The notes under the pieces: generated by a model
What the model saw: the letters and a program-made list of their open reading frames with translations, nothing else
Databases searched by the model: none
What the model was told of the DNA's origin: nothing
Position numbers and translations under genes: made by a program
In this document: piece after piece, positions 1 to 64,000 of the stretch
How the letters are laid out: each line of letters opens with the position of its first letter
How positions within the stretch are numbered: position 1 is the stretch's first letter
NCBI GenBank assembly: GCA_025336685.1
Contig: GCA_025336685.1_4717.1
Direction: 5' to 3' (one strand)
DNA length: 64,000 nt
Source: Escherichia coli
GTDB lineage: Bacteria > Pseudomonadota > Gammaproteobacteria > Enterobacterales > Enterobacteriaceae

Positions 1-273
1 GTATAAACGTGATTGAGCAATGATCTTTATCCATTGTTGCGGATCGTGTAAATTCACATTTTCAAAACGGGGTGGGGTATTATCTCCGTCGAGTCGGATA
101 TACCCTAAGAGCAATCCCTCATGGTGTCCTCGACGTATTTCGATATGTGGTTTGAGGAAGGTATGATTGTCTGGTGGATACCAGCTTACGGTGTAATAAT
201 GGTTTCCTGAAACAACGATTTCGTGAACGGTTTTTGTTTCATCGTCAATAATCGCGTTTACGCAGGGAATCAT
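1..273 (-). CDS. hypothetical protein, partial (start in window, continues past left edge)
   Basis: Open frame on minus strand from ATG at 273-271 to position 1 with no stop (91 codons, hand-translated MIPCVNAIIDDETK...); ATG overlaps the stop of the upstream gene (TAATG). Confidence 0.4.
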   Translation of the reverse strand, partial: MIPCVNAIIDDETKTVHEIVVSGNHYYTVSWYPPDNHTFLKPHIEIRRGHHEGLLLGYIRLDGDNTPPRFENVNLHDPQQWIKIIAQSRLY

Positions 274-872
274 TAATTTTTGAAGCATGGGACATAAACC
301 TCCATCAACATCGCATAAAGCGCACCAAGCCCATGCAGGACTCGGTCAGGTGCAAAGGTTGGTGTGTAACATACTTGTTCGGTTGGTGCTTGTTGACGTA
401 AGTCTAACGGGTCTCCGTTGATAAGCATCTGCAGGAGATCAACATCATCTTGCAATGTATCCTCATCGATGTATGCATCAACAAAAAGCAATCGGTGTAA
501 CTGTTCCGGTTTAATTGAGATACCTACAACCATGCAGTTGTTGTAGGTGGCGTTGTCCAGAAAGAAGTGAATGACACCCGCTTGTGGATCGCCGTTGTAA
601 TGCAGCCATCGCGTAAAGCCAGCCGACATCATCCACAGCGGATTGTGTTGTAGCGCACTGACGACGCGGGTCTCGAATTCCAAACCGAACTTCTGGAAGA
701 TTGCGCCCATCTGGAAACGATCTTCATCGAGACGGTAACGGAATATACAAGCATCCGATCCCGTTGAGTTGTCGTACACCGAAAGATACCCACGATGGAT
801 TTCCACGGTAACATTGTTGTCGTCAAGCGTGGCGCTCGCAACACCGTTAGAAAAGGTTGGAACAAAGCTCAT
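273..872 (-). CDS. hypothetical protein (199 aa)
   Basis: ORF track; 4-nt overlap with upstream ORF 869..1420 suggests translational coupling in an operon. Confidence 0.5.
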   Translation of the reverse strand: MSFVPTFSNGVASATLDDNNVTVEIHRGYLSVYDNSTGSDACIFRYRLDEDRFQMGAIFQKFGLEFETRVVSALQHNPLWMMSAGFTRWLHYNGDPQAGVIHFFLDNATYNNCMVVGISIKPEQLHRLLFVDAYIDEDTLQDDVDLLQMLINGDPLDLRQQAPTEQVCYTPTFAPDRVLHGLGALYAMLMEVYVPCFKN

Positions 873-1420
873 CTTGTAATCCTTAATTTACCTGAATGAA
901 TTATCGTTGATGGGTCTACGACGCGACCGTATTTCGCATTGCGTAATACACGATGCCCGAAGAAGTCCGCGGTTTCCAAAACAACCGTGTAACAACCCAG
1001 CTGATGTTGGTGTCCCCAAAACCGTTCAATGGGGATCCAGCATGGCGTCATGCCTTTGTGTCGCCAATCCGTAACACAGCCGAATTCAGCAAACTGTTCA
1101 GTAAACCACTCGTCAATATCGGTATCCGTAAAGAGAAACACGTGGTTTTTAACCAGATAAGCGAACCCTGGATAAAAAAGCTGAGGGTCATCCGGGTCAC
1201 GAAGGTAAACACGAAGTTTGTCTAGCGTACCCTCGATAACGATCGTATCGGGTAATCCCGGCGGTGTGAACCGAAGTTGGAAGTTATCCTCGTTTGCCGA
1301 GGCGTTAACCAAATACCCCAATTGAAGGGGTCGATGCAATTCGAAAAGGTTAAACGTTAATGCATATTCGATATACTCTAATCCTATATTCATGTCTGAC
1401 CTATGTGGTATGGACGGCAT
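869..1420 (-). CDS. hypothetical protein (183 aa)
   Basis: ORF track; first gene of a minus-strand run, divergent from 1526..2770. Confidence 0.5.
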   Translation of the reverse strand: MPSIPHRSDMNIGLEYIEYALTFNLFELHRPLQLGYLVNASANEDNFQLRFTPPGLPDTIVIEGTLDKLRVYLRDPDDPQLFYPGFAYLVKNHVFLFTDTDIDEWFTEQFAEFGCVTDWRHKGMTPCWIPIERFWGHQHQLGCYTVVLETADFFGHRVLRNAKYGRVVDPSTIIHSGKLRITR

Positions 1421-1525
1421 TGCATTGCCTTCCGCGAGTGTAATCAGGAAGGTAATGTAGGTTTATTTTAATCTCCATTTCGCGATGATATGACAGTCTT
1501 TATTACGTTTACCATCTGAGGGAGC

Positions 1526-2770
1526 ATGCTCATGTCTTCTATTTTACAGGTGTTTAATGCGCATGCGGAAGGCATTGACATCGACGAGTATTTTGTTAAT
1601 CAGGTTATCCGTTACGCGACACGCTTCCGCACGCAAGACCAAGAACACATGCGTTTTTTCGGTGGGGTTCTGTTAGGTGTGCAGAAAATCCGATTCACAA
1701 CAAGACATAACGATATGTGGTTTTCCGACGTCTTGATGATGGATGAAGAAAGCTTACGACGCGATTTGAGTAAACTGCCCTTTTACAATACGCAGACCAA
1801 CCGTGTTGCCTCAAACGCATTTAACCTAAGTTGCTGTTGGTTGCTTTATGCGATTTTCCATAGCAAACAAATCAAAAAAGAAAAGGTTCGTGAGGCCGGG
1901 ATGCTTGCTGCAATGCAAGTCCTTCATTATAAATTCATTTGCGGTCTGGTAGCACGACGTTATCCTTATAACGCTGATCCGGCTATCGCTATTAAGGCGT
2001 ACGATGAGTTAACGCTCAAATCAGGTATCAAACGCATGAATAGCTGGAATGAGTACATTGACGAACGCTGTAATGCCATCATTGCGCGTAATAGCACACA
2101 TTTCAGTCGCTGGTCAACCCTGGAACCAGATAGTGTCGCCGAACGTTTTGTACGTGATGTGAATACCGGAATCCGTAAAGTTATCAACCGTATCACCGAT
2201 ACGTACTACGCGATGTACGAAGAAGGTAAGAAGATAGGCACGTCCTCTCAAACCGTAGAATTAGACGATGGTCTTGCTGTTCGCGATATTAAACGCAATG
2301 AAACCACTTACCGTCAATATCTGTTCGAAATCGCTTATGACCGGACAAGTTTCGTTAAACGCGAACTCATGGTCGTCATCCTCGACGTGCATCATACTAC
2401 CAATCTCCTATCCCTTGAGCGAGCGTTAAGCTATATCAGCGCTAACGTAGAGCGGCCAACAAAAGACGGAAAGCAGGTCTCTCAGATGTTGAGGCTTGTA
2501 ATGGAACATGCTATCGAGTATATCATCTTGAATAAGGTTGATATGCGCGATCTTACGTTCTTATTCTACATGCGTAACGTGTATACGTCTAACCGCACTA
2601 GCAACCCGAAACTGTTAGAGCTGCGTAAACTCGGCTCTGAAGTCATTAAGAAAGCAACCAACGCGAGAAACGACGCTGAAGCTGCAGCGACACGCACAGG
2701 TGTCTTTCTGTATATCCTGCTTCGGGTGTTTAGCCGCAACTATTACGTTCGTCGCGCGATGTCTCGCTAA
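1526..2770 (+). CDS. hypothetical protein (414 aa)
   Basis: Long ORF on plus strand flanked by minus-strand genes; followed by hairpin at 2923..2951. Confidence 0.55.
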   Translation: MLMSSILQVFNAHAEGIDIDEYFVNQVIRYATRFRTQDQEHMRFFGGVLLGVQKIRFTTRHNDMWFSDVLMMDEESLRRDLSKLPFYNTQTNRVASNAFNLSCCWLLYAIFHSKQIKKEKVREAGMLAAMQVLHYKFICGLVARRYPYNADPAIAIKAYDELTLKSGIKRMNSWNEYIDERCNAIIARNSTHFSRWSTLEPDSVAERFVRDVNTGIRKVINRITDTYYAMYEEGKKIGTSSQTVELDDGLAVRDIKRNETTYRQYLFEIAYDRTSFVKRELMVVILDVHHTTNLLSLERALSYISANVERPTKDGKQVSQMLRLVMEHAIEYIILNKVDMRDLTFLFYMRNVYTSNRTSNPKLLELRKLGSEVIKKATNARNDAEAAATRTGVFLYILLRVFSRNYYVRRAMSR

Positions 2771-2922
2771 CAATGTAACAGTAAAACTTTACTGATGTTG
2801 GTTATTATTTGAAGCATAGGGCTTCACCCAGGAGTACCATCCCTGTAAGTCGTTTGTCCTCTCCTGGTTAACTGTCGTTCTCTCACAGTGCTCGACAGAC
2901 CAAAAATGCTCAAGCCTCATAG

Positions 2923-2951
2923 CCTCCTCTGGGAATGGAACCCAGAGGAGG
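2923..2951. terminator. GC-rich hairpin (CCTCCTCTGGG / CCCAGAGGAGG, 11-bp stem, 7-nt loop)
   Basis: Perfect inverted repeat read directly; lies between convergent genes 1526..2770 (+) and 2964..3284 (-). No strong U-run, so terminator function is tentative. Confidence 0.4.
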
Positions 2952-2963
2952 ACTATGTTTGCT

Positions 2964-3284
2964 TTAAAATTCAATGCGACCCTTAGTTGTAAACAATACA
3001 CCTCTTTGCCAACAGAAAAGATCCTCCGATTGAGCGCAAACACGAATACCCGCATCGAATAGATGTTTTGTTCTGGCGCTTAAACAATCTGGATCTTCTA
3101 CATACAACAGAAGACGTTGGCATTTATTTTGAATGCGTTCGACAAGGATGTTCTTATCGCTTAAAATAAAATGCGCGTTATCTGTTAAGTTGTCGTCGGT
3201 TTCCAGCTGCCCGACAAGTTTGATTAAAATACGTAATTGCTCAAGTGTGTCATGATCAAATGAATCGCCCATGGCGTACCTCAA
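2964..3284 (-). CDS. small hypothetical protein (about 100 aa; start may be the second Met)
   Basis: ORF track; immediately downstream of the terminase gene on the same strand and followed by the 2923..2951 hairpin. Confidence 0.35.
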   Translation of the reverse strand: MRYAMGDSFDHDTLEQLRILIKLVGQLETDDNLTDNAHFILSDKNILVERIQNKCQRLLLYVEDPDCLSARTKHLFDAGIRVCAQSEDLFCWQRGVLFTTKGRIEF

Positions 3285-3331
3285 CGTTATACGTCGTTAG
3301 TATTATAATACGTTATAGTCTCCCTGCCGGT

Positions 3332-5584
3332 TTAACGGGGAGTCTGCGGACTACTCTTAGAAACCTCCGGTCGGTATTGGCCCATCGTCATCCACGCGTT
3401 ACGAGAAATATTCCGTTCGTTCGAAGAGCGACTTATTTGACGATACGTATTCGCTCGTTCCTCCCTTGCTTTCGTAATCATCGCGTCGATAGAGACAGAC
3501 GCTGAATCCTCCCCGCGTATTTTTCCTTTATAGGTAAGAAGCTCCGCCTCCAACCGATCCAAGATAAGGCCATTGGTTTCGGTCTTAAGCAGCTCATAGA
3601 TTTCAGCAACGCGTTGACGTAGCTTCGCCTGCTGTTGGTTAAGATAAGCTTCATACGGATCTATTTCACCCGTCACAGATGCCGGTAAACGACTCATGAC
3701 TTTAAGCGGATCGATACCGTAATGAATCTGTTTCTTAGCACGCTTGATGAACCACATCGCTAACATCCATGCGAACGTCATGTCATCGTGCATTCCATCC
3801 TGGTGGTCGACACGCCCATCTTTGATAACCAATCCGAGAATCTCGGAACACAGCATCTTATCGCGTAACTGCCCGCGGGTTTCTACGATACCTTCCATCA
3901 AGATGTCGGAGTACAACTCCATGCGTTTGCGTGCATCCGTCGTGAAGCCCAAGTGTCGTTTACGCTGAGCGTACCAACTTTCATCACGCATGCTCAACGG
4001 CAGTTTCAGGTCTTCGAACATTGCTGGATTATCAGCATGTCTGTCCACAATCGTGTTGTATACACGTTTGAATACGTCGATGCCTGCTTGCCGCAAGAAC
4101 TCTTCAATTGCGTCTAACAACATGATTGCACTGCTCTTACGTTCGGGAATCAACGTAACGTTCTTATAGCGCATCATGAAGTTGGCCATCCAACGAGCAA
4201 AAGAAAGCAGACTCAGTTTATTAAAACGTCCTGTCGCAACAACTTCTGCTGTTTCCACATCCACCATCACCAAACCGATCGCGTCACGACCTATCGCGTC
4301 ACTGGTATCTAAACCAGCAACCACCTTGTTGTTCTGCATGTATGTCTCGATTTGACCTCGAGGTATATACCAGTTAATGCAGTAGCCTTCAGGTGAGATC
4401 TCGATATGGTCGATTTCACGTTGTCCTGCCATGATCATCTCAACCATCTCAGCGGTTAACGGGCTTTCTGCTGAACCGTTGGTCCAAATGTTCATGTAGT
4501 CACGGTCTTTCTGAAGCTTATCACCTTCCGTTTCGTTCATGGTTTTTGCTAACCATTCGTCACTGAATCCTAATTGAGCATGGTTCCATTGTGCCCCGAT
4601 CCTGACGGTCGCCTTGCTAAGTTCACACGGTACGTTGTTCAATACCGTCTGATGCAGATGCTTTTCGTTACGGCAGTCAAAGAAACTTTCAGAAAACGGT
4701 GCGGAACGCATGAAAACTTCATAAGCCCATTTACCCTCGCGTTTATCCAATTCACCTGCTGTTGTCGTATAGATGATACTTGTCAGGTCGCCGTTGCTTA
4801 ATGCTTCATCGCGTGCTGCACCCATCGCACCGATACCGGCAGGGACAATGATTTCGATGTATTTCGTAAACGCGGTTTCGTCGCTATGGAATATCGGGGT
4901 TGTTAGACCACGACCGATGTTTGTTGCTTGTTTCTTATCCGAACGTGGAATCTTTACCGATAACTTGTTCTTGAAACGTGTGTAGGTTACGTTCTCTTTG
5001 TTCGATGAATCACGGCTATCCAGCGTCCAGAGATACGCAGGCAGTAGATCACGTATACTACGCACGTCTTCTACTGTTTTCGTACGGGCATCACCGTCTT
5101 TTGTTAACTGAATAACCTCGGTGTTTCGACTACGAACATAGGTTAGATAGCAGAACAATCCTAACATGGTCATGGATTTACCCGTCTGACGTATCTGTAT
5201 CTGATACCAGTTCGTTCGGGTAAATATCCCCCAAAGCATCGGAATGTTACCGCGGTTAGCACGGAACGAGATCTTGTTATCACCCGCCTTAGCCGGAACC
5301 CGCATCACTTCACGGAAGAAGTACCATGGGTTAAGGTAACACTCCGCACTGATCATCTGAATCTGTTCTGACGTCAAATTCGGTGCGTGGGGATCAACAC
5401 CGATTAATCTTGGGTTTAATAGCGCCATGAAAAACGCAGAGTTTCGGACACCGAATTCACGACGATACAAGATCGCTAAATCACGCCAACTTGTGTTTGT
5501 TGTTTCCCAGTGTGGAACAGCTTGAGGAAAATAATCCCAATCTTCCTCAAACAAGATGATTTTCTTCGGATCGACAATCGACAT
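3332..5584 (-). CDS. terL: terminase large subunit (ATPase plus nuclease)
   Basis: 750 aa; Walker A-like IRQTGKS near N-terminus as in T4 gp17-type terminases; C-terminal acidic nuclease-like segment (DHQDGMHDDMTFAWMLAMW); GGAGGAG Shine-Dalgarno 6 nt before ATG. Confidence 0.85.
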   Translation of the reverse strand: MSIVDPKKIILFEEDWDYFPQAVPHWETTNTSWRDLAILYRREFGVRNSAFFMALLNPRLIGVDPHAPNLTSEQIQMISAECYLNPWYFFREVMRVPAKAGDNKISFRANRGNIPMLWGIFTRTNWYQIQIRQTGKSMTMLGLFCYLTYVRSRNTEVIQLTKDGDARTKTVEDVRSIRDLLPAYLWTLDSRDSSNKENVTYTRFKNKLSVKIPRSDKKQATNIGRGLTTPIFHSDETAFTKYIEIIVPAGIGAMGAARDEALSNGDLTSIIYTTTAGELDKREGKWAYEVFMRSAPFSESFFDCRNEKHLHQTVLNNVPCELSKATVRIGAQWNHAQLGFSDEWLAKTMNETEGDKLQKDRDYMNIWTNGSAESPLTAEMVEMIMAGQREIDHIEISPEGYCINWYIPRGQIETYMQNNKVVAGLDTSDAIGRDAIGLVMVDVETAEVVATGRFNKLSLLSFARWMANFMMRYKNVTLIPERKSSAIMLLDAIEEFLRQAGIDVFKRVYNTIVDRHADNPAMFEDLKLPLSMRDESWYAQRKRHLGFTTDARKRMELYSDILMEGIVETRGQLRDKMLCSEILGLVIKDGRVDHQDGMHDDMTFAWMLAMWFIKRAKKQIHYGIDPLKVMSRLPASVTGEIDPYEAYLNQQQAKLRQRVAEIYELLKTETNGLILDRLEAELLTYKGKIRGEDSASVSIDAMITKAREERANTYRQISRSSNERNISRNAWMTMGQYRPEVSKSSPQTPR

Positions 5585-5596
5585 ATAAACTCCTCC

Positions 5597-5623
5597 GATG
5601 GAGGGTGCCGAGCACCCTCCATC
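5597..5623 (-). promoter_or_regulatory. stable hairpin (11-bp stem GATGGAGGGTG / CACCCTCCATC) abutting the terminase RBS
   Basis: Perfect inverted repeat; on the minus-strand transcript it sits directly 5' of the GGAGGAG SD of terL, between the 579 aa gene and terL. Confidence 0.4.
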
Positions 5624-5634
5624 GTTGTATTACC

Positions 5635-7374
5635 TTATGCGACTTTACTAATAACGACTGCGGTGATACCAAGATGTAGGTCAACGCCATTCTGTACTTT
5701 AATCCAGCGGATATACAGGTTAGCGTTATCCTGTCCCGTACCACCTGGGACGTTATTGTTCTTATTCCATTGTGAGATTTCGAAACGTTTCTGCACGTTA
5801 GGACCAACCATGATTTCAAAATGGGTCGGTTCTGGCGCTTTCGATTCCGTCTTCTCAAGATAGAGCGGATGTGTCGCGTAGTAAAGCTGGTTCAACCATT
5901 CACCCAGATCTGAGTGTTTGTTCGTCAAGTCAACATACGCGTTACCAGCAACATCGTAAGTAAACAACGCTTTCGTGTTACGGCCATACACGTCCGTTGT
6001 CGTCGGCGTTGTTTGCGAACTAAATGTTACTGTCCAGTAATCACCGGATGTTGCCGAACCTGCTTGCAGTAACGTCATTCGAATAGTCTGCGTATGACGT
6101 ACGCGTTTGTAAACGGTAGGATCGACTTCATCTAACCAGATATTGTACGCAAATTCCTGGGGTTGTCCGTATTTCTTCGGATTAAACTCAGGACTGTTCA
6201 GTGCCAATTGTACTTTATCGGTTACGTTGTAGTATCGCTCACGGTCAACGTTGTACAACCAGAATACCAGCTCATATCCCACTGCATCAGATACCCATTG
6301 CGGATAGCAGAACAGTTTAACACTGTATGCCCCTTTCGCTTCTTTAGAAACAACTGTATAAGGGACACTAATATGTTTCACTGCACCAGGTAACGCGTAG
6401 GATGTGTCCTCATCGTCGTCCAGGTAGTAGTGTAACGCCAGCGGATGTTTGCTGTTGATGACCTGGGACGTGAAGACGTTAAGACCATCCAATACAACCT
6501 TGTTACCAGTAACCGGCCAATGTTTAATGGAGCCGTCACTGTAAGTGACTTCAGCCTGAAGGTCAACGGAGTCCAGGTTGACGTTGATCGGCAACTCAAG
6601 CAGTTTGGTATCGCTGCTGCTCAGCCACGTTGACTTCAGTCGTACCCCGTCTTCCAGAATATATTTAATACCCTGGTCTGGAGTGCGTACGTAGTCAGTG
6701 ATACGAACGATCATGCGCTTCATGGATAACGGCTGCGGACCGTCACCATAACCCACTACCATCACCTGCTCAAAATCTTCGACGGGTTTAATGCAGTAAC
6801 CTTCGCGGGGTGCCCAGATGGCTTTATTCGTTCCGTCTTTGTAAGCGATAAGCTGACACGGAATGAAGTCACTGATCTTATTTCCGCTGTTGTCATACAT
6901 TGCACTGATGATTTCGCCTTTGGCGCTAATATCAGAACCACGGAACACCGCGATACGTCGAATATCCGAACCATGTAGATGGAAACGACGATCGATATTC
7001 ATCGTAGCTGGGATCGTGTTCGTATTAATCAATACACGCCATGTGTCGTACGACCACGTCGGATCGATACCTTCAAAGGTTGTCGTCCCATCGCCCTGAC
7101 CGTCGAACGGAGCAGATAGCTGACCGATAAGTTTAAGGGTACTTAGCTTCGTACGATCATCTACAGCGATAACACGGTATACCGCATTCGTATCCCAGTC
7201 TTCAACCTTATCATCCACGTTGGGAACATAAAGTTTCCAGTCTTCTTCAACGCCATTATAGATCTCTTTATACGCATAGGTGGTATAGCGTCTGTCGAGA
7301 TCCTGAATAGCGAGTTTATCCGGATGCTGTTGTGCGTAAAGCACCGGATTGGTAATTTCTCTTCCCATTATCAC
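5635..7374 (-). CDS. hypothetical protein, putative virion structural protein (579 aa)
   Basis: Long ORF in the same operon as terminase and an 864 aa ORF (4-nt overlap with the upstream gene); no recognised catalytic motif. Confidence 0.5.
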   Translation of the reverse strand: MIMGREITNPVLYAQQHPDKLAIQDLDRRYTTYAYKEIYNGVEEDWKLYVPNVDDKVEDWDTNAVYRVIAVDDRTKLSTLKLIGQLSAPFDGQGDGTTTFEGIDPTWSYDTWRVLINTNTIPATMNIDRRFHLHGSDIRRIAVFRGSDISAKGEIISAMYDNSGNKISDFIPCQLIAYKDGTNKAIWAPREGYCIKPVEDFEQVMVVGYGDGPQPLSMKRMIVRITDYVRTPDQGIKYILEDGVRLKSTWLSSSDTKLLELPINVNLDSVDLQAEVTYSDGSIKHWPVTGNKVVLDGLNVFTSQVINSKHPLALHYYLDDDEDTSYALPGAVKHISVPYTVVSKEAKGAYSVKLFCYPQWVSDAVGYELVFWLYNVDRERYYNVTDKVQLALNSPEFNPKKYGQPQEFAYNIWLDEVDPTVYKRVRHTQTIRMTLLQAGSATSGDYWTVTFSSQTTPTTTDVYGRNTKALFTYDVAGNAYVDLTNKHSDLGEWLNQLYYATHPLYLEKTESKAPEPTHFEIMVGPNVQKRFEISQWNKNNNVPGGTGQDNANLYIRWIKVQNGVDLHLGITAVVISKVA

Positions 7375-9965
7375 TCACCTTTGATTGTGTAAAACTTCGT
7401 GAAGTCCACGCGATCTTTCAAGAACTCACGACTGACACGTTCTAAGAATCGCAGTTGTTTAACCGTAACTTCGAGCGGTGTCCAACTGTCGTGTGGATGA
7501 ATAGAAACCATCCGCCAATCGTATTTACGTAACGCAGGATCATAGTCATAGAACCATTTATACGGCTCCATGAAATCCATCAGTTTAACGTCCTGCATAT
7601 CAGGATCGGGATCGATAACACCGTTGATGAGATCGTACGTTACAGCCATCAGCGTTGGACTGATAAGCTGGTATTTGTTTTCAATCGTTACCGGCGTATC
7701 ATACTTCACACGAGGGAAATACAAGGACATATAGTCTTCAACGCGTTTATCGGTTTCAAGACTTTTGTCGCGTAGATAATACGTGTCTGTGTTCACGAGA
7801 CCGCGGATAGGGGCAATAACACGGTAAATCGCATAAGGCACCCCGTCGTTGACTTTGATGTCGGTCGGGTATTGCGTGTCCTCTGCGGTAACCACTTCGC
7901 TACGATCGTAAATACGTCCACCAACCACAACACGAACAACATGGTCATCACGAACATTAAACACGTCGTCGTAAGAAAGCTGACCGTGCATCGTCCAACC
8001 AGTATCGTAAACAGCTTCACCGGTTAAGTCCGCGCGCGGAAAACCGGTGCATCTCACGGTAACCGTGTGTGTGTTCCCTTCACTGAAATAACGTTTCGCG
8101 TTGATCATGATCGTTGGCCATTTTACGATATAATCAATATCGCGCACCAAGCTGTAGCTTTTGGTTGCTCGCTCGTCACCTAACCACACTTCGATTTGAC
8201 CAGGTTCGAACGGCAGCGGGTATTCAACATCGATACCCGTGGTAACATCCAACCATACGGTGTGGTTACGATGTTGTATTGTGGTCTTATACGCTAAGAA
8301 GTAGGTGTCGAACAACACTAAACCGGTTTGCTTTCTTCCATCCAACGACCATTTTATTACCCCGTTCTCTTCCGTTACCACAGAAGCATCGTCGGTAACA
8401 TCCTTCCATGTGTTCGCAACAGGTTGTCCGTTACGAAGGTTTACGCTATAGCAACGGTAACTCGCCCATTCACGGATTGGGACGTCGGCAACACCCATCA
8501 CGTAATCGAGCGTTCTTCCACCAACACCCGATCGACCCTCAACATAGGACGTGGTTTCATATTGCGGATAAAAAAGTCGACCTGCGGGATGTTGCGTGAT
8601 ACCCAATAACAGACCGTTACTGTCGTACTCGAAGAACGTCGCGTTTGCACGCAATCCCCATGGTACTTCAGCCGCGGGTGTGCCCATTTTGTCAGTAACA
8701 CGTTGGGGGCTGTCTGCAACCAGTTTCGCCATCGCGTTATACCCGTAAGCAGAGGTCACCATGTCGATCGTGATATTGCTTTCCTTATTACGCATGATAC
8801 GCGTATAGTCACTGGCTTCAAGCGTACGTGCAAAGAACTCAGGTATATTGGCGTTCTGTTCCAACATCGCACCGACGATAACGTCGTCTGGAAGTTTATA
8901 CAATTCGTGGATGCGGTTATGTTCAAAGGTTAAATACGTTTTCAAACCGCTATCACGGACAACCACTTCCAGGGTTAAATCACGAAGCGAATCCGCACCA
9001 TCAATTCGTTCAACGAAATAGCTGACGTAATCAACAGGAATCCCATAATCACGATGTGTGAGCATGCGGATACTGTTTTCCTGGTTGGTGTGGTAATAAC
9101 GTCCTTTTCCGTTAGGGCCTTTCACGTAGATATCAACGTCATCACGATATTGGATTTTAGTATCCACTTCATCTTTCGGTGGGTGAATAAGATACTTCAC
9201 TTTTTTATCCAGATCGCTGTTGTACGTTTTAAGATCTTCTACACGGAAGCTATATCGATGTACAACCGTACCGTCATAGACGACTTGAATGCTATCACCG
9301 ATCTTAAAACTTGACGGTGGGATATCATCAACCGCTTCACCGTTGATGCTGCAATGCGTCCAACCGATTCCGGTTTCCTGGATCTTTTTACGCCATGCGT
9401 ATAGCTGACGTTGCCACTGCAGAACCTGTGTTGAACTGGTTACAATCCCCCCAAGGACATGCACTTCGCGTCCCGTCGGTTTCGTGTATGATGGATAACC
9501 TTCCGCGAAGTCAGCATTGAGATAGGTGCGCCAGTAATAATCACCAACGCCAAGGTCAGCGATATTCGGTTGGTCTAGCACACAGACCAACATCGTTTCG
9601 TTTTCCAGATTACCTGTCCATGTCAATGTCAGCGGGAATTCTTTACCGTCCTCAGTATAGATGTTGTAATATGAACCCTTCACTTCGCAGAACTTGCTGA
9701 GTTCTCGCCACCACAACCGCCCAGCCCCGACATTAAAATCCTCACCCATATGTCGTCCGATAACAAACACATGGAACGTATTCGTGTCGTCAGGAAGATT
9801 GAATGTACGATGCCAAGCTGTAAAGTTTTTTACGGCACCGGTCTTTCCGGTAATACGACGCATCTTGATACGATGCTGGTTGTCCATTAATGGACGACAG
9901 TTCACATTCAGCGCAGCATGATTTATCAAGTATTGCGCTGTAGGATTAGAAGCGTTCAACACCAC
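7371..9965 (-). CDS. hypothetical protein, putative virion structural protein (864 aa)
   Basis: Long uninterrupted ORF; overlaps neighbours by 4 and 20 nt; position between sheath region and terminase. Confidence 0.5.
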   Translation of the reverse strand: MVLNASNPTAQYLINHAALNVNCRPLMDNQHRIKMRRITGKTGAVKNFTAWHRTFNLPDDTNTFHVFVIGRHMGEDFNVGAGRLWWRELSKFCEVKGSYYNIYTEDGKEFPLTLTWTGNLENETMLVCVLDQPNIADLGVGDYYWRTYLNADFAEGYPSYTKPTGREVHVLGGIVTSSTQVLQWQRQLYAWRKKIQETGIGWTHCSINGEAVDDIPPSSFKIGDSIQVVYDGTVVHRYSFRVEDLKTYNSDLDKKVKYLIHPPKDEVDTKIQYRDDVDIYVKGPNGKGRYYHTNQENSIRMLTHRDYGIPVDYVSYFVERIDGADSLRDLTLEVVVRDSGLKTYLTFEHNRIHELYKLPDDVIVGAMLEQNANIPEFFARTLEASDYTRIMRNKESNITIDMVTSAYGYNAMAKLVADSPQRVTDKMGTPAAEVPWGLRANATFFEYDSNGLLLGITQHPAGRLFYPQYETTSYVEGRSGVGGRTLDYVMGVADVPIREWASYRCYSVNLRNGQPVANTWKDVTDDASVVTEENGVIKWSLDGRKQTGLVLFDTYFLAYKTTIQHRNHTVWLDVTTGIDVEYPLPFEPGQIEVWLGDERATKSYSLVRDIDYIVKWPTIMINAKRYFSEGNTHTVTVRCTGFPRADLTGEAVYDTGWTMHGQLSYDDVFNVRDDHVVRVVVGGRIYDRSEVVTAEDTQYPTDIKVNDGVPYAIYRVIAPIRGLVNTDTYYLRDKSLETDKRVEDYMSLYFPRVKYDTPVTIENKYQLISPTLMAVTYDLINGVIDPDPDMQDVKLMDFMEPYKWFYDYDPALRKYDWRMVSIHPHDSWTPLEVTVKQLRFLERVSREFLKDRVDFTKFYTIKGE

Positions 9966-10893
9966 GGCATGCCTCCAGGAGGTATTTCATGTTGGCTTGG
10001 AAATCATTGACGTCACGCGCCATACGACGCTGATCCGCCATGAGACGAGCCAACACGGTATCACGGTAACCACGATCGTGGTCAGCAGCAGAGCATAAAA
10101 GAATAAATGTTGGCGGATGCTCTAAAGCAATCCCAGCAACTTCTTTACTATAACCCCCAACCCAGCTGTAAGCGGTGATTTCAAATAACAACGCTTGGGT
10201 TAACGTGTTCAAACGGGGACTAATATTACTTTCTTTTAATGCTGTTACGAAAGCTGCCATGTTAGGGATATAACCCAGGTTTTCGGTTGCGATACCGATG
10301 CTCGCAAAATCGTAACGAAGCGTTGTCTGGATGGTGCGCACCATAGTTAGTCTTTCATTATTTGTAAGGCTATCTTTAAACAAGCAAAGATAATACCATG
10401 CGGTTATGATGGCAACATCGCGACGTTGCTGAAGATCCAGCCCTAAACGTTGTGTGATTTGTCCGCTAATCCAATCACAAAAGACACGCATCGGGATAGG
10501 GCCAAGACGTTCAAAAGGACGTGTGCCCAAGGATTCCCATCCTACCTGAAGATACGCACGTGATTGAAGAAAGTTATATTCACGTTCGTTAACAACGGTA
10601 GTACGCGATCCTGGGCGTGAGGTGTCTGTTGGGGTGCGTGCGTAAGCGCGCTGGTCGACAACAACGCGTCGTCCATCCATCACCGTTTTAATGACCAACG
10701 GATGGCCAAAAGAAGGGATATCGTCCAGCGTATTTTTGTTGCCGATAACTTCGAGAACGGGGGTGTTTACAGCACTTTCTTCACCTGGTGCACTTAACAA
10801 TCCGCCGACGTAAGCAATTTCGACAGCGGTTCGGATACGGTCAACGCCTTTCAGTTTTGTTCCAACAGTTGTGTCGTAAGGAGAGATGAACAT
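9946..10893 (-). CDS. hypothetical protein (315 aa)
   Basis: ORF track; first gene of the minus-strand structural operon, divergent from the sheath gene. Confidence 0.5.
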   Translation of the reverse strand: MFISPYDTTVGTKLKGVDRIRTAVEIAYVGGLLSAPGEESAVNTPVLEVIGNKNTLDDIPSFGHPLVIKTVMDGRRVVVDQRAYARTPTDTSRPGSRTTVVNEREYNFLQSRAYLQVGWESLGTRPFERLGPIPMRVFCDWISGQITQRLGLDLQQRRDVAIITAWYYLCLFKDSLTNNERLTMVRTIQTTLRYDFASIGIATENLGYIPNMAAFVTALKESNISPRLNTLTQALLFEITAYSWVGGYSKEVAGIALEHPPTFILLCSAADHDRGYRDTVLARLMADQRRMARDVNDFQANMKYLLEACRGVERF

Positions 10894-10974
10894 ATGTAAT
10901 TCCTTTATTACGGCATATAAGAAAACGGGTTAAGCACACAGATTTACGCATAATTGTAATTTTTTACGTTATGC

Positions 10975-11010
10975 CTATGACATTGTGTCACGTGTGCAAT
11001 TATGTCATAC
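10975..11010 (+). promoter_or_regulatory. inverted repeat TATGACAT-N18-ATGTCATA with central CACGTG, 27 nt upstream of sheath ATG
   Basis: Read directly in the divergent intergenic region 10894..11036. Confidence 0.3.
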
Positions 11011-11036
11011 AATTTCCTTAAATTAAGGAGAGTTCC

Positions 11037-13109
11037 ATGAGGCTTAAGAATAGCACGCCTCGCGCGATTTTTACGGGCTTTAAAGAGGGTCTTACCACGG
11101 ATCCGGTTACAGCCCCAGAGATCACGCCCATTCACCTCCCGTATGTATTCATTCAGGGTGGTCGTGGTAAAGAGGACACCTTGCTGTTAACAGGGGACGC
11201 CCTGTCTACAGTTTACGGTGAAGATATGCTGAACTACCGTAGTAAGTACGCTTCTCCAGCAACACTGATTGCTCGCCAAGCTGCTTCTACGGGTAGCGCG
11301 ATCTTCACAAAACGTTTGGTTGCGCCGGATGCAACGGCAGCACGCCTCCGTATCGGTGTTGAAGTGGTCGCCGATAAACTGGTCGTTTACCAGCGTAATG
11401 CTGACGGGTCTTTCAAAAAGGACACCGCCGGTAACAAAATCCCCGACGGCGATAAAACCGTTGATGGGTTGAAACTGCGTTGGGTTGTTAACCACGACAA
11501 AGATGCTGAAACGCCGAATGTTTTCGGTAAAGATGAAGTGGTTATCGGCCAACTGACGGCAACTGACGGTACCCAGAGTAACTACTATCCTATTCTGGAT
11601 GGGTTAGTAAGCTGGCGTGGTGCTGACGGGGATAACATCGGCGTGCGTTTGGAAGCACCGACCGCGCTGAGCAGTAACCCTACCCGTACCGATATTATCG
11701 AACGCATCGGTGCTTTCCTGTACCGCATCCAGTTCGTGGAACGCAAGTCTTCACGTACTGCGCCGACAGTCATTCGTACAATCAGCGGTATGGAACAAGA
11801 AACCTTCGCACTGCAGGAAGGTGTTATCCAACCTGATGATGAAACCGATCTGTCCTTCGGTAAAGTGGTCGTTGACGCCTACGAGTATAATGAGACGGGT
11901 AACACCCCGATCTTTGCTCCGATGGATCAGATGCATCTTTATCAGAAGAACATCGACGAAATCGTCAAGAAGCTGTACGAATCTGAAAGCAAAGCTAACA
12001 ACGATCTGTTAACCGACGTCGAATTCGTCGAAGGCCAGATGAACATCTTCACTGGTGTTGATTACAACGGTATTCCGTATCAAACCATCGAAGTTCTCGA
12101 TGCGGATCAGGGCGGCGCTATCTTCGATGGTACCAGCACCTTCTACGCAATCGATGGTAGTGATGGCGACGTAAGCTGGGATACCTTCGATGCGTTAGCG
12201 AAGCAGCAGTTCGAATCGTTCGGCAACATGGGTGAAGACCTGGAAGACATGGCTTTCTATCCGTTCTCTATTGTGTACGACATTGGTTACAAAGTCGACA
12301 CGAAGAAAGCGATGGCGAATGTCTTGTCTCTGCGTCCTGACGTCATGATCATTGCATCAACCCACACCTGGAAGGGCGTGGAGCTGAACGTCGACGAAGA
12401 AAGCTCCATGGGTGCAATGCTGCGTAACTACTACCGTCTGCATCCAGAAAGCGTGCTTTACAATACCCCAGCCTGTCGTGCTGCTGTGTTCATGCAATAT
12501 GGCGAAAGCATCGAAGCGCCAAGCCTGGGTAAAGTTCCGCTAACGCTGGAAGTTGCTAATAAACTTGCAACGTACATGGGTGCTTCAGATGGTGTTATCC
12601 GCGGTACCCGCATCGATAACAACCCTGGTAACGTTGTCACAACGATGCGTAAAATCAACAAGACGTATCGTAACGCAACGGTCCGCGATCGTGATTGGGA
12701 AAACGGCTTGAACTATGTTCAGACCTACAACCGTAATTCCAACTTCTTCCCGGCTTGGGGCACGATCTACAATAACGACCGTTCGGTATGGCGTTCGTTG
12801 ATCAACGTGATCATCGGCTGCGATCTGACCCGTGTGTGTTATCGTCTCTGGGCAGAAACCACCGGTACTACAGGAATGGATGAAGCGCTGTTCCTGAAGC
12901 TGATGGGTGAACGCTTCCTGGAATACACCACGGGTCGTTACAACGATCACGTGACCGTTAAAGGACGTTTCTACCTGGATAAAGAAGACGGTTACAACGG
13001 CTTCAGCTATCACGGCGATATTAGCCTTATCGGCGATCCGGGTATGACCGTGGGTACGTTTACCATCACCGGGCTGCGTCGTAACACCGAAGCAGCAGAA
13101 GCGGCGTAA
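11037..13109 (+). CDS. putative contractile tail sheath protein
   Basis: 690 aa, close to the ~695 aa sheath of phiKZ-type phages (from memory); followed 15 nt later by a ~300 aa ORF and a strong terminator; AAGGAGAG SD. No sequence alignment was possible. Confidence 0.55.
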   Translation: MRLKNSTPRAIFTGFKEGLTTDPVTAPEITPIHLPYVFIQGGRGKEDTLLLTGDALSTVYGEDMLNYRSKYASPATLIARQAASTGSAIFTKRLVAPDATAARLRIGVEVVADKLVVYQRNADGSFKKDTAGNKIPDGDKTVDGLKLRWVVNHDKDAETPNVFGKDEVVIGQLTATDGTQSNYYPILDGLVSWRGADGDNIGVRLEAPTALSSNPTRTDIIERIGAFLYRIQFVERKSSRTAPTVIRTISGMEQETFALQEGVIQPDDETDLSFGKVVVDAYEYNETGNTPIFAPMDQMHLYQKNIDEIVKKLYESESKANNDLLTDVEFVEGQMNIFTGVDYNGIPYQTIEVLDADQGGAIFDGTSTFYAIDGSDGDVSWDTFDALAKQQFESFGNMGEDLEDMAFYPFSIVYDIGYKVDTKKAMANVLSLRPDVMIIASTHTWKGVELNVDEESSMGAMLRNYYRLHPESVLYNTPACRAAVFMQYGESIEAPSLGKVPLTLEVANKLATYMGASDGVIRGTRIDNNPGNVVTTMRKINKTYRNATVRDRDWENGLNYVQTYNRNSNFFPAWGTIYNNDRSVWRSLINVIIGCDLTRVCYRLWAETTGTTGMDEALFLKLMGERFLEYTTGRYNDHVTVKGRFYLDKEDGYNGFSYHGDISLIGDPGMTVGTFTITGLRRNTEAAEAA

Positions 13110-13124
13110 TGAGAGGAGTCCATA

Positions 13125-14015
13125 ATGCGTCCTGATAATACCCTACTCGGTGAACAGGGTGTTGGTGCTCTTAGCAACGCGGCTATGGTCGATATTCGTG
13201 CAGGTGCCCAAAACGGGTACATCAGCAATATCGGTACGTACGTTGCTAACGCCAACTACATTCCGAACCAAATGTTCTGTCTCCTGCTGGAGGCACCACG
13301 TGGTTTCAACTATCTACCTAACCCGGATGTACAGATTGGTTATCTGAAGGCGCTGGTAGAAGAGGTTGCGCATTCGATTACCGGTCTGCAACGCGGATTG
13401 GAAGTTGAATTCGTTAGCGTCCCGGTTTCTGGTTCCGGTGAAATCCAGGAAGAAGTCTCTGACGTTAAACGTCCTCGCTCTAACCCGACTTTCGGGATCT
13501 ATGAGAAAGAAGGTCGTTCCGTTAGTTACTTCCTGGAACAATGGATCACGTATCTGTTGATGGATCCGGATGCCAAATATCCGATGTTGTCGTCTATCGT
13601 ATCCACCGGTGGTCCAACCGACCTGCTGGCGGATTATCGTAGCGCAACAATGCTGTTCGTTGAGCCAGACCGTCAACACAAGAAAGTGGTTAACGCCTGG
13701 CTGTGCACGAACATGATGCCTCACGGTACCGGTGACTGGACATCACGTCGTAACAAGAACGATGCGCCAAACGTGGTAGAATTGAGCATTCAGTTCACTG
13801 CGTTAACACAGACCAACTACGGCGTGCGTGCTTTTGCACAACGTCTGCTGGATAAGATGAACCTGCTTAAAGTGAACCCGGATTTCCGTCCGGCTTATCT
13901 GAGCGACATCGATCCTGCTGTGGCAGCGCAGAAGGTTGGCTACACCTTCGACTTTGATAACAGCGATACCTTTGAGGTACCGAACGCTTATCAAAACGTA
14001 ACACCTCGCGTGTAA
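13125..14015 (+). CDS. putative tail tube protein
   Basis: 296 aa ORF immediately downstream of the putative sheath; GAGAGGAG SD 7 nt upstream; strong terminator after the stop. Confidence 0.45.
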   Translation: MRPDNTLLGEQGVGALSNAAMVDIRAGAQNGYISNIGTYVANANYIPNQMFCLLLEAPRGFNYLPNPDVQIGYLKALVEEVAHSITGLQRGLEVEFVSVPVSGSGEIQEEVSDVKRPRSNPTFGIYEKEGRSVSYFLEQWITYLLMDPDAKYPMLSSIVSTGGPTDLLADYRSATMLFVEPDRQHKKVVNAWLCTNMMPHGTGDWTSRRNKNDAPNVVELSIQFTALTQTNYGVRAFAQRLLDKMNLLKVNPDFRPAYLSDIDPAVAAQKVGYTFDFDNSDTFEVPNAYQNVTPRV

Positions 14016-14040
14016 CGTAAAAAAAAAGCATATTAACCTC

Positions 14041-14090
14041 CCTTCCTTCCCCGGCCTTGATGGCTAGGGAAGGAAGGTTTATGGTTTATT
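14041..14090. terminator. bidirectional intrinsic terminator (stem CCTTCCTTCCC / GGGAAGGAAGG, loop CGGCCTTGATGGCTA, then TTTATGGTTTATTT; A9 run on the other side)
   Basis: Read directly; sits between convergent genes 13125..14015 (+) and 14090..14629 (-). Confidence 0.75.
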
Positions 14091-14629
14091 TACTGTTTGT
14101 TCTTAGCTTCGCGAATGAAAATAACGTCAGGATATTCTTGAGATTCAATGAATTCAGGATTACGATAACGACGAATATGACGCATCGCCGTACAGGCAAG
14201 TTTGTAAAGATGTTCCTCCTCACGTTGCGTTAATAACATCAGCTGTGTGTCTGGAATCACGAATGGAAGTCTTTCATTCACATATTCCCGGAGGTCATCG
14301 AGATCATCATGATGAATACCCTCTGAGAGTTTATATAACGCTTCCAGCAGTTCTAATCCGCCAAACTGGTAACTTCCTATTGTCGTCTTAAACAATGCGC
14401 CAGAACGCGTGGTGGATGCTCTATCGGCAACATCGTACTGTTCCAACACATATCCGTAGACCATGCTACGTCGATCCAGTGTATCTGTAACGAGATTACG
14501 CCATCGTTCCAGTCTTTTGAGCGCCTTGTCGATAGAGTAAACGATCATGCCGTGCTCATCTAACTCTTCTGCGATACCCATTAGTTCGGTGTTGTTCGGT
14601 TTTGCTGCGCCGATAAGAAAAACACTCAT
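14090..14629 (-). CDS. hypothetical protein (179 aa)
   Basis: ORF track; 1-nt overlap with upstream DUF488-like gene. Confidence 0.5.
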   Translation of the reverse strand: MSVFLIGAAKPNNTELMGIAEELDEHGMIVYSIDKALKRLERWRNLVTDTLDRRSMVYGYVLEQYDVADRASTTRSGALFKTTIGSYQFGGLELLEALYKLSEGIHHDDLDDLREYVNERLPFVIPDTQLMLLTQREEEHLYKLACTAMRHIRRYRNPEFIESQEYPDVIFIREAKNKQ

Positions 14630-15090
14630 TACTCAAACTCCTTATTCCAAAACTCGATTAACGAATCGAGCTGTTCCTTACTGGTTATCTCACCTCCCTT
14701 AACAAAATGAAATCGTTCTTGAATCGCGATCTTTTCAAGGATATCGGTAAGCAAATGACGATGACAGAAATTTCCTGCAGGACAATAACACCCTAACACC
14801 ATAACCGGATGGGAGAATAAAGACAACCATTCCGATGTATGATCAACAAAGCTTTTACGCATGAGTGCGTAGTAGCCTGCGGTATATTCATCCTCGGTTA
14901 ACGTTTTTGATTTGATTCCTGTAACAAGTTCCCATGAAGGTGCGTAGAGCGGGTTACCTGTTTTCACCGTTGTGTCCAGTAGGAACGCCCGTGTGTCTGA
15001 AAGCCAACGATATTTAGCTAATTGAAGGGTGTATAAAAACATAGCACTAACCCCCAAAGGATAAAAATAAAACCTTAACATAACCACCAC
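14629..15090 (-). CDS. DUF488-like protein
   Basis: 153 aa; C-terminal motif VMVLGCYCPAGNFCHRHLLTDIL matches the remembered LLCxC...CHR..L signature of DUF488; upstream APSWEL resembles the family's APS.eL segment. Recalled from memory, not searched. Confidence 0.5.
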   Translation of the reverse strand: MVVMLRFYFYPLGVSAMFLYTLQLAKYRWLSDTRAFLLDTTVKTGNPLYAPSWELVTGIKSKTLTEDEYTAGYYALMRKSFVDHTSEWLSLFSHPVMVLGCYCPAGNFCHRHLLTDILEKIAIQERFHFVKGGEITSKEQLDSLIEFWNKEFE

Positions 15091-15147
15091 CGCAACCCCA
15101 TTACAGGGCTACGGTGGGGTCATACAGAGAGACGTGTTATGTTACAA

Positions 15148-15627
15148 TCAGTCTTTCAACAGCTCGGCTGCATACGCACTGATGTTGTCGCGAATATGCT
15201 TAACCTGAGTTGTCGGGAAAGATTTCTTATACGCGGTGGTCAGACGTCCGTAAACCTGTTTCTTCTCGTTAGAGCCGAAACCAACTTCAGCGCTACGTTG
15301 AACTGTTGCAGACACAACGTCTTTGCCCAGCGGCAGCGTCACAGAAACAACGTCAACCTGCTTGTTATCCGCCATGAACTGCGCGCCAACACGGCCAACC
15401 GCCAGACCGTGAGCCAGACCGATATCGGTGGTCAGTTTCTGTGCTTTTTCCAGGATTTCTTTTTCTTCCGGCGTTACCAGAGTACCCAGGAAATCACTGC
15501 CCAGCTTCTGGCTACCTGATTCGTCCAGTTTGAGGCCAGCGGCGATTTTATCAGAAAGGGCCTGAACTTCCGGACGTACGTTAGAAGTGGTTTCAGTTGC
15601 TACGGTGGTTTCTACAGCTTCAGACAT
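15148..15627 (-). CDS. hypothetical protein (159 aa)
   Basis: ORF track; preceded by CTATATTAC promoter-like motif at 15751..15759. Confidence 0.5.
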   Translation of the reverse strand: MSEAVETTVATETTSNVRPEVQALSDKIAAGLKLDESGSQKLGSDFLGTLVTPEEKEILEKAQKLTTDIGLAHGLAVGRVGAQFMADNKQVDVVSVTLPLGKDVVSATVQRSAEVGFGSNEKKQVYGRLTTAYKKSFPTTQVKHIRDNISAYAAELLKD

Positions 15628-15750
15628 GTTAATACTCCAATTAGTTTTTTCGATCGATCAAAAGGATAAAATCAGAAGATTCTTTCTTCATAGGGAAAAC
15701 ACAAGTCGGTTAAGGTTTACTTCTTAAACTCCTTGCGTTCTATCAGTTAG

Positions 15751-15759
15751 GTAATATAG
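15751..15759 (-). promoter_or_regulatory. promoter-like motif GGNCTATATTACC (copy 1)
   Basis: Exact 9-mer CTATATTAC on minus strand with GG two bases upstream, about 125 nt upstream of the 15627 start; same motif recurs at 23736, 40045 and 53165. Confidence 0.35.
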
Positions 15760-15762
15760 ACC

Positions 15763-16560
15763 TCAACTTTTTTCCAATAATGCCGCAACGTTCCGCGCGA
15801 AACGAATAACTTTGTAATTGCGGGTTTGTTTGACATCTTCTCCATCACTATCATCTTCGGACGGATCTTCCCACATGAAGTCTTGTTCGTCCGCTTTCTG
15901 TAAGTAGTGGTATAACTGCACCATGCTGCGTGCGGTTGGAGAGATAGCGCGAAGTTCGTCTAAATCTTCATCGGTAAGCAGAACATGCGGTGAACGCAGT
16001 GGTTCCATTGCCGTATTACACAGCAGACGAATAAGCAGATCGACACACGGAATAACGGAACTTGGTGAGGCGATTTCTGGGTGTAGTGTATAACCCCAGT
16101 ACACGCTGTTAAAATAGGCCAATACCGCAGGTAGTGAAGGATGTTCCATCACACGACCAATTTGCTGTCTTACAATAGATGCACGATCGTTCAGTACATC
16201 GAGAGTAATTTGTTGCGGTTCCATAACAGCGAGTGACATACCGTACGCATCGGCTACGCCAAGGATTTCATGAAGAGCCGAACGCTCTTCTTCTGCGGAT
16301 GTTGTCCCGATCGCTTTACGTCCAGCAAGTTCGATTAGCATCGGTGAAACAGTTTCTTTAACCTCGTTTAAAGAAGCCTGGTAAGCATGTTTGTGAAGGT
16401 ACAGTGTCCACGCTAATGCGCGCTCAGCTGCATGAAGCAGATCGACATAAGACTGTTCTTGATAGCATGGTCCGTACACGCTCACCGCAAGCTTGGTGGC
16501 TTTCTCGGAAGCTTGCATAATAGCATCAGGTGATTTAGGCATATCGCGTTCTTCTTGCAT
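15763..16560 (-). CDS. hypothetical protein (265 aa)
   Basis: ORF track. Confidence 0.5.
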   Translation of the reverse strand: MQEERDMPKSPDAIMQASEKATKLAVSVYGPCYQEQSYVDLLHAAERALAWTLYLHKHAYQASLNEVKETVSPMLIELAGRKAIGTTSAEEERSALHEILGVADAYGMSLAVMEPQQITLDVLNDRASIVRQQIGRVMEHPSLPAVLAYFNSVYWGYTLHPEIASPSSVIPCVDLLIRLLCNTAMEPLRSPHVLLTDEDLDELRAISPTARSMVQLYHYLQKADEQDFMWEDPSEDDSDGEDVKQTRNYKVIRFARNVAALLEKS

Positions 16561-16662
16561 CTTTTAAATTCCTACTTAACAATAAAGTTTATATACGGCG
16601 TATGTATCCGTAGAATAATGAGTTCTGGTAAGATCTTACATCAAAATGACGGCATAAAAAGT

Positions 16663-16690
16663 ACCTCCTTACCCATGTGGGTAAGGAGGT
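16663..16690 (-). terminator. hairpin terminator (ACCTCCTTACC / GGTAAGGAGGT) followed on minus strand by T5
   Basis: Read directly; downstream of the minus-strand gene 16842..17651, inside a 280-nt non-coding gap. Confidence 0.55.
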
Positions 16691-16841
16691 TCGTCCATCA
16701 CGACGGAAGGACGTTATGTGACGCGGTGTCCATAACGGCCCTGGTAGCAGGCATTAAAAAGATAACAAAAGGATGTAAGTTGAGCTAAACCACCTAAATA
16801 CGGTAACGATTACTTCCGTACACAATATAACGTAACATCTT

Positions 16842-17651
16842 TTACCACTGATTAAAGCTGCCCGCTTTAACGATGTCACAACGCAGATGGTTACATAACT
16901 GATCCAGGAAGACAACCGGACTGTCACCGGACAACATGGCCAGTGCGTGCTGACCGCCAGAACGAACAACCAGATCATCAACCATTGGCGCAGTAATCGG
17001 GAGATCGTACGCGTCCATGATTGCTTTGGCTTCCTGTTCTACGTCTTTCTGAAACCCTTCCATCGTCGGAGAGTCATATTTGGTTGCAAACTCGATCCCA
17101 GGCAAGTTAACGTAATCGTAAGTCATCACGCGGGTCATAACGCGACGGCGCTCACGTTGCCAGATCTGAGGATCGGTTAACGCACGAACCGAAAAACACA
17201 CGTTCACCAGAGGCGTTTCAAAATCCTTACGTAACGCATCACCGTACGGACCACAAGGAATAACGTCCCCCATCACCATCACGACAGGACGACCACGACG
17301 ATCGCGTCCTGCTTCTTCCAACCAAATCTTAGAAAAGCAATGACTCACTTTGGTTTCTTCGATTCGTAACGCTCGCTGTAAAAAGCTGGTGGCATCCTGA
17401 CCGATCTCTGGTTTAGGGTGACCGTATTCACCTTTCAGCGAACGATTGCGTGCGTTTGTTTGCAGTAAGCTGTTTTCCAGGAACAACGGTTTCGAACGCT
17501 CAAGTTCGTAATATTCTTCGGTATTGTTAAAACAGTTAAACCCACCGATAACACAGGTGTAGGCACCGTCAGCGTTAGGACGGATAATACCTTTTTTATT
17601 CACACCGAGATAACTGGTGCAAACAAGATTACTAATTGGTGGTTGCATCAT
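16842..17651 (-). CDS. hypothetical protein (269 aa)
   Basis: ORF track. Confidence 0.5.
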   Translation of the reverse strand: MMQPPISNLVCTSYLGVNKKGIIRPNADGAYTCVIGGFNCFNNTEEYYELERSKPLFLENSLLQTNARNRSLKGEYGHPKPEIGQDATSFLQRALRIEETKVSHCFSKIWLEEAGRDRRGRPVVMVMGDVIPCGPYGDALRKDFETPLVNVCFSVRALTDPQIWQRERRRVMTRVMTYDYVNLPGIEFATKYDSPTMEGFQKDVEQEAKAIMDAYDLPITAPMVDDLVVRSGGQHALAMLSGDSPVVFLDQLCNHLRCDIVKAGSFNQW

Positions 17652-17729
17652 AACCCCTTTATAAGCAACTGAATGAAAAACGTTACCTTCCCGCTTTTTA
17701 TATCAAGAAGGCGACACGTAAGCGTTATA

Positions 17730-18461
17730 TCACCATTCATACGATCCGGCGCACTGATGTCCCAACAGCACCAATGCGTCGTCTTTGGCGGCCAGGTATT
17801 TTTCTAACGTTATCCGTGAAACAGACACATTGGAGAAATCCATCACACCTAAGCGATGATCGTAATGGTTAATTTGCATCCGGTAATAACCTTTCTTTAC
17901 CACCAAAAACTCACCCTGACGCAACCATAACGGAACGTTGTCCACCTCCGCATGGATATAAAACACCGGACATTCTGTCGTAACGGAGTTTTCCTTCCCA
18001 TCACTATCCGTGATCTTCCCTTTGGGAACAGCCGCGATAAAACATTCTCCGATACGTTCGGTTTGATACCCGTTGGGATAGCGTGGATCGTGAAATAGCC
18101 AATGCTCATCGCTGATATCAACATCGGATAACAGCGTACGATGTGGACGTAAGGCGATGTCAAACGGAACACGATAGATAATGTACCCGCCTAACCAATG
18201 CGCTAAGTGACCACCGGAATAATACTGCTTGATTGCGGTACTGTAACCGTATACACAACCCATCAAACTGCTGGATACACAGATCCTTGGAAACGATCCA
18301 TCCTCCATACGCAAGGTACGTTGAGGAATACGCGGCATCATCGTTTTCAGTTCGGTATCGGTGCTAATATGCAATAAACCGAAAGGAAGCGTTTTACTCG
18401 GGACCCACGCGCAACGTTCCATAATCGCTCTTGGGACAATAGTCTCGATAGACGATAACAT
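17730..18461 (-). CDS. hypothetical protein (243 aa)
   Basis: ORF track. Confidence 0.5.
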   Translation of the reverse strand: MLSSIETIVPRAIMERCAWVPSKTLPFGLLHISTDTELKTMMPRIPQRTLRMEDGSFPRICVSSSLMGCVYGYSTAIKQYYSGGHLAHWLGGYIIYRVPFDIALRPHRTLLSDVDISDEHWLFHDPRYPNGYQTERIGECFIAAVPKGKITDSDGKENSVTTECPVFYIHAEVDNVPLWLRQGEFLVVKKGYYRMQINHYDHRLGVMDFSNVSVSRITLEKYLAAKDDALVLLGHQCAGSYEW

Positions 18462-18462
18462 A

Positions 18463-19173
18463 TCACCCCCTCAGAATCGCTTCTGTTTCGCTGATCGTAT
18501 CCGCAGGATAAACCAAACTACTGTCGATTGCGTTATTCACGTAACCACCCATTAAGTTGGTGATGGTGTTTGTACCACTATCGATAATGTTTCGTAATCC
18601 GATGTCGATGGCTTTTAAGGTGCTGCGTTCCTCATCCGAAAGTAAACGCCACGCTCGACGACGATCGTTGGGGTCACGTGTGGTGATAGAAGCCAGAACA
18701 GAATAGATGCTGCTGTCTGCGTTCAGTTTAACACCCGCCAATTTCGCTGACGTGTAGAGCAGCTGATATTTTTCTTTTTCGGTATACCACCATGGCACTT
18801 TACCGAGCGTATAGATCTCGTTATACATCAGCCATGGGAAAGAGTTTCGCATCACGACATCGGTTGACACCAACACCGTGTCGCCGGGAAGAAATACAAA
18901 TTCGTAAAACGGCTGACCATCCATGGTAATCTCACGGATGTCAGATGGGTCGATATGGAGCTGAGTCAATGCGTGGCTGACACCATACTGACCATCGGGA
19001 AGAATAATCGGGCAGCACGCACAAACCCGGTTCTCACTCCCGATGATAGATAAACCCAATCCCTCGTAACGGACGGGCGTCAGAATCGAACACCCGCCAC
19101 GAGTAACAACAGATTTATCTTCTTGTATGTCCCAGTCCGCAAGCACCGCAGCACCGTTGCGGACAAGCGCCAT
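18463..19173 (-). CDS. hypothetical protein (236 aa)
   Basis: ORF track; tightly packed with neighbours. Confidence 0.5.
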   Translation of the reverse strand: MALVRNGAAVLADWDIQEDKSVVTRGGCSILTPVRYEGLGLSIIGSENRVCACCPIILPDGQYGVSHALTQLHIDPSDIREITMDGQPFYEFVFLPGDTVLVSTDVVMRNSFPWLMYNEIYTLGKVPWWYTEKEKYQLLYTSAKLAGVKLNADSSIYSVLASITTRDPNDRRRAWRLLSDEERSTLKAIDIGLRNIIDSGTNTITNLMGGYVNNAIDSSLVYPADTISETEAILRG

Positions 19174-20697
19174 TTACACCTCGCTAATCTGGATAACGTA
19201 AAGCTGTTGGGCCACGTAATCGGTGGTCAGATGCATTGTTGCGATGGTCGCAGCTTCGAATACCGTGAGTTCAGGACGTTCACGCATAATCAAATCGATC
19301 TCGTCGATGAGACGGTTAACGCCTTGAGCGTCTTCATGATGCATGGTTTTCACGTACAGTGTGCGGAAATACTGCTGGAAGTTAGCTACGTCGGTATCGG
19401 TAAGAGTAGCAACTTCACCACGCACAATTTCCATAACCTTCTTACGGGTATCTTCATCGAGGTCCACCGTAATCAGGTCAGCAAATACACCCTGCAATGC
19501 CAACGCGTATGCACGTAAGCGGTTTGCGGCTTGCTGGCTGGCTTTCATGTTGATGTAGTTACGGTAATGCTGCATGAAGCCAGCACCGTTAGCCAACAGT
19601 TCGTCTTTACTGATGAGTTCGCGTTCTAACAGGACGGCTGCGGTTAGTGCTTCCGGTGAACCGCCTTCTTGCAGATAACCCATGTAGACATCCGCATTAA
19701 CGAAAATCGTCATCGTTGATGCGTCTTCAGCACGTTGAATCTGAGAAGCTGATGGTGCAGAAAGAATCAGCTCACCACGCTCCATACGCAGGATACGATC
19801 ACGACCGACGCGTGCCATCCCATTGATCGCCGCAGCACGAGCTTGTTGCATTTTAGCGCGGTAGTTTTCAAGCATCATGTCGTTGCCGTCCTGGATATCT
19901 TCCAGCAGGTTAACGGCCCACATGTAGCAGAGGAATGCAGGAGTTGCCGCAGCGCGCGAACCATGGAATGCAACGTTGTCGCTATCCGGATACGTAATCA
20001 GATAAGCGGTGGTGTTCGAAGAAGGAGCGGAGCCACGGAAGAAATAGTTGTAGATGTCTTCCAGTGCCTGATCGCTCATCCCTTCCGTCGCTTGCTGCAC
20101 AAAACGATCCAGGTTTTCATTACCAGTATACAGCAACGTACGCAGCTTATCACCGGTGATAAACGCAAGCTTTTCGGTTGGGGTGAAATCGTTATTAATC
20201 GAAATCAAGCCGTTGAGATCGTAATCGCCAACTAAGGCCTGGTACTCTTCGGAGTTATAAAACTCAGGATAGTAACTCAGACTTACCGTCGGGATCAGTT
20301 TCGGGGCCAGGATGATCGAATCGATACGTTTTTCCAGTTCCGGGTACAGCGCACGGCATTTCGGCAGGATGGTATTACGTGCCAACTCTTTGGCATACAC
20401 CACTTTTTCCACCACGTCTTGAACTGCGGTCTGTAAAACTTCATCGTGGATATAAACCTCGCGTTCGCTGGCAGGTGCTACAGCGCCATCTTCGGTTTCA
20501 TCAAGTGTTTCAGCAACAACCATACGTTCAGCACTAAGCTGCACCAACGCATCCGCATCTTCCGGCGGCTGGTTCCAATGCATGGTTTCACAAACCGCGG
20601 CTAACGGGGTACCTGGAATGGCTGCGACGATTTGGTTACGTTTGATAAACCCTTCGACAATGGGCTCAACGGCATAAACGGTTTTATTGGTGATCAT
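19174..20697 (-). CDS. hypothetical protein (507 aa)
   Basis: ORF track; abuts 18463..19173 and overlaps 20697..20930 by 1 nt. Confidence 0.55.
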   Translation of the reverse strand: MITNKTVYAVEPIVEGFIKRNQIVAAIPGTPLAAVCETMHWNQPPEDADALVQLSAERMVVAETLDETEDGAVAPASEREVYIHDEVLQTAVQDVVEKVVYAKELARNTILPKCRALYPELEKRIDSIILAPKLIPTVSLSYYPEFYNSEEYQALVGDYDLNGLISINNDFTPTEKLAFITGDKLRTLLYTGNENLDRFVQQATEGMSDQALEDIYNYFFRGSAPSSNTTAYLITYPDSDNVAFHGSRAAATPAFLCYMWAVNLLEDIQDGNDMMLENYRAKMQQARAAAINGMARVGRDRILRMERGELILSAPSASQIQRAEDASTMTIFVNADVYMGYLQEGGSPEALTAAVLLERELISKDELLANGAGFMQHYRNYINMKASQQAANRLRAYALALQGVFADLITVDLDEDTRKKVMEIVRGEVATLTDTDVANFQQYFRTLYVKTMHHEDAQGVNRLIDEIDLIMRERPELTVFEAATIATMHLTTDYVAQQLYVIQISEV

Positions 20698-20930
20698 TAC
20701 TGCGCTCCCTCCAACGCATTACTACCTACGGGTTCTTTGGTTTCCAGACGGCTGTTTAAGCGTGCAGCAACCGCATCTTCCAATCCCAACGGCATAACCT
20801 TTTTGTTCACGTCAGGATCGGCGGCATCATTACCAACGGTTTGACGTACGACCTCAGCAACCAACGTTACCGCGTTCGTCAGCGCAACAAAGCTCGCTGC
20901 CCGAGCCGTGTTAAGTTGTTCTTGGTTCAT
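20697..20930 (-). CDS. small hypothetical protein (77 aa)
   Basis: ORF track; first ORF after the 20963..20980 palindrome; short, so tentative. Confidence 0.3.
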   Translation of the reverse strand: MNQEQLNTARAASFVALTNAVTLVAEVVRQTVGNDAADPDVNKKVMPLGLEDAVAARLNSRLETKEPVGSNALEGAQ

Positions 20931-20962
20931 TCACTTTTCCTTTTAATGTCAGAGCATCGCAT

Positions 20963-20980
20963 TCTTGACGTACGTCAAGA
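20963..20980. promoter_or_regulatory. 18-bp perfect palindrome TCTTGACGTACGTCAAGA
   Basis: Read directly; about 35 nt upstream of the 20930 start. Confidence 0.3.
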
Positions 20981-21005
20981 AGGTACTGCGTTCAGCGAAA
21001 TAAAC

Positions 21006-21040
21006 GAGCAGGGGCATGAAGCCCCCTGCTCTTATTTAGC
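21006..21040 (-). terminator. hairpin terminator (GAGCAGGGGC ... GCCCCCTGCTC) with T-rich tail on minus strand
   Basis: Read directly; immediately downstream of the minus-strand gene 21032..22255. Confidence 0.5.
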
Positions 21041-22255
21041 GTCGTTAAAGTAAATATCAACAGCTCGTTCCGTTGCGTAGAGGAGACCAAGATTCACAGT
21101 CCCAACCACTTCCGGTGAACCGATGATACGGTTAGCGATACTGGTGCCACTGAAGATAGCATCAAGGGTGTGCCCGTCTTCGGTTTTGTTCACACCATGA
21201 CCCACGGAAGAGACAACGGATTTCGCTTGTGCTGCGAAGGTACCCTTATCACCCATCCCCGCACCAAGGTCGTAACGCATGAAAATACGGATGGCGATCT
21301 GGTTCTCGCCTAACGGATTACCGTCTATTCTCACGTTACTGTTGTTGATACGCCCCGTCGTTGCTTCATTGAGTTTCAGTTCCTTGACGCGTTTAGCTCG
21401 CGCTTTATCTGCGTCACCGACGAGCGCCGCCATGGTTTCACTCATATCCTCAATCTGAGCGCGGTACAGCACATCGATCTGTACAACTTCACCATGAACG
21501 TCAGCACGTGGGTTATACTGACTCATACGACGTAATGCTTCAACGGCTTCCTGACTCTCATCACTCAGATCAGTTGCGATCGGTTCTTCCAGTGTTGCAA
21601 GAATAGTTCGAGGTTCAACATGATCGCCGATTTTTACGAGACCACGAATGTTGAGATGGGCGTCAACAATGAGCGTGCGGCTCTTAATCGATGGTGTTAC
21701 GAGACGATCGGCAAGATTGTCGAAGATATACGAACTGTCCTCGTGAGTCTCTGGAATATCCAGAATACCGACAAGAGACAGAACACCTGCGCGCCAAACA
21801 ACCTGACCTGGGTTCCACCAGTCGCGTTTAAAATAAAGACGATGGAAAACTACCACATCTTGATCCTTAACGCGATCCCCAACTTTATAATCGGTAATGA
21901 GGTCATGCGGATAATACTTACCTGGTCCTTTCCCGATTATCGTACCGAGTTGGAAAACCTCTTCTCCTAACTCTGGATCATCGTATTGTATCGTAAGCGC
22001 AGTTTTGGTGACCTTCTTCACAACACCATCGCCTTGGGCGGCAGCTGCGAAGAGTTTACCAACGCGATGCGCGATAACGGTCTCGCCACCAGTACGCCAT
22101 GGTTGTACATCGTAACCTTCAGCAGCAATCATGCGGTTGTGTTGGATGCCTATAAATACGAGACGCTTTGGCGGAATCCAGCAAAATACATTTACTGTGC
22201 GTCCGGATTGTTCAGATAAGGTCGTTAATCTTATCCCGGAGGCGATGATAGGCAC
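21032..22255 (-). CDS. putative RNA polymerase beta-like subunit fragment (middle segment)
   Basis: 407 aa; GDKGTFAAQAKSVV resembles beta GDKxAGRHGNKGV and a following G-T-x-x-D-x-I segment resembles beta PVDIVLNPLGVPSRMNIGQ (weak, by eye); GTG start preceded by GGGAGG SD. Confidence 0.3.
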   Translation of the reverse strand: MPIIASGIRLTTLSEQSGRTVNVFCWIPPKRLVFIGIQHNRMIAAEGYDVQPWRTGGETVIAHRVGKLFAAAAQGDGVVKKVTKTALTIQYDDPELGEEVFQLGTIIGKGPGKYYPHDLITDYKVGDRVKDQDVVVFHRLYFKRDWWNPGQVVWRAGVLSLVGILDIPETHEDSSYIFDNLADRLVTPSIKSRTLIVDAHLNIRGLVKIGDHVEPRTILATLEEPIATDLSDESQEAVEALRRMSQYNPRADVHGEVVQIDVLYRAQIEDMSETMAALVGDADKARAKRVKELKLNEATTGRINNSNVRIDGNPLGENQIAIRIFMRYDLGAGMGDKGTFAAQAKSVVSSVGHGVNKTEDGHTLDAIFSGTSIANRIIGSPEVVGTVNLGLLYATERAVDIYFNDAK

Positions 22256-22483
22256 ACCGCCTCCCGCTTACGCTCTCACGTAAGAGCAGACTATATCACA
22301 TCTCGTCTTAGGCTTGTTTTCACAAGTCAAACGGTGCTTCTTCAGCACCTCAACGAGAGTTCACTTCTTCCCAGCGCATCCAGCGCCATTCTCTTATCCA
22401 AGGAGAATGCCTCACTCGAGGGGTACAGGGGGATGAATCCCTTAGTCGTTGAACCGTCACCCTAGAACGTTTCACAACGATCC
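22256..22483 (-). ncRNA. structured non-coding region between HNH gene and beta-like fragment (possible group I intron 3' portion)
   Basis: 228 nt with stops in all frames of interest; on the minus-strand transcript at least four short hairpins (GGUGCU-GAAGAA-GCACC, CUUGU-GAAAA-ACAAG, CUUACG-UGAGAG-CGUAAG, CAUUCUC-N-GAGAAUG); catalytic-core elements not identified. Confidence 0.2.
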
Positions 22484-23695
22484 TTAGGCGATTGGCTGCG
22501 GATTACCCTTGGCCTGCGGACCACGAACTTTTGTCGCGGTCAACTCTTCATTTTTAAAGCCTGCTTTACGAGCAATACGTCTCGCTTCTCGCACGTCTAA
22601 CGTTTCCGTTTCCGCTTTGGCTGAAGGCAGCATTGGGCGTCCTCGCAATTCAATGAATCTCGTCCATACGTCACCGTATAAACGGACCCGCTCTTTGTAA
22701 ACAGAATAGTAAATATAACGTTTTCCGTCAGGGAATTTAGTCATCCCATCGGACTTCAAACGGTAATTGAGTAACGTAGTAGATATACCCATTTCTTCGG
22801 CGCAATCAACGGCTGAAAGGTACAATAGCGGTACATCATTTTCAGGAATGACGACAATAGCACGTTTGTTGGTTGTCTTCTCCAACTCCAGGATACTATC
22901 TTCGACTTCCCGCCACGGCGTCTCATCAGTAACCCATTTAACTTGATAACAGCCATTAACGACAGGTTGGTTCTTGTCGTTAACGTACATCGACGCAGTG
23001 GGTAACTTAACACCAATGTGATTAGCGAATTCAGTCAATGATTCGAAAAGATGAATCTCTTTTGTTATCGTTGACCTTGCAATCACGCCCTTACTCCCCG
23101 TATCCGTCAACGTTGCTAACTCGTATTTGGTAGGAATACGCCACGGTTCATCGCCGTAATCTTTGCGGTACTGCTTACGTTCAGGAAACGCTCGCTGTTT
23201 ACCTCTATAGACACGATGATGAATGAAGTCGATATTCACACCAAGATCGCGTGCCGCTTCCGTCATGGATGGATATCTAGTTACAACACCGGTGTCAACA
23301 TCACGAACCTGAATAGGTTTACCGTAAGCAGCAATAGAACGTTTACGCATGTTCATAATGCGGGCATGCTGATTGTTCTCTTTCTGTGTAACCCATTCAA
23401 GATTGTCATTCTCTGTGTTACCGTCGGGATCAAGGTAGTTATTAAGTCTGTTGCCGTCCTTGTGGTTCACATGGAGCAAATGCGCATCATCGATGTTACG
23501 GAACGTTAACATTAGAAGTCTATGCATGGAACGGTAAACCAATGTTCCATCGTGACCTCGAAACGAATAACGATAATACCCAGCAATGATGATGGGCAAA
23601 TATTCAAACTTCGATTCCTTGTTACGCAATGTTCCATCTATGGATATCTCCAGGAACGGGAATTCCGGTACGGTCTTAAATACCTTCTCACTCAT
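22484..23695 (-). CDS. HNH homing endonuclease with NUMOD/IENR-like DNA-binding repeats
   Basis: 403 aa; HNH motif HHVNHKDGNRLNNYLDPDGNTENDNLEWVTQKENNQHA; three helix-turn-helix-like repeats (YPSMTEAARDLGVN, FESLTEFANHIGVK, YLSAVDCAEEMGIS); AGAGGA SD; own promoter-like motif upstream. Confidence 0.85.
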   Translation of the reverse strand: MSEKVFKTVPEFPFLEISIDGTLRNKESKFEYLPIIIAGYYRYSFRGHDGTLVYRSMHRLLMLTFRNIDDAHLLHVNHKDGNRLNNYLDPDGNTENDNLEWVTQKENNQHARIMNMRKRSIAAYGKPIQVRDVDTGVVTRYPSMTEAARDLGVNIDFIHHRVYRGKQRAFPERKQYRKDYGDEPWRIPTKYELATLTDTGSKGVIARSTITKEIHLFESLTEFANHIGVKLPTASMYVNDKNQPVVNGCYQVKWVTDETPWREVEDSILELEKTTNKRAIVVIPENDVPLLYLSAVDCAEEMGISTTLLNYRLKSDGMTKFPDGKRYIYYSVYKERVRLYGDVWTRFIELRGRPMLPSAKAETETLDVREARRIARKAGFKNEELTATKVRGPQAKGNPQPIA

Positions 23696-23735
23696 TGACT
23701 ATATTCCTCTTGTGCAGTGATATTAACTACACTTT

Positions 23736-23744
23736 CGTAATATA
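23736..23744 (-). promoter_or_regulatory. promoter-like motif GGNCTATATTACC (copy 2)
   Basis: Exact CTATATTAC on minus strand about 40 nt upstream of the HNH ATG, in the 75-nt gap after the 1069 aa ORF. Confidence 0.35.
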
Positions 23745-23770
23745 GCCTTAATTCTGTTTACATTGAAGCC

Positions 23771-26700
23771 TTAATCATCTCTATCAGCAGCAGGTACTGC
23801 AAGTGCTGATGTACTCATTATTGACGAGCTACCATCCGTTTTCTCGTCGTAGGGTTTCGTTTCACCGTATACAGACACAATGTTTGCGTTAGGTGCGAGG
23901 TAAGCAGAAATACCTACATCCCCACTATCCTTCGTACCTTCGGATACAACACCAATGTCCGACTTGTCGTATTCACGATCGCGTGCGCGTCGAAGCGATG
24001 TCTTTGAACGCCCCCCGATACCGGTCATCGTTGCTTCTTCACCCTGCTTGATATCCAGCATCGGGTTGGTTTCATCGATCACGATGGAAGCGCTGTCGTC
24101 GAGAATTTGGTTCCAGACACTCACTGGACTGATTGAGATTTTCTGGCGGTTTCCTTGACTGCTGTTCTCGTTTTGACGAATAGCGCTAACCAGGTCCTTA
24201 TACACCAGTTCGGCGAACTTATCGTACGTTTTAAAACGTTGGTAGTTCACATCGTTCGTGTTAGGTGCCCAGTCATCCAGAAGCAGTTCAACAGCACGCA
24301 GTAACAACATGGCGAAATCGGTAGGTTCTCCCATGTTCTGTAGCAACGTACGGCTCACCGGATCGATGAAAAGACGCTCCATGAGTTCAAGTTCGCGTAA
24401 ATGGCGAACCTTAAGTCCAGCACCATCGACAACGTTAAAATAGATATCTCGATTGTCAAAAGCACCGCGAGCGTAACCGATGTAGTTACGGTACTCGTTG
24501 AACCCACCCAACAGCAACGTCGTCATGCGATCGTCTTTACTGAAGATCAAACTTTCGTCGTCAAAGCTCACCGCGAATTCATCGGGTGCTAGACCCATAC
24601 GAGAGCCGCGAGGTACCGTACGATAGTTCGCTTTAAGGTGTTCTAATAACGGGGTAAGCCCACCCAGATAACTTAGAACAACACCGACCGGAATACGTAC
24701 ACCCATGAATTCAAGATCGGCGGCTTCGATCGGCATCTTAGCCGCATTGATACCGAAGAAATCAGGGAACGTCCCTACAGGTGTTGGTGTTTGTCCTGAC
24801 TGACAGATATAGAGCTGATTGCGTTCATCGATTGCTAAGAATTCACCCAACGTGTTACGTGCAAACGTCAGGAGCCCTTCGGCTAACTGTTCGTTGAACC
24901 GATCTTCCCCAATGAACTCCGGCAATGTCTTTATATCGAGACGTATATCCCAATCAGCGAATTGGATTTGGGTATAGTTGCGTGCAAGCACTGCGAAGTA
25001 ATACGGGACTTTGACAGCCGGATCAAAGACGTTACCGCGTTTTAACGTGGTTAAGGGTGAGGACTTATCGTAATACATCGCCGTAAGTTGACGTGTTAGC
25101 CAACGACCCGCATTATTAACGACGCGCTCTGAACGTTTAACAAACACCTTACCGTAGGCGGTACTCAATGCAACTTCGGATGACGATACCTTTCTAATAG
25201 GTTTATCGACGCGTTGTTTACGCATCCGGTACTTGATGCCGTTAACGACATAAATGCCGTCCTTACGAACCTTCGGTAACATCACCGGGAACGTGGTCGG
25301 GACACCGCCTACGGGGGCCAGTTTAATCGTGATGACTTGATAATCCCCCATCACGTCAACAACATCTTCGACTTTATATCCCGTGACTGGGTAACCTGCC
25401 TGCTGTACCGCAACAACAGCAGCTGCGATGTCCTTTTGCATTACGTGTTCGACGTAATGTTTATCCCACACCGCAAGCGTCGATTTACATAAGCTCTTAT
25501 CGACGATAACGTCCGCTTCCGGCATAACCTTTGCGGGAGCTAATTTCGCGGCTTTTGGTTTAACTTCAACATACTCAGCAAGTGTTAATCCAGAACCGTC
25601 GGGTGCTTCGATTTCATGGATGGCGTCAGCGTTACGCATCGCTGCTTTATATTGGACGCCACTTAACTGCCCCGCATCCGCCAGATCGCCCGCGCGTACC
25701 AACACCGCATCCGATAACGACTGAATATACTCACCGTGTGTTTTTGGTAACGTTGTCGCGTCAAAGACATCAACCTTTTCTTCTTCGGTATCGTCAGTAA
25801 CGACTTCGAAGAGATCGTCGGTAATGTCCTGATCTTCATCAGGTTGGAAATCCGGTTGTACTTCTACCCCGGGTACTTCACGGACATCTTCGAACGTGCG
25901 TTCTACAACGGCGTTCCATGCATCAGCGTCATCGTCTTCATCCGACCCACCGACCAACTCCGCTTCTAACTCATCGGGGTCAAGAACAGTGGCCAGATCC
26001 TCACCGTTAGGAAGCACGACGTCACGATCGTCGTACTCCGCATCCGGGTTGTCGGTAAGAATATCTCGCTCTTGACGAAGAACCTGTTCCTCTTCTTGTT
26101 TCTGTTCTTCTTCATTCGCGCTCTGCGACCACAAACGTGTTACCGCCATCATCCAACGACGTTGGAAGGTTTCAAGTGTCGTTTTGTCGAGTTCTTCCCC
26201 TTCCTTTACAAGCCCGGTACGCCATTCCTCCAGCAGGCCGAGATTCAACGTAAAGAAGTACACACCGTCTGTAAATACAACGTTAAGCTTATCCAGCGTG
26301 GCCCTGTCTAACGAAGCCATCGTGCTGTTCTCACGATCGGTTCCCAACCAGCGGAAGAAGTCAAAGAACGACAGCTCCTCCGGTGTGGCGAAATTCATGA
26401 GGTTGTTACGGGTCGGTGCCTGTTGTGTGGTACGCATCAACGAAATCTTCGGCAATGTTGACGGTAAACGGAACAACAAAAAGTGTTGACGATCGCTTTG
26501 TTGTGCGATTTCGTTGGCTTTCGACCAAATTGTTTTACGTACGTTGAACCATTCATCATACCAACGGGTGAGCGTTGGACGATAGATGTACATGTGGTTA
26601 AGATGCGCGTAGTTAGCAACGATCTGAGCGTTGATGTTTTTCTCCACCGTACTTAGATCGGTAACCAAACGAAAACGACGATGCGATGCACGATAATCCA

Positions 26701-26980
26701 ATTTCGCTCGTGGAAGTTGGAATCGTTGATCGCGTCGAGGTGCGCCTTGTTTGGTTGCGAGATCATCAGCAAACGAAATCCATAGTTGAGCATTTTCTTT
26801 ACTCAGCATGTATTCGTTTTCTGGAGGACCTATCAATGAAGGATCCGTTGCGGTGTAATGATAGACAGCATAACGCGGCAGCTGCAATAGCTGCACTAAA
26901 CGTAATCTTGGTGATAGTAGCTCTTGGTAGCGTCTGACACCGAACTGTCGGTAGTAATCAAGGTATTTAAGTTTTGCCAT
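23771..26980 (-). CDS. putative RNA polymerase beta-like subunit, N-terminal fragment
   Basis: 1069 aa; by-eye matches to bacterial beta: [17 protein letters not shown] vs [33 protein letters not shown] vs [34 protein letters not shown] vs YGFLETPYRKVTDG near the C-terminus. Confidence 0.45.
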   Translation of the reverse strand: [1069 protein letters not shown]

Positions 26981-26983
26981 GGG

Positions 26984-28630
26984 TTAGGCTCCACGAGGTC
27001 CCGTTAAGTTGCGTAATAGGAACGCAACCGTATCGTAACCAATATCAATGTTGAATTTATTTTTACCACTTACCCAGAAAGCTCGCTTCTTGTGCGAGTT
27101 GGTAATTTCGTCAATGGCTTCCATGGAATAAAGAACGTTAACCGAGACCGTATCACCATCAAAGTCCCCGCCAAGTCCGGCGAGGTATGGGGCAGGGACA
27201 ATAGTCGTTTCTACGAACGAAGCATTAGGTAACCAGTCAGGGTATTCCCATGCGATAAATCGTTCATCCGTTATTGGTTCCCAGTTACTATCCAGTTCGG
27301 TTTTCGGTTTTGCGGCGACGGTTGTACGCGCATAACAGGTTAACGGGATAACGGATTGCATACCCGATACCGGATAACGTGTTACCATTGCAGCCAGGTT
27401 ATTCCAGTACTTATATCCGGCGATGTACACTAATTCGGTATACGTGATGGGGTGAACATCCGCACCAGGTTTATTCAACATTTCTGGGGGTAATTCACTC
27501 ATACCACGGAACAGTCGAAACGAATCATTGTTCACATAGACGAGGCAAAGATAACGTCCATTAACCATGATAGGTTCGTTACGCACGCCTGGATCGCTTA
27601 AGGTGTTCAATAAACGTTCTATTCCGTCCCATGTCGTAAAGTCATCGATGGTGTCTGGATCAAGCGTGACGCGTTCACGTTCCATCGTTTCGGTATCGAT
27701 AAGTTCAACTTCTGTAACATCACGGACAAATATTTCCTGCAAAATCCCCGTACGTAACGCATGTTGCGTCACGGGTAGGGCGGCTTTGCTCATCTGGTAT
27801 AACCCTAACTGAACTGCAGTACAGGAAGGCTGGTTGGGCGATCCTAGTACCTCCGTTGTGGGGTTAATTGCCGAAATAACGTTACGGGTTGAGTTCCAAA
27901 CACGACGTGAGCCGAACTTCCCTTGAAAGATCCCTTTCTTACCTTGGAACATATCCAACAACAAAGCGTAGATATCGTTAAATGTTCTCTGTAAGCTCCA
28001 GCGTTGGCCGTCGTAAACGGGATCGGAATAATCTTTTAATCCATCGGGGACGGTGTTAGAAATTGCAAGGAAACGACGATACAACTCCGTGATTTCTTGC
28101 TCGCTTTCATACCCGCCTTCTTTTACTTCTATTTCACGTAAGCCCGCAGGTAAAACCAGTAAGTGACGGGTCATCGCTTTGAACATGTTCTCTTCGACAA
28201 CTTTAATTCGTAGCTCTCGTTGAGCTGAACCCGTTGAAACGAACTTGATATCCGCGACGTGTTGTGCAAAGAACCCGTACCCTGTCTGTCCTGTTAACGC
28301 ATCAGACGCAACGAAATCGCGTTGTTCAGGATCCCACCGAGCGTACGCCTTCCCCGACATGATATCACCATAGAGGTGTTTTAATCGAATGAGGCGGTCG
28401 TAAATGACAGGATGCAGGATTTCAACTTTGCATTCAATCACCGCAAATCGACGGTCTCGATCTTCACTACCTGCACTACCAAAGATGGTGTAAGAATAGA
28501 AACCATCATCGTGGAAATTACCGGTGCTTGGGTCACGAATGCTCATGCTCGTGATCTTGGGGAGAAAACGTAACTGTTGTTTATCGAGGTGTAAAATACT
28601 AATATTAAACGGCTCTCTGACTTTAGCCAT
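26984..28630 (-). CDS. RNA polymerase beta'-like subunit, N-terminal fragment
   Basis: Catalytic motif GDFDGDTVSVNV (beta' NADFDGDQMAVHV) near C-terminus; QGKFGSRRVWNSTRNVISAINP resembles beta' GKRVDYSGRSVIVVGP; ORF track starts at 28672 but ATG at 28630 has an AGAGGAG SD. Confidence 0.65.
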   Translation of the reverse strand: MAKVREPFNISILHLDKQQLRFLPKITSMSIRDPSTGNFHDDGFYSYTIFGSAGSEDRDRRFAVIECKVEILHPVIYDRLIRLKHLYGDIMSGKAYARWDPEQRDFVASDALTGQTGYGFFAQHVADIKFVSTGSAQRELRIKVVEENMFKAMTRHLLVLPAGLREIEVKEGGYESEQEITELYRRFLAISNTVPDGLKDYSDPVYDGQRWSLQRTFNDIYALLLDMFQGKKGIFQGKFGSRRVWNSTRNVISAINPTTEVLGSPNQPSCTAVQLGLYQMSKAALPVTQHALRTGILQEIFVRDVTEVELIDTETMERERVTLDPDTIDDFTTWDGIERLLNTLSDPGVRNEPIMVNGRYLCLVYVNNDSFRLFRGMSELPPEMLNKPGADVHPITYTELVYIAGYKYWNNLAAMVTRYPVSGMQSVIPLTCYARTTVAAKPKTELDSNWEPITDERFIAWEYPDWLPNASFVETTIVPAPYLAGLGGDFDGDTVSVNVLYSMEAIDEITNSHKKRAFWVSGKNKFNIDIGYDTVAFLLRNLTGPRGA

Positions 28631-28782
28631 GGAGACACTCCTCTTTACCACCACCGGCTGCGGCGGTATCATCTGAACACACGAGAGACGTAATGGGTGA
28701 TGGCGTCACCCATCGCTTCCTTGCTTGAGGCGAGGAAGTTATTAGGTTACGTACCTGCCTGATTTTATCAGGTGGGCGATGT

Positions 28783-31479
28783 GTGAAGTTACGCTTCAAC
28801 ATTATCAATGCCGAAGGTAAACTTCGTGCATCACGTTCCAACGTAACATGGGAACGTATCGAACTGGAGGTATACATGGTAGATAAAACCCGTGTTGAGG
28901 GTGATGATAATTGGGATAACTGGGATGATGACTTCTCCCTGGATCTCGATTTTAACGAACCCAAAGACGATCGTAAACCGATAACACGCTTTGCGGTAGG
29001 AGCGGTTAAAGGTGCCGCTGAGGATCTTACTTCCTACGAAAGAATGAAGGAGATCGCCAGAAACGCATTGCCTAAGGGCTATAGCGACGGTATGGATCTT
29101 ATCGATTCCGCCGTCGGATCCACGAAGGAACTATACAATGAAGCCGTTCGTGATGTTCTTCCTAAGGTCCAAAGCTCAAAACGGTTAGCTGCACAACTGA
29201 CCAAGAAATACCGTGCGAGCATGCCCGATTTCTCGAAGAAAATTCTTGAGCAATGGGAGCGAGAAGCCAAGGAAGAAGACGAACGTAAACAAGCTGAAGA
29301 AACCCTTCGTCAACGCATGGCGAGCGCGGGGGACGATGAGGTCGCCCGCAAGGTTGCCGAGGCGTTAGGTGAATCAGCAAACCAAAGCGCGGATCAGTTT
29401 GCCGAGCAGCAAGCAAAAGAAAGTATCCGTGACGATATCGCTGACAAACGGTACGCTGTAACCAACAAACAAATGAGTGCGATGCAAGAAGGCGTCGCCA
29501 AGATGGTTGGTTTCAACAATGAATTCGCTGCGCGCTACATGCGTAAAAGCCTGGAACTGAAATATCGTTCCTTAGCGATTCAACGCGCAAGTTTCGATCA
29601 GCATAAAAAGTTAGCCGAAGTCTATATCGGTTTATTACAAAACATCCAGAAGAATACGGCTTTACCTGATGCGGCTAAAGCAAAAATGTCGGAAGAATTC
29701 CGCCGTAGCGCGTACCAACGTTTCTTTGGTAATGCGTTAGATGCGATGAGTTCTTTCGAGAACCGTTTCTTTGCCGATGTTAAGAAAAACCTTGCCACCA
29801 ACGCATTAGGTGCTTTAAAAGGCGTCGTGTCTGGCGCAAACGATGCGTTATACGGTTTAAACGAAGCACGTGACTCGATGTCCATGATGGATGGGATGGG
29901 GTCAGAAGGCGATATTAAGGAAATGCAAGGAAAGATGTTGGGTCAGTTCATTGGCTCAACTGTCGCACCATGGATGGCTAATAAAGGCAGGATGGCGTTA
30001 CGCGATTTAGCAAAACGTCACCCCAATGCTAAATTCGCTAGCGCGTTAAAAGCCGTGGATCAAGGTGGTGAAGCAGCCGCTTACACAACGCGCAATATCG
30101 GTAAACTGCTCCAGGAAGATATTCGTAAGAACGAATTCAATCTTAGCGATCCGTTTTACAAGCAATTGTTACGCGGCGCAGGGCGTTGGGCGTTCAACAT
30201 GGACAGCGGACGTAACTTCCGCGTGATGAACGACTCCGCTGAAACATTGGCTGAGCAAACGTCTTTCGACGGTTTAACCTACCGCAGCATCAACGAGGTT
30301 ATTCCCGGCTTTCTTGCGCGCATTCTGAAAAGCAGTGAGGGTATCCGCACTGGAAACAGCGATCCTGACTACGAGGTCTATGACGGCATCAGCGGGCAAT
30401 TCGTGTCTCAGCGCACGCGTGAACAAAGCGTCAACGACACGCTGTTTAACAAACGTTCGTTTGGTTATTACGCAAGCCGTTTCAATGAGGTTATCTCGGT
30501 CATCGATCCCGATAAACAATTATCGGAAAAAGCCAGAAAGGCGCTGGCTAAGCAGTTGGCACGAGATAGCGACGCAAATATCGCATTCGACCCGGCCCGT
30601 TTTACGGATGAAAGCAACTTCGATCGTAGTATTGACCGCGACGCTATTAAGGAACTTTCCACGTACTTTCGTGATCGTTACGGTATTCGTGACGATATCA
30701 ACGATAAGGGCGAACGTCATCAGGTCGTTGGAAACCGCGGGCAATATTACACGGAACGTAACCGAGCCGATCTTCGTTACGGAAATCTGAAATCTTTACA
30801 ACCGGATATCCAGCGTAACCTTAACCTGCTGAAACGTACTGGTGACGTCCAATATCTGGAACGGATTGGGATTGTAACGAGAAATAGCGACGGAAGCTAC
30901 TCGGTTAATCACGATCGGTATTTCTCTGAAATTGATCAATACATCGACCGACCGGAGTACGCCGAACGTAATGATGTTAATACGCGATTAACCGCTCAGG
31001 AAACAAGAGCGCTGGCGCTGGGTTATCGTGACGCAAAACCATCAGTTGATGACGTGCAAAATGCGGGTCTGCCGAACATCGATCGTAAGGCTGTTGGAAC
31101 AGTAACCGTTGATGAAAACATCGGCTACGATAAATGGTGGAACGACACGGGTGTTATCACCACATCGCTTGAAGAACAGAATCGAGCGTGGCAAGAGCTT
31201 TATCTCGAGGCCTTGTCTGAAGCATCCGAACAACGTGTTGAAATGCTTGCGTTACTGAAAGCCATTTCTGAGAAAGACTGGTCTAATAACGTTTCACTGG
31301 ATGGCGAAGATGTACCTGAAGGTACGGCACCCATTTCATTTATCGATCGTGCCAAACAAAAACTCGGCGCACGCAACCTCTTTAAAGGCGGTCGTAATCT
31401 CCTCTGGAAAGGAATTAAAAATACCGCACGGTTGGGTGTTAAAGGTGCACGCTGGGAGTGCAGAACACACACTAGGTAG
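28783..31479 (+). CDS. large virion/tail-associated protein, helical, 898 aa (possible N-terminal part of a giant tail protein)
   Basis: Long ORF beginning at GTG (first in-frame ATG at 28876); same strand as, and 347 nt upstream of, the lysozyme-domain protein. Confidence 0.45.
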   Translation: MKLRFNIINAEGKLRASRSNVTWERIELEVYMVDKTRVEGDDNWDNWDDDFSLDLDFNEPKDDRKPITRFAVGAVKGAAEDLTSYERMKEIARNALPKGYSDGMDLIDSAVGSTKELYNEAVRDVLPKVQSSKRLAAQLTKKYRASMPDFSKKILEQWEREAKEEDERKQAEETLRQRMASAGDDEVARKVAEALGESANQSADQFAEQQAKESIRDDIADKRYAVTNKQMSAMQEGVAKMVGFNNEFAARYMRKSLELKYRSLAIQRASFDQHKKLAEVYIGLLQNIQKNTALPDAAKAKMSEEFRRSAYQRFFGNALDAMSSFENRFFADVKKNLATNALGALKGVVSGANDALYGLNEARDSMSMMDGMGSEGDIKEMQGKMLGQFIGSTVAPWMANKGRMALRDLAKRHPNAKFASALKAVDQGGEAAAYTTRNIGKLLQEDIRKNEFNLSDPFYKQLLRGAGRWAFNMDSGRNFRVMNDSAETLAEQTSFDGLTYRSINEVIPGFLARILKSSEGIRTGNSDPDYEVYDGISGQFVSQRTREQSVNDTLFNKRSFGYYASRFNEVISVIDPDKQLSEKARKALAKQLARDSDANIAFDPARFTDESNFDRSIDRDAIKELSTYFRDRYGIRDDINDKGERHQVVGNRGQYYTERNRADLRYGNLKSLQPDIQRNLNLLKRTGDVQYLERIGIVTRNSDGSYSVNHDRYFSEIDQYIDRPEYAERNDVNTRLTAQETRALALGYRDAKPSVDDVQNAGLPNIDRKAVGTVTVDENIGYDKWWNDTGVITTSLEEQNRAWQELYLEALSEASEQRVEMLALLKAISEKDWSNNVSLDGEDVPEGTAPISFIDRAKQKLGARNLFKGGRNLLWKGIKNTARLGVKGARWECRTHTR

Positions 31480-31826
31480 TTTGGTAAATTCCGGTCGACG
31501 CATTATCAACTTCAACCGATTCGTGTTCGGCGCATTATCCAAGGTTGATCAAGTTCCGTTTGACATTTATGTTAAAAGTCAATACGCATACTGGCTGCCA
31601 AACTTCGTCGGTTATACTTCGACGAAGCGACAGGAAAAACCATAAAACGAATGAAGGATATCAAAGGCCCACTCGTTGATGCTGATGGAAACATCGTAAT
31701 CAGCAGCAACGAGGATATCGAGAAAAGGGTTGGTCACTCGCGCCGGTCGTGCCTTTGAAATTCAGGACTTAAAGCGTGGGCACATGAAGGTCTTAATGGA
31801 ATCACGACAGTCTTATTCTGCCACGG

Positions 31827-34800
31827 ATGTTAAAACGCGGTGCGGTTGAGATCTACAAACAGCTCGACAAAACGCCCGACGTTTACGTCAAGGGAGAATC
31901 AACACCTCGTCTATTATCCATGGTGTTAGCGGCAGGTGGGTATTTCCGTCGCTCCGACGGACAAACCGTCAAAAATCTTGAAGACATCGATGGTGATGTT
32001 GTTGATGCACAAGGTAACGTCGTACTTACGCTTGCCGACATGCAGAAAGGACTCGTCGATAAATACGGTAAAGCGATTCGTCGTTTAAAAGAAAAGCTCA
32101 TCAACTTCGGTGTAAAAGCTTTTACGTTACCGTTAACCTTACTACGCAAGACAAAGGACATCCTTAAAACCCTTCCAGGTAAAACCGTTAACGGCCTACG
32201 ACGGATGGGATTAAATTTCCAATCACCTGACGCATTATTGGTGGGAACAACGTCGAGCATGGTAGATCGTCTCGATGCTATTTACCAGCTCCTTGACCAA
32301 CGTATGCCTGGTGGTGATAGGGATTATCGCGATTGGAATGGAGATGGCGTTCGAGAAGGATCGTTGGAAGACCTGAAACGTAAGCGTGCAGCCAAGGAAA
32401 ACGGTAAGGATGACACTGGCAAAGATTCTAATAAAGGAGAAGAAAAGGAGAAGAAACGAGGATTACTCGGAAGCCTTTTCGATATGCTTGGCGACACCGC
32501 ATTAGGTAAACGCCTCATGGCGAGTCCGCTTGGAAAAATTCTAGGTGGTCTTGGAGCGGTGTTAAGCGGCGGTGCATCGTTAACCGGGTTGTTAGGCAAA
32601 GGCCTCATTAGTGGAACCGGCGCGCTGGTCAAGGGGGGACTAAGTGCGGCAGGATGGTTAGGACGTGGTGCGTTAATGGCGGGCGGGGCTGCATTGAACG
32701 CTGTTGGTGGGTTATCGGGATTAGGTGCATTCCTCATCTCACCTGTTGGGCTTGCTATTGCTGGCGGTGCATTGGCTGCTTATGCAGGATGGAAGATCTA
32801 TCAGCATTTCGCTGAGAAGCCTGACCCGATGCAGAAGCTCCGTCTTATTGCATACGGTGCAAAAGGGGACGATAAAGACTTCAATAAGAAGCTGCTTGCG
32901 ACAGAAACATACCTCACCGACCATGTGGTTATGACTGGGGATACCATCGGATTCGATCCGAAAGCGGATTCTGAAAAGATTCTCGAAATCTGGGAATTGT
33001 CCCTGGAAGATTCCGACCGAATGAACGAATGGAAACGCTGGTATCTGCATCGTTTTATTCCTGTTTTCGCTCGTGCGTACAAACTCTGGAAAGAGCATAT
33101 GCCGGACGAGAAGAAATACATGGAAATGGATAAATATCCGAACGGTGAGAACAAGGTGAAATGGTCGGAAGCGTTTATCTGGCCTTCCGATAGTCCTGAC
33201 GGTCCGTATTACGTCGAAGCTAACCCGTTGGGTTCTTCTGGTGCGACGCGTTATATTGCTGGTCAAGACGTCAAAACCTTGATGCTGAAACAACTCGAAG
33301 CCATCAAGAAAGAGTACCAGAATCAGATCAAACAATACTCTCATGATGAGGCTATTGCTGATTGGTCACGGATGTCTGACACACAACGTAAATCCGTTGC
33401 GCCTAACGCATTACGTGGTCAGAAAGCGTCGTTACGTTTTAACGATAAGCGTTACAACAGTGCTGGCGCTAAAGGACGACAGAAGCTTGACGCAACCGCT
33501 GTTATTGAAAGCGTAGACCGTCGTGGTAGGAAATGGGTTGCTGGCGGATACATCGACGAACTCACCAGTCTCCGTGTTCGCGCGTACGGTATTAAGGTTC
33601 CGTTGTTAAGTCAGATAAAAGTGCTGATGGAACTCGAAGACGCTGTAGAACCTGGCGTAGTCGCTGAAGGTAAAGGGGTTAAATACGGTGGCGATCTTGT
33701 CGCGCTCTACAAGAAATTCGCGACGAAGTTCGGAAGAGACGTTAACAGCAAGCAGGATCAGGATATCTGGTTTGCTTGGATGAACAACCGTTTCCTACCC
33801 GTCTTTTTAACCTATTACCAACACGTTAGCGACATGGGTGGTCAAGGACTTCTGTCCGACATGGTACAGAACCTGAAAGACAGCCAACGTTGGGAAATCG
33901 GTGAAGCACTTGTCGCAACGCAATACCGTGATGAGAAAGGTGCACTCCAGCCTGTATGGTCCTGGAATAGTTGTGGTTTCTCCGGTACTGAAGCTAACAC
34001 CACCAGCAGTTCAACAAAGAGCCAACTCGATCTGTTAAAAGAATATGCGGATAAAGAGAAGGTTCGTGAGAAGAACGCGGAAGCATCGCAAGAGGACACC
34101 GATAAATTATCGAAGATCCAAGAGCTGATGATGAAGCAGGCTGGGTACGAGAAGAAAGACGGTGTCTGGCAGAAGAAATCACGCATTACCGGTGGGATGA
34201 GTAACGCCGAAGCGAATTACAACCCCAATGGGAATAGGGTAGGTGCAAGCAGCTTTACTGCTTCGGCTACTTCCAGTGCTGGGTTGGGGTCAACCGGCGA
34301 TCTTACCGGATTGCCTAACATGGGCTTACAGAAACCTGCAACGGGACCAGGTCCTGAAGCTGGACGTCGTGCGCTTGTTAAATCCGCTGTGAAACGCGGT
34401 ATTACCGATCCAATGGAAATGGCGATGTTCCTTGCAAACATCGAACATGAATCGGGGAACTACAGTCACGTACGTGAGGGGAACTATAAGACACCAGAGC
34501 GTCTTAAACAGGTCTTCCCTTACAAATTCCGTGATGTGCAGGATGCCGCACAGACGATCAGCATGGGACCAGAAGCGGTATTCGAACGCGTGTATGGTAA
34601 TCGTAAAGACTTAGGGAACACGCAGAAAGGAGACGGGGCGAAGTATTTAGGACGCGGCTTCATTCAGGTTACCGGTAAAGCTAACTACGCTCGTCTGTCC
34701 AAGACCTTGAATAAGGATCTTGTCAGCGATCCGACATACCTGGAAACGCCGGAAGGTGCGGCGGAAGGTAGTGTCGCGTGGTGGCTCAACCGAGGTAACG

Positions 34801-35534
34801 TATTACGCGATCCCGCAAAACGGGGTGACGTACGCCAAGTTCGTTATCTGGTTAACGGTGGTTATAACGGATTACGTGACGTTGAACAGCGCTCTGCTTA
34901 TTGGATTCAGGCGGCTAAGAACGGCACCCTGAAGAAAATGATGGACGAGTTATCGGGGTCAACATCAGACGATCAAGCTGAAGGACCGACCACCGCCGAA
35001 CAGGTGAAGAATGAAGCGGCCCAAGAGGCGAACGGAACACCGACGGTAAGCAACGATCCGCAAGCCCCGGCATCTTCTACCACCCCTGAAGCTAAACCGT
35101 CTGCGGCTGCCGGTACGGCTCCAGCACCCGGAGAAGCATCACCAACGCCTGTAAGTTTCGAGACAGCAAAAGCTACGGCAGGACAACCGACATCAACTCC
35201 GGCACTTAGCGATTTGCCGTCAAACCCTGGTGCAAATCGAGGGATATCGGTTCCGAATACGCCTGCACAGGTCGCGCAGTCTGCGACACAAACATCGGCT
35301 GCGAGTGAGAACTTCTACGGTAGCGCAGGTGAAATTCTCCGACAGCAGCTGACCACGCAGCAGAACATCGAGAAGAACACCGGTAGAACGAATGAACTTA
35401 TTTCGGAATTAATCCAAGCCGTTAAGGGTTCTTCTATCGGTAAGGGTTCTGCAAGTCCTTCTCAACAACAGGCGATGTCGCTACCTAATCGTCCGCAAGG
35501 AATCTCTCCAACACGGACAAGGTACGCGCAGTAG
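31827..35534 (+). CDS. tape-measure-like virion protein with GH19-type lysozyme domain
   Basis: 1235 aa; Gly-rich hydrophobic repeats (GGLGAVLSGGASLTGLLGKGL..., about 32520..32760); lysozyme/chitinase-19-like motifs NIEHESGNYS and YLGRGFIQVTGKANY (about 34380..34920); Ala/Pro/Ser/Thr-rich C-terminal tail. Confidence 0.65.
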   Translation: MLKRGAVEIYKQLDKTPDVYVKGESTPRLLSMVLAAGGYFRRSDGQTVKNLEDIDGDVVDAQGNVVLTLADMQKGLVDKYGKAIRRLKEKLINFGVKAFTLPLTLLRKTKDILKTLPGKTVNGLRRMGLNFQSPDALLVGTTSSMVDRLDAIYQLLDQRMPGGDRDYRDWNGDGVREGSLEDLKRKRAAKENGKDDTGKDSNKGEEKEKKRGLLGSLFDMLGDTALGKRLMASPLGKILGGLGAVLSGGASLTGLLGKGLISGTGALVKGGLSAAGWLGRGALMAGGAALNAVGGLSGLGAFLISPVGLAIAGGALAAYAGWKIYQHFAEKPDPMQKLRLIAYGAKGDDKDFNKKLLATETYLTDHVVMTGDTIGFDPKADSEKILEIWELSLEDSDRMNEWKRWYLHRFIPVFARAYKLWKEHMPDEKKYMEMDKYPNGENKVKWSEAFIWPSDSPDGPYYVEANPLGSSGATRYIAGQDVKTLMLKQLEAIKKEYQNQIKQYSHDEAIADWSRMSDTQRKSVAPNALRGQKASLRFNDKRYNSAGAKGRQKLDATAVIESVDRRGRKWVAGGYIDELTSLRVRAYGIKVPLLSQIKVLMELEDAVEPGVVAEGKGVKYGGDLVALYKKFATKFGRDVNSKQDQDIWFAWMNNRFLPVFLTYYQHVSDMGGQGLLSDMVQNLKDSQRWEIGEALVATQYRDEKGALQPVWSWNSCGFSGTEANTTSSSTKSQLDLLKEYADKEKVREKNAEASQEDTDKLSKIQELMMKQAGYEKKDGVWQKKSRITGGMSNAEANYNPNGNRVGASSFTASATSSAGLGSTGDLTGLPNMGLQKPATGPGPEAGRRALVKSAVKRGITDPMEMAMFLANIEHESGNYSHVREGNYKTPERLKQVFPYKFRDVQDAAQTISMGPEAVFERVYGNRKDLGNTQKGDGAKYLGRGFIQVTGKANYARLSKTLNKDLVSDPTYLETPEGAAEGSVAWWLNRGNVLRDPAKRGDVRQVRYLVNGGYNGLRDVEQRSAYWIQAAKNGTLKKMMDELSGSTSDDQAEGPTTAEQVKNEAAQEANGTPTVSNDPQAPASSTTPEAKPSAAAGTAPAPGEASPTPVSFETAKATAGQPTSTPALSDLPSNPGANRGISVPNTPAQVAQSATQTSAASENFYGSAGEILRQQLTTQQNIEKNTGRTNELISELIQAVKGSSIGKGSASPSQQQAMSLPNRPQGISPTRTRYAQ

Positions 35535-35545
35535 TCATTAGTTAA

Positions 35546-35575
35546 GGGCGGGAGATTCCCGCCCTCTTCTTGAGG
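35546..35575 (+). terminator. intrinsic terminator (GGGCGGGA / TCCCGCCC hairpin then TCTTCTTG)
   Basis: Read directly, 12 nt after the stop of 31827..35534. Confidence 0.55.
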
Positions 35576-35583
35576 AATGTTAC

Positions 35584-36141
35584 ATGGGTATTCTTGTTCA
35601 AAACGCCCTAATCACCAAACAGGCGTTTTTATTACCTGGCGATAGCAGCACGCTGAGTGCCGACATGATTAAAGCGAGACATACACCGTATTCCTACGAT
35701 AACGTCGATGATACCACCTTAGGCGGGAACTGGGTGCTTAACCCACCACCGCAATATACGAAATTTGCCGACATCAAAGAACGGCGACGTGCGGTTATGC
35801 CGGGATCAACGGGCATGGGCCGAGGCTATAGTGAAAGCATTAACAGCTTTAAAGAAGTCGTTACGTTACGATTCGGTAAACCTCGCTTTACAGGCGCAAG
35901 TATCTTCTTTACCGATTTCTACGATGCGGATGTTGCCGTAACGGTTAAAACCGGTCGCGATCCCGGTATTCTTTATTACGCAGCCAAAGCGTATACCACC
36001 GTTCTTTCTTACCTCACGCCTCTACCTTACCTGTATATGGTTGACGTATCGGTCGATATTTCCCGGGTAAGCCTACCAGTCAATATTACTATCAAGTACC
36101 AACCATGCACGTGTATTGGGCGTCTTTCCAGACGCTGGTAA
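35584..36141 (+). CDS. hypothetical protein (185 aa)
   Basis: ORF track; overlaps the next ORF by 37 nt in a different frame. Confidence 0.4.
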   Translation: MGILVQNALITKQAFLLPGDSSTLSADMIKARHTPYSYDNVDDTTLGGNWVLNPPPQYTKFADIKERRRAVMPGSTGMGRGYSESINSFKEVVTLRFGKPRFTGASIFFTDFYDADVAVTVKTGRDPGILYYAAKAYTTVLSYLTPLPYLYMVDVSVDISRVSLPVNITIKYQPCTCIGRLSRRW

Positions 36142-37724
36142 ACCAAACAGCGATAAACATGGGTCTTATCGCCGGTGCTGGTAAAGATAAAGGCTATGTG
36201 GAAGAAGGGGGTACCGTACTCCACCAATATTCAATCGGTGGCCAGAACGTTGAAGAATTCATCAACTACGCCTCTAAGACGCTACCGGGGATTTATAAGA
36301 AAGGTGGTGGGATCGATATCTACCAGATTGCAACACGTCGTCAGCGTATACAAAACGCATGGGTACGTCGTATTCAATCCATGATGGAAAACGATTACTC
36401 GTCTTACGAGGAGTTCTGGAACGATCTTGATAAACGACTTGATAGCGGAGCATTTCCATCGGATGTAACCGGTCGTACGTTAACGCAGTATCTCGCCGAC
36501 ACACAGAAGTCTGCTGTTTACAGTGCGACAGCTGGTGATAATAAACAAACGATGGACGACCTTTTATTCGGAAGGGCCTCATACACCAACAAGGATGCTG
36601 ATGCCAACTTCAAAGTCTCGGCGGCTACCTCCGACGGTGGTACGTCAACACAGAGTCAGGGTACAACAGCCAATGTCGGTAATTCGACATCAGGGACAAC
36701 GCAGGCTGCAACAGCAGCATCGACGGCTGGAGGTGCGAACGTACAGAGCAAAGGGATCGGTCAAACAAATGCGGCCGAGGAAGCTACGTTTCTTGATCTG
36801 ATGGATGCTGAACTGGCTGACGGTGCTCAGTTTATCAGTTTTCGAGTCGATTCTGTCACCAGCGTAACCGAAACGTTTTCAAACAGCGCTTCAGAAAGTT
36901 CAATCGCACAGACGATGAATAGCCGCGCGCAAGCGAACATCGAACGTCGTTTCACCCTCTCCGGTGGTAATACAGGTTGGGCTGTACTAGACGAAGCCAT
37001 CAAAGCCGGTTCCGATCTCGTCAATGGTGCTATTTCCGGGATGGGTCTGGATGGTATTTTTGGTGCCTTCATGGGTTCCGGATTCGCTGACATTCCGAAA
37101 TTCTATTCTGGGTCGTCAGTAAGTCTACCGCGTGCCGATCTGATGATGGAATTGCGTTCCTGGAGTGGGGACCGCTGGTCGATCTTTACGAACCTCATGG
37201 TACCTCTTTTAGCTATCCTCGCAGGTGGCTTACCTCAGGCTACCGGTAAATCGTCCTACGGGATGCCGTTCATGTGTGAGTGTTATATTCCAGGTAAAGT
37301 CCAGATTAAAATGGGTCTTATCGATAACATCACTGTGACGCGTCATGTTGGAAACGTACCATCGACACGCGAACGATTACCGTTGGGCATCGATGTCAGC
37401 TTCAGCGTTTATGACCTATCGTCCATCGTCGCAATGCCGATCACAACGACAGCTGCATCGATCGCAAAATTAGATCCTCGCGGCTTCTTAAGTGATCTTC
37501 TTGCTGATGATACTCCGCTCAACAACTATCTTGCTGTATTATCGGCATTGACACTTACGGAACAAGTTTACATGATTCCTGATTTAAGTCGTCGCATGCA
37601 TAAAACCATGGCCGATATCGATAGTTTCTGGAGCAAAGGTAATTTTGCTAGCTGGTTGTCTGACACCATGCCAGGCAGGATAGCATCAGGGCTGTTATGG
37701 AAACGTACAGAACGACCGTTCTGA
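36105..37724 (+). CDS. hypothetical protein, putative virion protein (539 aa; start may be a downstream Met)
   Basis: ORF track; Ser/Thr/Gly-rich central region; last gene of the plus-strand tail module, followed by hairpin 37741..37772. Confidence 0.5.
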   Translation: MHVYWASFQTLVNQTAINMGLIAGAGKDKGYVEEGGTVLHQYSIGGQNVEEFINYASKTLPGIYKKGGGIDIYQIATRRQRIQNAWVRRIQSMMENDYSSYEEFWNDLDKRLDSGAFPSDVTGRTLTQYLADTQKSAVYSATAGDNKQTMDDLLFGRASYTNKDADANFKVSAATSDGGTSTQSQGTTANVGNSTSGTTQAATAASTAGGANVQSKGIGQTNAAEEATFLDLMDAELADGAQFISFRVDSVTSVTETFSNSASESSIAQTMNSRAQANIERRFTLSGGNTGWAVLDEAIKAGSDLVNGAISGMGLDGIFGAFMGSGFADIPKFYSGSSVSLPRADLMMELRSWSGDRWSIFTNLMVPLLAILAGGLPQATGKSSYGMPFMCECYIPGKVQIKMGLIDNITVTRHVGNVPSTRERLPLGIDVSFSVYDLSSIVAMPITTTAASIAKLDPRGFLSDLLADDTPLNNYLAVLSALTLTEQVYMIPDLSRRMHKTMADIDSFWSKGNFASWLSDTMPGRIASGLLWKRTERPF

Positions 37725-37740
37725 TATTCACTGCATAAAC

Positions 37741-37772
37741 CCCTCTCCCTTCCCTGATGGGTTGGGAGAGGG
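37741..37772. terminator. hairpin (CCCTCTCCC / GGGAGAGGG, loop TTCCCTGATGGGTT) between convergent genes
   Basis: Read directly; paralogous to the hairpin at 50601..50633. Confidence 0.5.
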
Positions 37773-37778
37773 AATATG

Positions 37779-38846
37779 TTAACCTAATGTCACCGTAGGT
37801 AAATCAGGATAAAGTTTCTTCAAGCCTGCCATCGTGGTGGTAGTTGTATAATTCTTACCCATCACAGCAAGAGATGCATATTTCTTACTGCGGGAGAAAA
37901 GGGAATAAAACCCACTGGATGTTTCCATCCACATCGTGAGGAGTTCTGCGTCGTTACCGTGATAGTTCGTTTTACCCCATCCAGGTTTAAACGCATCGGC
38001 AAAATCAATTAAACGCGATGCTTCGGCGTCGTATTCTTTAAGGGTAATGTACGATGGGATACGGTAGTTACGAAACAACAACGTAATGAGTTCAGGGACA
38101 ACGCTACGAGCGCGTTCAGCCGTAATGAGTTCGGTGATAACGGCAGCCGTACGGAAATCGCCGTTGAGGCCAACGCTGCTTAACGATTCCGCTAAAGTGG
38201 TTGCCATCGCCACTTTATCCTCCGCTGACCCAGAGTCATACAGACTACGTACATCGATATAGTTGCCTGCTAATGCGGCTTGACGAATCAACGACGTGAC
38301 AACCGTCCGGTTCGTCTTATAGTCGTTGTAGCTGAATTCGGTTCGCGTTTTCCCTTGATCGTCGAGATACCGATCGACAATCGTTGATAGTTTATAATAC
38401 TCATCGCCCGACATCAGACTATCGAGGAGCTTAACGTTTCCATCTTTATCGATAAGCTTCCCTAACGCACCATTGGATTGTTGGTTAATGGTGCTGTAAA
38501 TCTGATCTTTTACTTGCGATAGGATGTTATCAGTCGACGATATATTCAGACCAGTAACATCTTTGATCTTATTCATCAACGCGTTTTCATTCAGGGAGAT
38601 TTTGCCTCCGCTGATATCGATGAAAGAATTAAGATCGCTTATGGAAATCAGGTTTCCTGTTAACGCCGATAATGTACTATTGATACTGTTCGTAATACTG
38701 CTACGAAAACTGGTTAACGCATCCGCGGCCGAAACAGCGGTACCGCTAACCGCTTTAAGGAGCGTGTCGCGCCCTGTCGAAAAATCGCTGGTGATGGTTT
38801 TGATCTTGGACGTATCTATACTCGGCAGTTTGTCGTAAAGACTCAT
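37779..38846 (-). CDS. hypothetical protein (about 355 aa)
   Basis: ORF track gives 38897 as start, but that extension runs through the 38886..38911 hairpin; ATG at 38846 has an AGGAGG SD 5 nt upstream. Confidence 0.5.
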   Translation of the reverse strand: MSLYDKLPSIDTSKIKTITSDFSTGRDTLLKAVSGTAVSAADALTSFRSSITNSINSTLSALTGNLISISDLNSFIDISGGKISLNENALMNKIKDVTGLNISSTDNILSQVKDQIYSTINQQSNGALGKLIDKDGNVKLLDSLMSGDEYYKLSTIVDRYLDDQGKTRTEFSYNDYKTNRTVVTSLIRQAALAGNYIDVRSLYDSGSAEDKVAMATTLAESLSSVGLNGDFRTAAVITELITAERARSVVPELITLLFRNYRIPSYITLKEYDAEASRLIDFADAFKPGWGKTNYHGNDAELLTMWMETSSGFYSLFSRSKKYASLAVMGKNYTTTTTMAGLKKLYPDLPTVTLG

Positions 38847-38885
38847 CACGTCCTCCTGAAAAAGAAAAAAGAAATACGGCATAAA

Positions 38886-38911
38886 GCCTACCCACACAAT
38901 GGTGGGTAGGC
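38886..38911 (-). terminator. hairpin (GCCTACCCAC / GTGGGTAGGC) followed on minus strand by a T-rich run
   Basis: Read directly; downstream of minus gene 38929..39486. Confidence 0.5.
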
Positions 38912-38928
38912 TAAGATCAACATCGATG

Positions 38929-39486
38929 TTAAACTTCTTCGTTTTCTGAACCTAATGATTCAGCATCTGGATCGTCAACAGGAATTGTTGCGTCAAAATA
39001 CCGTTTCGTATGCGTGGTCGTATATCCTACACTATCTGTGATGGAAATCGTAAACGTGACTTCTCTCGCACGGATTAAGCGTAGTTTATTCATGAAGTTA
39101 CGGAACGGCATCGATCCCCGATTCAACTCCTTAATGACGTTTCCTCGAATACTGGAAATGTCTTTATTCGTTTTATCAGGATGTCGTTTCTTCACATCAC
39201 GCATATGTCGGGTAATATACGAATTGAGCTGATTTGCGCCGATCCCTCTCTCCGTATAAATCTGCAACAGGAACTCCGTAAGGAAATCCTGTCTACCCGT
39301 AGGCGTCCAGAAATTGTTACCGTGATTGTAGTTAGTCGCTCGTCCTCGATTACTTTGAGGATTTTCATCATCGTTTTCGTCACAACGCTTAAGCGGATTA
39401 ATGCGTGCTCGGAAAGAGACTTCATTATATTTATTTGTCATAATACACCAGTGTACTGACTGAGTGCGAAGGTTAGGAGTTCGCAA
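38929..39486 (-). CDS. hypothetical protein (185 aa)
   Basis: ORF track. Confidence 0.45.
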   Translation of the reverse strand: MRTPNLRTQSVHWCIMTNKYNEVSFRARINPLKRCDENDDENPQSNRGRATNYNHGNNFWTPTGRQDFLTEFLLQIYTERGIGANQLNSYITRHMRDVKKRHPDKTNKDISSIRGNVIKELNRGSMPFRNFMNKLRLIRAREVTFTISITDSVGYTTTHTKRYFDATIPVDDPDAESLGSENEEV

Positions 39487-39953
39487 CAGTCTCTCGCTAG
39501 TTTCCTTGTTTTGCGTAATCCATAAGCCGCATCCAAATCGTCACGTTCTGCCAGCGCGTCTAACCACGTCGCAAGTATGCGTCCATACTCGATAACGTCA
39601 CGCATGAGAACGTCGAACTGGATAACACGACCATCGGCATCAGCAAGCCAACGATTGAATGTGATTTGTGGTGCTAGTATTGCATATGTTCTCTCCTCTA
39701 ATGCTATTATGTTTATGTTGCCTTCGTTATCGAACGCTTGATGCCAACGGCGAAGGTCAAGCATCAACGACTCAGCGTCCATATACCACAACGGTAAATA
39801 CGTTTTACGTGCAACGCGTATATCGTAGATGTTGTGAACCCAGGACGTTGTTTTATAAAGCAACAAGAGTTCGTTTAACCGTTGCCTATCATCTTGAAAC
39901 GTCTTCCTTTTATAACGTTGGAATGCACGCCTCAAGAAAAAGCGATGTAACAT
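39438..39953 (-). CDS. hypothetical protein (171 aa)
   Basis: ORF track; CTATATTAC motif about 90 nt upstream. Confidence 0.45.
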   Translation of the reverse strand: MLHRFFLRRAFQRYKRKTFQDDRQRLNELLLLYKTTSWVHNIYDIRVARKTYLPLWYMDAESLMLDLRRWHQAFDNEGNINIIALEERTYAILAPQITFNRWLADADGRVIQFDVLMRDVIEYGRILATWLDALAERDDLDAAYGLRKTRKLARDCCELLTFALSQYTGVL

Positions 39954-40044
39954 GGCATCACCTATGTATCATTCTTGCAGGCATCAATGAAACCATCACA
40001 AGAAGGTAACGTTATACGTCGCCTCCATGACAGTCATCATGAAG

Positions 40045-40053
40045 GTAATATAG
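40045..40053 (-). promoter_or_regulatory. promoter-like motif GGNCTATATTACC (copy 3)
   Basis: Exact CTATATTAC on minus strand upstream of the 39953 start. Confidence 0.3.
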
Positions 40054-40086
40054 TCCTGTTATTTTTTTCAATACGGAGAATGTAAA

Positions 40087-40716
40087 ATGAGCGAATACGG
40101 TGTTGTCCCCGTAGATGATGAACCGCAAGAGGCACCCGATAAATTCGAGGTCCGTCTTGACGAAACCCGTAATATCCGTCAACGATTTATTCAACGTCTT
40201 GAAATGCTGTTAGATAGCGAATTCAAAGATTTTGAGCGTAACCCCGGTGTAGATAATAAAGCCATTGTTGACGTCGAAAACGTCGACCGAATAGGTAAGC
40301 TGTTGTTGAAATCGTTGGGTGATAACGATAAAGTCGACTTAACGTTGAAACGTATCAGCGCCGACCAGGCTATGAACGACAGCGCATTGAAAACAGCACA
40401 GGCCCTAACCGAAACCATGCTGCGCCGCTTAGGTCAGATAGATGAACATCCTCTCGCAGCAGGGGCTGTTTACGATGGCGAAGTCGTGAAGTCAGTTACG
40501 CCTGAAGAACGCGATCGTCGACTTGGTTTTGCATCGTTGGAAGAGTTTAATAGCAAGGAGTTTTCACCAGGCGTTCTCATCCAGGGACGTGTCGAAGAAA
40601 CCAGTGATGCTTTCTACGCTAGAATGGCTCAACTGACGGAGTCGGTTCGTGAGGAGGTGTCTCAGAAGATGGCTGCAGATCATCAGTCTTCGGAGGCGTC
40701 ACACGAGGAGGAATAA
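40087..40716 (+). CDS. acidic hypothetical protein (209 aa)
   Basis: Lone plus-strand ORF in a minus-strand block; very Asp/Glu-rich; 3' end overlaps the convergent 40619..41407 ORF by about 100 nt. Confidence 0.45.
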   Translation: MSEYGVVPVDDEPQEAPDKFEVRLDETRNIRQRFIQRLEMLLDSEFKDFERNPGVDNKAIVDVENVDRIGKLLLKSLGDNDKVDLTLKRISADQAMNDSALKTAQALTETMLRRLGQIDEHPLAAGAVYDGEVVKSVTPEERDRRLGFASLEEFNSKEFSPGVLIQGRVEETSDAFYARMAQLTESVREEVSQKMAADHQSSEASHEEE

Positions 40717-41407
40717 AATAACTGAACCATTTTATCCCAAAGAACCGCATGAACATCACGGGTGCGTTAGAAAGTTCGATTGCTTCGTAAAGTTTGTCAT
40801 AAGCCAGATCGGAATCAGGGATGGTTTCGCTGATTCGTCTGGCGACAACCAACACGTTACAAATCGGATTATCTTCTAACAACATCTGATTGGGGAGGTG
40901 CCAGCGTTTGAAATCGTAAAAGAACATCGCGTTATACGTCTTACGGATTTCTGATGGATGCAGTGTGGCCGGATGACGGTAAATAATCTCGACGCTATCT
41001 TGCGCACCGAGGTATTGCTGAATACCTTCTTTTAACGCGGTCGCTGCATCTCCCACAAATTCAAACGGGTACGTATTCACGTGAACCGAAAAATCCGGCG
41101 TAGCAATCCCCGTTAAGCGGTCTTTCATGTAATCCGCGACCACATAACACAGCCGCCACATCAACTCCGTCGGGATGCATTTATCGAGAATGGTTTCGTC
41201 GATATTTGCCATCGCGTCCTTAAACTCTTCGTAAGTATAAGTAACGCCCGCCTGCTTCTCCGGCTCCAGGTTATAGGGTCGGTAATGCCATTTCTTCCCC
41301 CACTTTCTGATAGCCTCCGGATCCAACGTTGTTGCTACCGCCATTTCGATATCAAGCAGTGCTTCGAGTTCTACGTACACCGTCACCAATGCTACACTTC
41401 CAGTCAT
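40619..41407 (-). CDS. hypothetical protein (262 aa)
   Basis: ORF track; Pro/Thr-rich C-terminal tail lies in the overlap with 40087..40716. Confidence 0.45.
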   Translation of the reverse strand: MTGSVALVTVYVELEALLDIEMAVATTLDPEAIRKWGKKWHYRPYNLEPEKQAGVTYTYEEFKDAMANIDETILDKCIPTELMWRLCYVVADYMKDRLTGIATPDFSVHVNTYPFEFVGDAATALKEGIQQYLGAQDSVEIIYRHPATLHPSEIRKTYNAMFFYDFKRWHLPNQMLLEDNPICNVLVVARRISETIPDSDLAYDKLYEAIELSNAPVMFMRFFGIKWFSYFIPPRVTPPKTDDLQPSSETPPHEPTPSVEPF

Positions 41408-41409
41408 TG

Positions 41410-42111
41410 TTACTCTCCAGCTTCACCGGTTAACATCTGCATATCGGGAGACGTTTTAATTTTCTTCTCGTACTCTTTTGTTTGTTTGAATACCAATTCA
41501 CCGATTTCTTCCAATTCTTCAACGGTGACGGTATGCAAATAAAGCAGCGGAATAATCCAGGTATTCGCACGAAGCATGTCCTGAATATCGTCAACGGTGG
41601 GTAACTCCGTAAAGAACTGTTCGTCTACCGCAAATAAATCCCGTGCGATACCATCCACCAGTTTATGATCGCTTTCATGGATCCATGCAAAACTTTCAGC
41701 AAGATGGTCAACAAGCATACTGATGTCATCGTCCGTTGAGAACACCGTACGACGAACGTGTGTTGTGAGGTCCATCGTAAAACCCATTAACGAAGGGGTT
41801 TCTTCAGAACGGAGTTCACGCCAAAGACGAAGCATGTTTTCGGGGATAAACAAATCATGGATGAACGTTACGCTGAATTTCGTAATCCAATCACGAATTG
41901 TCGCACCTCTGGAATACTGTTGCGGTGGAGAATACAAATACACCCAACGTTTCGTAAACGCGATAACTTCCTTTCGCATCGCCGCATCTAAAACAAGCAC
42001 GTAACGATCGGAAGCAAGCTCTTCTAACAAAAGCTCGAACGATGTATCGCTCTCTGGGGAGAACGATCGTTTTATTTCTGCGATACGTCGTGATAGCCGA
42101 CTACGTAACAT
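41410..42111 (-). CDS. hypothetical protein (233 aa)
   Basis: ORF track. Confidence 0.5.
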   Translation of the reverse strand: MLRSRLSRRIAEIKRSFSPESDTSFELLLEELASDRYVLVLDAAMRKEVIAFTKRWVYLYSPPQQYSRGATIRDWITKFSVTFIHDLFIPENMLRLWRELRSEETPSLMGFTMDLTTHVRRTVFSTDDDISMLVDHLAESFAWIHESDHKLVDGIARDLFAVDEQFFTELPTVDDIQDMLRANTWIIPLLYLHTVTVEELEEIGELVFKQTKEYEKKIKTSPDMQMLTGEAGE

Positions 42112-42113
42112 AA

Positions 42114-42788
42114 TTAGCCCTCATCAAGGTTATTCTGGAGATGCATTGCGGTGAGAATAACACCAACTGCCGAAACCGATTTTGCCTTGCTGTCTTCGGG
42201 TAGCTGTTCCAAGCTTACGGTACCTGTTTCTAACAGCATGCGGTTCATCGCGTTGAACTTCTTATCGTCGCCACCACGAGCCTGCATTAACTCTCGGTTC
42301 ACGTTCGGCATCGATCGTCCTAACGTCGCTTGCATTTCCGGCTGACTCCAAGTGGAACCTTTACTATCACCCGTCGGCTGATTGGTGAGCTGGTCCTTGG
42401 TGTTGTTGTTTTTCGGAATCGATATTTTAGCACTCAACGTTTCGGCTTGTCGGCGGTTTGGAATCAGGTACAATCTGGTTGGACGATCACGAAGCACCAA
42501 TTGTCCTGTTTTCTGATCGGTGAGATAAACGCGTTGGAAGAAAGGGAAACCGTATTTCTTGCCGACTTCCAGTGCGCGTTTTATCGTCACCTCGTTTTTG
42601 TTCATATTGGGTACCCAGATGGGTAGAATCTCTTTCTTATCCCGACATAAACGCATATACGCATCAAACGTCTCATCATCGATTTCAGCAAAACGTTTTT
42701 TGTAAATAGCGTAGGTCGGACTCGATCCCCCCACCAGGTCTTTGATATACCCAAGAATGAATTTTTCTGCTGCAGCGCGGTTGGACAT
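42114..42788 (-). CDS. hypothetical protein (224 aa)
   Basis: ORF track. Confidence 0.5.
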   Translation of the reverse strand: MSNRAAAEKFILGYIKDLVGGSSPTYAIYKKRFAEIDDETFDAYMRLCRDKKEILPIWVPNMNKNEVTIKRALEVGKKYGFPFFQRVYLTDQKTGQLVLRDRPTRLYLIPNRRQAETLSAKISIPKNNNTKDQLTNQPTGDSKGSTWSQPEMQATLGRSMPNVNRELMQARGGDDKKFNAMNRMLLETGTVSLEQLPEDSKAKSVSAVGVILTAMHLQNNLDEG

Positions 42789-42797
42789 AAACGTCTC

Positions 42798-43139
42798 CTA
42801 TTGTCGTGTCTGTTGCGGAAATACCCGAAACACCTGGACGATGATGTTCTTGTCCTCGCGATTGGCGATGTCGATCATGTGTTTTGTTCCAGGACTTTTG
42901 AAATCCCAGAACGCAACTAGATGCGTAATGACATCGCCCATCCACTCGTTGCGTCTGAATCCAGCACCTTTACGATAAGGGCCATCCCAATCGGCAGGAA
43001 ACGTAGTGTATTTAAACCCGTAATCCTTCGCATAGCGGCGCACATGCAAATCAGCACCTGAACGCGCACCGCCAGCAATGAGATGAACTTTGTCGTGAGG
43101 GAGGTTATGTAACATCTGGTTCATACGCTTTTCGAACAA
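42798..43139 (-). CDS. DUF2493 (SLOG-superfamily)-like protein
   Basis: 113 aa; HLIAGGARSGADL...FPADWDGPYRKGAGFRRNEWM...LVAFWD matches the remembered DUF2493 pattern GGAxGAD...FPADW...AGPxRN...AF. From memory. Confidence 0.45.
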   Translation of the reverse strand: MFEKRMNQMLHNLPHDKVHLIAGGARSGADLHVRRYAKDYGFKYTTFPADWDGPYRKGAGFRRNEWMGDVITHLVAFWDFKSPGTKHMIDIANREDKNIIVQVFRVFPQQTRQ

Positions 43140-43192
43140 GGGATAATCATCCCAGTAGCGTGATCCTGATACCCCTACACGATAGGGTTCGC

Positions 43193-43513
43193 TTATCTTC
43201 CACCGCGCAATGACTTTACGTTGCGTGCAATAAAGGGTGCAACGTAATCACGGAAATTATGGATCCATCCTTTAATGGGTTGATTGTCTAGTAAGCACTC
43301 TCGCACCGAGAACGTACTTACTTCTAGTACACCGAACTGCAATCGCCAATAACGATTGATTTCGGCTTGGGCGTGTTCTAAAGTCATGTACTCAGGAACA
43401 CGAGCCAGCAGATCGTGTTTAAATTGCTCGGCAATCGCTGGCTGATGCGATGCAATTGTCTGTGCGATAACATCAACCAGTTCGTGCGCGTGCTTGATAG
43501 CAGGTGCGGTCAT
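43193..43513 (-). CDS. hypothetical protein (106 aa)
   Basis: ORF track. Confidence 0.4.
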   Translation of the reverse strand: MTAPAIKHAHELVDVIAQTIASHQPAIAEQFKHDLLARVPEYMTLEHAQAEINRYWRLQFGVLEVSTFSVRECLLDNQPIKGWIHNFRDYVAPFIARNVKSLRGGR

Positions 43514-43525
43514 TTATTCAGCCTT

Positions 43526-45016
43526 TTATTTTTTGCTTGGACGATTTAATGCAGGTACCGGGTTCTTTGGTTGCTTTGTCTTTTCATCCATCCAGTACGG
43601 GAAGTACTCACCGGTACGCATACGCAATAAGTCCATTGTGGACAAGAACGGTAGCGGGTTAGGATCATCCAGATATGTCCAGTAACCGCGTGTGTTTAAC
43701 AACACATCCCAATCGAATCCTTTTGCTTTAAGATCGTCGTACAGTTCCTGCGGGGTGCAATACAATTGCGGATTTTCGTAAACCTCTTGACGCCAGAGAT
43801 TATGCATCTGACATAGCTCCGACGTAATTTCCAGAGCACGCTGTAAATACTCATCTTCTTCGCAGAGGGAACGAATGGTTGTGCGCTGTAACGCAACATC
43901 CGGATAAATATCCAAATACACCGTTGAAGCACCATCAGCTGACTTACCACCTGATGCATGCATACCCCAACCACGCATCCAATCTTTATCACGTAGGTAG
44001 TGGTATTCTGTTAATGATGGTTTAACCCCCTCGCTCTGACTAACCACAATCGGGAACGGTAAGCCGGTGGGTCCGTTTTTAGCACGCATGTTGAAGACTT
44101 GGATCATCTGTAGATCGGTATCACCGATAAGGTTATCACCAGGTCCACGCGGATAAAGAACGCGTTTATCGGTGTTCTGAAGAATCGTCAGTTTATCGAT
44201 TTTCCAGAGGTTATTCGTATAAAACGTGAAGCGTTCCGGGACGTTCTTAAACTTCTCATCGCCCTTAAACCCTTTCAGTTTTCGTACCGGCTGCTGTCCT
44301 GGCATACCACCAACGTTTACACCGTCACCGAGGTGGGCGGTCATGGTAATGTAGATACCAGCTGACGCTGTGAGTACCGGCATCTGTGATAGAATCTGGC
44401 TTTTCGCTGCTGCCGAACGCATCGCTTCAGCATTCAGTTTTGCACCACCTGCGGTTTCTTTATCAAACAGTGCGTCAACGGCATCGATTGGTAATCCAGA
44501 GAAACTGTCGATGAGTACGACGGTCGGTAACCACCAGGTATAGTTCTCACCATGTTTATTAATGAACGGAACAGCTTTGCGTTGGGATTTATCTTTGACC
44601 TTGTCGTCACGGAATTTCTTAATCGCATCAAACCAAATGTTACCACTCATCTGAACAGCATCGGTGATAAACACACGTTCTTCTTCGAAAAGATCGACAC
44701 CCGCGATATTAGACATGTTCATCGCAAGCGTTAAGATACGTGTTGTCGTTAACGACATTTCTGTATCGTAAACGCTACTATTGCTGTTCGCGTAACGATC
44801 AATAACACGTAACAAGCGAAACATTATGAACGTGGTTTTGTTCATGTTGCCGCGAGCGCCTGCGCCCTCAACAAGCATCATACCGCCGTTACAAATGCTT
44901 TCACCGTGTTTACCGACATAGTACCGACCACCAGATGTGGGAATATCCATTAAGCAACCAATGTTGAGATTAAAACGCATCTCTTCACCGGGAGAAAGGT
45001 ACTTATTAAGATTCAT
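43526..45016 (-). CDS. RecA-fold ATPase (RecA/UvsX- or DnaB-like) with non-canonical P-loop
   Basis: 496 aa; P-loop-like VEGAGARGNMNKTTF (NK instead of GK); Walker B-like VVLIDSFSGLPIDAVDAL; ETAGGAKLNAEAMRSAAAKSQIL resembles the RecA segment GDSHMGLAARMMSQAMRKL. Confidence 0.4.
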   Translation of the reverse strand: MNLNKYLSPGEEMRFNLNIGCLMDIPTSGGRYYVGKHGESICNGGMMLVEGAGARGNMNKTTFIMFRLLRVIDRYANSNSSVYDTEMSLTTTRILTLAMNMSNIAGVDLFEEERVFITDAVQMSGNIWFDAIKKFRDDKVKDKSQRKAVPFINKHGENYTWWLPTVVLIDSFSGLPIDAVDALFDKETAGGAKLNAEAMRSAAAKSQILSQMPVLTASAGIYITMTAHLGDGVNVGGMPGQQPVRKLKGFKGDEKFKNVPERFTFYTNNLWKIDKLTILQNTDKRVLYPRGPGDNLIGDTDLQMIQVFNMRAKNGPTGLPFPIVVSQSEGVKPSLTEYHYLRDKDWMRGWGMHASGGKSADGASTVYLDIYPDVALQRTTIRSLCEEDEYLQRALEITSELCQMHNLWRQEVYENPQLYCTPQELYDDLKAKGFDWDVLLNTRGYWTYLDDPNPLPFLSTMDLLRMRTGEYFPYWMDEKTKQPKNPVPALNRPSKK

Positions 45017-45114
45017 TGGGTAAAAACTCCTTCGATTCTTCGACTAATTCTTAGTGTTCAGAGAATAACTATTTTTAGTTAAGACTGACAACCACTATTT
45101 CCACGAGGACCATC

Positions 45115-45957
45115 ATGCATAAATTTACCATTCCTGAAGACCCGATTACACTGCAGACCCTTTGGGATTCTCATCGTGCTCTATCAATGGAAGGCTTTGC
45201 GCAAGACTTCGCTTCACTTACCGCAGTAACGAATCTTCGTAGTATGTTTACTAACGGTAAGAAGTTCGTTACCGATTGGCTTAAAAAACGTGATGTGACG
45301 GTTTATCCTAAAGTCTTCGATGACCTCGATACCATCTTTAGCAACAACGCATACAGCGATCTCATTGGGTATCGTGCTTTTATTCCGAATGGTTTAAATG
45401 CACCGATGTCAGATTATGTTGTTGCTCTAACCCAGAGCCTGGATAGCGTAATTGGCACCATCCTACCCGATTTAGATAAATTGACCGTAACGTGCGCTAA
45501 AGCCGTCAATGACGTCAACTTCCGTCGTAGTAGTGGTATGGCTCAAACGCTACCTAAAAACGACCCAGAGAACGTTTTAGAGACGTTACGTGCGATGTTC
45601 AAACGTGGGACGGTAACACAGACCACTGTAGGTCGTGCATATAAGAACGAAGACGATATCCGTCAGATCGGAAAAGATCTGGATGCTTCCCGCATCCGTG
45701 CGCTCGACGTTAATCCTAAAGACGTGAAGAAAGCAATCGAACGTTTCATGGAAGTGGCTGACCGCTTAACCGAAATCCTGGTTCAAGACTACAATGAGGG
45801 TGCGGTGAGCAACGCGATGATTCGCGATATTAGTGACGCTATCTACCAAACAGCCAAGCAGGCTGAACTGTATGCGTTTCTCGTGAACGCTTTGGCTGAG
45901 GCGATCATTGCATATAACGACACTTGGGACGCTGTTAAAAAGAACGCGAAAAAATAA
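45115..45957 (+). CDS. hypothetical protein (280 aa)
   Basis: Lone plus-strand ORF between minus-strand genes; hairpin terminator immediately downstream. Confidence 0.5.
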   Translation: MHKFTIPEDPITLQTLWDSHRALSMEGFAQDFASLTAVTNLRSMFTNGKKFVTDWLKKRDVTVYPKVFDDLDTIFSNNAYSDLIGYRAFIPNGLNAPMSDYVVALTQSLDSVIGTILPDLDKLTVTCAKAVNDVNFRRSSGMAQTLPKNDPENVLETLRAMFKRGTVTQTTVGRAYKNEDDIRQIGKDLDASRIRALDVNPKDVKKAIERFMEVADRLTEILVQDYNEGAVSNAMIRDISDAIYQTAKQAELYAFLVNALAEAIIAYNDTWDAVKKNAKK

Positions 45958-45964
45958 CATAATA

Positions 45965-46016
45965 ACCCACCCTACTACCCCGTTAAGGGCGGTAGGGTGG
46001 GATAAGGTTTATTTGC
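45965..46016. terminator. bidirectional terminator (CCCACCCTAC / GTAGGGTGGG then ATAAGGTTTATTT)
   Basis: Read directly, between convergent genes. Confidence 0.55.
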
Positions 46017-46440
46017 CGTATAGTTGTACCACTCGTTGTGTCGTAGGAACGCAGACTCTTACCAGAAGCTTTTTAATCTCCTGACGAATCGTTGTTTTAT
46101 CATCATAATAAAGCCATGGTGGAACGCGCTGCATTATGCACTGCACCGCTTCATCGTAGTTTGTCGTCCCATTAAGTAACGTCTCACTATCCAGATCTTT
46201 CCATGCAGTAATACCAAGCCGCGCAGCAAACATCAACGCCGAAACCGACTCAGCTATCTCCAATCGCTCATTCATATCCGCAAGACCTTTTAGCATGACG
46301 TAATTATCGTCATGTTGGTGCAAGGTACCAAACAAACTTCCGAAGAGAAGTATACGTTTAGCTTTTGCGGTTAAGAAGAACGATAGGAGAGCGTGTTTCA
46401 ACGGTTGTTTCTCACGTTCTACCTGTTCGACCATCACCAT
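46009..46440 (-). CDS. hypothetical protein (143 aa)
   Basis: ORF track. Confidence 0.45.
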   Translation of the reverse strand: MVMVEQVEREKQPLKHALLSFFLTAKAKRILLFGSLFGTLHQHDDNYVMLKGLADMNERLEIAESVSALMFAARLGITAWKDLDSETLLNGTTNYDEAVQCIMQRVPPWLYYDDKTTIRQEIKKLLVRVCVPTTQRVVQLYGK

Positions 46441-46537
46441 TGATTACTCCAACACATAACGTGGGTTACTGTATATGTTAGCCCATATACCAACGTCGTC
46501 TCCCGACTCAATAATCACAGCGAAACGAAACGCAACA

Positions 46538-47980
46538 TCAGACTCGCGATATGTTACCGCGTACGCTTTCGTTTCCGGCGATGCTAAATAGCTCAAGTTC
46601 AGACGTTGAGGCAGGTCTAACCCTACGACATGGTACAAGACGTAACACCCTGCTTATCGGGGTCAGTCTGTAATTCACGTCCACCTTCAAGCTTTTCGTA
46701 ACCTGCGTAATCGCACTATGCACTTTGGTAACCGTTTTACCTTTCTTATCCTTTTCTGTTTCGAAAAGAACGTCGGTAATTTCGGTTACGACCAGACGCG
46801 GTGTGGATTCGCGGTTAGCGTCAAGCCATTCATCCAGTAACGTCTTTAAGAAGTTCAAGGAATCAATCGCACGCCAAGCAAGGTTAGGCGGATTGCATGC
46901 TTCCATTAAAATGGCTGTGTTCGATCCACCTAGCGGAAGATGCACGCTCTTACCGAGGCCTGTCGGACGCATCGTAAGATCGCACTCACCCTCAAGAATA
47001 TCGCGATGATGTTGACGATGATGAAGGTTATCCGTGTATGCGATATACACTGACTCCGTTGTCCCATGCTCTAATACCCGAGATGCATGCGTACGCATAA
47101 TCTCAATAGCATCATCCGGCTTGCTTAAATAGATAACACTGTACGCGCTATCGCTAATCCTTTTCCCTAACTCAAGACGTCCCTTGTTGTCTTTATCGGT
47201 GTTACCACCGAAATAGATGTAGCGACCATCTTTCGCACGCTCTTGCTGCTGATTGGTGGTAAAGTAGCAGCGCGAGAACGTAAAGAACGGACTTATTTCC
47301 GGTTCGGGACTCCAATACCCCTTAGCCGGAAGTTCGCGACGTATTTGGGTTCTTACAGCCCAGTCCTGGTTTTGTGATAGATATGTTCCACGCGTTGCCA
47401 ACATATCCGCACGTTCGTTACCAACATTGCCCTCATGTCCAGGAACGTAACGCAGCGAAATATCGATAGCGTCGCGCTTCGCATCCCTTATCGCACTATC
47501 GAGTTTCCGCCACCGTTCCGCATTCATTAACGGTTTATTGTCGGATTTAACCCAGTTGTTCTCTCGCCAGTTAGCAAGATGGTTGGTGGCACCTACAACA
47601 ACATATTGGCTGTCCGACAACAGCTGGATCCGTTTTGCCCCCTTTGCTTTTCCAAGTTCAATCGCACGTATTGCAGCATCCAACTCAGCCTGATTGTTCG
47701 TTACGTTGAAACCCAAAGCCTCTAACTCATCCACGTATTCCTTGGGTTCGACCAGCACAGCGTCTTTAGGAAAGTTGAGTTTAGGGTCAACATAACCGTA
47801 TTGTGTTGGTTTGGGCTTTCCACTTTTTGAAGGTTCCAAGGTGCCTTTTATTTCTTTCACCATATCGTAGGTGTAGCCATGCACGCCATAGCCACCATAC
47901 CCACTCGATGTTGGACGGGATCCTCCATCACAGTAGAAAACGGCACCAAGCTCAGTATTTCCTGCCATTGTAAACCTCAT
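46538..47980 (-). CDS. RNase H domain protein with about 290 aa C-terminal extension
   Basis: N-terminal residues match the RNase HI catalytic layout: YCDGGS (Asp), NNQAELDAAIRA (Glu), LSDSQYVV (Asp), NWRENNW, PGHEGNVGNERAD (His/Asp). Confidence 0.8.
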   Translation of the reverse strand: MRFTMAGNTELGAVFYCDGGSRPTSSGYGGYGVHGYTYDMVKEIKGTLEPSKSGKPKPTQYGYVDPKLNFPKDAVLVEPKEYVDELEALGFNVTNNQAELDAAIRAIELGKAKGAKRIQLLSDSQYVVVGATNHLANWRENNWVKSDNKPLMNAERWRKLDSAIRDAKRDAIDISLRYVPGHEGNVGNERADMLATRGTYLSQNQDWAVRTQIRRELPAKGYWSPEPEISPFFTFSRCYFTTNQQQERAKDGRYIYFGGNTDKDNKGRLELGKRISDSAYSVIYLSKPDDAIEIMRTHASRVLEHGTTESVYIAYTDNLHHRQHHRDILEGECDLTMRPTGLGKSVHLPLGGSNTAILMEACNPPNLAWRAIDSLNFLKTLLDEWLDANRESTPRLVVTEITDVLFETEKDKKGKTVTKVHSAITQVTKSLKVDVNYRLTPISRVLRLVPCRRVRPASTSELELFSIAGNESVRGNISRV

Positions 47981-48018
47981 TAATCATTGTCCGTATGATA
48001 GCCCAAAGTTGTACGGTA

Positions 48019-48570
48019 TTACCGATTACCGTCAGTTGACGTTGGTTGATTGCGATCGATTTTCATTGACCGTAATTTTCCACCATTAGTTACACACTGA
48101 TTGCGCTGTTCGACGGAGGCCAGACTGTTACAGACATAATAAGTATCGATAAAACGCTCAACGCGTTCTTGAAACTTCCTCCTGGCAACTTGCTCTTTTT
48201 CAAAAGTTTGTAACGCGCGATCGACCTCACCTTGGAGAATCCGGTTCTGTTCAACCATACTGTCGATTAAACGGCCTCGCACTTCGTTCGATGTGTAGAG
48301 TTGATGAATCAGTTCTCGGTTGGTGTCTCGCGCATAGCGCAATGTTGTATTTTCCTGACGTAAACTATTCGCCTCAGCCATCAAGGTAAAGATTTTTTCG
48401 CCAGCAAATAACGTCACGATACCCAGCACGATGAAAAAACCCGTAATCAAGAATATCGAGGACTGTCGAGCTCCATCTCGACGATAGCGTGTGGGTGGTC
48501 GCTTACTTCGCCGAAACAACTCGCGAAGAAAAGGGAAAAGCCAGGGCAACGCCTTGAGTGTAGTAAACAT
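48019..48570 (-). CDS. membrane protein with N-terminal TM helix and coiled-coil region
   Basis: ORF track extends to 48861, overlapping plus ORF 48589..49965; internal Met at 48570 gives a protein with TM segment IFLITGFFIVLGIVTLFAG then heptad-like helical sequence. Confidence 0.4.
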   Translation of the reverse strand: MFTTLKALPWLFPFLRELFRRSKRPPTRYRRDGARQSSIFLITGFFIVLGIVTLFAGEKIFTLMAEANSLRQENTTLRYARDTNRELIHQLYTSNEVRGRLIDSMVEQNRILQGEVDRALQTFEKEQVARRKFQERVERFIDTYYVCNSLASVEQRNQCVTNGGKLRSMKIDRNQPTSTDGNR

Positions 48571-48588
48571 GCGTGTGTCCTTGATAGT

Positions 48589-49965
48589 ATGAAATTTCCA
48601 ATACAACTTAACCGAGGACGTCGAATGATTAGTATTTTTGGTTTTTATACGTACAAAGGGTACGCTAATAACCACCCAAAAACCACGGCGAAATTCGGTG
48701 AGTTCAGCCAGCATAGTGCTACGTTCAGTCGCGAGATCGGCATCTATACCAACACGGCGTACGCACGTACGACCCTGCTGGTATTGAATGCAGAAAACGA
48801 AGCTGGTGAAGCACAAACGCTGGATGACAACACCGCAAATCAGATTCTTCAGGTTGGTCAATGGTTGCTGGAAAAAGCCTCATCGGGCGAAATCCAGGAT
48901 GACAGAGACCAGGTTATCAGCTACCTAAAAGACGACTTCACAACGTATTTGGATTCTATCGACATCCCGACACCCACCACCGATGGGAAAGTCTATCTAC
49001 CGGCGTGGATCAGTTTCAAGATAACCGCCACGGGTGATGTTGTCAAGATATGGCTGTCTGATAGCGTATTCCAAAGTCAATATCCAAAATACGAATATGA
49101 AGTCGTTCCTCCTGTTCCTAAGGATCAGTTAGACACCTTCTTCGAAGATCTGGCAACGTTGAAGAAACTGGTTGACAGTCGAAGCAGCGAGAAACTGACC
49201 GAAGAAATCAACGAGGTGCGCGACCAATTCCCAGACACACAATTGTGGACGAAAACCTATAAAGCGTACGATTACACCGACGATTCGAAGTACATTGATA
49301 CCGATTGGACGGTGATTATCTACGGTGCAGCAGGTAACAATATTGATAATATCAAGGAGTTCCTGCAAAACTGGATTCTTAGCAATAGTACGCATGGACG
49401 CCCAGACTGGGAAATCGTTCTGCCTGATCTTTTTATTCCGACAGAACACATCTTCATCCCAATCTGGAACCGCCACAGCGCTCCGGAGATGACCAATCAG
49501 GCACGTATTTATAGCCCCATCTTCGATGATTCGTTGATGGATACCTACCTGAAAAACTTTGCTGATGGTTACGGTGAAACCGCCGAAGTCCGTAAATCGC
49601 TTCAAGCGGTGCCGACGCTGTGGCGTTCGATCGGTTTCTTAAGTGTTGGTAACTCACGTAACCGTGATGGTAAACTTAAGTTCTACGATCGTTGGCCGCA
49701 ATACGCACTCATCAGCACAACCAGCATCGATATTAACCGTATCGACGACGCGACACGTGAATTCATCACGTTCACTTACGAGATGCTGAAACTGGCGGAA
49801 TCGCTCACTGAAGACGACCCGGTACCGTTGGGTTATAGTCGTGTTACGCGTGGTAGCAATAACTTCTTAGCGAAAAGCCACAACGATGTTCAGTATCTCT
49901 TCTTAACAAAAGAAGCGTTCCTGAAGAAAATGCCGGATGAAGCCGACACACCTGTTGGAGGTTGA
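48589..49965 (+). CDS. hypothetical protein (458 aa)
   Basis: ORF track; 4-nt ATGA overlap with downstream 49962..50594. Confidence 0.55.
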   Translation: MKFPIQLNRGRRMISIFGFYTYKGYANNHPKTTAKFGEFSQHSATFSREIGIYTNTAYARTTLLVLNAENEAGEAQTLDDNTANQILQVGQWLLEKASSGEIQDDRDQVISYLKDDFTTYLDSIDIPTPTTDGKVYLPAWISFKITATGDVVKIWLSDSVFQSQYPKYEYEVVPPVPKDQLDTFFEDLATLKKLVDSRSSEKLTEEINEVRDQFPDTQLWTKTYKAYDYTDDSKYIDTDWTVIIYGAAGNNIDNIKEFLQNWILSNSTHGRPDWEIVLPDLFIPTEHIFIPIWNRHSAPEMTNQARIYSPIFDDSLMDTYLKNFADGYGETAEVRKSLQAVPTLWRSIGFLSVGNSRNRDGKLKFYDRWPQYALISTTSIDINRIDDATREFITFTYEMLKLAESLTEDDPVPLGYSRVTRGSNNFLAKSHNDVQYLFLTKEAFLKKMPDEADTPVGG

Positions 49966-50594
49966 TTATGGCTGTAACACGCATGACGCCAAGTCCCGGT
50001 GCGGTCGGGGTATTCACAGTATCCGCGCCGTTCACCGTTGGTGCGTCAACGCTTTATACCGTCACAGCGTTGCGTAGATTCAGTGAAGTTATTGGTAGCG
50101 GAATCGATCTATTTAAGGAACTGTACGAACCGTTATCGATAGACAAATCCACATTCGATGCGCATCTCGAAGCGAATGCTTATCTCGTTACGCTGCAACC
50201 GGATTACGGTGCGCCCGTACTGGTACCTGATACGTATATCACGTCGTACCCAAAGAACGATTCGTTGCGGTATCGTCGCATTATTCTGGGTATCGATTTC
50301 GGGCCTCTTCCTCCAGGTCTTGACCTTTCGTATTTAACAACGATATTGAAAGGTAAGGCCAGTGATATTCTTGGTGTCGAACCTGAAGTTAAAATAATGG
50401 AAATCACTCTCGATGATACCGTTACTCAGGAACAACATCAGATAAACGAAGCCCGTCGTCAGGCTGCGATAAAAGAGCGAGATACCATTTACGCGCGCTG
50501 TGAAACGCAAGAGAAGCAGATAACAGCTTTACTTGCAACCCAAAAGCAACTTATCAAATTGCTTCAGGACGCCGGAATCAATCCAACACCTTAA
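49962..50594 (+). CDS. hypothetical protein (210 aa)
   Basis: ORF track; followed by hairpin terminator. Confidence 0.5.
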   Translation: MIMAVTRMTPSPGAVGVFTVSAPFTVGASTLYTVTALRRFSEVIGSGIDLFKELYEPLSIDKSTFDAHLEANAYLVTLQPDYGAPVLVPDTYITSYPKNDSLRYRRIILGIDFGPLPPGLDLSYLTTILKGKASDILGVEPEVKIMEITLDDTVTQEQHQINEARRQAAIKERDTIYARCETQEKQITALLATQKQLIKLLQDAGINPTP

Positions 50595-50600
50595 CATATT

Positions 50601-50640
50601 CCCTCCTCCTTCCCATGTTGGGTTGGAGGAGGGTTATGCC
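50601..50640 (+). terminator. hairpin (CCCTCCTCC / GGAGGAGGG, loop TTCCCATGTTGGGTT) after plus gene
   Basis: Read directly; paralog of 37741..37772. Confidence 0.5.
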
Positions 50641-50647
50641 GTCAAGC

Positions 50648-50695
50648 AAAAAAAAAAAAAATGATAGCCACGGACCCTCCAATGAAGGAGGGTCG
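50648..50695 (-). terminator. intrinsic terminator for minus strand (hairpin GACCCTCC / GGAGGGTC followed by T14)
   Basis: A14 run at 50648..50661 on plus strand is a T14 on the minus strand directly 3' of the hairpin, downstream of gene 50707..51411. Confidence 0.7.
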
Positions 50696-50706
50696 TGACC
50701 GTCAGT

Positions 50707-51411
50707 TTAGGATGTAGATAATCTCGCGTACTTCTGGCGAACATGGTTCTTACGGCGAACTTCGTCATCCTCGTCACGCCATTCGAGGTAAGCAACGAAT
50801 CGACGTAACTGTGCTGCTGTCATCGTTGACGATCGGTCTTCTACATCTAGAACGACGTAACGAACGCCACCAACATCATCGCAATCAACGTAATTGAATA
50901 CCATAAGGCCATCACCGTATTCAACGACGGTAACTTCGAACCGTTTCTCGAACAAATAAAACAGTTCCGATTCGATGATCATCGGAATGACGCATATTTC
51001 AGCACGATCGAGGATTTCCATCATCACCCGTAACGCGCGAGGAGTATGGCGAGCGAACTGGCCGTTAAAACGTTGTCTCATTGCTTGTTCCACGCCATCT
51101 GTTTTTGTTCCAAACCAAGGACGTATTACAGATTTCGGTGGTGTAAGACGAAAGCGATATGCTTGTATAAACAACAGAATATCAGCGACGTTAGGAAATT
51201 CTTCCTGGTCTTCGTATATCTTGCGGATAATATCCGGAATCGTAACCATCAAGTATTTCTTATCGCCTCCCACTTTCTCGAGATTAGCAATATGTCCTTC
51301 TACTACCGGCTGGTAAACGAAATTATACCAATGACGGTATCTTGCAGCACGCTGGTAATTCGGGATAAAATTAAGAACAACATTCACTGCACGTTTTAAC
51401 GGGTTCATCAA
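50707..51411 (-). CDS. hypothetical protein (234 aa)
   Basis: ORF track. Confidence 0.5.
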   Translation of the reverse strand: MMNPLKRAVNVVLNFIPNYQRAARYRHWYNFVYQPVVEGHIANLEKVGGDKKYLMVTIPDIIRKIYEDQEEFPNVADILLFIQAYRFRLTPPKSVIRPWFGTKTDGVEQAMRQRFNGQFARHTPRALRVMMEILDRAEICVIPMIIESELFYLFEKRFEVTVVEYGDGLMVFNYVDCDDVGGVRYVVLDVEDRSSTMTAAQLRRFVAYLEWRDEDDEVRRKNHVRQKYARLSTS

Positions 51412-51422
51412 AAGGTTCCTTC

Positions 51423-51857
51423 TTATGTTCTAATATGCACATCGTCAATCCCCTCGGTAATCCAGCCGATGGGAAGGACAATCGTTGTTATCGTGTTATG
51501 GGTGTAGGGATTAAGAAAATGGAAATAGTAATTTTTGTTAGACTGTTCAATGCGTAGCTCGAGCTGCGCATCTTCAGGTAACCGTAACCAAGCACCGTAC
51601 AGCTCATTAAACTTACGCTGAATTTTACCCGGGTTCATTGGAACCCTACGACCACGGTGGCGTAGCTGACGTAATGATTCAATCAAACACTCAGAGATAC
51701 CCATTACCGTTCCGTTATCGCTTGCATCAATAACGATGAACTCATGTGACCCGCGACCATGATAGAATCCAGCAACAAGCGCAACGGCGACAACGACAAC
51801 CGTACCGATACCTACGTACCAATAGTAAACGTCCATAACAGCCTCACTTATGCCCAA
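51423..51857 (-). CDS. membrane protein, N-terminal TM helix (144 aa)
   Basis: Hydrophobic segment VGIGTVVVVAVALVAGF near N-terminus. Confidence 0.45.
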   Translation of the reverse strand: MGISEAVMDVYYWYVGIGTVVVVAVALVAGFYHGRGSHEFIVIDASDNGTVMGISECLIESLRQLRHRGRRVPMNPGKIQRKFNELYGAWLRLPEDAQLELRIEQSNKNYYFHFLNPYTHNTITTIVLPIGWITEGIDDVHIRT

Positions 51858-52423
51858 TAGTCGGCGAGCGGTTTCACCTTATTAATGGGTAACTGTACTT
51901 TACCGATGTTCTCTACATCCGCATCAGCGTAGAGAACGATTTTATCGTCGTCTCTTTCCCAACGTATAATAAATCGACCAGGAAGAAGATTACCCTGTTC
52001 AAGAGATGCTGTAACCTGTTGTGTTAAAACAGACAACCAAGCAGGCATCAGTGTTGCAATATCTAAGTCATTTGACCACTCAGCACGTTGCTCCACTGGA
52101 CGCAACATACGTTGGACGGTGCGTTGAACTGTTGCGGTGATATAGCCTTTATCTTCGTCACTGATTGGATCCGGACGAGACACGAAACGTTCAGCAGGCT
52201 TACGGGAAATATGTTCATGTAGTTTGATGAGTGGTGTTGTCATAGTACTCGCTCCATCAGAATGTAATTGGGTAACCCGCAGGGTTGTCTGCATGTTATT
52301 CAGAAGCGCAAAAGCGCCATAAACAACAACGATACCAAGTACAGCCAAAACAGAAATCATTAACGTGTATTGCATTGTCATCTTCCCCTCATACGCATCT
52401 TGAAGATTAGTTAAAAACAACAA
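51848..52423 (-). CDS. membrane protein, N-terminal signal-anchor-like TM helix (191 aa)
   Basis: Hydrophobic segment LMISVLAVLGIVVVYGAFALL; overlaps downstream gene by 10 nt. Confidence 0.45.
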   Translation of the reverse strand: MLFLTNLQDAYEGKMTMQYTLMISVLAVLGIVVVYGAFALLNNMQTTLRVTQLHSDGASTMTTPLIKLHEHISRKPAERFVSRPDPISDEDKGYITATVQRTVQRMLRPVEQRAEWSNDLDIATLMPAWLSVLTQQVTASLEQGNLLPGRFIIRWERDDDKIVLYADADVENIGKVQLPINKVKPLADYWA

Positions 52424-52476
52424 AAGAAAAAACGATATAAAGCAAGGTCCTCTGATATCAGAGGACCTTGGATCAA

Positions 52477-53133
52477 TTAGCTTGCAGCATCTTCATTTGT
52501 ATCAGGTTTGCTTCCCCCTAACAAACCGTCAAACAGACCTGTATGTTTCAGGTAGAAGATAGCGATAGCGCCCATCGCTGCTGCGCTCGTCGCCGTTAAC
52601 GCAACCCCAGCACGATACTGCCATTTACGGTCAGGCTTTTGATCAAGCGCCATACGACGCATGTATTCAGCCTCTGCTTCATTCCGATGAATTTCGGATT
52701 CGGCCAGACGGGCTAAGGTATCGCGGTCAAGGTTATCATAACGTACGTTCATGGAAGTTTCCTCTTGTTTGGAAGTTGATTGCTTAGTGGATTCTTGGTC
52801 AACAGTCGTTTCAGTTGGTTCAAACGGCTGGTTGTTCATTTTCTGATCTTTATTGGTCATGATAGACTCCTTCGATTTTTGAGACGAAATTGATTTAAAC
52901 CATCGTGGATGGCGGTATTCGGTTTTACATGTACAGTTAAGTTTCTCGTGCATGAAAGCGTAAAAACGTTTTGCACCTACACGTAAGGCTTTCAGCATTA
53001 TCCATCCACGAGCACTCAAACGGTGTAGCTGTTGCGGTATGTCGAGTTTCCTAGCCAAGCGAAAGTATCTCTCAATCACTTCGATAGGAAACCATTGTTG
53101 TTCCGCATCGGTGAGACTGAAAGTCTTATCCAT
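52477..53133 (-). CDS. protein with C-terminal TM helix (about 218 aa)
   Basis: ORF track start 53160 is GTG; first ATG at 53133 (MDKTFS...); C-terminal hydrophobic segment AGVALTATSAAAMGAIAIFYL. Confidence 0.45.
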   Translation of the reverse strand: MDKTFSLTDAEQQWFPIEVIERYFRLARKLDIPQQLHRLSARGWIMLKALRVGAKRFYAFMHEKLNCTCKTEYRHPRWFKSISSQKSKESIMTNKDQKMNNQPFEPTETTVDQESTKQSTSKQEETSMNVRYDNLDRDTLARLAESEIHRNEAEAEYMRRMALDQKPDRKWQYRAGVALTATSAAAMGAIAIFYLKHTGLFDGLLGGSKPDTNEDAAS

Positions 53134-53164
53134 GATTGAAATCTCGCTGGCTTGCTTCACCTAG

Positions 53165-53173
53165 GTAATATAG
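53165..53173 (-). promoter_or_regulatory. promoter-like motif GGNCTATATTACC (copy 4)
   Basis: Exact CTATATTAC on minus strand about 35 nt upstream of the 53133 ATG, in a divergent intergenic region. Confidence 0.3.
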
Positions 53174-53282
53174 CCGTGAAAAAAGTTGGATTAAGTTAAA
53201 TACCGCAACCTAACTAATTTTATAGGCCTACAGCCTAAACCAATCATCTTCGAAATCATCATCTACGAAACAGGAACCTATC

Positions 53283-54104
53283 ATGGAAAAAGTATTTGTT
53301 TGTAAGCTGTTTACTAACGGCAATAGCCAACCAATGTATCTGACCGATCCGGTTCTGGGTAATCGGAACAGTACTGTATTCAAAGAAGCTATCGAATACG
53401 CTAAAAATAAAGCCGTGAGAACACTGACGTCCGATGACTGTATCAATGGTATCACGTGGGCAGAGTTATTAGGTGATGCTGTTAGACACTTCGTTCGGGA
53501 TGCAAGAAAACAGGAAATCAGCCTCACGACCATTGTCGTGCGCGAAAACGCAGAAATTTTATCAAACGTTTTAGTTGATTTTAATGACGTTTACGTGTTT
53601 AATCCAGAGAACACTTTTGAACAATACCTTGCCGCCCTGAACAAACAGCTCGGTAAAGATGTTCATCCCGAATTCGCCAAGTTAACGTATCAAGTACTTT
53701 TTGACGACGTCGATCCGAATACGAAGATCAGCACCCGCTTAAACTGCCAGATAAAGAAATACGGATCGGTTCTTGCTACAGCGACACCTACCATCGATGG
53801 CGGTTATGATATCGAATTGGATTCTCCATTAAAAGAACAAGAACCTACTGGGGTTCGGGCAATACATCATACCCTCGTCGTTAAATCCGATGGTTGTGAT
53901 GAACATTACGCTATGACAAACGATGAAAATAATCACCGTTTAAGTCAAGCGATCGGTGTTCTACGTTATACCGAACCAACCACTGTAGACGATTATACTT
54001 CGACAACAACGCACACCACGTGTTTCATTTTCATTTATCCAAATGAAAGTGTGTACATTACTGACTGCTACGGCAACACGGTAGATAGCTTACGTCGTTA
54101 TTAA
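53283..54104 (+). CDS. hypothetical protein (273 aa)
   Basis: ORF track; followed by a textbook terminator. Confidence 0.5.
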   Translation: MEKVFVCKLFTNGNSQPMYLTDPVLGNRNSTVFKEAIEYAKNKAVRTLTSDDCINGITWAELLGDAVRHFVRDARKQEISLTTIVVRENAEILSNVLVDFNDVYVFNPENTFEQYLAALNKQLGKDVHPEFAKLTYQVLFDDVDPNTKISTRLNCQIKKYGSVLATATPTIDGGYDIELDSPLKEQEPTGVRAIHHTLVVKSDGCDEHYAMTNDENNHRLSQAIGVLRYTEPTTVDDYTSTTTHTTCFIFIYPNESVYITDCYGNTVDSLRRY

Positions 54105-54110
54105 TCATGG

Positions 54111-54140
54111 AGCCTGTCCTTCGGGGCAGGCTTTTATGCT
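54111..54140 (+). terminator. rho-independent terminator (9-bp stem, UUCG tetraloop, then TTTTATGCTGTT)
   Basis: AGCCTGTCC-TTCG-GGGCAGGCT followed by a T-run, 7 nt after the stop codon. Confidence 0.8.
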
Positions 54141-54206
54141 GTTAAATATCAGGAATAAGAATTAACAAAATAGGAAAATGGTGTGAATATAACACAAAGG
54201 AGGGAG

Positions 54207-54329
54207 ATGATTATGTTACTCATTCTAATGGAGAGAGCATTGCTGGCGGGTATATGCGCATTCTCTGTTAAACACGCTGTTGCTATCATGACTGAAGAAA
54301 GGCGTAATACGCATAATGTATTACGCTGA
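54207..54329 (+). CDS. small hydrophobic ORF (40 aa), candidate small membrane peptide
   Basis: AGGAGG 3 nt before ATG at 54207 (in-frame ATG also at 54213); MIMLLILMERALLAGICAFSV...; 9-bp inverted repeat GCGTAATAC/GTATTACGC at its 3' end. Short, so tentative. Confidence 0.25.
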   Translation: MIMLLILMERALLAGICAFSVKHAVAIMTEERRNTHNVLR

Positions 54330-54334
54330 AAACA

Positions 54335-54748
54335 ATGTCTGCATTAGTGTATGACGAGAAATCGTCGAGGCCCCCGTCTTCACGAGGGCCAACACCTATG
54401 CGCGACTATTTACCATCTACGAAACAAAGGGTTATAAACATGAGCAATTTGAATGTTGAATTTACTTCAACAACGCCCGTCATGAATGGCGTTGGTACTG
54501 AAACTAAGATCGTATTAGAACCCATCCCGGGGTTACGTGATCTCGGTGATTTTTACCAACTGATGCCACGTATACGTAACGCCTTAAACAGTATCGATCT
54601 TGATTCTGATAAAGATTTCCAACACGATACAGAAAATACCGATCATGTGTTGCTACCATCAGGGATCGGAAAATTCACCTACACGCAAACATTGAAAGCC
54701 TCCGATGGTGAAATCCGTCGTTTTATTGTTGAAGTAGAAAGCGCATAA
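54335..54748 (+). CDS. hypothetical protein (137 aa)
   Basis: ORF track; followed by hairpin 54753..54784. Confidence 0.45.
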   Translation: MSALVYDEKSSRPPSSRGPTPMRDYLPSTKQRVINMSNLNVEFTSTTPVMNGVGTETKIVLEPIPGLRDLGDFYQLMPRIRNALNSIDLDSDKDFQHDTENTDHVLLPSGIGKFTYTQTLKASDGEIRRFIVEVESA

Positions 54749-54752
54749 AAAC

Positions 54753-54784
54753 CATCCTCCCAACCCGTAAGGGAAGGGAGGATG
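54753..54784. terminator. hairpin (CATCCTCCC ... GGGAGGATG with inner CCC-GTAA-GGG) between convergent genes
   Basis: Read directly; T5 on the minus-strand side. Confidence 0.5.
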
Positions 54785-54801
54785 AAATATGCCGTTATAT
54801 G

Positions 54802-55443
54802 TTATTCAACAAATCCCGCGTTCAACAAATTGTCGTAAACACGATTAGCGACATCAACAGGAGAATGTGTGTTACTGGTGTCTATACACAACGTTTTCGC
54901 GTCGCCGAGATAGTCCATAAAATCCATGTAACGATAACGTCGTTTATTGAATGTCGCTTCATCGATGTTATCAAACATCTGATGTTTAGCGTGTCGAACA
55001 CGGAATCGCCTTAAATACGTAGGATAGTCAATATCCAGATAAACGTAGTAAGACGGCATGATAATCGACGGTAGGTTCGGCAACAACGCATCAAACAGCT
55101 TAACGTTGGCATCATTAACCTGATAAACGTACGTCGAAGCAATCGAACGATCGCTAAGCACAGTCTTCCCTTCGTTAAGGGCTGGATGAATCACCTTATT
55201 GAAGAGATGATTACGTTGCGACATCATCGCCAACAGTTCAGTTTCTGGATCGAATCTGTTCGTTGGCGTCTGATCTTCCAGGATAAGTTTACGAATCGCT
55301 TCTCCGTAGAGTGTACCACCGGGTTCACGTACGACGCAGACGTTGTTTAAACGACTGTGTAAAGACGAGATAACCGAACTCTTTCCTGAATAATCCAGAC
55401 CTTCAATAACGATATATTTATTACGAGACATTCCCCGCTCCAA
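54802..55443 (-). CDS. tmk: thymidylate kinase (dTMP kinase)
   Basis: P-loop KYIVIEGLDYSGKSS, REPGGT motif and DRSIAST segment, collinear with bacterial Tmk; likely start is the internal Met (MSRNKY). Confidence 0.85.
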   Translation of the reverse strand: MERGMSRNKYIVIEGLDYSGKSSVISSLHSRLNNVCVVREPGGTLYGEAIRKLILEDQTPTNRFDPETELLAMMSQRNHLFNKVIHPALNEGKTVLSDRSIASTYVYQVNDANVKLFDALLPNLPSIIMPSYYVYLDIDYPTYLRRFRVRHAKHQMFDNIDEATFNKRRYRYMDFMDYLGDAKTLCIDTSNTHSPVDVANRVYDNLLNAGFVE

Positions 55444-55447
55444 TTAA

Positions 55448-56629
55448 CTATTTCGTTTTCGCCGTCAACGGTTGCGATACCGTAATCTCGACACGATTCT
55501 CATCGGTACGTTTAACGATGATAAGGCTGCGTTCATCACCGAATGGTGCTGCTACCTCGGAAGCCTCTTTAAGATTTTCAAGAATCTCACCGAAAGCTTC
55601 AAATACCGCAAAACCAGAGCTAACATCAATTCTTACTAAATGTACACACACATCGTTTACGGTAACGGTGTCATCCGTCTTGAACCCGCAACAGGAGGGT
55701 AGACAGAACTGACCGTCAGCGCAATTAGCTAGGCATGCCTCGCCACCGAACATTTCTATTAACGTCACCGGTTTAAATGTTTTCTCTGGGAAAGCGCTAT
55801 TAAGGGTATCGTTTCCATTCACGAACCAGATCGTTACTTTATCTTCAGAATACACCAGCCGGTACGGTTGGGTTGCGGACGCTTGCGCTTTATGCTGGTT
55901 AAATAACTTTGATTTTGTCGCAATCACAGCACGACCTTCGGCGTCGAAGTACAGAACTTCATACCCAACACATCCGATAAACACACGACGGTTATTAAGT
56001 TCCGGAATTCTGACTAATAATGCTTCACCGTTGTATCCGGTAGGAACAATACCACGTAGGATGATAGATTCATTGTTCAATACCGAGTTGTCTGCAGTGA
56101 TACTTCGCATTACCGCTGGCGTCACTATTTTATCTGCGGTAGGTTCAGGTTGCTCAGCAATGCGGTCAAAAGGTTCGATGGATACCATGGGAACGAAGTA
56201 TTCAACTATATACTTGTTTTCAGCACCAACGTCCATGACGGTGATCTGCAAACGCGTAGCATCCGAATTCAATGCTTGTCTCACACGTTCCGCATTAGGA
56301 GTATCGCGGTCAATATGAATCAAGGCTTTTACCACACCGTCGTCTTCCAACCATCCTGTTAAAACGCGACCGACGATATCATTCACGTCACGAATCGGGA
56401 AGCACACTTCAGCGCCATCGAGCACCGCTACGATTTTACTGCTAATGACGGGCACCTTACCGTCGTTAAGATGTGCCAACAGACCGGTTAATGCATCTTC
56501 ACTAACCGGATATTTTGTCGTCGTACTGACCACCGGTATGATAAAACGATCTTCGCCGTATTTCTCTGCACCACAGATAACCGGGACTTGAGGACATTGA
56601 TCAACTAGGCCCCATTCAACAGTAATCAT
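55448..56629 (-). CDS. hypothetical protein (393 aa), Cys-rich C-terminal region
   Basis: ORF track; sits between RuvC-like and tmk genes. Confidence 0.5.
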   Translation of the reverse strand: MITVEWGLVDQCPQVPVICGAEKYGEDRFIIPVVSTTTKYPVSEDALTGLLAHLNDGKVPVISSKIVAVLDGAEVCFPIRDVNDIVGRVLTGWLEDDGVVKALIHIDRDTPNAERVRQALNSDATRLQITVMDVGAENKYIVEYFVPMVSIEPFDRIAEQPEPTADKIVTPAVMRSITADNSVLNNESIILRGIVPTGYNGEALLVRIPELNNRRVFIGCVGYEVLYFDAEGRAVIATKSKLFNQHKAQASATQPYRLVYSEDKVTIWFVNGNDTLNSAFPEKTFKPVTLIEMFGGEACLANCADGQFCLPSCCGFKTDDTVTVNDVCVHLVRIDVSSGFAVFEAFGEILENLKEASEVAAPFGDERSLIIVKRTDENRVEITVSQPLTAKTK

Positions 56630-56661
56630 AACGTTTTCCTTCTTGGGTTTTGTACATGTTG

Positions 56662-57303
56662 CTAACGGCGTTTTGTACCGACCTTCCCATTTCGATGGTC
56701 ATCAAGAATACGCCATTCTTCGAACAGGAGTTCAGCTGCGAAATAACCTACGGCGATGCTGTCTATCGCATGCTCATCAAGATTCGCTAACACAACACCG
56801 TTTCTGGGTGTGATGTTCATGAGGTTCAACACTTTCTGGCGAACATCGTCCTTACCGACACGTGACGTCATGATCCCAACGGCGCGTTTTGCGCTTCGGT
56901 TATCAACCCCTAAGAAAGACACCGTAGGGTCAAAATCGATAACCGTTGTCTGAATCGCTGAAAACAGCTCGCTGAGCGCCATACCGCTTTGCTTGAAACG
57001 ACCGATAAACGGTGTTTCACAAGCGACCGCCTGCGGTTGGTACTCTTGCAATAACGACGTCAGCGAACGACGGTGTTCTTGGATACGTGCGGCACGGTTA
57101 CCGTATCCAAGAGCAATATCACCATCAGGATCATATCGGCGTGAGGCGTGCCATGTCCCCGCATAAAGCAGTTCAATATCTTCGACACGCACGTCCAAAC
57201 GCAGTAACGACGCACCGAGTGTATCGGTGCCGGGGTCGATTGCCAGAATATCGTAAGCGTATTCTGGTGGGATCATGGTGTTACAACAGCCTCTACCGAC
57301 CAC
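56662..57303 (-). CDS. RuvC-like Holliday junction resolvase
   Basis: ILAIDPGTDTLG (RuvC ILGIDPGSRVTG), ACETPF (AIEQVF), KRAVGIMTSRVGKDDVRQKV (KQTVVGIGSAEKSQVQHMV), DEHAIDSIAVG (DAADALAIA); probable start at the second Met. Confidence 0.7.
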   Translation of the reverse strand: MVGRGCCNTMIPPEYAYDILAIDPGTDTLGASLLRLDVRVEDIELLYAGTWHASRRYDPDGDIALGYGNRAARIQEHRRSLTSLLQEYQPQAVACETPFIGRFKQSGMALSELFSAIQTTVIDFDPTVSFLGVDNRSAKRAVGIMTSRVGKDDVRQKVLNLMNITPRNGVVLANLDEHAIDSIAVGYFAAELLFEEWRILDDHRNGKVGTKRR

Positions 57304-58088
57304 GGGAAGGTTTTCGCAATAACGCCTTCCAGGAAGCGTTCAACTTCGGCTTGCTCATACACCGAAAGCTTTTCAAACGGCGTTTGGTCCTCGGTTAAAC
57401 CCACCGCATGAATGGGACCCAGATCTTTAACCAGGGTAACTTCACCTTTAACGCCTTCACGTTTAACGATAACCGCGTGGTCATTAACCTTAGGATCATA
57501 CAACACACGCATCATGGTTACCGCGTCATCCGGCTCATAACCGAAATCGATCGCAACGCGAGCACTCGTCCCTTCTTCATCCAAGAGCTTGCTCAACGCT
57601 TTACAGCGGTCTTCAATCCAATCCAACGCAACCACGGTTTCTTGGCGTAGCTGAACCTCAACCTCTTTTCCTTGTTCATCGATACGTTTCACGGTAACAA
57701 AATCACGCAATAAGCGGTCAGGAAGAAGGGAAGCGATAAGTTCAACGTTGGGTTCGGGTTTATCGTTTTCCAGGATGATGGTCGCTTGTGCGTCCAGATG
57801 TTCTTTAAAACGGATGTAACGTGTTAATCGCAGAACTTCATCCTGGGATTTTGCGTCTTCGGGAATAATCTCCGTCATGACGTTATAAATCTTTTCAGCG
57901 AACGTTGGAATTACGGTGATTGTAATTCGTGCTGGTGTACCACGCTCCTGGTACTCATCGGCTAACTTCTTTGCCATCCCGTTAAAGTAGGTCTGGAGAA
58001 ACGGTTGTTGGGTTAAAAACATTTTTTCCAGATCGGAATAGCGATGCTTGCGCGCGTGGCCTAGCTTCTTCATGGGCTTTTTCATCAA
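57273..58088 (-). CDS. hypothetical protein (271 aa)
   Basis: ORF track; between SbcC-like and RuvC-like genes, overlapping the latter by about 30 nt. Confidence 0.5.
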   Translation of the reverse strand: MMKKPMKKLGHARKHRYSDLEKMFLTQQPFLQTYFNGMAKKLADEYQERGTPARITITVIPTFAEKIYNVMTEIIPEDAKSQDEVLRLTRYIRFKEHLDAQATIILENDKPEPNVELIASLLPDRLLRDFVTVKRIDEQGKEVEVQLRQETVVALDWIEDRCKALSKLLDEEGTSARVAIDFGYEPDDAVTMMRVLYDPKVNDHAVIVKREGVKGEVTLVKDLGPIHAVGLTEDQTPFEKLSVYEQAEVERFLEGVIAKTFPWSVEAVVTP

Positions 58089-58106
58089 CAGAAATCCTTA
58101 TTTATC

Positions 58107-60626
58107 TTAAATAATCGTGACATGTTCGTTATACGTTTCAGGGAGAATGATGTTCGTTTTGTCGAGAACCATACACTCGGCTTTACGGAATGATGCGTGA
58201 TTGATAACATAGTGGCTGATGAACCACACTTGGCTTACACGGTGACCATCGACCAAACGACGAACAAAATCCATGGCATTAGATTGGTGCTGCGGATCAA
58301 ATGTTGATGCGAATTCATCCAGCATCAAGGGATAATCCGTAAACCCTTTGTAATGCATCATCGCGATGATAAACGCGATATTGATAATTTCCTTTTGCCC
58401 CTTACTCCCATAAACAATATCTTTTCGCGGTGTCGGATACTTCTCGGTTAGCAGCGGGAAACGATAATTCAATCCTTGCGCATCGATAGCACAAGGGAGT
58501 ATCTGAAGTTGGTATTCCCAAATACTCGCAATGATACCGTTCATGTATTCGACGAACGCGTTGATTGGACCAGCAATTGTTTCAGCAATCAGGCCGTTAG
58601 ATGGACTTAACTCATCCAGAACAAGTTGTGTGTAACTGAGTTGTTCTTCCACCTCTTTTTGCGTTGTTTCCAGCTGAGCCAAAAGCTGTTGGTCGGTTTT
58701 AGCTTCCTGTAACTGCTGTTCGACATGACTTATTCGTCGAACCGTATCAGACATCGCAGCGCGTAATGATTTCGTGTAGAGGTGTTGCAGATACTCCAAC
58801 CACAGTTGTGTTAACGCTTTATCGCTACTATCAGAACGCACCTGGTCTTCCATAATCGCCGTAATGGTTTCCAATCTACCTTCCGTTGCTGTGATGGCTT
58901 GGGTCAATCGTTCAACGGTCGTTAGCAACTCCGTCCTGTTCTTATAAAGCAGTTCTCGGCGTTGCTGTAATGGTTCAACATCAACAGCTTGTACACGTTC
59001 GAGCATGCCTTGAAGATGCTTCCGTTCTTGTTCGGCTTGGGTGTAACGCGCAAGCTTCTCAAATGCGAGCAGCCAATCATTAATGATTCCAATACTGCGA
59101 AACCCTAATCCGTTTTTACGTCCTTCTTCCAGCAGATTGTCCCACATGGGTTTAATGGCGTAATAATCTTTCGTCCAACGTGTTAACTGACGATGCTGCT
59201 CCATCCAAAGCGTATAACGCTGAACCTTCTCACTCAGCTCAGCTAACGATTTCTCTTGTTCTTCAACCCAAGCACGGCCCTTCTGAATACGTTGTTCGAT
59301 GCTTGCTTTGCTGGTCTTTTCTGTCTCACCAACATGAAAGCGATAATTGCATTTTGGGCAGCTGGTCTGGGGTTGATGGTTAAGGTGGTCAAGATGCGCT
59401 TCCAAGTCAGCTAACGCATGTTTCGCGTTACGCAAACGCATTCGTGCCGCCTCTTCCTCCTTGATGTAAGCTTCAGCATCGTAAACATGATAGGTGTTGT
59501 CGGTATCAATCCATTCTTGCAATAGTTCCGTTAACGGAGCCTGAACTTGCGTGAGCTGTTGTAAACAAACCGCGGCGTCCAGATTCATCGTTAAAAGCTC
59601 ACCTGGATGATCATGCTGGAGTTGTTCGTCCAAACGGGCAAGGCGGGCTTTAATCTGATCGATATCGCCTTCTCCAGACTGTTTCAACTGGTCAAGGATA
59701 TTATCGATACCCAACAGCTCGTCAACCTGACTTTCGAGTTTCGCATTCGCATTCGCGAGTTGCTCTCTTAGTTCAGCCAGATTCCGCTGTTCTTGTTGCG
59801 ATGTTCCTCCTTGGTAACGAACAACTGCACGAAGAAGCTCGCGATTAAAATGATGGGCACGTTGTGTGGATTCCAGAAGCTGTCGTTGATCGACATCGCT
59901 ATCGAATAACGGCAATCCCATCATCGCTTCGAGCGCTGAGCGTTGCTGCTTTAACTCTGCTTCCAATCCCTGGTGGTCGGTTCCAGTGTATTTCGCTTCA
60001 ATTCGCTGTGACGTTTCAACCAACTTATTCAATGTATGCTCATTCACCGCTTTCAGTGAACGTACTTGTTGCTTAACCACCTGAAACAACTCAAGCGCAT
60101 AATCGACGTTAACCGGACATATCTGTGTTAATCGTTCGCGTCGTTTCATCGGTCCCATTTCGGTGAACTGGTAAGCTGTTTCGTAACCTAACAACAAACG
60201 AATGGTGTCGTCATTAAGTTCGAAATGTTCTTCGATCAGTTTCCACTGGGCTGGTTGTGTACCACCACCGTTCAGGTTCTCGCTGTCGTTAACGTAGAAC
60301 TCGTGCTTAAACCCTTTTTCTAAACGACTGATAAGACGGTATTGCTTATTACGGTGTTCGCAGCGGTACTCGTAATACCCATCTTTATCAAAATCGGCGC
60401 GCTCGGGAACGGTTGGATACAGCAAAGGCAGTAGACTACTCTTACCCGAACCGTTACTACCTAAAATGAGTTGTACGGGATTATCTGGCCGGATGACCAG
60501 CTCCCGAATCATCCCGGTATCAAAACGATTGAATCCACGTAAGTGGAGATAGGTGCATCGCATGCTATGATAATCCTTCTTCGATACCTTCTGAACCCGT
60601 GGTTCAGAATGCGAAGCTGAAGCCAT
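58107..60626 (-). CDS. SbcC/Rad50-like SMC-family ATPase
   Basis: 839 aa; N-terminal Walker A LILGSNGSGKSS; long Gln/Glu/Leu-rich coiled-coil; central CPKC zinc-hook-like motif; C-terminal Walker B PLMLDEF and following ISHY. Confidence 0.7.
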   Translation of the reverse strand: MASASHSEPRVQKVSKKDYHSMRCTYLHLRGFNRFDTGMIRELVIRPDNPVQLILGSNGSGKSSLLPLLYPTVPERADFDKDGYYEYRCEHRNKQYRLISRLEKGFKHEFYVNDSENLNGGGTQPAQWKLIEEHFELNDDTIRLLLGYETAYQFTEMGPMKRRERLTQICPVNVDYALELFQVVKQQVRSLKAVNEHTLNKLVETSQRIEAKYTGTDHQGLEAELKQQRSALEAMMGLPLFDSDVDQRQLLESTQRAHHFNRELLRAVVRYQGGTSQQEQRNLAELREQLANANAKLESQVDELLGIDNILDQLKQSGEGDIDQIKARLARLDEQLQHDHPGELLTMNLDAAVCLQQLTQVQAPLTELLQEWIDTDNTYHVYDAEAYIKEEEAARMRLRNAKHALADLEAHLDHLNHQPQTSCPKCNYRFHVGETEKTSKASIEQRIQKGRAWVEEQEKSLAELSEKVQRYTLWMEQHRQLTRWTKDYYAIKPMWDNLLEEGRKNGLGFRSIGIINDWLLAFEKLARYTQAEQERKHLQGMLERVQAVDVEPLQQRRELLYKNRTELLTTVERLTQAITATEGRLETITAIMEDQVRSDSSDKALTQLWLEYLQHLYTKSLRAAMSDTVRRISHVEQQLQEAKTDQQLLAQLETTQKEVEEQLSYTQLVLDELSPSNGLIAETIAGPINAFVEYMNGIIASIWEYQLQILPCAIDAQGLNYRFPLLTEKYPTPRKDIVYGSKGQKEIINIAFIIAMMHYKGFTDYPLMLDEFASTFDPQHQSNAMDFVRRLVDGHRVSQVWFISHYVINHASFRKAECMVLDKTNIILPETYNEHVTII

Positions 60627-60677
60627 ACTTCAGCGTTATTTTCTATATCGTTATTTAAATCAGTAGGAGATTACAGC

Positions 60678-61766
60678 ATGAGCGATCTGGCAACAGACAA
60701 TCGCACAAAAGGGAGTCAGTTAGCTCCAGACAGCAACGTAAGCGTTTTCCGTATCTTTGCCTTGGGTACCGTTGCTGCCGACTTTTCCAATAAAAGTCTG
60801 GAGGAAGATCCTAACCAGGCGCTGGAGGTCTTTCTTGACGAGATGATGTCAGGTGCTGACGGGAAAGTTGAAGCGGCGGGAAGCGTGAAAGAAGTTAGTG
60901 CAACAGACGCTCAAGGGAACAGCTATACGGCAAAAGCGGCAACAACAACCAGCGTGCAGTGTTACTGGTTACCCTTTGGTAGTAATCGGATGACAGCGCC
61001 TAACTTGAGGAAAGGTCAGCGTGTGGTGGTCTGGCGTACTGCCGATGAAGAACAACTCTATTGGCAGCCCAAAGGAGGGGATAGTGAGCTGATGACCATG
61101 GAATCGGTTATCCTCACCGTCAGTGCACGTCCTAGCGCTAAGAAGGACCGTAAATCGATTTCAACGGAAGACTGCTATTACCTAATGGTTGATACCTTTC
61201 TTAAGAAAGCGGTTATCGGTACAAGCGCACAGCTTGGTGAAGTTACCCAAGTCTACATGGAACTTAATCTGGACGAGGGTTACTTACAGGTTGCGGACAG
61301 CGTCCATCAAAACCTACTATTGCTCCATTTTGTCGAGCATATGCTGCGATACCAAAACCAGGACGACAGCATTATCGACGTAACAAAAAAGAACATCACA
61401 TTCCAATGCGAGGATACGCTCAAAGCAATCGCTAAGAACGATATCCGAATGAAAGCAAAAAATATTTATACGGAATGTGAGAACTTTGAACGTACCAGCA
61501 AAACAGAAAGCGTTACGAGTCAGAATGTTTCTTTGAAATGCGATCGCTACACCGCGCAAGTATCAGGACAAACCATATTCAAATGTCCGAATACGGTATT
61601 CACCGGAGCCGTGAGTTTCACTGGTGAAGACGGAAACACGATGACATTGAACGGTAACTTCATACACGTCGCGGGATCTTGGCGTTCACCAAGCGGAACA
61701 AACGTATACACTCACGACCACGGTGGCGTTAAATCCGGTAGTAGTAGAACCGACCCGTTTCAATAA
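60678..61766 (+). CDS. hypothetical protein (362 aa)
   Basis: Lone plus-strand ORF followed by a strong bidirectional terminator. Confidence 0.5.
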   Translation: MSDLATDNRTKGSQLAPDSNVSVFRIFALGTVAADFSNKSLEEDPNQALEVFLDEMMSGADGKVEAAGSVKEVSATDAQGNSYTAKAATTTSVQCYWLPFGSNRMTAPNLRKGQRVVVWRTADEEQLYWQPKGGDSELMTMESVILTVSARPSAKKDRKSISTEDCYYLMVDTFLKKAVIGTSAQLGEVTQVYMELNLDEGYLQVADSVHQNLLLLHFVEHMLRYQNQDDSIIDVTKKNITFQCEDTLKAIAKNDIRMKAKNIYTECENFERTSKTESVTSQNVSLKCDRYTAQVSGQTIFKCPNTVFTGAVSFTGEDGNTMTLNGNFIHVAGSWRSPSGTNVYTHDHGGVKSGSSRTDPFQ

Positions 61767-61789
61767 AACAAAAAAGAAATACAACATAG

Positions 61790-61841
61790 CCTCCTTCCCC
61801 GGCCTTGGTGGCTAGGGAAGGAGGATTATAGTTTATTTATT
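61790..61841. terminator. bidirectional intrinsic terminator (CCTCCTTCCC / GGGAAGGAGG, loop CGGCCTTGGTGGCTA, then ATTATAGTTTATTTATT)
   Basis: Read directly; near-duplicate of the 14041..14090 element, including the loop and T-rich tail. Confidence 0.75.
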
Positions 61842-62277
61842 AACGCACTGCGTTCTGGATGATTTCTTTTCCGATCTTAACCAAAGCAGGTATCTGCACA
61901 GCGGTTGCGCCTCGATGACGAAACGCGGTCGTTAACGCGGTATCGATACTCACAGCACGTCCGTGGAGACGATCGAAGTAGACTTGCGTGATTGCAGCGG
62001 CGTAATCCTTTCGCTGTTTCTTGGTTTGGTTTAACAGCGCCGCACTATGACTAACGATGAAGTAAGCGATTAAGAAGAACGCCGCCGACCGCGAACCGGG
62101 TAGAAAACCTTGTCGCTTAGGAAGCATCTCACAATCGCGAACAGTATTATCATTCGCGAGCTCATCCATGTCAACACAGCATAATTTTGCATAGGTGTGG
62201 AGATAGTGGGTAAAAGCTGAATTTAACATGTTTCTTTCCTCGATTACAATGAGTTCAATGTATAGCTTAAACGTCAC
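61840..62277 (-). CDS. hypothetical protein (145 aa)
   Basis: ORF track. Confidence 0.45.
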   Translation of the reverse strand: MTFKLYIELIVIEERNMLNSAFTHYLHTYAKLCCVDMDELANDNTVRDCEMLPKRQGFLPGSRSAAFFLIAYFIVSHSAALLNQTKKQRKDYAAAITQVYFDRLHGRAVSIDTALTTAFRHRGATAVQIPALVKIGKEIIQNAVR

Positions 62278-62335
62278 AGAACGACGTGTAGCGGTTTGTT
62301 TTAATTTCTAAGGGGTTTCCTTATCTAAGATTGAA

Positions 62336-62698
62336 TTAAAGCGTTCTGAAGAGTTCTGTAGCGTTCTCGTCACGTAGACAGGCTTCGTTCAACAATTCAG
62401 CTAACAGCTTCGACCGAACTTCAACAAATGTCCTGAGGCGATGCTCCCATTCTAAACGGATGGTGTAAGTATTATCCAGGTTTTTGTAATCAACGACAGA
62501 TACCGAGCAGCGGGGTTCACGTTTGTTCACAGCACCCCAAACATCTTGAATGATCGCCTTACCTTTCTCAGTACATGTAAACGTTATAACGTAATGATTG
62601 TTCGATGCTTCAACACGAACATCAATAAATTCGTTTTGTAATGTCGAGACCTTGGTTAGACGCTCAATCGCGAGCGATAACCCAACACGTTGTTGCAT
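62336..62698 (-). CDS. small hypothetical protein, paralog family member 1 (120 aa)
   Basis: Shares motif VITFTCTEKGKAIIQDVW with the two upstream ORFs. Confidence 0.5.
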   Translation of the reverse strand: MQQRVGLSLAIERLTKVSTLQNEFIDVRVEASNNHYVITFTCTEKGKAIIQDVWGAVNKREPRCSVSVVDYKNLDNTYTIRLEWEHRLRTFVEVRSKLLAELLNEACLRDENATELFRTL

Positions 62699-62699
62699 A

Positions 62700-63125
62700 T
62701 CAAATCCCCTCTTTCAGAATCTCATTAAGGCTGTCAGTAATCCAGTCGAACTTCGTCTTAATCATGGCTGGGTTCAATCCGTATACTTCCCACACAAGCT
62801 GCGGTTTATGTGTTCCATCGTCCAAACAAAGCACATCGATTGAGAGCATCATACCGCCCGTCAATTTCATGTTCTCACAACTACGAAGATATGCGGATTC
62901 TAGCATTACTTTCCCTAACGCGGTGCAAGCAAACGTTAACCGGGAAGAATACAGGTACGATGAAGTTTTACAGTAGGTTGCTGATATCGGTTGAATATGT
63001 TTGCGGAGTTTGGCGTCTTCACGTAAGAGCAGTAACGTGCGATGTAAACGCGTATGCTCGGTAACCGATGGGCTATATTCACCGATACGCTCTTCGGCGA
63101 CTGATTCAGGCCATTTAATTTCCAT
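62700..63125 (-). CDS. small hypothetical protein, paralog family member 2 (141 aa)
   Basis: Motif RLTFACTALGKVMLESAYLRS; 1-nt gap to neighbours. Confidence 0.5.
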   Translation of the reverse strand: MEIKWPESVAEERIGEYSPSVTEHTRLHRTLLLLREDAKLRKHIQPISATYCKTSSYLYSSRLTFACTALGKVMLESAYLRSCENMKLTGGMMLSIDVLCLDDGTHKPQLVWEVYGLNPAMIKTKFDWITDSLNEILKEGI

Positions 63126-63126
63126 G

Positions 63127-63543
63127 TTATCTTCCTCGATTTTCTAGTTGAGACACAATACCATCAGCAACGTAATGCAACTGGACATTAAAATCCAACG
63201 ACGATACTGCGGAAATTGACCAGCAGGCATTTGAAGCCCAATACAACCCACCTACACCCAAAGAGACTTCCCACGTTAACTTCGTTATGACGTCTCTAGC
63301 TCGCTGTTCACTATATCGAAACGCGTTTTCCAACAATGTTTTTCCCGTTTGTGAACATAAAAAGCAAAGTTTCACATCTGTGCCGGTCTTTTCAAAATCA
63401 AACAATCGAAAATGGTCAACCAAAGAGGGGGTGGAGGCTAGGCATTGCAATGCGTCTTCCAATGCAAGATGGTCTAGCGTTTCTAAGTTTTTGCATGGCT
63501 GCTTTGGTGCGAGTGCGATTGATTTGTGGAATACAACATTCAT
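63127..63543 (-). CDS. small hypothetical protein, paralog family member 3 (138 aa)
   Basis: Motif KLCFLCSQTGKTLLENAFRYS. Confidence 0.5.
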   Translation of the reverse strand: MNVVFHKSIALAPKQPCKNLETLDHLALEDALQCLASTPSLVDHFRLFDFEKTGTDVKLCFLCSQTGKTLLENAFRYSEQRARDVITKLTWEVSLGVGGLYWASNACWSISAVSSLDFNVQLHYVADGIVSQLENRGR

Positions 63544-63567
63544 GATTAGTTCCTCGTAGTGTTAAGT

Positions 63568-63585
63568 GGGGACAGATGTGTCCCC
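63568..63585 (-). promoter_or_regulatory. intercistronic hairpin GGGGACA-GATG-TGTCCCC
   Basis: Perfect 7-bp inverted repeat between minus genes 63592..63978 and 63127..63543, just 5' of the downstream SD. Confidence 0.35.
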
Positions 63586-63591
63586 GGATAG

Positions 63592-63978
63592 TTAGATTAC
63601 ATCCCAAGCCGTGTTAGGTATGGGTTGATTACGATCGATGTAATACATCACGCTTTCTTTAAGCTTGGTTAACGCGTCAGCAACGATGTTCTCCACGGTT
63701 ATCACCTTTTCCATGTTGCCCATTGTATCCTGCCATGTAAACCAATCATTGATGTTATCGATGTATAGGGACTCATCGTCATCCGTCATGACCTGTATAT
63801 TTTCACGGCGATCGCGGGTTGTATACAACGGTGTTTGTACATTCGTTCTAACACGCGTCCAAAGCTTCTCTAGAAAGTTCGACGGTTGATTATTCGTAGC
63901 GATAATAAGCTCACTACGTACTGAATGTTCTCCTCGCTTTTCAATAGCAAATAAACCATCGTAAGTGATGTTCATCAA
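63592..63978 (-). CDS. hypothetical protein (128 aa)
   Basis: ORF track; TTG at 63978 or ATG at 63975 as start. Confidence 0.45.
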   Translation of the reverse strand: MMNITYDGLFAIEKRGEHSVRSELIIATNNQPSNFLEKLWTRVRTNVQTPLYTTRDRRENIQVMTDDDESLYIDNINDWFTWQDTMGNMEKVITVENIVADALTKLKESVMYYIDRNQPIPNTAWDVI

Positions 63979-64000
63979 TTTACGGAGGTCATCGTTGCTG

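Follow-up and report, generated by a model that had tools for sequence, protein, structure and literature searches.

A structured RNA segment in a Goslar-like jumbo phage as the probable core of a td-like group IA2 intron in the virion RNA polymerase beta gene

On the minus strand of the 64,000-nt stretch of DNA analyzed here (the window; contig GCA_025336685.1_4717.1), an HNH gene and a frame resembling part of an RNA polymerase beta subunit are separated by 228 nt, positions 22483 to 22256. A sequence-only reading had picked out this interval for its short hairpins, and offered 2 explanations, a ribozyme core or a structured 5' leader of the polymerase-like frame. The question is which of these it is, and what then becomes of the genes on either side. 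We hold with high confidence that the interval belongs to a mobile group I intron of a Goslar-like phage, running from 23773 to 22172, and forms the 3' half of its catalytic core. We are just as confident that the intron is of type IA2, like that of T4 td, and that it sits in the virion RNA polymerase beta-subunit gene of a nucleus-forming jumbo phage.

The interrupted polymerase gene and its intron-less homologue

Both flanking frames are 94-96% identical to one gene of phage Goslar, gp207 (Goslar coordinates 207224-211570, annotated "RNA polymerase beta subunit"), which is uninterrupted and colinear with them without the intron. Exon 1 (26980 to 23774, minus) is ~95% identical to gp207 and ends in AADRDD with U23774 as its last base; exon 2 (22171 to 21032, minus) is ~96% identical and starts CCA AAG, for PKRLVFIGIQH. 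Where Goslar reads ...SALAVPAVDRDDGKRLVFVGIQH..., the window reads ...SALAVPAADRDD, then a stop, ~1.6 kb, and PKRLVFIGIQH, so that the protein junction is DRDD|PKRLVF in the window against DRDDGKRLVF in Goslar. The in-frame stop is a UAA at 23773-23771, the first 3 bases of the intron. Joining U23774 to C22171 yields a 4347-nt coding sequence with a single terminal stop and exactly the length of gp207. The predicted ligated junction is ...GAUAGAGAUGAU joined to CCAAAGCGUCUC (GAUGAU|CCAAAG at the RNA level), and the corresponding intron-less site in Goslar gp207 is GACCGTGACGAT|GGAAAACGT. Because Goslar is colinear and the spliced length agrees, the intron is 23773 to 22172 to the base, 1602 nt in all, an extent to which the Rfam match and the PhiPA3 insertion site described below also speak.

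Four additional copies of the locus were found in public assemblies with Goslar-like backgrounds (samples SRR34060196, ERZ27336971, IMG 3300011560, and IMG 3300045988), making 5 alleles with that of the window. L003 (IMG/VR 3300011560_000001) is ~96% identical to the window; L208 (IMG/VR 3300045988_173921) has at the identical site an intron of only 461 nt that contains no endonuclease gene; L216 and L217 encode endonucleases of 403 aa each, with 80% and 72% protein identity, respectively, to that of the window.

With the boundaries in place, the 407-aa frame that had been read as a "beta-like fragment" (22255 to 21032) is seen to open 84 nt inside the intron, and its first 28 codons (22255-22172) are the ribozyme hairpins P9.1, P9.2, and P9.3. 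The leader explanation would take this frame at face value, with a structured 5' leader and Shine-Dalgarno sequence serving a separate C-terminal beta fragment that starts at GTG 22255, the split gene being left unspliced and the HNH gene free-standing. Chimallivirus polymerase subunits are indeed often split into separate genes. A GGGAGG stands 5-10 nt upstream of the GTG, and GenBank annotates the 2 halves as separate CDSs in PhiPA3 and 2050HW. Yet the start codon is not conserved, the GTG being GCG in L003 and GCA in L208; the supposed Shine-Dalgarno sequence and start at 22265-22253 coincide with GGGAGGCGGUG, the 5' strand of the 10-bp covarying helix P9.1; nothing in Goslar corresponds to the 28 N-terminal codons, its continuous gene being matched to the base by exons 1 and 2 joined, with exon 2 starting at 22171; and the region matches a group I model. 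We give the leader hardly any credence. The gene model is thereby corrected to one 1448-aa polymerase subunit in place of 2 fragments and a leader.

The ribozyme core and its covariation

A permissive Rfam scan aligns 22709 to 22267 (minus) with all 253 positions of the group I intron model RF00028, scoring 49.4 bits (E = 5.4e-11), and over the entire 64 kb this is the sole match (E = 1.6e-09). The gathering score of the model is 50 bits, so the window allele lies 0.6 bit under it, and Rfam run at the gathering threshold reports nothing in the window, which is a practical warning to those who screen in that way. Two sister alleles are above the gathering score, L003 at 51.4 bits and the ORF-less L208 at 54.0 bits, and the corresponding regions of other jumbo phages score 67.8 (PhiPA3), 82.6 (2050HW), 40.2 (C-ZP2022), and 51.9 bits (phiKp_32). 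Folding energy is no evidence here, since that of the 228-nt interval is ordinary (z = −1.16, with 23 of 200 shuffles folding at least as well), and significance rests on the homology expressed by the Rfam E-value and on covariation.

The ribozyme extends from the internal guide sequence at 22689 to the terminal G at 22172 (minus), and on it we placed 18 helices including the P3/P7 pseudoknot. Both group I domains, P4-P6 and P3-P7-P8, are present with the pseudoknot topology, and every helix has its place. Proceeding 5' to 3', P2 is a hairpin with a GUGA tetraloop (22682-22663) in which 2 pairs show compensatory changes among the alleles. The Rfam alignment then gives the 5' strand of P3 (22657-22652), P4 (22647-22642 with 22502-22497), P5 with an extension (22637-22506), and P6, P6a, and P6b (22496-22453). 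A weak point of P4 is position 22643/22501, an A.C mismatch here that is G-C or U-A in other alleles. The stop codon of the HNH frame, UAA at 22486-22484, lies inside P6a.

The interval of 228 nt begins just after this stop. Its first part holds P6b (CGUU-GUGA-AACG, with a GNRA loop), the 3' strands of P6a and P6, J6/7, and the 5' strand of P7 (22447-22443). Its middle is a series of 4 hairpins at 22441-22374, P7.1 (GGGA-UUCA-UCCC), P7.2 (CCUC-GAGU-GAGG), P7.3 (CAUUCUC...GAGAAUG), and P7.4 (GCGC-UGGAU-GCGC), followed by the 3' strand of P3 (22365-22360). The 8-mer AAGUGAAC at 22366-22359 was considered as the equivalent of the P7.2 loop region of 2050HW and td; its flanks are unable to pair, and it is the P3 3' strand. 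Then come P8 with its branches P8a and P8b (22358-22301; GGUGC-UGAAGAA-GCACC and CUUGU-GAAA-ACAAG, the latter with a GNRA loop), J8/7, the 3' strand of P7 (22293-22289), P9 (22284-22267; CUUACG-UGAGAG-CGUAAG, with GAGA within), and the P9.1 5' strand (22264-22255) up to its penultimate base. Past the interval are the final base of that strand at 22255, the P9.1 loop and 3' strand (22247-22238), P9.2 (22235-22215), a lineage-specific hairpin P9.3 (22208-22176), a UCC tail, and the terminal G22172.

Much of what the sequence-only reading had described is recognizable in this map. The hairpins it saw on the minus-strand RNA are P6b, P7.1 to P7.4, the P8 branches, and P9, its GNRA-like loops being found in P6b and P8; its tandem CGCUGG repeat is the GCGCUGG at 22386-22380 and again at 22377-22371, whose GCGC cores pair as P7.4; and there is, as it said, no long reading frame, none exceeding 43 aa inside the interval. 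Its ribozyme-core alternative is borne out, the interval being P6b to P9.1 of a group I core. The boundaries it drew enclose true structure and are too narrow, relative to a ribozyme of 22689-22172 and an intron of 23773-22172.

Hairpins between P7 and the P3 3' strand, at the P7.1/P7.2 positions, and P9.1/P9.2 after P9 are the features that mark subgroup IA2, and the window has both sets. There are 4 hairpins and not 2 between P7 and P3'. The homology of its P7.1 and P7.2 to those of td is positional only.

When the 3' halves were aligned by MAFFT with PhiPA3, 2050HW, C-ZP2022, phiKp_32, and td, the result was unreliable in the variable hairpins, and it was replaced by alignments of the close alleles and a helix-by-helix check of the distant introns. 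With all 5 alleles aligned, pairing holds in 98.6% of cells and both sides have changed in 15 pairs, a result reached in 0 of 500 shuffles; when the partners are slid by 1-3 columns as a control, 0-1 double-sided changes remain. A 3-allele alignment gives 99% of cells paired and 7 pairs changed on both sides (0 of 500 shuffles). Across the 5 alleles, the compensatory changes fall in P2, P3, P4, P5, P6a, P6b, P8, P8a, P9, P9.1, and P9.3; the P9 pair 22281/22270, for instance, is A-U in the window, G.U in L003, and G-C in L208, L216, and L217. P6, P7, P7.1 to P7.4, and P9.2 are invariant among the alleles and are backed by conservation only. In the hand-placed helix-by-helix check, each helix was found re-formed with other sequence in PhiPA3, 2050HW, C-ZP2022, phiKp_32, and td. 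The search for an intron model and for compensatory changes that the earlier reading had proposed thus both came out on the side of an intron, with the stems conserved in relatives, and the model match together with the covariation establishes membership in group I.

Self-splicing of this intron would follow by analogy with its family, and the rival to consider at this point is a decayed intron that has lost the activity, the polymerase gene being pseudogenised or the RNA having become dependent on a protein cofactor. Such decay could be read from the sub-threshold Rfam score, from the A.C mismatch in P4, from a reading frame running through the core, and from the lineage-specific insertions, which are ~56 nt within the P5 extension (as compared with the ORF-less allele), P8b (a hairpin of 19 nt in the window that is shorter in L217), and P9.3. 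It is hard to reconcile with a host gene that encodes an essential virion polymerase subunit and is intact in frame in 5 of 5 alleles, or with compensatory changes, which indicate ongoing selection for the helices. Nor does decay sit well with the absence of any substitution between the window and L003 in 22642-22328, despite a difference of ~4% of positions overall, or with the identity of P7 and adjoining sequence to the active td ribozyme. We therefore regard a decayed intron as improbable.

Splice sites, guide sequence, and the overlapping endonuclease frame

The proposed P1 is formed by GAU|U across the 5' splice site (23776-23773, minus), which lies after U23774, and by the last 4 bases of the internal guide sequence GGGUC (22689-22685), G22688 to C22685 (GGUC), with a U23774.G22687 wobble. 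It was obtained by duplex folding, and the same hairpin is found in L208. That ORF-less allele starts GAUGAU|UAACGCUUUUAAUAGCAGGGUCC and forms a plain P1 hairpin, GGUC pairing with GAU|U and U.G at the splice site, its guide GGGUC being 17 nt after the 5' splice site. In the window, the corresponding GGGUCC (22689-22684) is ~1.08 kb downstream of the splice site, and it is returned there by a GCUU/GAGC pairing and by a 12-bp loop-closing helix of UGUAAACAGAAU (23762-23751) with its perfect complement AUUCUGUUUACA (22707-22696). None of 2000 shuffles reached such a complement, and in L003 an A-to-U change at 23763 lengthens the helix by one pair. From the L208 hairpin and the return of the distant GGGUCC by a long-range helix, it follows that the endonuclease gene of the window lies in the P1 loop.

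P1 itself has only 4 pairs (3 of them exonic) that are invariant among the alleles, and hence gets no covariation support. A (G/A)GUC is found at the equivalent position, next to P2/P3, in PhiPA3, 2050HW, and C-ZP2022, with a clean 7-bp P1 there in C-ZP2022; in unconstrained duplex folding of PhiPA3 and 2050HW, the chosen P1 registers compete with P2. One could instead propose that the intron is real and uses a different guide, UAGUCA at 23703-23698 just before the HNH start, which would put the frame between P1 and P2. Six pairs are possible between this motif and UGAU|UA, one of them a U.G at the splice site. However, it is missing from the ORF-less allele, which keeps the GGGUC 17 nt after its splice site; it is not conserved in PhiPA3, 2050HW, and C-ZP2022, whereas the (G/A)GUC next to P2/P3 is; and in L216 and L217 it has become UAGCCA with the loss of one pair. 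We consider UAGUCA an unlikely guide, and in view of the ORF-less allele both it and a UAGUUA were rejected as guide candidates between the 5' splice site and the frame. GGGUC is retained as the guide.

The 3' splice site follows G22172 in UCCG|CCAAAG, no other G giving a junction that is in frame and of Goslar length. All 5 alleles end in ..U(C/U)CG|CC, including L216, which has an unrelated 52-nt insert where P9.3 stands in the others. Related introns have ~6-11 nt from P9.2 to the terminal G; in the window, L003, L208, and L217 this space is occupied by the 33-nt hairpin P9.3. G22203 of the window corresponds in position to the terminal G of related IA2 introns, and its use would give an out-of-frame product; splice sites at G22203 or G22204 were rejected for junctions that are out of frame or run into a stop. 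P10 was also sought, and no convincing one was found.

The frame in the P1 loop encodes a predicted HNH homing endonuclease of 403 aa (23695 to 22484, minus). Pfam gives NUMOD1 at 34.3 bits (cut-off 22.8), I-TevI DNA-binding at 25.8 (cut-off 27), and HNH_3 at 16.8 (cut-off 24.8). Searched against 50,697 phage records, it has PhiPA3 gp210 as the best match by both E-value and bit score (36% identity, E = 5e-47), and a pairwise alignment with gp210 gives the same identity at E = 3e-57. The motif HVNHK...DNLEWV...NNQH aligns to that of gp210, with H78 here at the position of the catalytic H82 there. The interval had been described as downstream of the HNH gene; it does lie 3' of the HNH stop, but the intron itself contains that gene, whose 3' end runs into the ribozyme.

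This overlap is long. Gp210 and its relatives, at 325-350 aa, end close to the guide sequence or P2, and the window frame is open 60 codons past the end of gp210 homology, overlapping the ribozyme by ~220 nt. The last ~74 codons (~330-403) read in frame through the loop-closing 3' strand, the guide, P2, P3, P4, the P5 extension, P4', and P6 to the UAA in P6a. Against L216 and L217, the body of the frame (aa 1-329) has a pS of 0.74-0.82 and a pN/pS of 0.20-0.24, values that mark it as a selected protein. For the tail, the same comparison gives a pS of 0.07-0.17, a strong reduction of synonymous change, with a pN/pS of 0.66-0.78. Because of these 2 values, the constraint on the tail is attributed to the RNA and not to the protein. 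The C-terminal 60-74 codons were accordingly rejected as a selected protein domain, an open frame of this length not being rare by chance either (7% of shuffles for 60 codons, 2% for 73). In these phages, transcription and splicing take place inside the phage nucleus and translation outside it. The overlap of frame and ribozyme may simply be tolerated, or it may act as a switch between splicing and translation.

Known relatives and a possible role in phage competition

Gp210 is the intron endonuclease studied in the PhiPA3 virion RNA polymerase beta gene, gp211/gp209, and experiments have shown that the gp210-type intron serves as a weapon when phages co-infect (Birkholz et al., Science 2024, PMC11620839). 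That chimallivirus polymerase genes contain self-splicing introns is already noted in reviews. The gp210-type mobile group I intron of chimallivirus virion RNA polymerase beta is already known, and the window intron is a further member, from a Goslar-like phage of E. coli. Our search of the literature on chimallivirus introns, including "Goslar" with "intron", found no description of this E. coli phage intron.

By alignment, the endonuclease, host gene, and insertion site are homologous to those of the PhiPA3 system. Window exon 2 is 39% identical end-to-end to gp209, both having 379 aa; the insertion comes directly after 2 conserved aspartates of the gp178-like beta subunit (DRDD| here); the HNH proteins are homologous with the catalytic His kept; and in both the ribozyme is 3' of the endonuclease frame and has the same helix set with compensated sequences. 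The 2 introns differ in that the phage of the window infects E. coli, and in that its frame is 73 aa longer, reading on through P2-P6a. Of the 2, only the window intron has the extra hairpins P7.3 and P7.4 between P7.2 and P3' and an insertion enlarging the P5 extension; its P8 is branched, its P9.1 has 10 bp, and a terminal hairpin of 33 nt precedes its 3' splice site. The PhiPA3 system has been studied by experiment, whereas the window intron is known from sequence alone. The layout of gene, HNH, ribozyme, and gene is found in 4 other jumbo phages, PhiPA3 and 3 with beta-N, HNH, 300-400 nt, and beta-C, namely Serratia phage 2050HW, Vibrio phage C-ZP2022, and Klebsiella phage phiKp_32, the insertion in phiKp_32 being a few codons later than in the window. 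At the nucleotide level, a "distant" blastn search with 22256-22720 gave no ribozyme DNA match among the 50,697 phage records.

Among introns of other genes, the IA2 intron of td (T4-type, encoding I-TevI) shares with the window an identical P7, the identical 15-mer GAUAUAGUCUGCUCU adjoining it, and an identical 32-nt module of P9.2 plus tail (window 22240-22209). It is also alike in the GUGA loop on P2, the P7.1/P7.2 and P9.1/P9.2 architecture, and the stop codon at the intron start. It differs in its host gene, in having a GIY-YIG frame in the P6 loop against an HNH frame in the P1 loop, and in a P1 with 6-7 exonic pairs against 3. The 32-nt identity might be taken for a recent exchange with T-even phages, a reading that we rejected: its 29-mer core also ends several unrelated IA2 introns, and hence it is a conserved module and a mark of the subgroup rather than of td. 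A further parallel is offered by the DNA polymerase introns of SPO1 and SP82 with I-HmuI-type nicking HNH enzymes, which are described as "similar introns with highly divergent ORFs" (Goodrich-Blair & Shub 1994; Landthaler 2004; both cited in PMC11620839). They too combine an HNH and NUMOD-type endonuclease, a phage group I intron, and a polymerase gene, with a frame far more diverged than the intron; the gene, host, and intron lineage are different, and this comparison is from the literature, not by alignment.

A comparable divergence is seen among the Goslar-like alleles. L216 and L217 are 95-98% identical to the window in the exons and 88-96% in the ribozyme, but only 67-73% in the nucleotides of the ORF body. 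Since the body is so much more diverged than the ribozyme and exons, the endonuclease cassette has a history different from that of its intron. Intron presence is patchy among near-identical phages, and altogether 5 locus states occur in near-identical genomes, which are the intron-less state of Goslar, the ORF-less intron, and introns with 3 diverged HNH cassettes. These could be a snapshot of a cycle of homing-endonuclease invasion, replacement, and loss. Identity between the window and Goslar also falls near the insertion site: the 100 nt of exon 1 that end at it are 70% identical and the 100 nt of exon 2 that follow it 89%, where the exons elsewhere are mostly at 92-100%, with 2 further exon-1 bins at 85%. 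The changes within 60 nt on each side of the junction leave the protein almost unaltered. Such a dip is the pattern expected of co-conversion with a diverged donor.

A splicing route may be proposed from what is known of the family. The pre-mRNA would fold into P1-P9, and the guide GGUC (22688-22685) would pair with GAU|U at the 5' splice site through the wobble noted above. An exogenous guanosine bound in P7 would attack the 5' splice site, the terminal G22172 would then take the G-site, and exon ligation would produce ...DRDD-PKRLVF... and restore the 1448-aa polymerase subunit. If it acts as PhiPA3 gp210 does, the endonuclease would nick the site in alleles that lack the intron, that of Goslar among them, and nicking would drive homing or interfere with a co-infecting phage, which would give the intron a role in competition between phages. 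That it is at present an active element of interference competition and homing, circulating among the nucleus-forming Goslar-like phages of E. coli, is a possibility we put forward only tentatively, and we think it rather less probable than otherwise.

With this member, the gp210-type intron is seen at the same codon among Goslar-related phages of E. coli as well. Goslar itself lacks the intron, so it is likely a natural target, and it is a genetically tractable model. The interest of the locus lies in its natural allele series and in the unusual length over which endonuclease frame and ribozyme overlap. The series is material on how a homing endonuclease gene invades a ribozyme loop and on how the ribozyme constrains an overlapping frame, and it bears as well on whether intron-mediated competition generalises beyond Pseudomonas phages.

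Surroundings of the interrupted polymerase gene

Directly after the exon 2 stop, the window carries a GC-rich 9-bp hairpin followed by a T-run (21006-21031). It corresponds to the terminator that the Goslar annotation places behind gp207, the uninterrupted homologue of the virion RNA polymerase beta gene. Goslar, in which the window's intron is missing, encodes another HNH homologue with 27% identity, about 1 kb past the far end of gp207 (NC_048170 212514-213239, hit H48). The large neighboring ORFs at 26984-28672 (562 aa) and 23771-26980 (1069 aa) have no Pfam match at E ≤ 0.01, and the latter is exon 1 of the gene annotated as the RNA polymerase beta subunit. The divergence of the jumbo-phage polymerase subunits here is too great for Pfam.

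Peripheral elements of the intron

The P8b hairpin CUUGU-GAAA-ACAAG occupies 19 nt at window 22309-22327. A shorter and different hairpin is found at that spot in allele L217, and the allele comparison finds none there in L003, L208, or L216; P8b is a peripheral element with an indel polymorphism. The P8 branch of the Klebsiella phage phiKp_32 intron, GAGC-UGAAGAA-GCUC, is the compensated counterpart of the window's GUGC-UGAAGAA-GCAC. That homologous intron (L205 ~1290-1300 and 2700-2715) apparently lies a few codons downstream, after DDPKR... and not directly after DD. At the 3' end of the L216 intron, a 52-nt terminal insert (~1945-1997) replaces the 33-nt P9.3 hairpin with unrelated sequence, despite which the intron still ends in AAUUCG|CCCAAG.

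The P9.2 stem and its tail form a 29-32-nt module, GGGAUAAGAUUAACGACCUUAUCUGAACA (window 22209-22240). T4-type td introns carry it with 100% identity, and in IMG/VR it also forms the end of several IA2 introns that otherwise differ and lie in other genes (loci L209-L215). In the PhiPA3-type relatives, by contrast with this exact conservation elsewhere, the sequence of the P9.2 stem varies freely.

Alleles with and without the endonuclease ORF

The intron also exists in a form that contains no ORF: allele L208 (IMGVR_UViG_3300045988_173921, 2540-3000), inserted at the very codon used in the window, is 461 nt long, its P1 is a simple hairpin and its P5 extension is about 56 nt shorter. Two alleles that do have the ORF, L216 (471-1682) and L217 (3001-4212), share only 67-73% DNA identity over the HNH ORF body with window 22708-23695, whereas their exons are 95-98% identical to those of the window and their ribozymes 88-96%. 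This divergence of the ORF body suggests that the cassette was replaced, or that the endonuclease evolves much faster.

Follow-up and report, generated by a model that had tools for sequence, protein, structure and literature searches.

The window, by which we mean the whole 64-kb stretch of DNA that was analyzed, carries at 26984..28630 on the minus strand the coding sequence of a predicted virion RNA polymerase (vRNAP) β′ N-terminal subunit, hereafter β′-N, an orthologue of Goslar gp205 (exons 1 and 2), ΦPA3 gene 212, and phiKZ gp180. The ORF listing opens this frame at the first ATG (26984..28672; 562 aa). The ATG at 28630 is the better start, because the strong Shine-Dalgarno sequence AAGAGGAG (28638..28645, minus strand) lies 7 nt 5′ of it, no Shine-Dalgarno sequence was found upstream of the in-frame ATG at 28672, and the start codon annotated in Goslar falls at the equivalent base. 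The product is therefore 548 aa long, and the coordinates given in the original prediction, with 28630 as their upper end, stand.

The three aspartates of the DFDGD loop hold the catalytic Mg2+ in all multisubunit RNA polymerases (RNAPs). In β′-N, where GGDFDGDTVSVNV is present, the codons GAC TTT GAT GGT GAT (27152..27166, minus strand) encode this predicted Mg2+-binding aspartate triad of β′ as residues 489 to 493 (GGDFDGD spans residues 487 to 493, and residues 485 to 500 include GLGGDFDGDTVSV). Both the loop and the clamp-side regions of β′ (VLPAGLRE... and GKKGIFQGKFGSRRVWNSTRNVIS) lie within the protein. D489, D491, G492, and D493 show no variation among 28 homologues (38 to 70% identity), and the 81 of 1,647 bases at which the gene differs from its Goslar counterpart, 77 of them at third codon positions, change no amino acid. 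Given this invariance and the wholly synonymous divergence, DFDGD on sequence evidence is not a chance motif. The ORF ends soon after it, as had been remarked from the sequence; the stop codon lies 55 residues on. The lengths of homologues from the top 120 database clusters fall mostly between 535 and 580 aa (range, 398 to 752), and these proteins end at about the same point, as do the 286 phage records, out of 310, that span 80% or more of the query.

Pfam β′ models were silent on the β′-N ORF, for which the only match was noise (Microcin, E 0.084); the β′ assignment therefore rests on a custom profile, PHROGs, and fold comparison. The family profile, built from 28 sequences, matched the β′-N chain of the AR9 non-virion RNAP (nvRNAP) in the PDB (domain E 1e-13; full E 3e-16). 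This alignment spans profile positions 36 to 254, far from DFDGD, so that similarity to β′ is found well outside the short motifs. The profile matched 78 PDB sequences at E ≤ 0.01, and all 60 that were listed come from RNAP large subunits, under the name β′ or γ in nearly every case. Single-sequence phmmer with β′-N likewise returned the AR9 nvRNAP β′ chain (7s00_d/7s01_d; E 5e-4), together with plastid and cyanobacterial β′/γ chains, and PHROG 2986 ("RNA polymerase beta subunit") matched over the whole length of the protein (E 3e-179). When an AlphaFold model of β′-N (mean pLDDT, 80) was queried through Foldseek, the 50 best PDB matches were without exception RNAP largest-subunit chains (E 2.5e-14 to 1e-10), comprising bacterial, plastid, and cyanobacterial β′/γ as well as chains from phage AR9 and ASFV. 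The TM-scores of 0.3 to 0.36 are low and the global domain arrangement is not reproduced, because the domains of the model are arranged otherwise than in the assembled enzyme. By profile and by modeled fold, the 548-aa ORF is confirmed as a genuine β′ fragment, as its DFDGD motif had first suggested.

The vRNAP β gene follows in the same orientation, its ATG 3 nt after the β′-N stop codon. It comprises two exons on the minus strand: exon 1 (23774..26980) has 1,069 codons, ends in ...AADRDD, and matches PHROG 3148 positions 2 to 1050 of 1424, and exon 2 (21032..22171) has 379 codons plus a stop and matches positions 1051 to 1420. Directly after the β stop codon lies an intrinsic-terminator-like hairpin (21006..21031, minus strand; 9 bp, 7 of them G-C), at the position equivalent to an annotated terminator in Goslar, which likely forms the end of the β′-N/β transcription unit. 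Matches to sigma-70-type promoters around the β′-N locus were no commoner than in shuffled sequence (9 versus 11.1 ± 3.6), and no promoter is therefore proposed.

Divergent from β′-N is a giant lysozyme-domain virion/tail gene (28783..35534, plus strand), a homologue of Goslar gp204 (2,252 aa) and the giant virion protein gene that had been recognized beside β′-N. Its domain is of lysozyme/chitinase type (Glyco_hydro_19, E 0.0012; PHROG endolysin, E 2e-53), and Pfam gave nothing significant for its N-terminal ORF or for the β ORF. In the window the gene is frame-broken into ORFs of 898 and 1,235 aa, with a cluster of seven small indels at 31457..31814. Shared biology was rejected as an explanation, the breaks being absent from the other five of the six sequences compared; since they are unique to the window, the likelier cause is a fault of sequencing or assembly, or a defective genome. 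Two genes lie farther off on the minus strand. The product of 42114..42788 (224 aa; PHROG 3233, E 1e-65), a homologue of Goslar gp196 with 99% identity, is predicted to be another subunit of the vRNAP; that of 18463..19173 (236 aa) is 100% identical to its homologue gp210, which the virion proteome of Goslar counts among the vRNAP subunits. For the spliced β protein and for both of these homologues, PDB searches from single sequences gave nothing meaningful, so the RNAP assignment of all three rests on PHROGs and the literature.

The identification of the source as a phiKZ-like phage was borne out. The window is about 95% DNA identical (range, 93 to 95%) to Escherichia phage Goslar with full collinearity over ∼63 kb, corresponding to Goslar 186181..237305 followed by 1..12533. 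Goslar is placed in the Chimalliviridae and is a characterized nucleus-forming phage whose nucleus has been documented. The original prediction had extended, by family association, to a phage nucleus while recognizing no chimallin or PhuZ gene, and our searches of the 64-kb window for these two genes likewise found neither (tblastn E 9.6 and 7.2, respectively). In Goslar, chimallin (gp246, 171003-172898) and PhuZ (gp234, 180856-181836) lie 13 kb and 4 kb before the position equivalent to the start of the window (186181); the window would thus be expected to lack both, and their absence carries no information on the rest of the genome. Because RNAPs of this kind also occur in some jumbo phages that build no nucleus, the nucleus cannot be read from the RNAP alone; what sustains it is the near-identity to nucleus-forming Goslar. 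This near-identity supports the view that the window is part of a Goslar-like nucleus-forming chimallivirus of E. coli.

The closest known relative of β′-N is Goslar gp205 (HOV27_gp205/QBO64022), whose two exons are 100% identical to it over all 548 residues and whose genome position, neighbors, and orientation are the same. The Goslar gene is intron interrupted, whereas the window allele is continuous. The Pseudomonas chimallivirus vRNAP β′-N proteins (phiKZ gp180, ΦPA3 gene 212, and 201φ2-1 gp275), from another genus and host, are 38 to 39% identical to it over 97% of its length (38.8% for ΦPA3 gene 212) and occupy the same place, with the giant lysozyme-domain gene on one side and the β gene (gp178 in phiKZ) on the other. 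The nearest solved structure is the AR9 nvRNAP β′-N (PDB 7S00/7S01, chain d), likewise split shortly after the D(F/Y)DGD loop and homologous over the clamp-side regions and the motif; it differs in that the enzyme is a non-virion one, from a phage not known to build a nucleus, and in that the chain is ∼14% identical, shorter (448 aa), and reads DYDGD. Cyanobacterial γ (RpoC1) and plastid β′ (rpoC1), among the top sequence and fold matches, represent a natural β′ split in which the N-terminal polypeptide ends after NADFDGD. They are longer (620 to 690 aa) and belong to cellular enzymes with α, ω, and σ partners, and their split arose independently of that in the phage protein.

Five vRNAP subunits, gp78, gp196, gp205, gp207, and gp210, are listed from mass spectrometry of Goslar virions (bioRxiv 10.64898/2026.04.21.720040), and phiKZ gp180 and gp178, the orthologue of β′-N and the β gene, respectively, are vRNAP subunits as well. 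The order giant lysozyme gene (divergent), β′-N, β is common to the window, Goslar, and ΦPA3, in which it corresponds to genes 213/212/211/210/209, whose annotations cite similarity to phiKZ gp180 and gp178. The resemblance to the virion-RNAP neighborhood of phiKZ, noted at the outset, is therefore upheld by gene order and by the detection of Goslar gp205 in virions. We are close to certain that the product of 26984..28630 is the N-terminal half, with the catalytic motif, of the split β′ of the virion-packaged RNAP of a Goslar-like phage. The phiKZ gp180 group is itself virion packaged; for β′-N of the window, virion association, assembly, and activity are predicted by transfer from Goslar and phiKZ. 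The rest of β′ would be encoded by a separate gene outside the window, for which the family points to a homologue of Goslar gp78 as the candidate. By analogy, β′-N, β, the gp196 and gp210 homologues, and β′-C would assemble late in infection and be packaged into the capsid; injected with the DNA, the vRNAP would then transcribe chimallin and other early genes without recourse to host RNAP, before the phage nucleus forms.

Three other explanations for the gene were considered and rejected. Chimalliviruses encode two β/β′ sets, and the best solved-structure match of β′-N is a non-virion enzyme, so that β′-N could belong to the second, non-virion RNAP, which works inside the phage nucleus. Such membership is very improbable: the identical Goslar gp205 is one of the five vRNAP subunits that were detected in virions, synteny links the locus to the phiKZ gp180/gp178 vRNAP subunit genes, and a β′-like protein of Goslar, gp247, gave only noise against the window (E 0.07). 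The gp247 gene adjoins chimallin, outside the window, and its product is not among the listed vRNAP subunits. That AR9 nvRNAP stood out as the best match is probably explained by the PDB searches having returned no vRNAP chain match.

A second explanation, that β′-N is a decaying or nonfunctional β′ remnant truncated after its motif, would account for the early stop and might be thought consistent with the broken frame of the neighboring giant gene. We give it almost no credence, since the divergence from Goslar (81 differences) is wholly synonymous, a strong Shine-Dalgarno sequence precedes the gene, homologues are of similar length with about the same end point, and the β′-N chain of AR9, part of an active enzyme of solved structure, ends a similar distance after its DYDGD. 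Equally implausible is a single-chain two-barrel polymerase that merely shares the loop. Enzymes of the YonO, crAss-like, and RNA-dependent types also have DxDGD-type motifs, but the β′ homology of β′-N covers over 200 residues on the N-terminal side of the motif, a separate β gene directly follows, and 548 aa is too short for both barrels. The N-terminal half of a vRNAP β′ is thus the reading that we retain.

The vRNAP genes of the window phage and Goslar differ in their introns. In the Goslar β′-N gene, a self-splicing group I intron of 2,045 nt (RF00028, 67.7 bits) that carries the HNH endonuclease gp206 separates D489 from F490. In the window the corresponding site (D|FDGD; junction 27164|27163, minus strand) is empty and the allele is uninterrupted; the codons around it read GGG GAC TTT GAT, versus GGT GAT|TTC GAC in Goslar. 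The converse holds for β, which has no intron in Goslar and is interrupted in the window after DD by a putative 1,602-nt group I intron (22172..23773, minus strand). A scan of the whole window at Rfam gathering thresholds found no matches, and this intron was seen only with an Rfam E-value threshold: its ribozyme core (22267..22709, minus strand) scores 49.4 bits against RF00028 (E 5e-11), for which the gathering score is 50. An ORF-less intron variant at the same β site in contig L008 scores 54.0 bits. Joining 23774 to 22171 yields a 1,448-aa β protein that aligns without gaps to the uninterrupted Goslar gp207 at 98.4% identity; the predicted junction reads GAT GAT CCA AAG, and the empty Goslar site GAC GAT GGA AAA CGT. 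The upstream exon ends in ...GAU and the intron in ...CCG, which fits a U before the 5′ splice site and a terminal G. Neither the β intron nor the ORF-less variant showed, on inspection by eye, a convincing guide sequence for P1 pairing with a U·G wobble, and the splice sites are therefore inferred from collinearity and the U(−1)/terminal-G rule.

Within the β intron lies an HNH/NUMOD1 homing-endonuclease ORF (22484..23695, minus strand; 403 aa), which runs 225 nt into the ribozyme core. It matches NUMOD1 (E 2.5e-8) and PHROG 59 "HNH endonuclease" (E 5e-38), with weak HNH_3 and I-TevI DNA-binding matches below the Pfam cutoffs. The closest known system for this intron, and not for β′-N, is the ΦPA3 gp210 intron (PMC11620839). 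The window element, a putative group I intron, shares with it an encoded HNH endonuclease and an insertion point immediately behind the conserved DD of β (the region of D675 in E. coli RpoB), and the endonucleases are 36% identical (E 3e-57). The window intron differs in that its core falls just under the Rfam cutoff and its ORF overlaps the core, and its nuclease and competition activities are putative.

Each of the two introns, that in Goslar β′ and that in window β, encodes an HNH endonuclease opposite an empty site in the other phage, and three allelic states occur in public reads: empty site, ORF-less intron, and intron with endonuclease. Interference competition has been shown one way, by ΦPA3 against ΦKZ (Birkholz et al., Science 2024, PMC11620839). 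We tentatively suggest, as a possibility that is more doubtful than probable, that Goslar and the window phage carry reciprocal mobile introns in their vRNAP genes and that, with both endonucleases active, coinfection of E. coli would lead to two-way homing or mutual interference competition. If so, the three allelic states would represent a homing cycle caught in a natural population.

The β′-N gene is real, correctly read, ordinary, and already well known. It marks the window as belonging to a Goslar-type chimallivirus and thereby predicts an injected RNAP, host-independent early transcription, and a protein-shelled nucleus, none of which is new. Two details are new: the β′-N allele that, relative to Goslar, lacks the intron, and the putative β-gene group I intron at the DD site that the ΦPA3 gp210 intron also occupies. 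The intron-less allele provides the true full-length 548-aa sequence, whereas the deposited Goslar entry is misannotated: its 502-aa protein continues into the intron, FDGD and the final 59 residues are missing from it, and exon 2 is left unannotated. The natural variation in the presence and absence of homing introns, located exactly at catalytic motifs in the two large subunits of the vRNAP, offers material for studying intron-mediated competition between jumbo phages, and if both endonucleases are active, E. coli and Goslar would provide a tractable model of homing in both directions or of mutual interference competition.

The minus-strand ORF carrying the DFDGD motif extends over 26984..28672 and encodes 562 aa when counted from its first ATG. 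No ribosome-binding site was found upstream of ATG 28672, and AAGAGGAG lies 7 nt upstream of ATG 28630 (minus strand), the base equivalent to the annotated start in Escherichia phage vB_EcoM_Goslar (NC_048170), a nucleus-forming jumbo phage. ATG 28630 is the biologically sensible start, yielding a 548-aa product (β′-N) that includes ...APYLAGLGGDFDGDTVSVNVLYS.... DFDGD is encoded at 27166..27152 (minus strand), and the stop codon follows 55 residues further on. The original prediction of an ORF at 26984-28630 that ends shortly after this motif is therefore confirmed, and is correct to the base. The β gene is co-oriented, its ATG lying 3 nt downstream of the β′-N stop, and the β′-N/β unit ends in a strong hairpin followed by a T-rich stretch (21031..21006, minus strand), where a terminator is annotated in Goslar.

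Pfam returned nothing for the β′-N protein. PHROG 2986 ("RNA polymerase beta subunit") matched it end to end (E 3e-179), and a single-sequence PDB search found the non-virion RNA polymerase (RNAP) β′ chain of phage AR9 (7S00/7S01 chain d; E about 5e-4) as well as plastid and cyanobacterial β′/γ. These alignments spanned the VLPAGLRE...ELYRR and GKKG...SRR...STRNVI regions, with the DFDGD loop aligned separately. With a family profile built from 28 homologs (38-70% identity), the AR9 match improved to E 3e-16; the main block aligned to AR9 covers positions 36-254, far from the DFDGD motif. All 60 sequences listed for the profile (the best 60 of 78 at E ≤ 0.01) were large-subunit chains of RNAP, and almost all of these bear the name β′ or γ. 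Foldseek comparison of an AlphaFold model (mean pLDDT 80) with the PDB likewise gave RNAP largest-subunit chains for all of the best 50 matches (bacterial, plastid, and cyanobacterial β′/γ, phage AR9, and ASFV), with AR9 at the top (E 2.5e-14), the naturally split β′/γ of plastids and cyanobacteria next, and bacterial β′ after them. The TM-scores were low (0.32-0.36), as expected for a multidomain fragment modeled outside its complex. The family alignment shows no variation at residues D489, D491, G492, and D493. These results agree in identifying a β′ protein, as had been proposed, and extend the similarity well beyond the short motifs. Like AR9 β′-N and cyanobacterial γ, the protein stands as its own polypeptide and terminates shortly beyond the aspartate loop.

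The predicted phiKZ-like phage was borne out by the whole window, which is collinear with Goslar 186181..237305 and then Goslar 1..12533 at 93-95% identity (94.8% DNA identity at the β′-N locus). Residues 1-489 of β′-N are 100% identical to Goslar gp205, and residues 490-548 are 100% identical to a second exon in Goslar. All 81 nucleotide differences from Goslar in the 1,647-nt gene are synonymous, implying very strong purifying selection. The window runs through from Goslar 237305 to position 1, and 54 nt (50608..50661) align to both ends of the linear Goslar record; the ends of that record thus mark an arbitrary cut, with a short overlap present twice, as would fit a circularly permuted genome. 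For the last 860 nt of the window (63139..64000), no phage record, Goslar included, gave a nucleotide match. This stretch codes for small ORFs on the minus strand (138 and 128 aa) within a block of small hypothetical genes and looks like a variable region.

Homologs of four of the five virion RNAP (vRNAP) subunit genes of Goslar are present in the window: β′-N, β (the gp207 homolog; joined exons 23774..26980 and 21032..22171), gp196 (42114..42788), and gp210 (18463..19173), all on the minus strand, the last two 99 to 100% identical to their Goslar counterparts. Gene order is as in Pseudomonas phage ΦPA3, with a giant lysozyme-domain gene divergent from β′-N and β directly downstream. In ΦPA3, the annotation of the counterparts (genes 213/212/211-209) points to similarity with phiKZ gp180 (β′-N) and gp178 (β), and phiKZ gp178, gp149, gp180, and gp80 are established vRNAP subunits. 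The resemblance to the phiKZ vRNAP neighborhood that had been proposed thus holds in the window and ΦPA3, and this synteny and annotation, with the established phiKZ subunits, identify the ORF as the gp180 ortholog and, very probably, a vRNAP subunit. Assignment of β′-N to a non-virion RNAP instead is disfavored, because the other β′-like gene of Goslar (gp247, beside chimallin) gave only a noise-level match against the window. The giant gene itself (28783..35534, plus strand) is broken into 898-aa and 1,235-aa ORFs. Seven small indels (+1, -7, -3, +3, +1, -1, and -1) within about 360 nt (31457..31814, plus strand) are unique to the window; over this stretch, Goslar and four metagenomic relatives are mutually consistent. 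The gene remains a single ORF of 2,252 to 2,282 aa in Goslar and in three relatives, those with contigs long enough to cover it. The break most probably reflects either an error of sequencing or assembly at this spot or a genome that is defective.

Goslar has 2,045 extra bases at the point equal to window 27164/27163 (NC_048170 211754..213798; positions 12360..14404 of the extracted Goslar locus L001), made up of a group I intron annotated there (RF00028, 67.7 bits) together with the HNH endonuclease gp206. The exon borders, GGC GGT GAT before and TTC GAC GGT GAT after, place the intron exactly between D and FDGD. As a consequence, the deposited gp205 (502 aa) continues into intron sequence and is missing FDGD along with 59 residues at the C terminus, and the 59-codon exon 2 is unannotated. 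The site is empty in the window and in six metagenomic contigs, with different synonymous codons (GGG GAC TTT GAY); exon 1 ends in GAT in every intron-containing allele examined. Pseudomonas phage T2P (93.4 bits) and Xanthomonas phage LucasX (56.8 bits) have group I introns at the same site. In Vibrio phage vB_pir03 the match is interrupted two codons further on, adjoining an endonuclease gene, and no match reached the Rfam gathering threshold. A second annotated group I intron of Goslar, with HNH endonuclease gp186, lies outside the window (Goslar 168235..170910; 8236..10911 of Goslar locus L006) in gp247, directly beside chimallin; both β′-type genes of Goslar therefore carry homing introns.

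Conversely placed, 1.6 kb inside the window's β gene is absent from Goslar (22170..23787). Exon 1 (23774..26980) ends ...AADRDD and exon 2 (21032..22171) begins PKRLVF...; joined, they give a gap-free 1,448-aa protein 98.4% identical to Goslar gp207, and the pieces match consecutive stretches of PHROG 3148 (positions 2-1050 and 1051-1420). Between them lies a probable group I intron of 1,602 nt (22172..23773, minus strand) after the conserved DD. Its ribozyme core (22267..22709, minus strand; E 5e-11) was missed by the default Rfam scan because it scores 49.4 bits, just under the cutoff of 50. A 403-aa HNH/NUMOD1 endonuclease ORF (22484..23695, minus strand) overlaps the core by about 225 nt and is 36% identical (E 3e-57) to the ΦPA3 intron endonuclease gp210, for which nicking of the phiKZ gp178 gene has been demonstrated at a site following the conserved DD, aligned with E. 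coli RpoB D675 (PMC11620839). The window's intron and the gp210 intron of ΦPA3 share one insertion site. We infer the exact splice sites to be 23774/23773 and 22172/22171; no convincing P1 guide pairing was found. In public Goslar-like contigs the DD site is empty (L007 and L009), holds an ORF-less 461-nt intron (contig L008, 11858..12318; 54.0 bits), or holds an intron with an endonuclease (L017 to L022); the identical endonuclease occurs in such an intron on at least 11 contigs, which come from separate sequencing runs. Intron lengths are 461, 1,583, and 1,602 nt across alleles. Intron-containing alleles have in common a distinct exon flank (G1070P and neighboring changes), and residues 1042-1076, which hold 7 of the 23 amino acid differences from Goslar β, look like a co-conversion tract.

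β′-N is already known: it belongs to a well-characterized family, a studied phage has the same amino acid sequence, and public data include the exact 548-aa protein as a cluster of 235 sequences. A 99%-identical copy (P0003) lies on a 238,276-bp NCBI contig labeled Salmonella enterica serovar Enteritidis, which suggests that this bacterial assembly includes the genome of a Goslar-like phage, through a carried or contaminating phage or a wider host range. Homing-endonuclease introns in jumbo-phage RNAP genes are likewise known (PMC11620839), and the reciprocal Goslar/window pattern, with recurrent use of the D/FDGD site, is a tidy extension of that picture and no new kind of system. That intron endonucleases set Goslar-like phages against one another in both directions in E. 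coli is a tentative reading that we consider rather unlikely.

Near-identity to Goslar makes a phage nucleus a safe prediction for this phage. [quoted passage not shown] Chimallin and PhuZ are absent from the 64-kb window, as had been noted (tblastn E 9.6 and 7.2); this is expected because both genes (171.0-172.9 kb and 180.9-181.8 kb in Goslar) lie upstream of the equivalent of the window start (186.2 kb). The interpretation of the ORF as part of a phage-encoded RNAP is supported. β′-N contains the N-terminal β′ regions together with the aspartate loop, which in every multisubunit RNAP binds the catalytic Mg2+. By analogy with its family, it would assemble with β, β′-C, and small subunits, be packaged in the capsid, and be injected along with the DNA, so that early genes would be transcribed without host RNAP before the chimallin shell forms.

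Follow-up and report, generated by a model that had tools for sequence, protein, structure and literature searches.

A giant lysin gene and its neighbours

Two long ORFs lie on the same strand of the window, by which we mean the whole stretch of DNA analysed here: 64,000 nt, one strand, from contig GCA_025336685.1_4717.1 of the Escherichia coli assembly GCA_025336685.1 (Table 1). They are separated by a gap of 347 nt (31480..31826) in which every forward frame has stops; we verified both the coordinates and the stops, which had been reported in a first-pass annotation of this DNA. With ~95% identity to MK327938, the window is, judged by its sequence, from a Goslar-like E. coli jumbo phage. We fetched 28 relatives (83-98% nucleotide identity): Goslar, two IMG/VR contigs, five metagenome contigs, and 20 contigs from Logan/ENA/NCBI. 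The closest, compared over 21 kb, are L021 (98.35%) and L018 (97.7%).

Table 1. Positions of features at the lysin locus, numbered from the first letter of the window.
Feature	Position	Strand	Description
548-aa neighbour	26984..28630	-	Goslar_00231 homologue, divergent; virion RNA polymerase beta-subunit piece (record annotation only)
ORF1	28783..31479	+	GTG start, 898 aa
Lesion patch	31457..31826	+	Seven private indels and 8 private substitutions
13-nt direct repeats holding GCATTATC	31495-31507 and 31527-31539	+	Coding sequence in relatives
Inverted repeat CTTCGTCG/CGACGAAG	31603-31610 and 31620-31627	+	8-bp stem, 9-nt loop
ORF2	31827..35534	+	ATG start, 1235 aa
Module B	31860..32156	+	Intact tandem paralogue of broken module A, 42% aa identity
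GH19-type domain	34371..34928	+	Predicted chitinase/endolysin-like peptidoglycan hydrolase domain, ORF2 aa ~849-1034
Downstream gene	35584..37724	+	Goslar_00233, phiKZ gp182 position, PHROG 3181; frameshifted in this record only

Alignment by blastp places residues 1-891 of ORF1 on residues 1-891 of Goslar gp232 (97.6% identity) and residues 1-1235 of ORF2 on its residues 1018-2252 (98.0% identity). After these 891 codons, ORF1 continues for seven out-of-frame codons and ends at a TAG that results from a +1 insertion at 31457, while the ATG of ORF2 is an internal Met codon of the ancestral gene. In 28/28 relatives the same DNA is one unbroken gene of ~2252 codons; a single polypeptide of ~2200-2400 aa is encoded in all of them, compared with 898 + 1235 aa in the window. 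These comparisons indicate that ORF1 and ORF2 are halves of one predicted giant tail-lysin gene, not two genes. The initial proposal that one giant phiKZ-type lysin appears split here is therefore borne out by the collinearity of both ORFs with single genes in the relatives: a two-gene arrangement occurs in 0/28 of them, and collinearity with a single giant homologue is complete. Alignment to related jumbo-phage lysins, the check recommended with that proposal, places the two ORFs on consecutive segments of the single genes of Goslar, phiKZ, and Serratia phage 2050HW.

The predicted gene belongs to a family that is known already, as an orthologue of Goslar gp232 and phiKZ gp181. ORF1 aa 42-832 align with positions 8-778 of the PHROG 3201 profile (E 4e-121), and ORF2 aa 184-1229 with positions 1328-2401 of its 2408 (E 6e-149). 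By tblastn, ORF1 matches phiKZ gp181 (aa 66-638, 25.6% identity, E 2e-31) and many jumbo phages; in Serratia phage 2050HW, the ORF1 and ORF2 matches are consecutive, on one strand, and inside one 2213-aa CDS. A homologous-protein search with ORF1 gave no match at E <= 1e-20, giant proteins probably not having been captured as candidates. phiKZ gp181 (NP_803747.1, 2237 aa) is a virion-associated peptidoglycan hydrolase, which a review citing Briers 2008 and Fokine 2008 (PMC5380687) places at the cell-puncturing device of the tail. It is the phiKZ protein of ~2200 aa to which the first-pass annotation had pointed, rightly finding its length close to that of the two ORFs combined. The likeness extends to PHROG 3201 membership, similar size, N-terminal homology, and synteny with gp180/gp182, but phiKZ gp181 is a single polypeptide, whereas the record of the window is split. 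By what is known of phiKZ gp181, the lysin presumably assists the tail in breaking through the cell wall at infection.

As predicted from its sequence, the lysin begins with a conserved N-terminal region and ends with a conserved C-terminus, and between them are two tandem modules of ~100 aa and a predicted peptidoglycan-hydrolase domain. The gap lies in the first tandem module, module A (ancestral codons ~892-1017). The GH19-type domain matches the PDB endolysin chains 9eoi, 7r6s, 9ms6, and 4ok7 (E 1e-17 to 2e-22) and the PHROG 181 endolysin (E 2e-53), together with a weak match to Pfam Glyco_hydro_19 that lies under the curated cut-off. In phiKZ gp181, as in the Goslar-type protein, the muralytic domain sits ~85% along the protein; in phiKZ and Serratia phage 2050HW, however, it is an SLT lytic transglycosylase (PF01464), where the Goslar group has a GH19-type endolysin at the equivalent place. 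Goslar gp232 (Goslar_00232, QBO64023.1, 'putative chitinase', 2252 aa) agrees with the window in start codon position, neighbours, and GH19-type domain, but it is one unbroken ORF, whereas codons ~892-1017 are disrupted in the window by seven private indels. Some records of relatives call the gene from a start 31 codons downstream, giving 2221 aa. Gene order is identical in the window, Goslar, and phiKZ, with a divergent virion RNA polymerase subunit gene, the lysin, and a gp182-type gene (neighbour functions as annotated).

The junction between the two ORFs

The seven indels in the lesion patch all fall within 31457..31817 and are private to the window (0/28 relatives): +1 (A, 31457), -7 (after 31583), -3 (after 31609), +3 (CAG, ~31701-31708), +1 (in an A-run, ~31723-31726), -1 (after 31758), and -1 (~31814-31817). 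When all seven are reverted, a stop-free ORF of 2252 codons is restored. The segment is 398 nt long in 27/27 fully extracted relatives versus 391 nt in the window. The 8 private substitutions of the patch, half of them non-synonymous, compare with 0.97 expected (P = 8e-6). All of them start from a + strand G (8/8), as opposed to 8/54 elsewhere (p = 4e-6), and a spectrum so unlike that of other positions indicates that a process other than ordinary divergence made these substitutions. The edges of the patch match the ORF1 stop and the ORF2 ATG; this match is not diagnostic because the first and last indels define those ORF ends.

Outside the patch, ORF1 and ORF2 carry 12 synonymous and 5 non-synonymous private substitutions and zero indels in 6.4 kb. 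That these changes are mostly synonymous or conservative indicates that both halves are still under purifying selection.

The short repeats in the gap appear incidental rather than meaningful, being ordinary coding sequence in all relatives. A hairpin had been described here with an 8-nt loop; the inverted repeat is real, but its loop is one nucleotide longer. At the same site, the relatives encode KLRQGLYFDEA and have a stem of 7 bp, and it is the 3-nt deletion that makes 8 bp in the window. Both of the GCATTATC copies noted in the gap are also genuine, each within a 13-nt direct repeat, and by our own estimate ~0.9 pairs of identical 8-mers would arise by chance over 347 nt. The gap RNA has no extra structure relative to shuffles (z = -0.71), and the junction is less structured in the window (-104.5 kcal/mol) than in relatives (-114 to -129).

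A scan of the gap for promoter-like sites, and for terminator-like sites on the + strand, found none. An Rfam search of 20000..40000 returned nothing in 31480..31826 at E <= 1; its sole match was the known group I intron at 22267..22709. Upstream of the ORF2 ATG at 31827 there is no Shine-Dalgarno core (at least 4 nt), whereas 51/55 gene starts in the window have one; because of this difference, we do not regard the gap as an evolved gene boundary. The broken gene next to the lysin likewise has no Shine-Dalgarno before its second half.

Indels and frameshifts across the record

Compared with L021 and L018 over 21 kb, the only indels in the window are the seven of the patch and three more at 36044, 46621, and 46659. 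Conserved genes hold all ten, and intergenic DNA none. By contrast, of the 18 indels that separate the window from Goslar outside the patch, 13 are intergenic, in ~5% of the sequence. We counted mutations in a 12-genome, 21-kb alignment of the window and 11 relatives. The window has 10 private indel events to 62 private substitutions, versus 5 to 1141 for the 11 relatives together (odds ratio 37, p = 7e-10), and 7/10 of its private indels are within 370 nt (p = 6e-11). Away from the lesions, its private substitutions are 32 synonymous and 11 non-synonymous.

Two more conserved genes (713 aa, and a 508-aa RNase H) are frameshifted at G/C runs, in this record only. The gene downstream of the lysin is broken by a 1-nt deletion at 36044, and the resulting pair of ORFs (185 + 539 aa) should not be annotated as separate genes. 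Exact-protein searches with the 1235-aa, 898-aa, 185-aa, and 562-aa ORFs gave no match, a 25-mer specific to the window is absent from IMG/VR, and complete E. coli genomes, E. coli plasmids, and GTDB representative genomes held no match either. Beyond the three frameshifted genes, we found no further broken gene in the 64 kb, and most homopolymers have the same length as in Goslar. A generally noisy long-read assembly was rejected on these two grounds, conserved homopolymers and no other gene broken.

Origin of the break

Given that the break bears no mark of selection, we take it to be most likely a local patch of sequence or assembly error, with a cause that is most probably technical rather than biological. 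A poorly supported consensus stretch, for example, would yield such a patch, and the phage itself would be expected to make the full-length protein. The first-pass annotation had offered four alternatives, two of which, an intron and a conserved two-gene design, are excluded; of the other two, assembly error is favoured over a pseudogenised junction. On the other side, the assembly is otherwise clean, so that a special local failure must be assumed, and most of the patch indels are not simple homopolymer miscalls, as seen in the 7-nt deletion with adjacent substitutions and the CAG duplication. Pseudo-frameshift errors and fresh pseudogenes both resemble what we see here, with private, coding-blind indels, conserved downstream sequence, a restorable ORF, and a downstream half without start signals. 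In contrast, seven events in 370 nt together with the G bias are unusually dense and peculiar for either cause.

It is possible, though we think it less likely, that the lesions are real and very recent: a clustered mutational event would have hit module A and remained unselected, with independent frameshifts in the two other genes. Candidate causes are error-prone repair or a strand-specific damage burst at G/C pairs. Such a genome would be defective or attenuated, making the 898-aa fragment efficiently and little of ORF2, and would survive by complementation or in a persistent, non-plaque-forming state. A persistent state has been reported for Goslar-like phages in bacterial isolates, with 59/60 genomes in one survey coming from isolate assemblies (bioRxiv 10.1101/2024.12.31.630880). 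Under such persistence, selection on virion genes might lapse for a short time. The 7-nt deletion with flanking changes, the CAG tandem duplication, and the non-homopolymer losses resemble mutations more than platform errors, and elsewhere the assembly is clean. Existing inverted repeats are extended by both the +3 and the -3 event, as in template-switch mutation, and the all-from-G bias could reflect one strand-specific chemical or enzymatic event. Against recent mutation, three conserved genes broken at once in one lineage, and in 0/28 relatives, would weigh heavily on a lytic phage that replicates, and the ongoing purifying selection elsewhere argues that there is no general relaxation. Seven indels in 370 nt and none in the other 6.4 kb would also demand a single exotic event, and ORF2 has acquired no compensating adaptation such as a Shine-Dalgarno.

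Quasi-palindrome templating was considered for the whole patch and rejected; it fits only the +3 and -3 events, and the junction is less structured than that of the relatives. We regard as improbable the more specific proposal that a real strand-specific burst, in which + strand G was lost or changed to A, T, or C and small indels arose over 370 nt, disabled an essential tail lysin in a Goslar-like phage able to persist in its host with no need of infectious virions. A deaminase-like or nucleotide-depletion defence might lie behind such a burst, as might error-prone break repair.

There is only a slight chance that the break is an evolved two-gene design, with separate 898-aa and 1235-aa chains, a split tolerated in a duplicated linker module, and 347 nt decayed to spacer. 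Both halves are intact and under purifying selection, just one of two paralogous modules is lost, and ORF2 begins ~10 codons before the surviving copy. The patch also has an indel-per-mismatch ratio (0.25) close to the 0.21 of intergenic DNA in the window-Goslar comparison. However, the split is found in 0/28 relatives, the gap lacks a Shine-Dalgarno, promoter, and terminator, and similar unadapted frameshifts occur in two other genes of the record. The intactness of the nearest relative (98.35%) leaves little time for decay, and the departure of the patch spectrum from the normal one of this lineage argues against slow neutral decay. Slow neutral decay of a spacer was rejected on this different spectrum and on the 37-fold indel excess on this branch.

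Two further ideas about the gap were set aside. That it was translated until very recently was withdrawn, as the 'synonymous' private changes, called against three relatives, are mostly polymorphisms shared with more relatives. Gene conversion from module B was rejected because, on direct reading, the variants specific to the window differ from module B.

A gap bypassed in expression, whether as a group I/II intron, an intein-like element, or by programmed frameshifting or ribosomal bypassing, is effectively refuted already: this phage group does have group I introns in the vicinity (in the window, as given above, and at Goslar_00229), but the gap is not an intron because it has no Rfam match and is in-frame coding sequence in every relative, base for base in 28/28, so that nothing has been inserted; its fold z-score is unremarkable as well, and recoding would require four frame changes (1>2>1>2>1>0) past stops in the wrong-frame stretches, where the relatives need none.

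The main worth of these findings is for annotation and quality control, and ORF1 and ORF2 should not be annotated as separate genes. Were the record assembled from deep short-read data, ten indel errors would be out of the ordinary and real lesions more likely. Although no result here requires that reading, real lesions would make this the genome of a nucleus-forming jumbo phage with a natural knock-out of its gp181-class tail lysin, and would be relevant to the persistence of Goslar-like phages in bacterial isolates.

A giant lysin gene in two pieces

The 6.75-kb interval covering both ORFs matches Escherichia phage Goslar (MK327938.1) at 95.4% identity by megablast. The Goslar counterpart is one CDS (Goslar_00232, QBO64023.1, 'putative chitinase', 2252 aa), of which ORF1 represents residues 1-891 and ORF2 residues 1018-2252. 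Against the 2408-position profile of PHROG 3201, ORF1 matches 8-778 and ORF2 1328-2401, and in distant jumbo phages tblastn aligns them to successive parts of one gene, the comparison that the first-pass annotation had proposed. Its core reading, that one phiKZ-type giant lysin appears split, is borne out: the ORFs are collinear with single genes in Goslar, phiKZ (gp181, 2237 aa) and Serratia phage 2050HW (2213 aa). phiKZ gp181 is a virion-associated peptidoglycan hydrolase belonging to the tail's puncturing device (review PMC5380687). In the annotated records, a virion RNA polymerase subunit gene adjoins the lysin gene in phiKZ, 2050HW and the window. While phiKZ and 2050HW carry an SLT transglycosylase, the Goslar group has a GH19-type domain at the equivalent position; the muralytic domain has been swapped between these groups. 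Homology, collinearity, domain content and synteny assign the gene to the phiKZ gp181 / Goslar gp232 family.

Coordinates of the lysin ORFs and surrounding features in the window
Feature	Position	Strand	Details
1448-aa gene	21032..26980	-	Goslar_00228 homologue
1.6-kb insert	22170..23787		missing from Goslar
Group I intron	22267..22709		Rfam Intron_gpI, 49.4 bits
403-aa ORF	22484..23695		NUMOD1 and I-TevI DNA-binding domains
548-aa ORF	26984..28630	-	uninterrupted
ORF1	28783..31479	+	GTG start, 898 aa (ORF listing)
Two tandem modules	31457..32156		Goslar gp232 aa ~920-1127
ORF2	31827..35534	+	ATG start, 1235 aa (ORF listing)
GH19-type muralytic domain	34371..34928		ORF2 aa ~849-1034; position equivalent to phiKZ gp181 aa 1885-1978
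713-aa gene	35584..37724	+	Goslar_00233, PHROG 3181, phiKZ gp182 position
Terminator hairpin, inverted	37744..37763		
508-aa RNase H gene	46444..47968	-	Goslar_00246

The ORF listing agrees with the two long same-strand ORFs described earlier, and three-frame translation of 31300..31900 likewise finds stops in each forward frame of the gap (31480..31826). In this translation, protein-like stretches switch frame 1 > 2 > 1 > 2 > 1 > 0, which suggests a frameshifted coding region and not a genuine spacer. Both reported copies of GCATTATC are present in the gap; the reported hairpin has its 8-bp arms, with a loop of 9 nt, not 8. Codons ~892-1017, those hit by indels, make up the first module of a tandem pair of ~100-aa paralogues, 42% identical to each other, and ORF2 begins at an ancestral internal Met codon ~10 codons ahead of the second. 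Residues common to both include PD[IV]YVKGES.PR and DI.G..VDA.GNVV; the modules match no Pfam family.

Changes private to the window record

We compared 28 related loci: Goslar, two IMG/VR contigs, five metagenome contigs (one with only ~83% nucleotide identity), and twenty Logan/ENA/NCBI contigs found via two neighboring proteins identical to those of the window. All 28 have a single ~2252-codon gene, certain records starting 31 codons downstream (2221 aa); none has two separate genes here, the pattern that had been named as evidence against a split. In length, the junction segment measures exactly 398 nt for 27/27 fully extracted relatives, against 391 nt in the window. Pairwise alignment to Goslar reveals seven indels, all at 31457-31817 (+1, -7, -3, +3, +1, -1, -1; net -7), and zero in the other 6.4 kb of the gene. 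These seven are absent from all 28 relatives, and reverting them alone returns a stop-free 2252-codon ORF. Over 21 kb, the only indels relative to the nearest relatives (contigs L021, 98.35%, and L018, 97.7%) are these seven and those at 36044, 46621, and 46659; all ten fall within conserved genes.

Private changes were counted in a 12-genome, 21-kb alignment (the window and eleven relatives). Those of the window number 62 substitutions and 10 indel events, compared with 1141 and 5 in the eleven relatives pooled (odds ratio 37, p = 7e-10), and 7 of the 10 events lie within 370 nt (p = 6e-11). Against an expectation of 0.97, this patch also holds eight private substitutions (P = 8e-6), several directly beside indels. 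Oddly, all eight hit + strand G (five G>A, two G>T, one G>C), compared with 8/54 private substitutions beginning at G outside the patch (p = 4e-6). Private substitutions distant from indels are 32 synonymous and 11 non-synonymous; those <=60 nt from an indel are 6 and 6. An impression from three relatives that gap substitutions obey the old reading frame was lost in a larger sample.

A private 1-nt deletion at 36044 (GG>G) divides the conserved 713-aa gene into 185-aa and 539-aa ORFs. The RNase H gene loses its frame over the final ~60 codons through two private 1-nt deletions in C and G runs (46621 and 46659), next to which lie two substitutions; these displaced codons still show 98% identity to Goslar. 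Both genes are intact in every relative locus extending that far. Between the 713-aa gene and a convergent gene, 37779..38846 (-), the terminator hairpin carries seven private substitutions that together equal a small inversion.

Window and Goslar show reciprocal intron presence and absence at two genes. The insert in the 1448-aa gene contains a group I intron and a homing endonuclease (the 403-aa ORF); three relatives (L028, L031, L033) have a shorter ~0.5-kb insert at this site. Goslar carries a 2045-nt insert at 211754..213799 (annotated Intron_gpI Goslar_00229 plus Goslar_00230) in the gene that is one unbroken 548-aa ORF in the window and in many relatives, so that Goslar_00231 (502 aa) is probably mis-annotated, without its downstream exon.

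Origin of the break

Selection did not shape the break: it is private, it lacks start signals, and its mutation spectrum is aberrant. Two other conserved genes of this record carry frameshifts that are likewise unadapted, while in the 6.4 kb that flank the break within the gene, indels are absent and purifying selection is clear. This leaves a record error or a recent mutation cluster. We favor the error as the probable cause. A local error patch would account for the broken frame, and a single genome among 29 has three conserved genes broken, with a 37-fold excess of indels placed regardless of coding, such as errors yield.

A real, very recent cluster of mutations is possible but rather unlikely. 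The assembly is clean elsewhere, the indel types are unlike classic homopolymer miscalls, and two indels lengthen inverted repeats, like template-switch mutations. Goslar-like phages are known mostly as 'persistent' phages from bacterial-isolate assemblies (bioRxiv 10.1101/2024.12.31.630880), and in such isolates selection on virion genes might lapse for a short time. A further 5.3 kb compared upstream contains two more indels private to the window; both are intergenic, and they do not favor either of the two readings.

That the halves work as two chains, the real two-gene arrangement considered in the first-pass annotation, is improbable given the private indels and the intact single gene in 28/28 relatives. 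A Shine-Dalgarno core precedes 51/55 gene starts in the window but is missing before ATG 31827 of ORF2, as it is before ATG 36105, where the second half of the neighboring broken gene starts; the gap contains neither a promoter-like site nor a terminator-like site on the + strand. An intron or recoding event bypassing the gap is effectively excluded, because the gap has no Rfam match in a search that recovers the genuine group I intron nearby, is no more stably folded than its shuffled versions (z = -0.71), and corresponds base for base to homologous sequence that is coding and in frame in every relative.

Being a single polypeptide is the only defining family feature that the window lacks, because of its private lesions. 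There is nothing new in kind here: this is a known gene, most likely split by an artefact or a fresh lesion.

Follow-up and report, generated by a model that had tools for sequence, protein, structure and literature searches.

The window, a stretch of 64,000 nucleotides, is ~95% identical to the Escherichia coli jumbo phage Goslar (Chimalliviridae), in which the region matching the window encodes phiKZ-type RNA polymerase subunits; intergenic DNA accounts for 6.2% of the window. Two palindromic hairpins, at 37741-37772 (CCCTCTCCC / TTCCCTGATGGGTT / GGGAGAGGG) and 50601-50633 (CCCTCCTCC / TTCCCATGTTGGGTT / GGAGGAGGG), lie in short gaps between convergent genes (Table 1). Both had been noticed in a sequence-only reading of this DNA and both are real, as are the further hairpins that it listed at 2923, 5597, 16663, 38886, 45965 and 54753. 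That reading placed the two elements just after plus-strand genes, which is correct, but missed that they also follow the converging minus-strand genes. The apparent loops of 14-15 nt are not loops: behind a 2x2 TT/TT internal loop lies an inner CCC/GGG helix. In the 37741 hairpin, the outer stem (CCCTCTCCC/GGGAGAGGG) has 9 bp and the CCC/GGG helix is capped by a TGAT loop; in the 50601 hairpin, whose outer stem is CCCTCCTCC/GGAGGAGGG, the inner helix is CCC(A)/(T)GGG and the apical loop is variable. Because the element is palindromic, transcripts arriving from either side would fold into the same two-tier RNA hairpin of ~32 nt. The minimum free energies are -27.4 (plus strand) and -26.8 (minus strand) kcal/mol for the 37741 hairpin (z = -4.9 and -5.2) and -28.3 and -27.3 kcal/mol for the 50601 hairpin (z = -6.1 and -5.8), and none of 200 shuffles was equally stable as RNA on either strand.

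Table 1. Hairpins, tails and associated features in the window
Feature	Coordinates	Strand	Context and sequence
Bidirectional terminator hairpin (putative)	2923..2951		CCTCCTCTGGG/AATGGAA/CCCAGAGGAGG; flanks CATAG, CTATG; convergent junction
One-way hairpin, opposite arm polarity	5596..5624	-	Between two minus-strand genes
Bidirectional terminator hairpin (putative), second paralogous family	14041..14077		Centre CGGCCTTGATGGCTA; convergent junction; TTTATG and AATATG tails
One-way terminator (putative)	16649..16690	-	Between two minus-strand genes; ACCTCCTTACCC..GGGTAAGGAGGT, then ACTTTTTATGCCGT
Minus-strand terminator tail (putative)	37731..37740	-	GTTTATGCAG on minus strand, adjoining stem 3'
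Two-tier palindromic hairpin	37741..37772		Between convergent genes with stops 37724 (+), 37779 (-)
Plus-strand terminator tail (putative)	37773..37782	+	AATATGTTAA
One-way terminator (putative)	38876..38912	-	Between two minus-strand genes; GCCTACCCAC..GTGGGTAGGC, then TTTATGCCGT and T-runs
Bidirectional terminator hairpin (putative)	45966..46001		Convergent junction; labelled minus-strand terminator in Goslar
Minus-strand terminator tail (putative)	50591..50600	-	AATATGTTAA on minus strand; overlaps plus-strand gene stop codon
Two-tier palindromic hairpin	50601..50633		Between convergent genes with stops 50594 (+), 50707 (-)
Plus-strand terminator tail (putative)	50634..50642	+	TTATGCCGT
A14 run (T14 on minus strand)	50648..50661		Between the two hairpins of the junction
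Second hairpin of junction	50673..50694	-	GACCCTCC/TTCATT/GGAGGGTC on minus strand
One-way terminator (putative)	52443..52470	-	12-bp stem, tail CTTTATATCGTTTTTT; terminator in Goslar annotation
One-way terminator (putative)	54111..54142	+	AGCCTGTCC-TTCG-GGGCAGGCT, then TTTATGCTGT; terminator in Goslar annotation
Third two-tier family member	54744..54795		Between convergent genes; CATAAAAAC-CATCCTCCC-AACCCGTAAGGGAA-GGGAGGATG-AAATATGCCGT
14041 paralogue	61790..61824		Convergent junction; putative terminator in Goslar record

Comparison with shuffled sequences, which had been proposed as the control that could refute the family, placed the hairpins far above chance. The window contains 14 strong hairpins (perfect stems of 9 bp or more that include 5 GC or more), compared to a mean of 1.68 +/- 1.38 and a maximum of 5 in 100 dinucleotide shuffles. 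Thirteen of the 14 are intergenic, and such a hairpin is present at all seven convergent intergenic junctions of the window. Five or six of the sibling hairpins are already labelled as putative terminators in the Goslar record. The common design of the family is CATAA, hairpin, (T/A)TATG(YYGT), and the combination of a hairpin with a TTAT/TATG tail occurs 20 times in the window versus 1.5 times in shuffles. What unites the family is this directional (T/A)TATG(YYGT) tail 3' of the stem, rather than likeness to a Shine-Dalgarno (SD) sequence. In the window, 15 of 23 transcribed sides but none of nine non-transcribed sides carry TATG no more than 12 nt from the stem (background 0.022, binomial P = 7e-20; the side of the 38876..38912 hairpin that is not transcribed likewise has no tail), and genome-wide in Goslar 34 of 54 versus 2 of 24 sides do (Fisher P = 5e-6), although both sides of the Goslar copy at 174267 are devoid of it. 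At one-way sites, the transcribed strand gains 4-9 kcal/mol of stability over the opposite strand from G·U pairs; in the 54111..54142 hairpin, they form on the plus RNA only.

Signals resembling these have been mapped as terminators in related phages. In phiKZ, 61 terminators mapped by ONT-cappable-seq share the motif BCCYCCCCHWWDGGGRRGGBYTTATKYYGT, and six bidirectional termination regions are located between convergent genes (Putzeys et al. 2024, PMC10914365). In phage 201phi2-1, 132 termination sites were reported, 15 of them bidirectional; motif A resembles the phiKZ motif, the addition of motif B yields a longer hairpin, and several terminators were validated in vivo (PMC11512511). Our scan of phiKZ positions 1-50 kb recovered 29 hairpin-plus-tail instances versus 1.1 in shuffles, with CATAA-palindrome-TTATG present at convergent junctions. 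The window hairpins share with the phiKZ motif the pyrimidine-rich 5' arm, the purine-rich 3' arm and the TTATKYYGT tail right after the stem, and with the phiKZ terminators the location at the 3' ends of transcription units and the bidirectionality between convergent genes; the phages belong to the same family and have the same RNA polymerases. The plus-strand tail after the 50601 hairpin, TTATGCCGT, matches the TTATKYYGT part of the phiKZ tail exactly, whereas the 37731..37740 tail, in which TATG starts 3 nt past the stem, has 1-2 mismatches to the published YTTATKYYGT. The AATATGTTAA tail that follows the 37741 hairpin on the plus strand recurs after the 50601 hairpin on the minus strand. 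There are also differences: the phiKZ stems are of 7-10 bp with a 4-nt loop, whereas the Goslar-lineage copies are two-tiered (9-bp outer stem, 2x2 AA or TT internal loop, CCC/GGG inner stem, tetraloop), and the tail on one side is often AAUAUG rather than UUUAUG. The likeness to 201phi2-1, which extends to the bidirectional sites, is drawn from its published description; this phage infects Pseudomonas and the AACCC-GTAA-GGGAA core has not been reported for it. Canonical bacterial Rho-independent bidirectional terminators similarly combine a GC-rich hairpin between convergent genes with an A-rich 5' flank mirroring the U-rich 3' flank. By contrast, no U-tract of 5-8 nt adjoins the 37741 and 50601 stems, each of which has an AAUAUG tail without a U-run on one side; the conserved element is UAUG(YYGU), and the enzyme is a split multisubunit polymerase of the phage itself, operating inside the phage nucleus. 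A simple intrinsic-terminator scan called neither of the two hairpins.

Taken together, these observations make it likely that a Goslar-like, nucleus-forming jumbo phage uses the 37741 and 50601 hairpins as factor-independent terminators of transcription in both directions, and that these are most likely members of the stereotyped two-way terminator family used by phiKZ-like giant phages. As such, they would be ordinary for the nucleus-forming phage group, the terminator type being already known. Their structure, strand symmetry, position, directional tail and conservation were observed directly in this analysis; termination itself, which we infer from the homology of the signal, and the release mechanism are proposed. 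On this model, a transcript would meet, 1-8 nt past the stem, a short A/U-rich spacer ending in UAUG(YYGU). As the hairpin forms, the hybrid would change abruptly from the strong rG:dC pairing of the 3' arm to a weak U/A-rich one, and the multisubunit RNA polymerase of the phage itself would be released.

In phiKZ, this motif coincides with mapped RNA 3' ends (PMC10914365), but ONT mapping of 3' ends alone does not separate termination from 3' processing, and the 3'-end sequencing of 201phi2-1 is equally blind to the distinction between termination and trimming; for Goslar-like phages, our literature search found no RNA 3'-end data. The hairpins could be protection or processing elements of RNA 3' ends rather than points of polymerase release, whereby transcription reads on, 3' exonucleases trim the RNA as far as the hairpin and the latter stabilizes the mRNA. 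Such a role would suit the very stable family hairpins (-23 to -28 kcal/mol) and the 3'-5' exoribonuclease encoded by Goslar. Nevertheless, we consider it rather unlikely: an exonuclease block needs no downstream sequence, whereas TATG(YYGT) is enriched on transcribed sides only and conserved across genera; run-on transcription at convergent junctions would lead to collision with the opposing gene and to RNA antisense to it; and 201phi2-1 terminators of this type were active in a terminator-trap assay (PMC11512511).

The tail itself could have a second role, TATG being also the phiKZ late-promoter consensus, with transcription starting at the G (PMC4666361). The same four bases on the non-template strand might then mark late start sites for the non-virion RNA polymerase, forming terminator-promoter or hairpin-promoter modules. 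At tandem sites, for example at 38885, a transcript initiated at this G would have a sensible 5' UTR, and TATGCCGT is also found, with no hairpin, in the divergent promoter region 10894-11036. However, TATG is present on 12 of 14 convergent-junction sides despite the lack of a downstream gene in that direction, and any RNAs started there would be antisense. The characterized phiKZ promoter P119L has no hairpin before its TATG, whereas the window TATG follows a terminator stem; the tight coupling to the stem, at 1-8 nt, suggests one composite signal, and the published phiKZ motif was derived from mapped 3' ends (PMC10914365). A promoter function is, therefore, quite unlikely, and termination remains the reading that we prefer.

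The two elements had been described as a paralogous pair. They are indeed paralogues, the centre of the copy at the 50601 site in Goslar being identical to the 37741 centre of the window, but the window contains three copies of the TTCCC..GGGTT two-tier design (37741, 50601 and 54753, the third read on the other strand) and the Goslar genome 15 two-tier copies with an almost invariant 14-nt core, AACCC-GTAA-GGGAA. Pairing holds in 100% of cells among the paralogues; four of ten pairs have changes in both partners and no pair in only one, and stems change by compensatory substitutions only. The 37741 stem does not vary among four genomes, and in the 50601 hairpin the stems and internal loop are unchanged, with one tail base altered in one genome, while the apical loop differs in each of the four (ATGTT, TGTT, TGAT and ATTAC). 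In the Erwinia, Salmonella and Proteus phages Ea35-70, SA002 and Proteus phage 10 (protein identity 20-24%), the orthologous convergent junction retains CATAA-hairpin-(C)TTATGC(C/T)GT with unrelated stems, the purine/pyrimidine polarity of which is opposite to that in the window. The size of the Goslar family and its nearly constant core would also be compatible with DNA-level elements, such as sites for a dimeric protein, cruciform or recombination sites, or REP-like mobile repeats, with the intergenic position being incidental, and inversions of the central module among near-identical genomes require DNA-level events at the palindrome. Yet, outer-stem changes preserve pairing and not sequence, the G·U pairs at one-way sites and the tail are confined to the transcribed strand and sides, respectively, neither a transposase nor target duplications were seen, and inversion is a by-product expected of any inverted repeat. 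We regard this possibility as extremely improbable.

The central modules of the hairpins have been inverted repeatedly among four near-identical genomes: the 37741 centre is flipped in Goslar, that of 54744..54795 is exactly reverse-complemented in genome 3300045988, and that of 14041..14077 is inverted in both. Hairpin-loop inversions at short inverted repeats are known, as in template switching at quasipalindromes and the 'flip-flop' loops of chloroplast spacers. As in those cases, close relatives carry the segment between the inverted repeats in reverse-complemented form, exactly or nearly so, and the change has occurred recurrently and independently; by contrast, the elements concerned here are probable two-way terminators of a dsDNA phage, in which inversion leaves the function symmetrical.

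The sequence-only reading had defined the family by CCTCC/GGAGG arms that expose SD-like and anti-SD-like strands. A wider hairpin family at the ends of gene blocks does exist, but these arms are not universal: the siblings at 38885 and 45966 (38886 and 45965 in that reading) have pyrimidine-rich arms without CCTCC/GGAGG, and in the hairpin at 5597 the arm polarity is opposite. The arms could conceivably act in translation, by mimicking or sequestering neighbouring SD sequences or the 16S anti-SD; the 16663 hairpin has a perfect UAAGGAGGU as one arm, the arrangement GGAGG..N3-7..AUG is similar to an initiation site, and the 5596..5624 hairpin lies directly upstream of the SD and start codon of the next gene. 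However, the dominant structure (ensemble frequency 0.36-0.93) has the two arms paired together, which gives no support to exposed strands; the seven convergent junctions have no gene further along the same transcript with an SD to regulate; the AUG opens only unconserved ORFs of 3 to 20 codons; the phiKZ motif permits T instead of the G (PMC10914365); and the orthologous stems of the other genera are not SD-like. A role in translation is, thus, very improbable, and a ribosome-binding decoy function of the 37741 and 50601 hairpins, in particular, is not supported. The CCTCC/GGAGG appearance is incidental, a lineage preference for pyrimidine-rich 5' and purine-rich 3' arms that is not related to the ribosome.

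At the junction that holds the 50601 hairpin, the 50673 hairpin is the first putative terminator encountered by transcripts of the minus-strand gene ending at 50707, and the A14 run would serve as the T-run after it for minus-strand transcripts. The minus-strand RNA of this hairpin is more stable by 5.5 kcal/mol. Compared with Goslar, it displays two double compensatory changes (C-G to T-A and A-T to G-C), its loop is inverted in a third genome and the length of the A14 run is polymorphic among genomes.

The two hairpins at 37741-37772 and 50601-50633 (referred to as 37741 and 50601) are best interpreted as two-way, factor-independent terminators for the phage's own RNA polymerases and appear to represent a Goslar-lineage, two-tier variant of the chimallivirus terminator, a known kind of element. 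The only match obtained by megablast with window 36000-52000 was Escherichia phage vB_EcoM_Goslar (95.4% identity), a nucleus-forming jumbo phage of 237 kb, with which the entire window is collinear (Goslar 186.2-237.3 kb, followed by 1-12.5 kb). Two more close genomes, 3300011560_000001 and 3300045988_173921, neither identical to the window, were taken from IMG/VR, giving a near-identical comparison set of four genomes (window, Goslar, 3300011560 and 3300045988). Genome-wide counts were made on the complete Goslar genome, pieced together from its record; the gene map consists of the ORFs of the window cross-checked with the Goslar annotation. Besides a nuclear shell protein and PhuZ, the Goslar record lists RNA polymerase beta subunit genes, some within the window's span and others outside it; by annotation transfer from this 95%-identical relative, the genome of the window is predicted to encode a nuclear shell and multisubunit RNA polymerases of the phiKZ type, both virion and non-virion.

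Both hairpins lie exactly where the sequence-only reading had placed them, with arms CCCTCTCCC/GGGAGAGGG and CCCTCCTCC/GGAGGAGGG. The 14-15 nt ‘loop’ with a conserved TTCCC...GGGTT that it described, however, actually contains an inner helix: in the full fold, an outer stem of 9 bp leads through a 2x2 TT/TT internal loop into a CCC/GGG inner stem, which is capped by an apical loop of 4-5 nt. Both RNA strands adopt this two-tier fold (MFE -26.8 to -28.3 kcal/mol, z -4.9 to -6.1), and none of 200 shuffles reaches the stability of either element. The same design is found on the other strand at the sibling hairpin 54753, as AACCC-GTAA-GGGAA. All seven convergent intergenic junctions of the window hold one strong palindromic hairpin, and an eighth convergent pair (40087-40716 on the plus and 40619-41407 on the minus strand), which overlaps, is without one; other hairpins lie between genes of the same orientation (Table). 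The location assigned to 37741 and 50601, after the last gene of a plus-strand block, is true but incomplete, since each occupies a gap (54 or 112 nt) between two genes converging on it. The divergent intergenic region 28673-28782 contains three separate stable hairpins, none with a TATG tail.

Table. Positions and sequences of hairpins, tails and motifs
Feature	Genome	Position (strand)	Sequence
Hairpins at convergent junctions (gene map)	window	2923, 14041, 37741, 45966, 50601, 54753, 61790	
Hairpins between same-orientation genes (gene map)	window	5596, 15100, 16663, 21006, 35545, 38885, 52443, 54111	
Hairpins of the divergent region	window	28673-28782	ATGGGTGA..TCACCCAT; CTTCCTCGCC..GGCGAGGAAG; CCTGCCTGAT..ATCAGGTGGG
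Tail	window	50601(+)	TTATGCCGT
Tail	window	37741(-)	GTTTATGCAGT
Tail	window	37741(+) and 50601(-)	AATATGTTAA
Example of a phiKZ convergent junction	phiKZ	25214	GCCCTCCC attgc GGGAGGGC; ATTATGTTT on one side, TTATGCTGT on the other
Copies of the two-tier family	Goslar	4149, 15778, 27746, 36846, 48107, 49776, 61009, 63715, 71990, 93445, 97885, 134586, 174267, 224384, 237246	
Centres differing in orientation among genomes	window	14052-14066, 61800-61814, 37750-37763, 54762-54775, 50681-50686, 35554-35556	
Hairpin-free TATG motifs	window	10894-11036 (minus)	TATATGCCGT
Hairpin-free TATG motifs	window	10894-11036 (plus)	GTTATGCC, CTATGAC, ATTATGTC
Candidate early-promoter motif	window	3285-3331, 15628-15762, 23696-23770, 39954-40086, 53161-53282 (minus)	CTATATTAC

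Strong hairpins, defined as perfectly paired stems of 9 bp or more that include at least 5 GC and enclose a loop of 3-20 nt, number 14 in the window versus a mean of 1.68 +/- 1.38 (maximum 5) in 100 dinucleotide shuffles, and 13 of them are intergenic, in DNA that makes up 6.2% of the window. A scan for hairpins plus tail yielded 20 instances versus 1.5 in shuffles, and a 5' arm consisting of at least 70% pyrimidine was found in 15 of the 20 versus 0.1 in shuffles. Such a random-sequence control had been called for in the sequence-only reading; chance origin of the hairpins is ruled out by both the stem-only and the hairpin-plus-tail comparison.

Aligned by eye, the flanks of the stems consist of CATAA(A) on the left and (T/A)TATG, often TATGCCGT, on the right, and unbiased intergenic k-mer enrichment yields TATGCCGT (5 of 7 copies intergenic), TATGTTA, AGGAGG and CCCTCC. 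On transcribed sides, that is, the stem flanks into which a gene is read, TATG starts within 12 nt of the stem in 15 of 23 cases in the window, including 12 of the 14 sides at convergent junctions, versus none of the nine non-transcribed sides of one-way sites (background probability 0.022; binomial P 7e-20). Across the Goslar genome, TATG tails follow 34 of 54 transcribed versus 2 of 24 non-transcribed sides (Fisher P 5e-6), and 4 of 38 hairpins located within genes. Each two-way site carries UUUAUG on one side and AAUAUG on the other; the tails after the 37741 and 50601 stems read AAUAUG, GUUUAUG and UUAUG, and AATATGTTAA retains just the TATG part of YTTATKYYGT. What stays constant in the tail is TATG rather than a U-run. 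Directly after the stem, neither 37741 nor 50601 has a U-tract (at least 5 U in 8 nt), and a generic scan for sigma-70 promoters and intrinsic terminators called neither hairpin and found no enrichment of promoter-like sites. A fixed-register search with the published 3'-arm-plus-tail pattern gave 4 hits versus 2.4 expected, all four being true hairpin tails, a count that on its own is non-significant because the stem-tail spacing varies; TTATKYYGT alone occurs 11 times versus 6.3 expected. Both searches are superseded by the hairpin-plus-tail scan.

In phiKZ, 133 termination regions have been mapped by ONT-cappable-seq, 61 of which share BCCYCCCCHWWDGGGRRGGBYTTATKYYGT, a stem-loop followed by TTAT, and six bidirectional termination regions are located where genes converge (Putzeys et al., 2024; PMC10914365). 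The map of 201phi2-1 has 132 termination sites, 15 of them bidirectional; its main motif is similar to the phiKZ one, the hairpin is made longer by a second motif, and activity in a terminator trap was shown for several of the terminators (PMC11512511). Our hairpin-plus-tail scan of phiKZ 1-50 kb recovered 29 instances, 20 with pyrimidine-rich 5' arms, versus 1.1 in shuffles, and phiKZ convergent junctions display the same CATAA-palindrome-TTATG layout. The two hairpins have in common with the phiKZ-type terminators a GC-rich stem-loop in which the 5' arm is rich in pyrimidines and the 3' arm in purines (CCYCC..GGRGG). They also share a YTTATKYYGT-type tail that directly follows the stem in the transcribed strand, and a location at the 3' ends of transcription units, with two-way copies between convergent genes. 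They differ in that the published 8-nt arms and 4-nt loop are not found at 37741 and 50601, where the centre spans 14-15 nt and holds a 3-bp inner helix plus a 2x2 internal loop, a variant geometry. A search of the whole window at Rfam gathering thresholds assigned the hairpins to no family, and a literature search found no transcript-end data for Goslar-like phages.

The convergent gene pair flanking 37741 has homologues, at 20-24% protein identity, in Erwinia phage Ea35-70, Salmonella phage SA002 and Proteus phage 10, and the orthologous junction in all three has the layout CATAA-hairpin-(C)TTATGC(C/T)GT. The stems at these junctions are unrelated and purine-first (GGAGAGGGC.., GGCAGGGG.. 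and GGTAGCCC..), and the hairpin plus tail is therefore the conserved part. The CCTCC/GGAGG appearance is a preference of Goslar and phiKZ; arm polarity as an essential feature is ruled out by the purine-first stems at orthologous sites in other genera. Similar pyrimidine-first hairpins occur in Serratia phage Totoro and Klebsiella phage Miami, the copy in the latter being annotated as a terminator. Among closer relatives, the three two-tier sites in four genomes give 11 distinct sequences, in the alignment of which all cells are paired and 4 of 10 pairs have changed on both sides, always from C-G to U-A, with no one-sided change; the hairpin at 50673 shows two double compensatory changes relative to Goslar. 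At four one-way hairpins (15100, 17690, 50673 and 54111), G·U pairs lie on the transcribed strand, which is 4-9 kcal/mol more stable than the opposite one, and a reverse strand bias above 2 kcal/mol is seen at no one-way site. The one-way terminator hairpin at 15088-15132(-) forms a perfect 12-bp stem in Goslar (201274-201303); in the window its loop is different and its transcribed strand has acquired three G·U pairs, so that pairing is retained at the RNA level only.

The proposal that every copy exposes a Shine-Dalgarno (SD)-like and an anti-SD-like strand did not hold: in the dominant fold the arms pair with each other, at convergent sites there is no downstream gene and no target in cis, and at the orthologous junction other genera have non-SD-like stems of different polarity. 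The possibility that GGAGG-N3-7-ATG marks start codons of mini-ORFs was also rejected, the ORFs being just 3 to 20 codons long and unconserved, and phiKZ allowing T at the G position. In our view, the SD-likeness is a side effect of the arms being rich in purines and in GC. By contrast, paralogy, family membership and position of the hairpins were rightly recognized, the ‘pair’ being part of a set of three window sites (37741, 50601 and 54753) with counterparts in a 15-copy Goslar family of the form CATAA-[8-10 bp pyrimidine arm]-AA-CCC-GTAA-GGG-AA-[purine arm]-AATATG(CTGT). Eight of the 15 copies have the identical core AACCCGTAAGGGAA, 13 share orientation on the record, and one (174267) is without TATG tails. 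The arms vary by compensatory transitions (CCCTCCTCC, CCCTCTCCC, CCTTCCTCC, CATCCTCCC), and the unpaired AA/AA and the loop are almost invariant (GTAA in 8 copies, GTGA in 2); conservation is higher in the unpaired core than in the paired arms. A second family, with the centre C-GGCC-TTGAY-GGCT-A, has three copies in Goslar, two of which correspond to window sites (14041 and 61790). As a multi-copy, near-identical palindromic unit, the 15-copy family resembles REP-like mobile repeats; every copy checked occupied the same site in all four genomes. A scan of IMG/VR with CCTTCCCN{4,5}GGGTTGG revealed extra copies in Goslar-like contigs and was too permissive, returning mostly unrelated matches.

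Among the four genomes, which are ~95-99% identical, several terminator palindromes have a central segment that in one or more genomes is reverse-complemented, exactly or nearly so. The centre at 14041 has one orientation in the window and 3300011560 and the other in Goslar and 3300045988, whereas at 61790 the window goes with 3300045988 and Goslar with 3300011560; the 54753 centre and the 50673 loop are flipped in 3300045988 only, the 37741 centre in Goslar only. For the 35545 loop, Goslar and the window, the sole two genomes compared there, are not alike. These site-specific patterns suggest that inversion, or ectopic conversion, between the arms of the inverted repeats has happened recurrently and independently, and might repay follow-up.

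For 37741 and 50601 as terminators, transcripts from either side would fold the same hairpin, and a very stable rG:dC hybrid of the purine arm would be followed by a weak A/U-rich stretch ending in UAUG, the G of which lies 4-11 nt beyond the stem. The structure, strand symmetry, position, tail and conservation of the hairpins are observed here, 3'-end mapping comes from phiKZ and 201phi2-1 only, and polymerase release at the two sites is inferred. The phage nucleus excludes host proteins such as Rho, which would explain a reliance on intrinsic, factor-independent termination; transcription inside the nucleus is strictly uncoupled from translation (PMC12908238). TATG is also the start motif of phiKZ late promoters (PMC4666361). 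A simple promoter reading of the tails is countered by 12 of the 14 tails having no gene downstream and by phiKZ P119L having no upstream hairpin. GP123 of phiKZ, a beta-like core subunit, binds non-template TATG, and in the terminators the tail might therefore act as a pause signal for the elongating core enzyme. Speculatively, the same four bases would signal the chimallivirus RNA polymerase to start and, when combined with a hairpin, to pause and stop, and a phage factor binding the hairpin core would act in termination, in protecting 3' ends or in exporting mRNA out of the phage nucleus. We consider it rather unlikely that TATG after the stems is read in elongation by the same non-template pocket that reads late-promoter TATG and that the near-invariant AACCC-GTAA-GGGAA core of the 15-copy family is bound by such a factor; the constancy of TATG in the tail, its binding by GP123 and the conservation of core bases over arms leave room for this combination. 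The ChmC eCLIP paper reports no 3'-hairpin motif and places binding near start codons, so that ChmC is unsupported as the hairpin binder. The TATG shared by start and stop signals is, besides hairpin-centre inversion, the second point that might repay follow-up.

The tail signal is conserved from Pseudomonas phages to phages of E. coli, Erwinia, Salmonella and Proteus, as would fit a stop signal specific to the polymerase. Hairpins that have no annotation in the Goslar record are hereby assigned a function; the usual terminator predictors appear to miss them, as did the simple scan used here, because they seek a U-tract. With the rule CATAA-hairpin-TATGYYGT, the ends of transcription units can be located in enterobacterial chimalliviruses, which have become model systems for the phage nucleus, and compact two-way terminators could act as insulators in engineered phages. 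None of these findings overturns current understanding.

Two sets of putative promoters were also noticed. The divergent region 10894-11036, which separates the structural operon from the tail-sheath gene, contains several hairpin-free TATG(C) motifs, which are candidate late promoters of the phiKZ TATG type. The motif CTATATTAC lies upstream of minus-strand genes, with the 8-mers CTATATTA and TATATTAC intergenic in 4 of 4 and 4 of 5 occurrences, and is a candidate for the AT-rich consensus of early (virion RNA polymerase) promoters said to exist in every jumbo phage of this type.

The Goslar GenBank record begins and ends within the 50601 junction, its ends overlapping by ~54 bp; window 50608-50661 matches both and includes a length-polymorphic A-run (13 to 17 A). 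Goslar gp203 (713 aa) corresponds to two overlapping ORFs in the window (35584-36141 and 36105-37724), and the 6.8-kb tail-fibre gene gp204 to 28783-31479 and 31827-35534, separated by a 347-nt ORF-free stretch; these splits could stem from a frameshift or stop, from sequencing error or from true pseudogenization. The Goslar group I intron and gp206 (about 211.8-213.8 kb) are missing from the window, which in turn carries a 1.6-kb insertion relative to Goslar (22169-23788) within the RNA polymerase beta-subunit gene region. In the latter, ORF 22484-23695(-) matches NUMOD1, HNH_3 and the I-TevI DNA-binding domain and is therefore a homing endonuclease. The 228 nt on its 3' side (22256-22483), which matched no Rfam family at gathering score in the window search, are highly structured (-72 kcal/mol), suggesting an intron.
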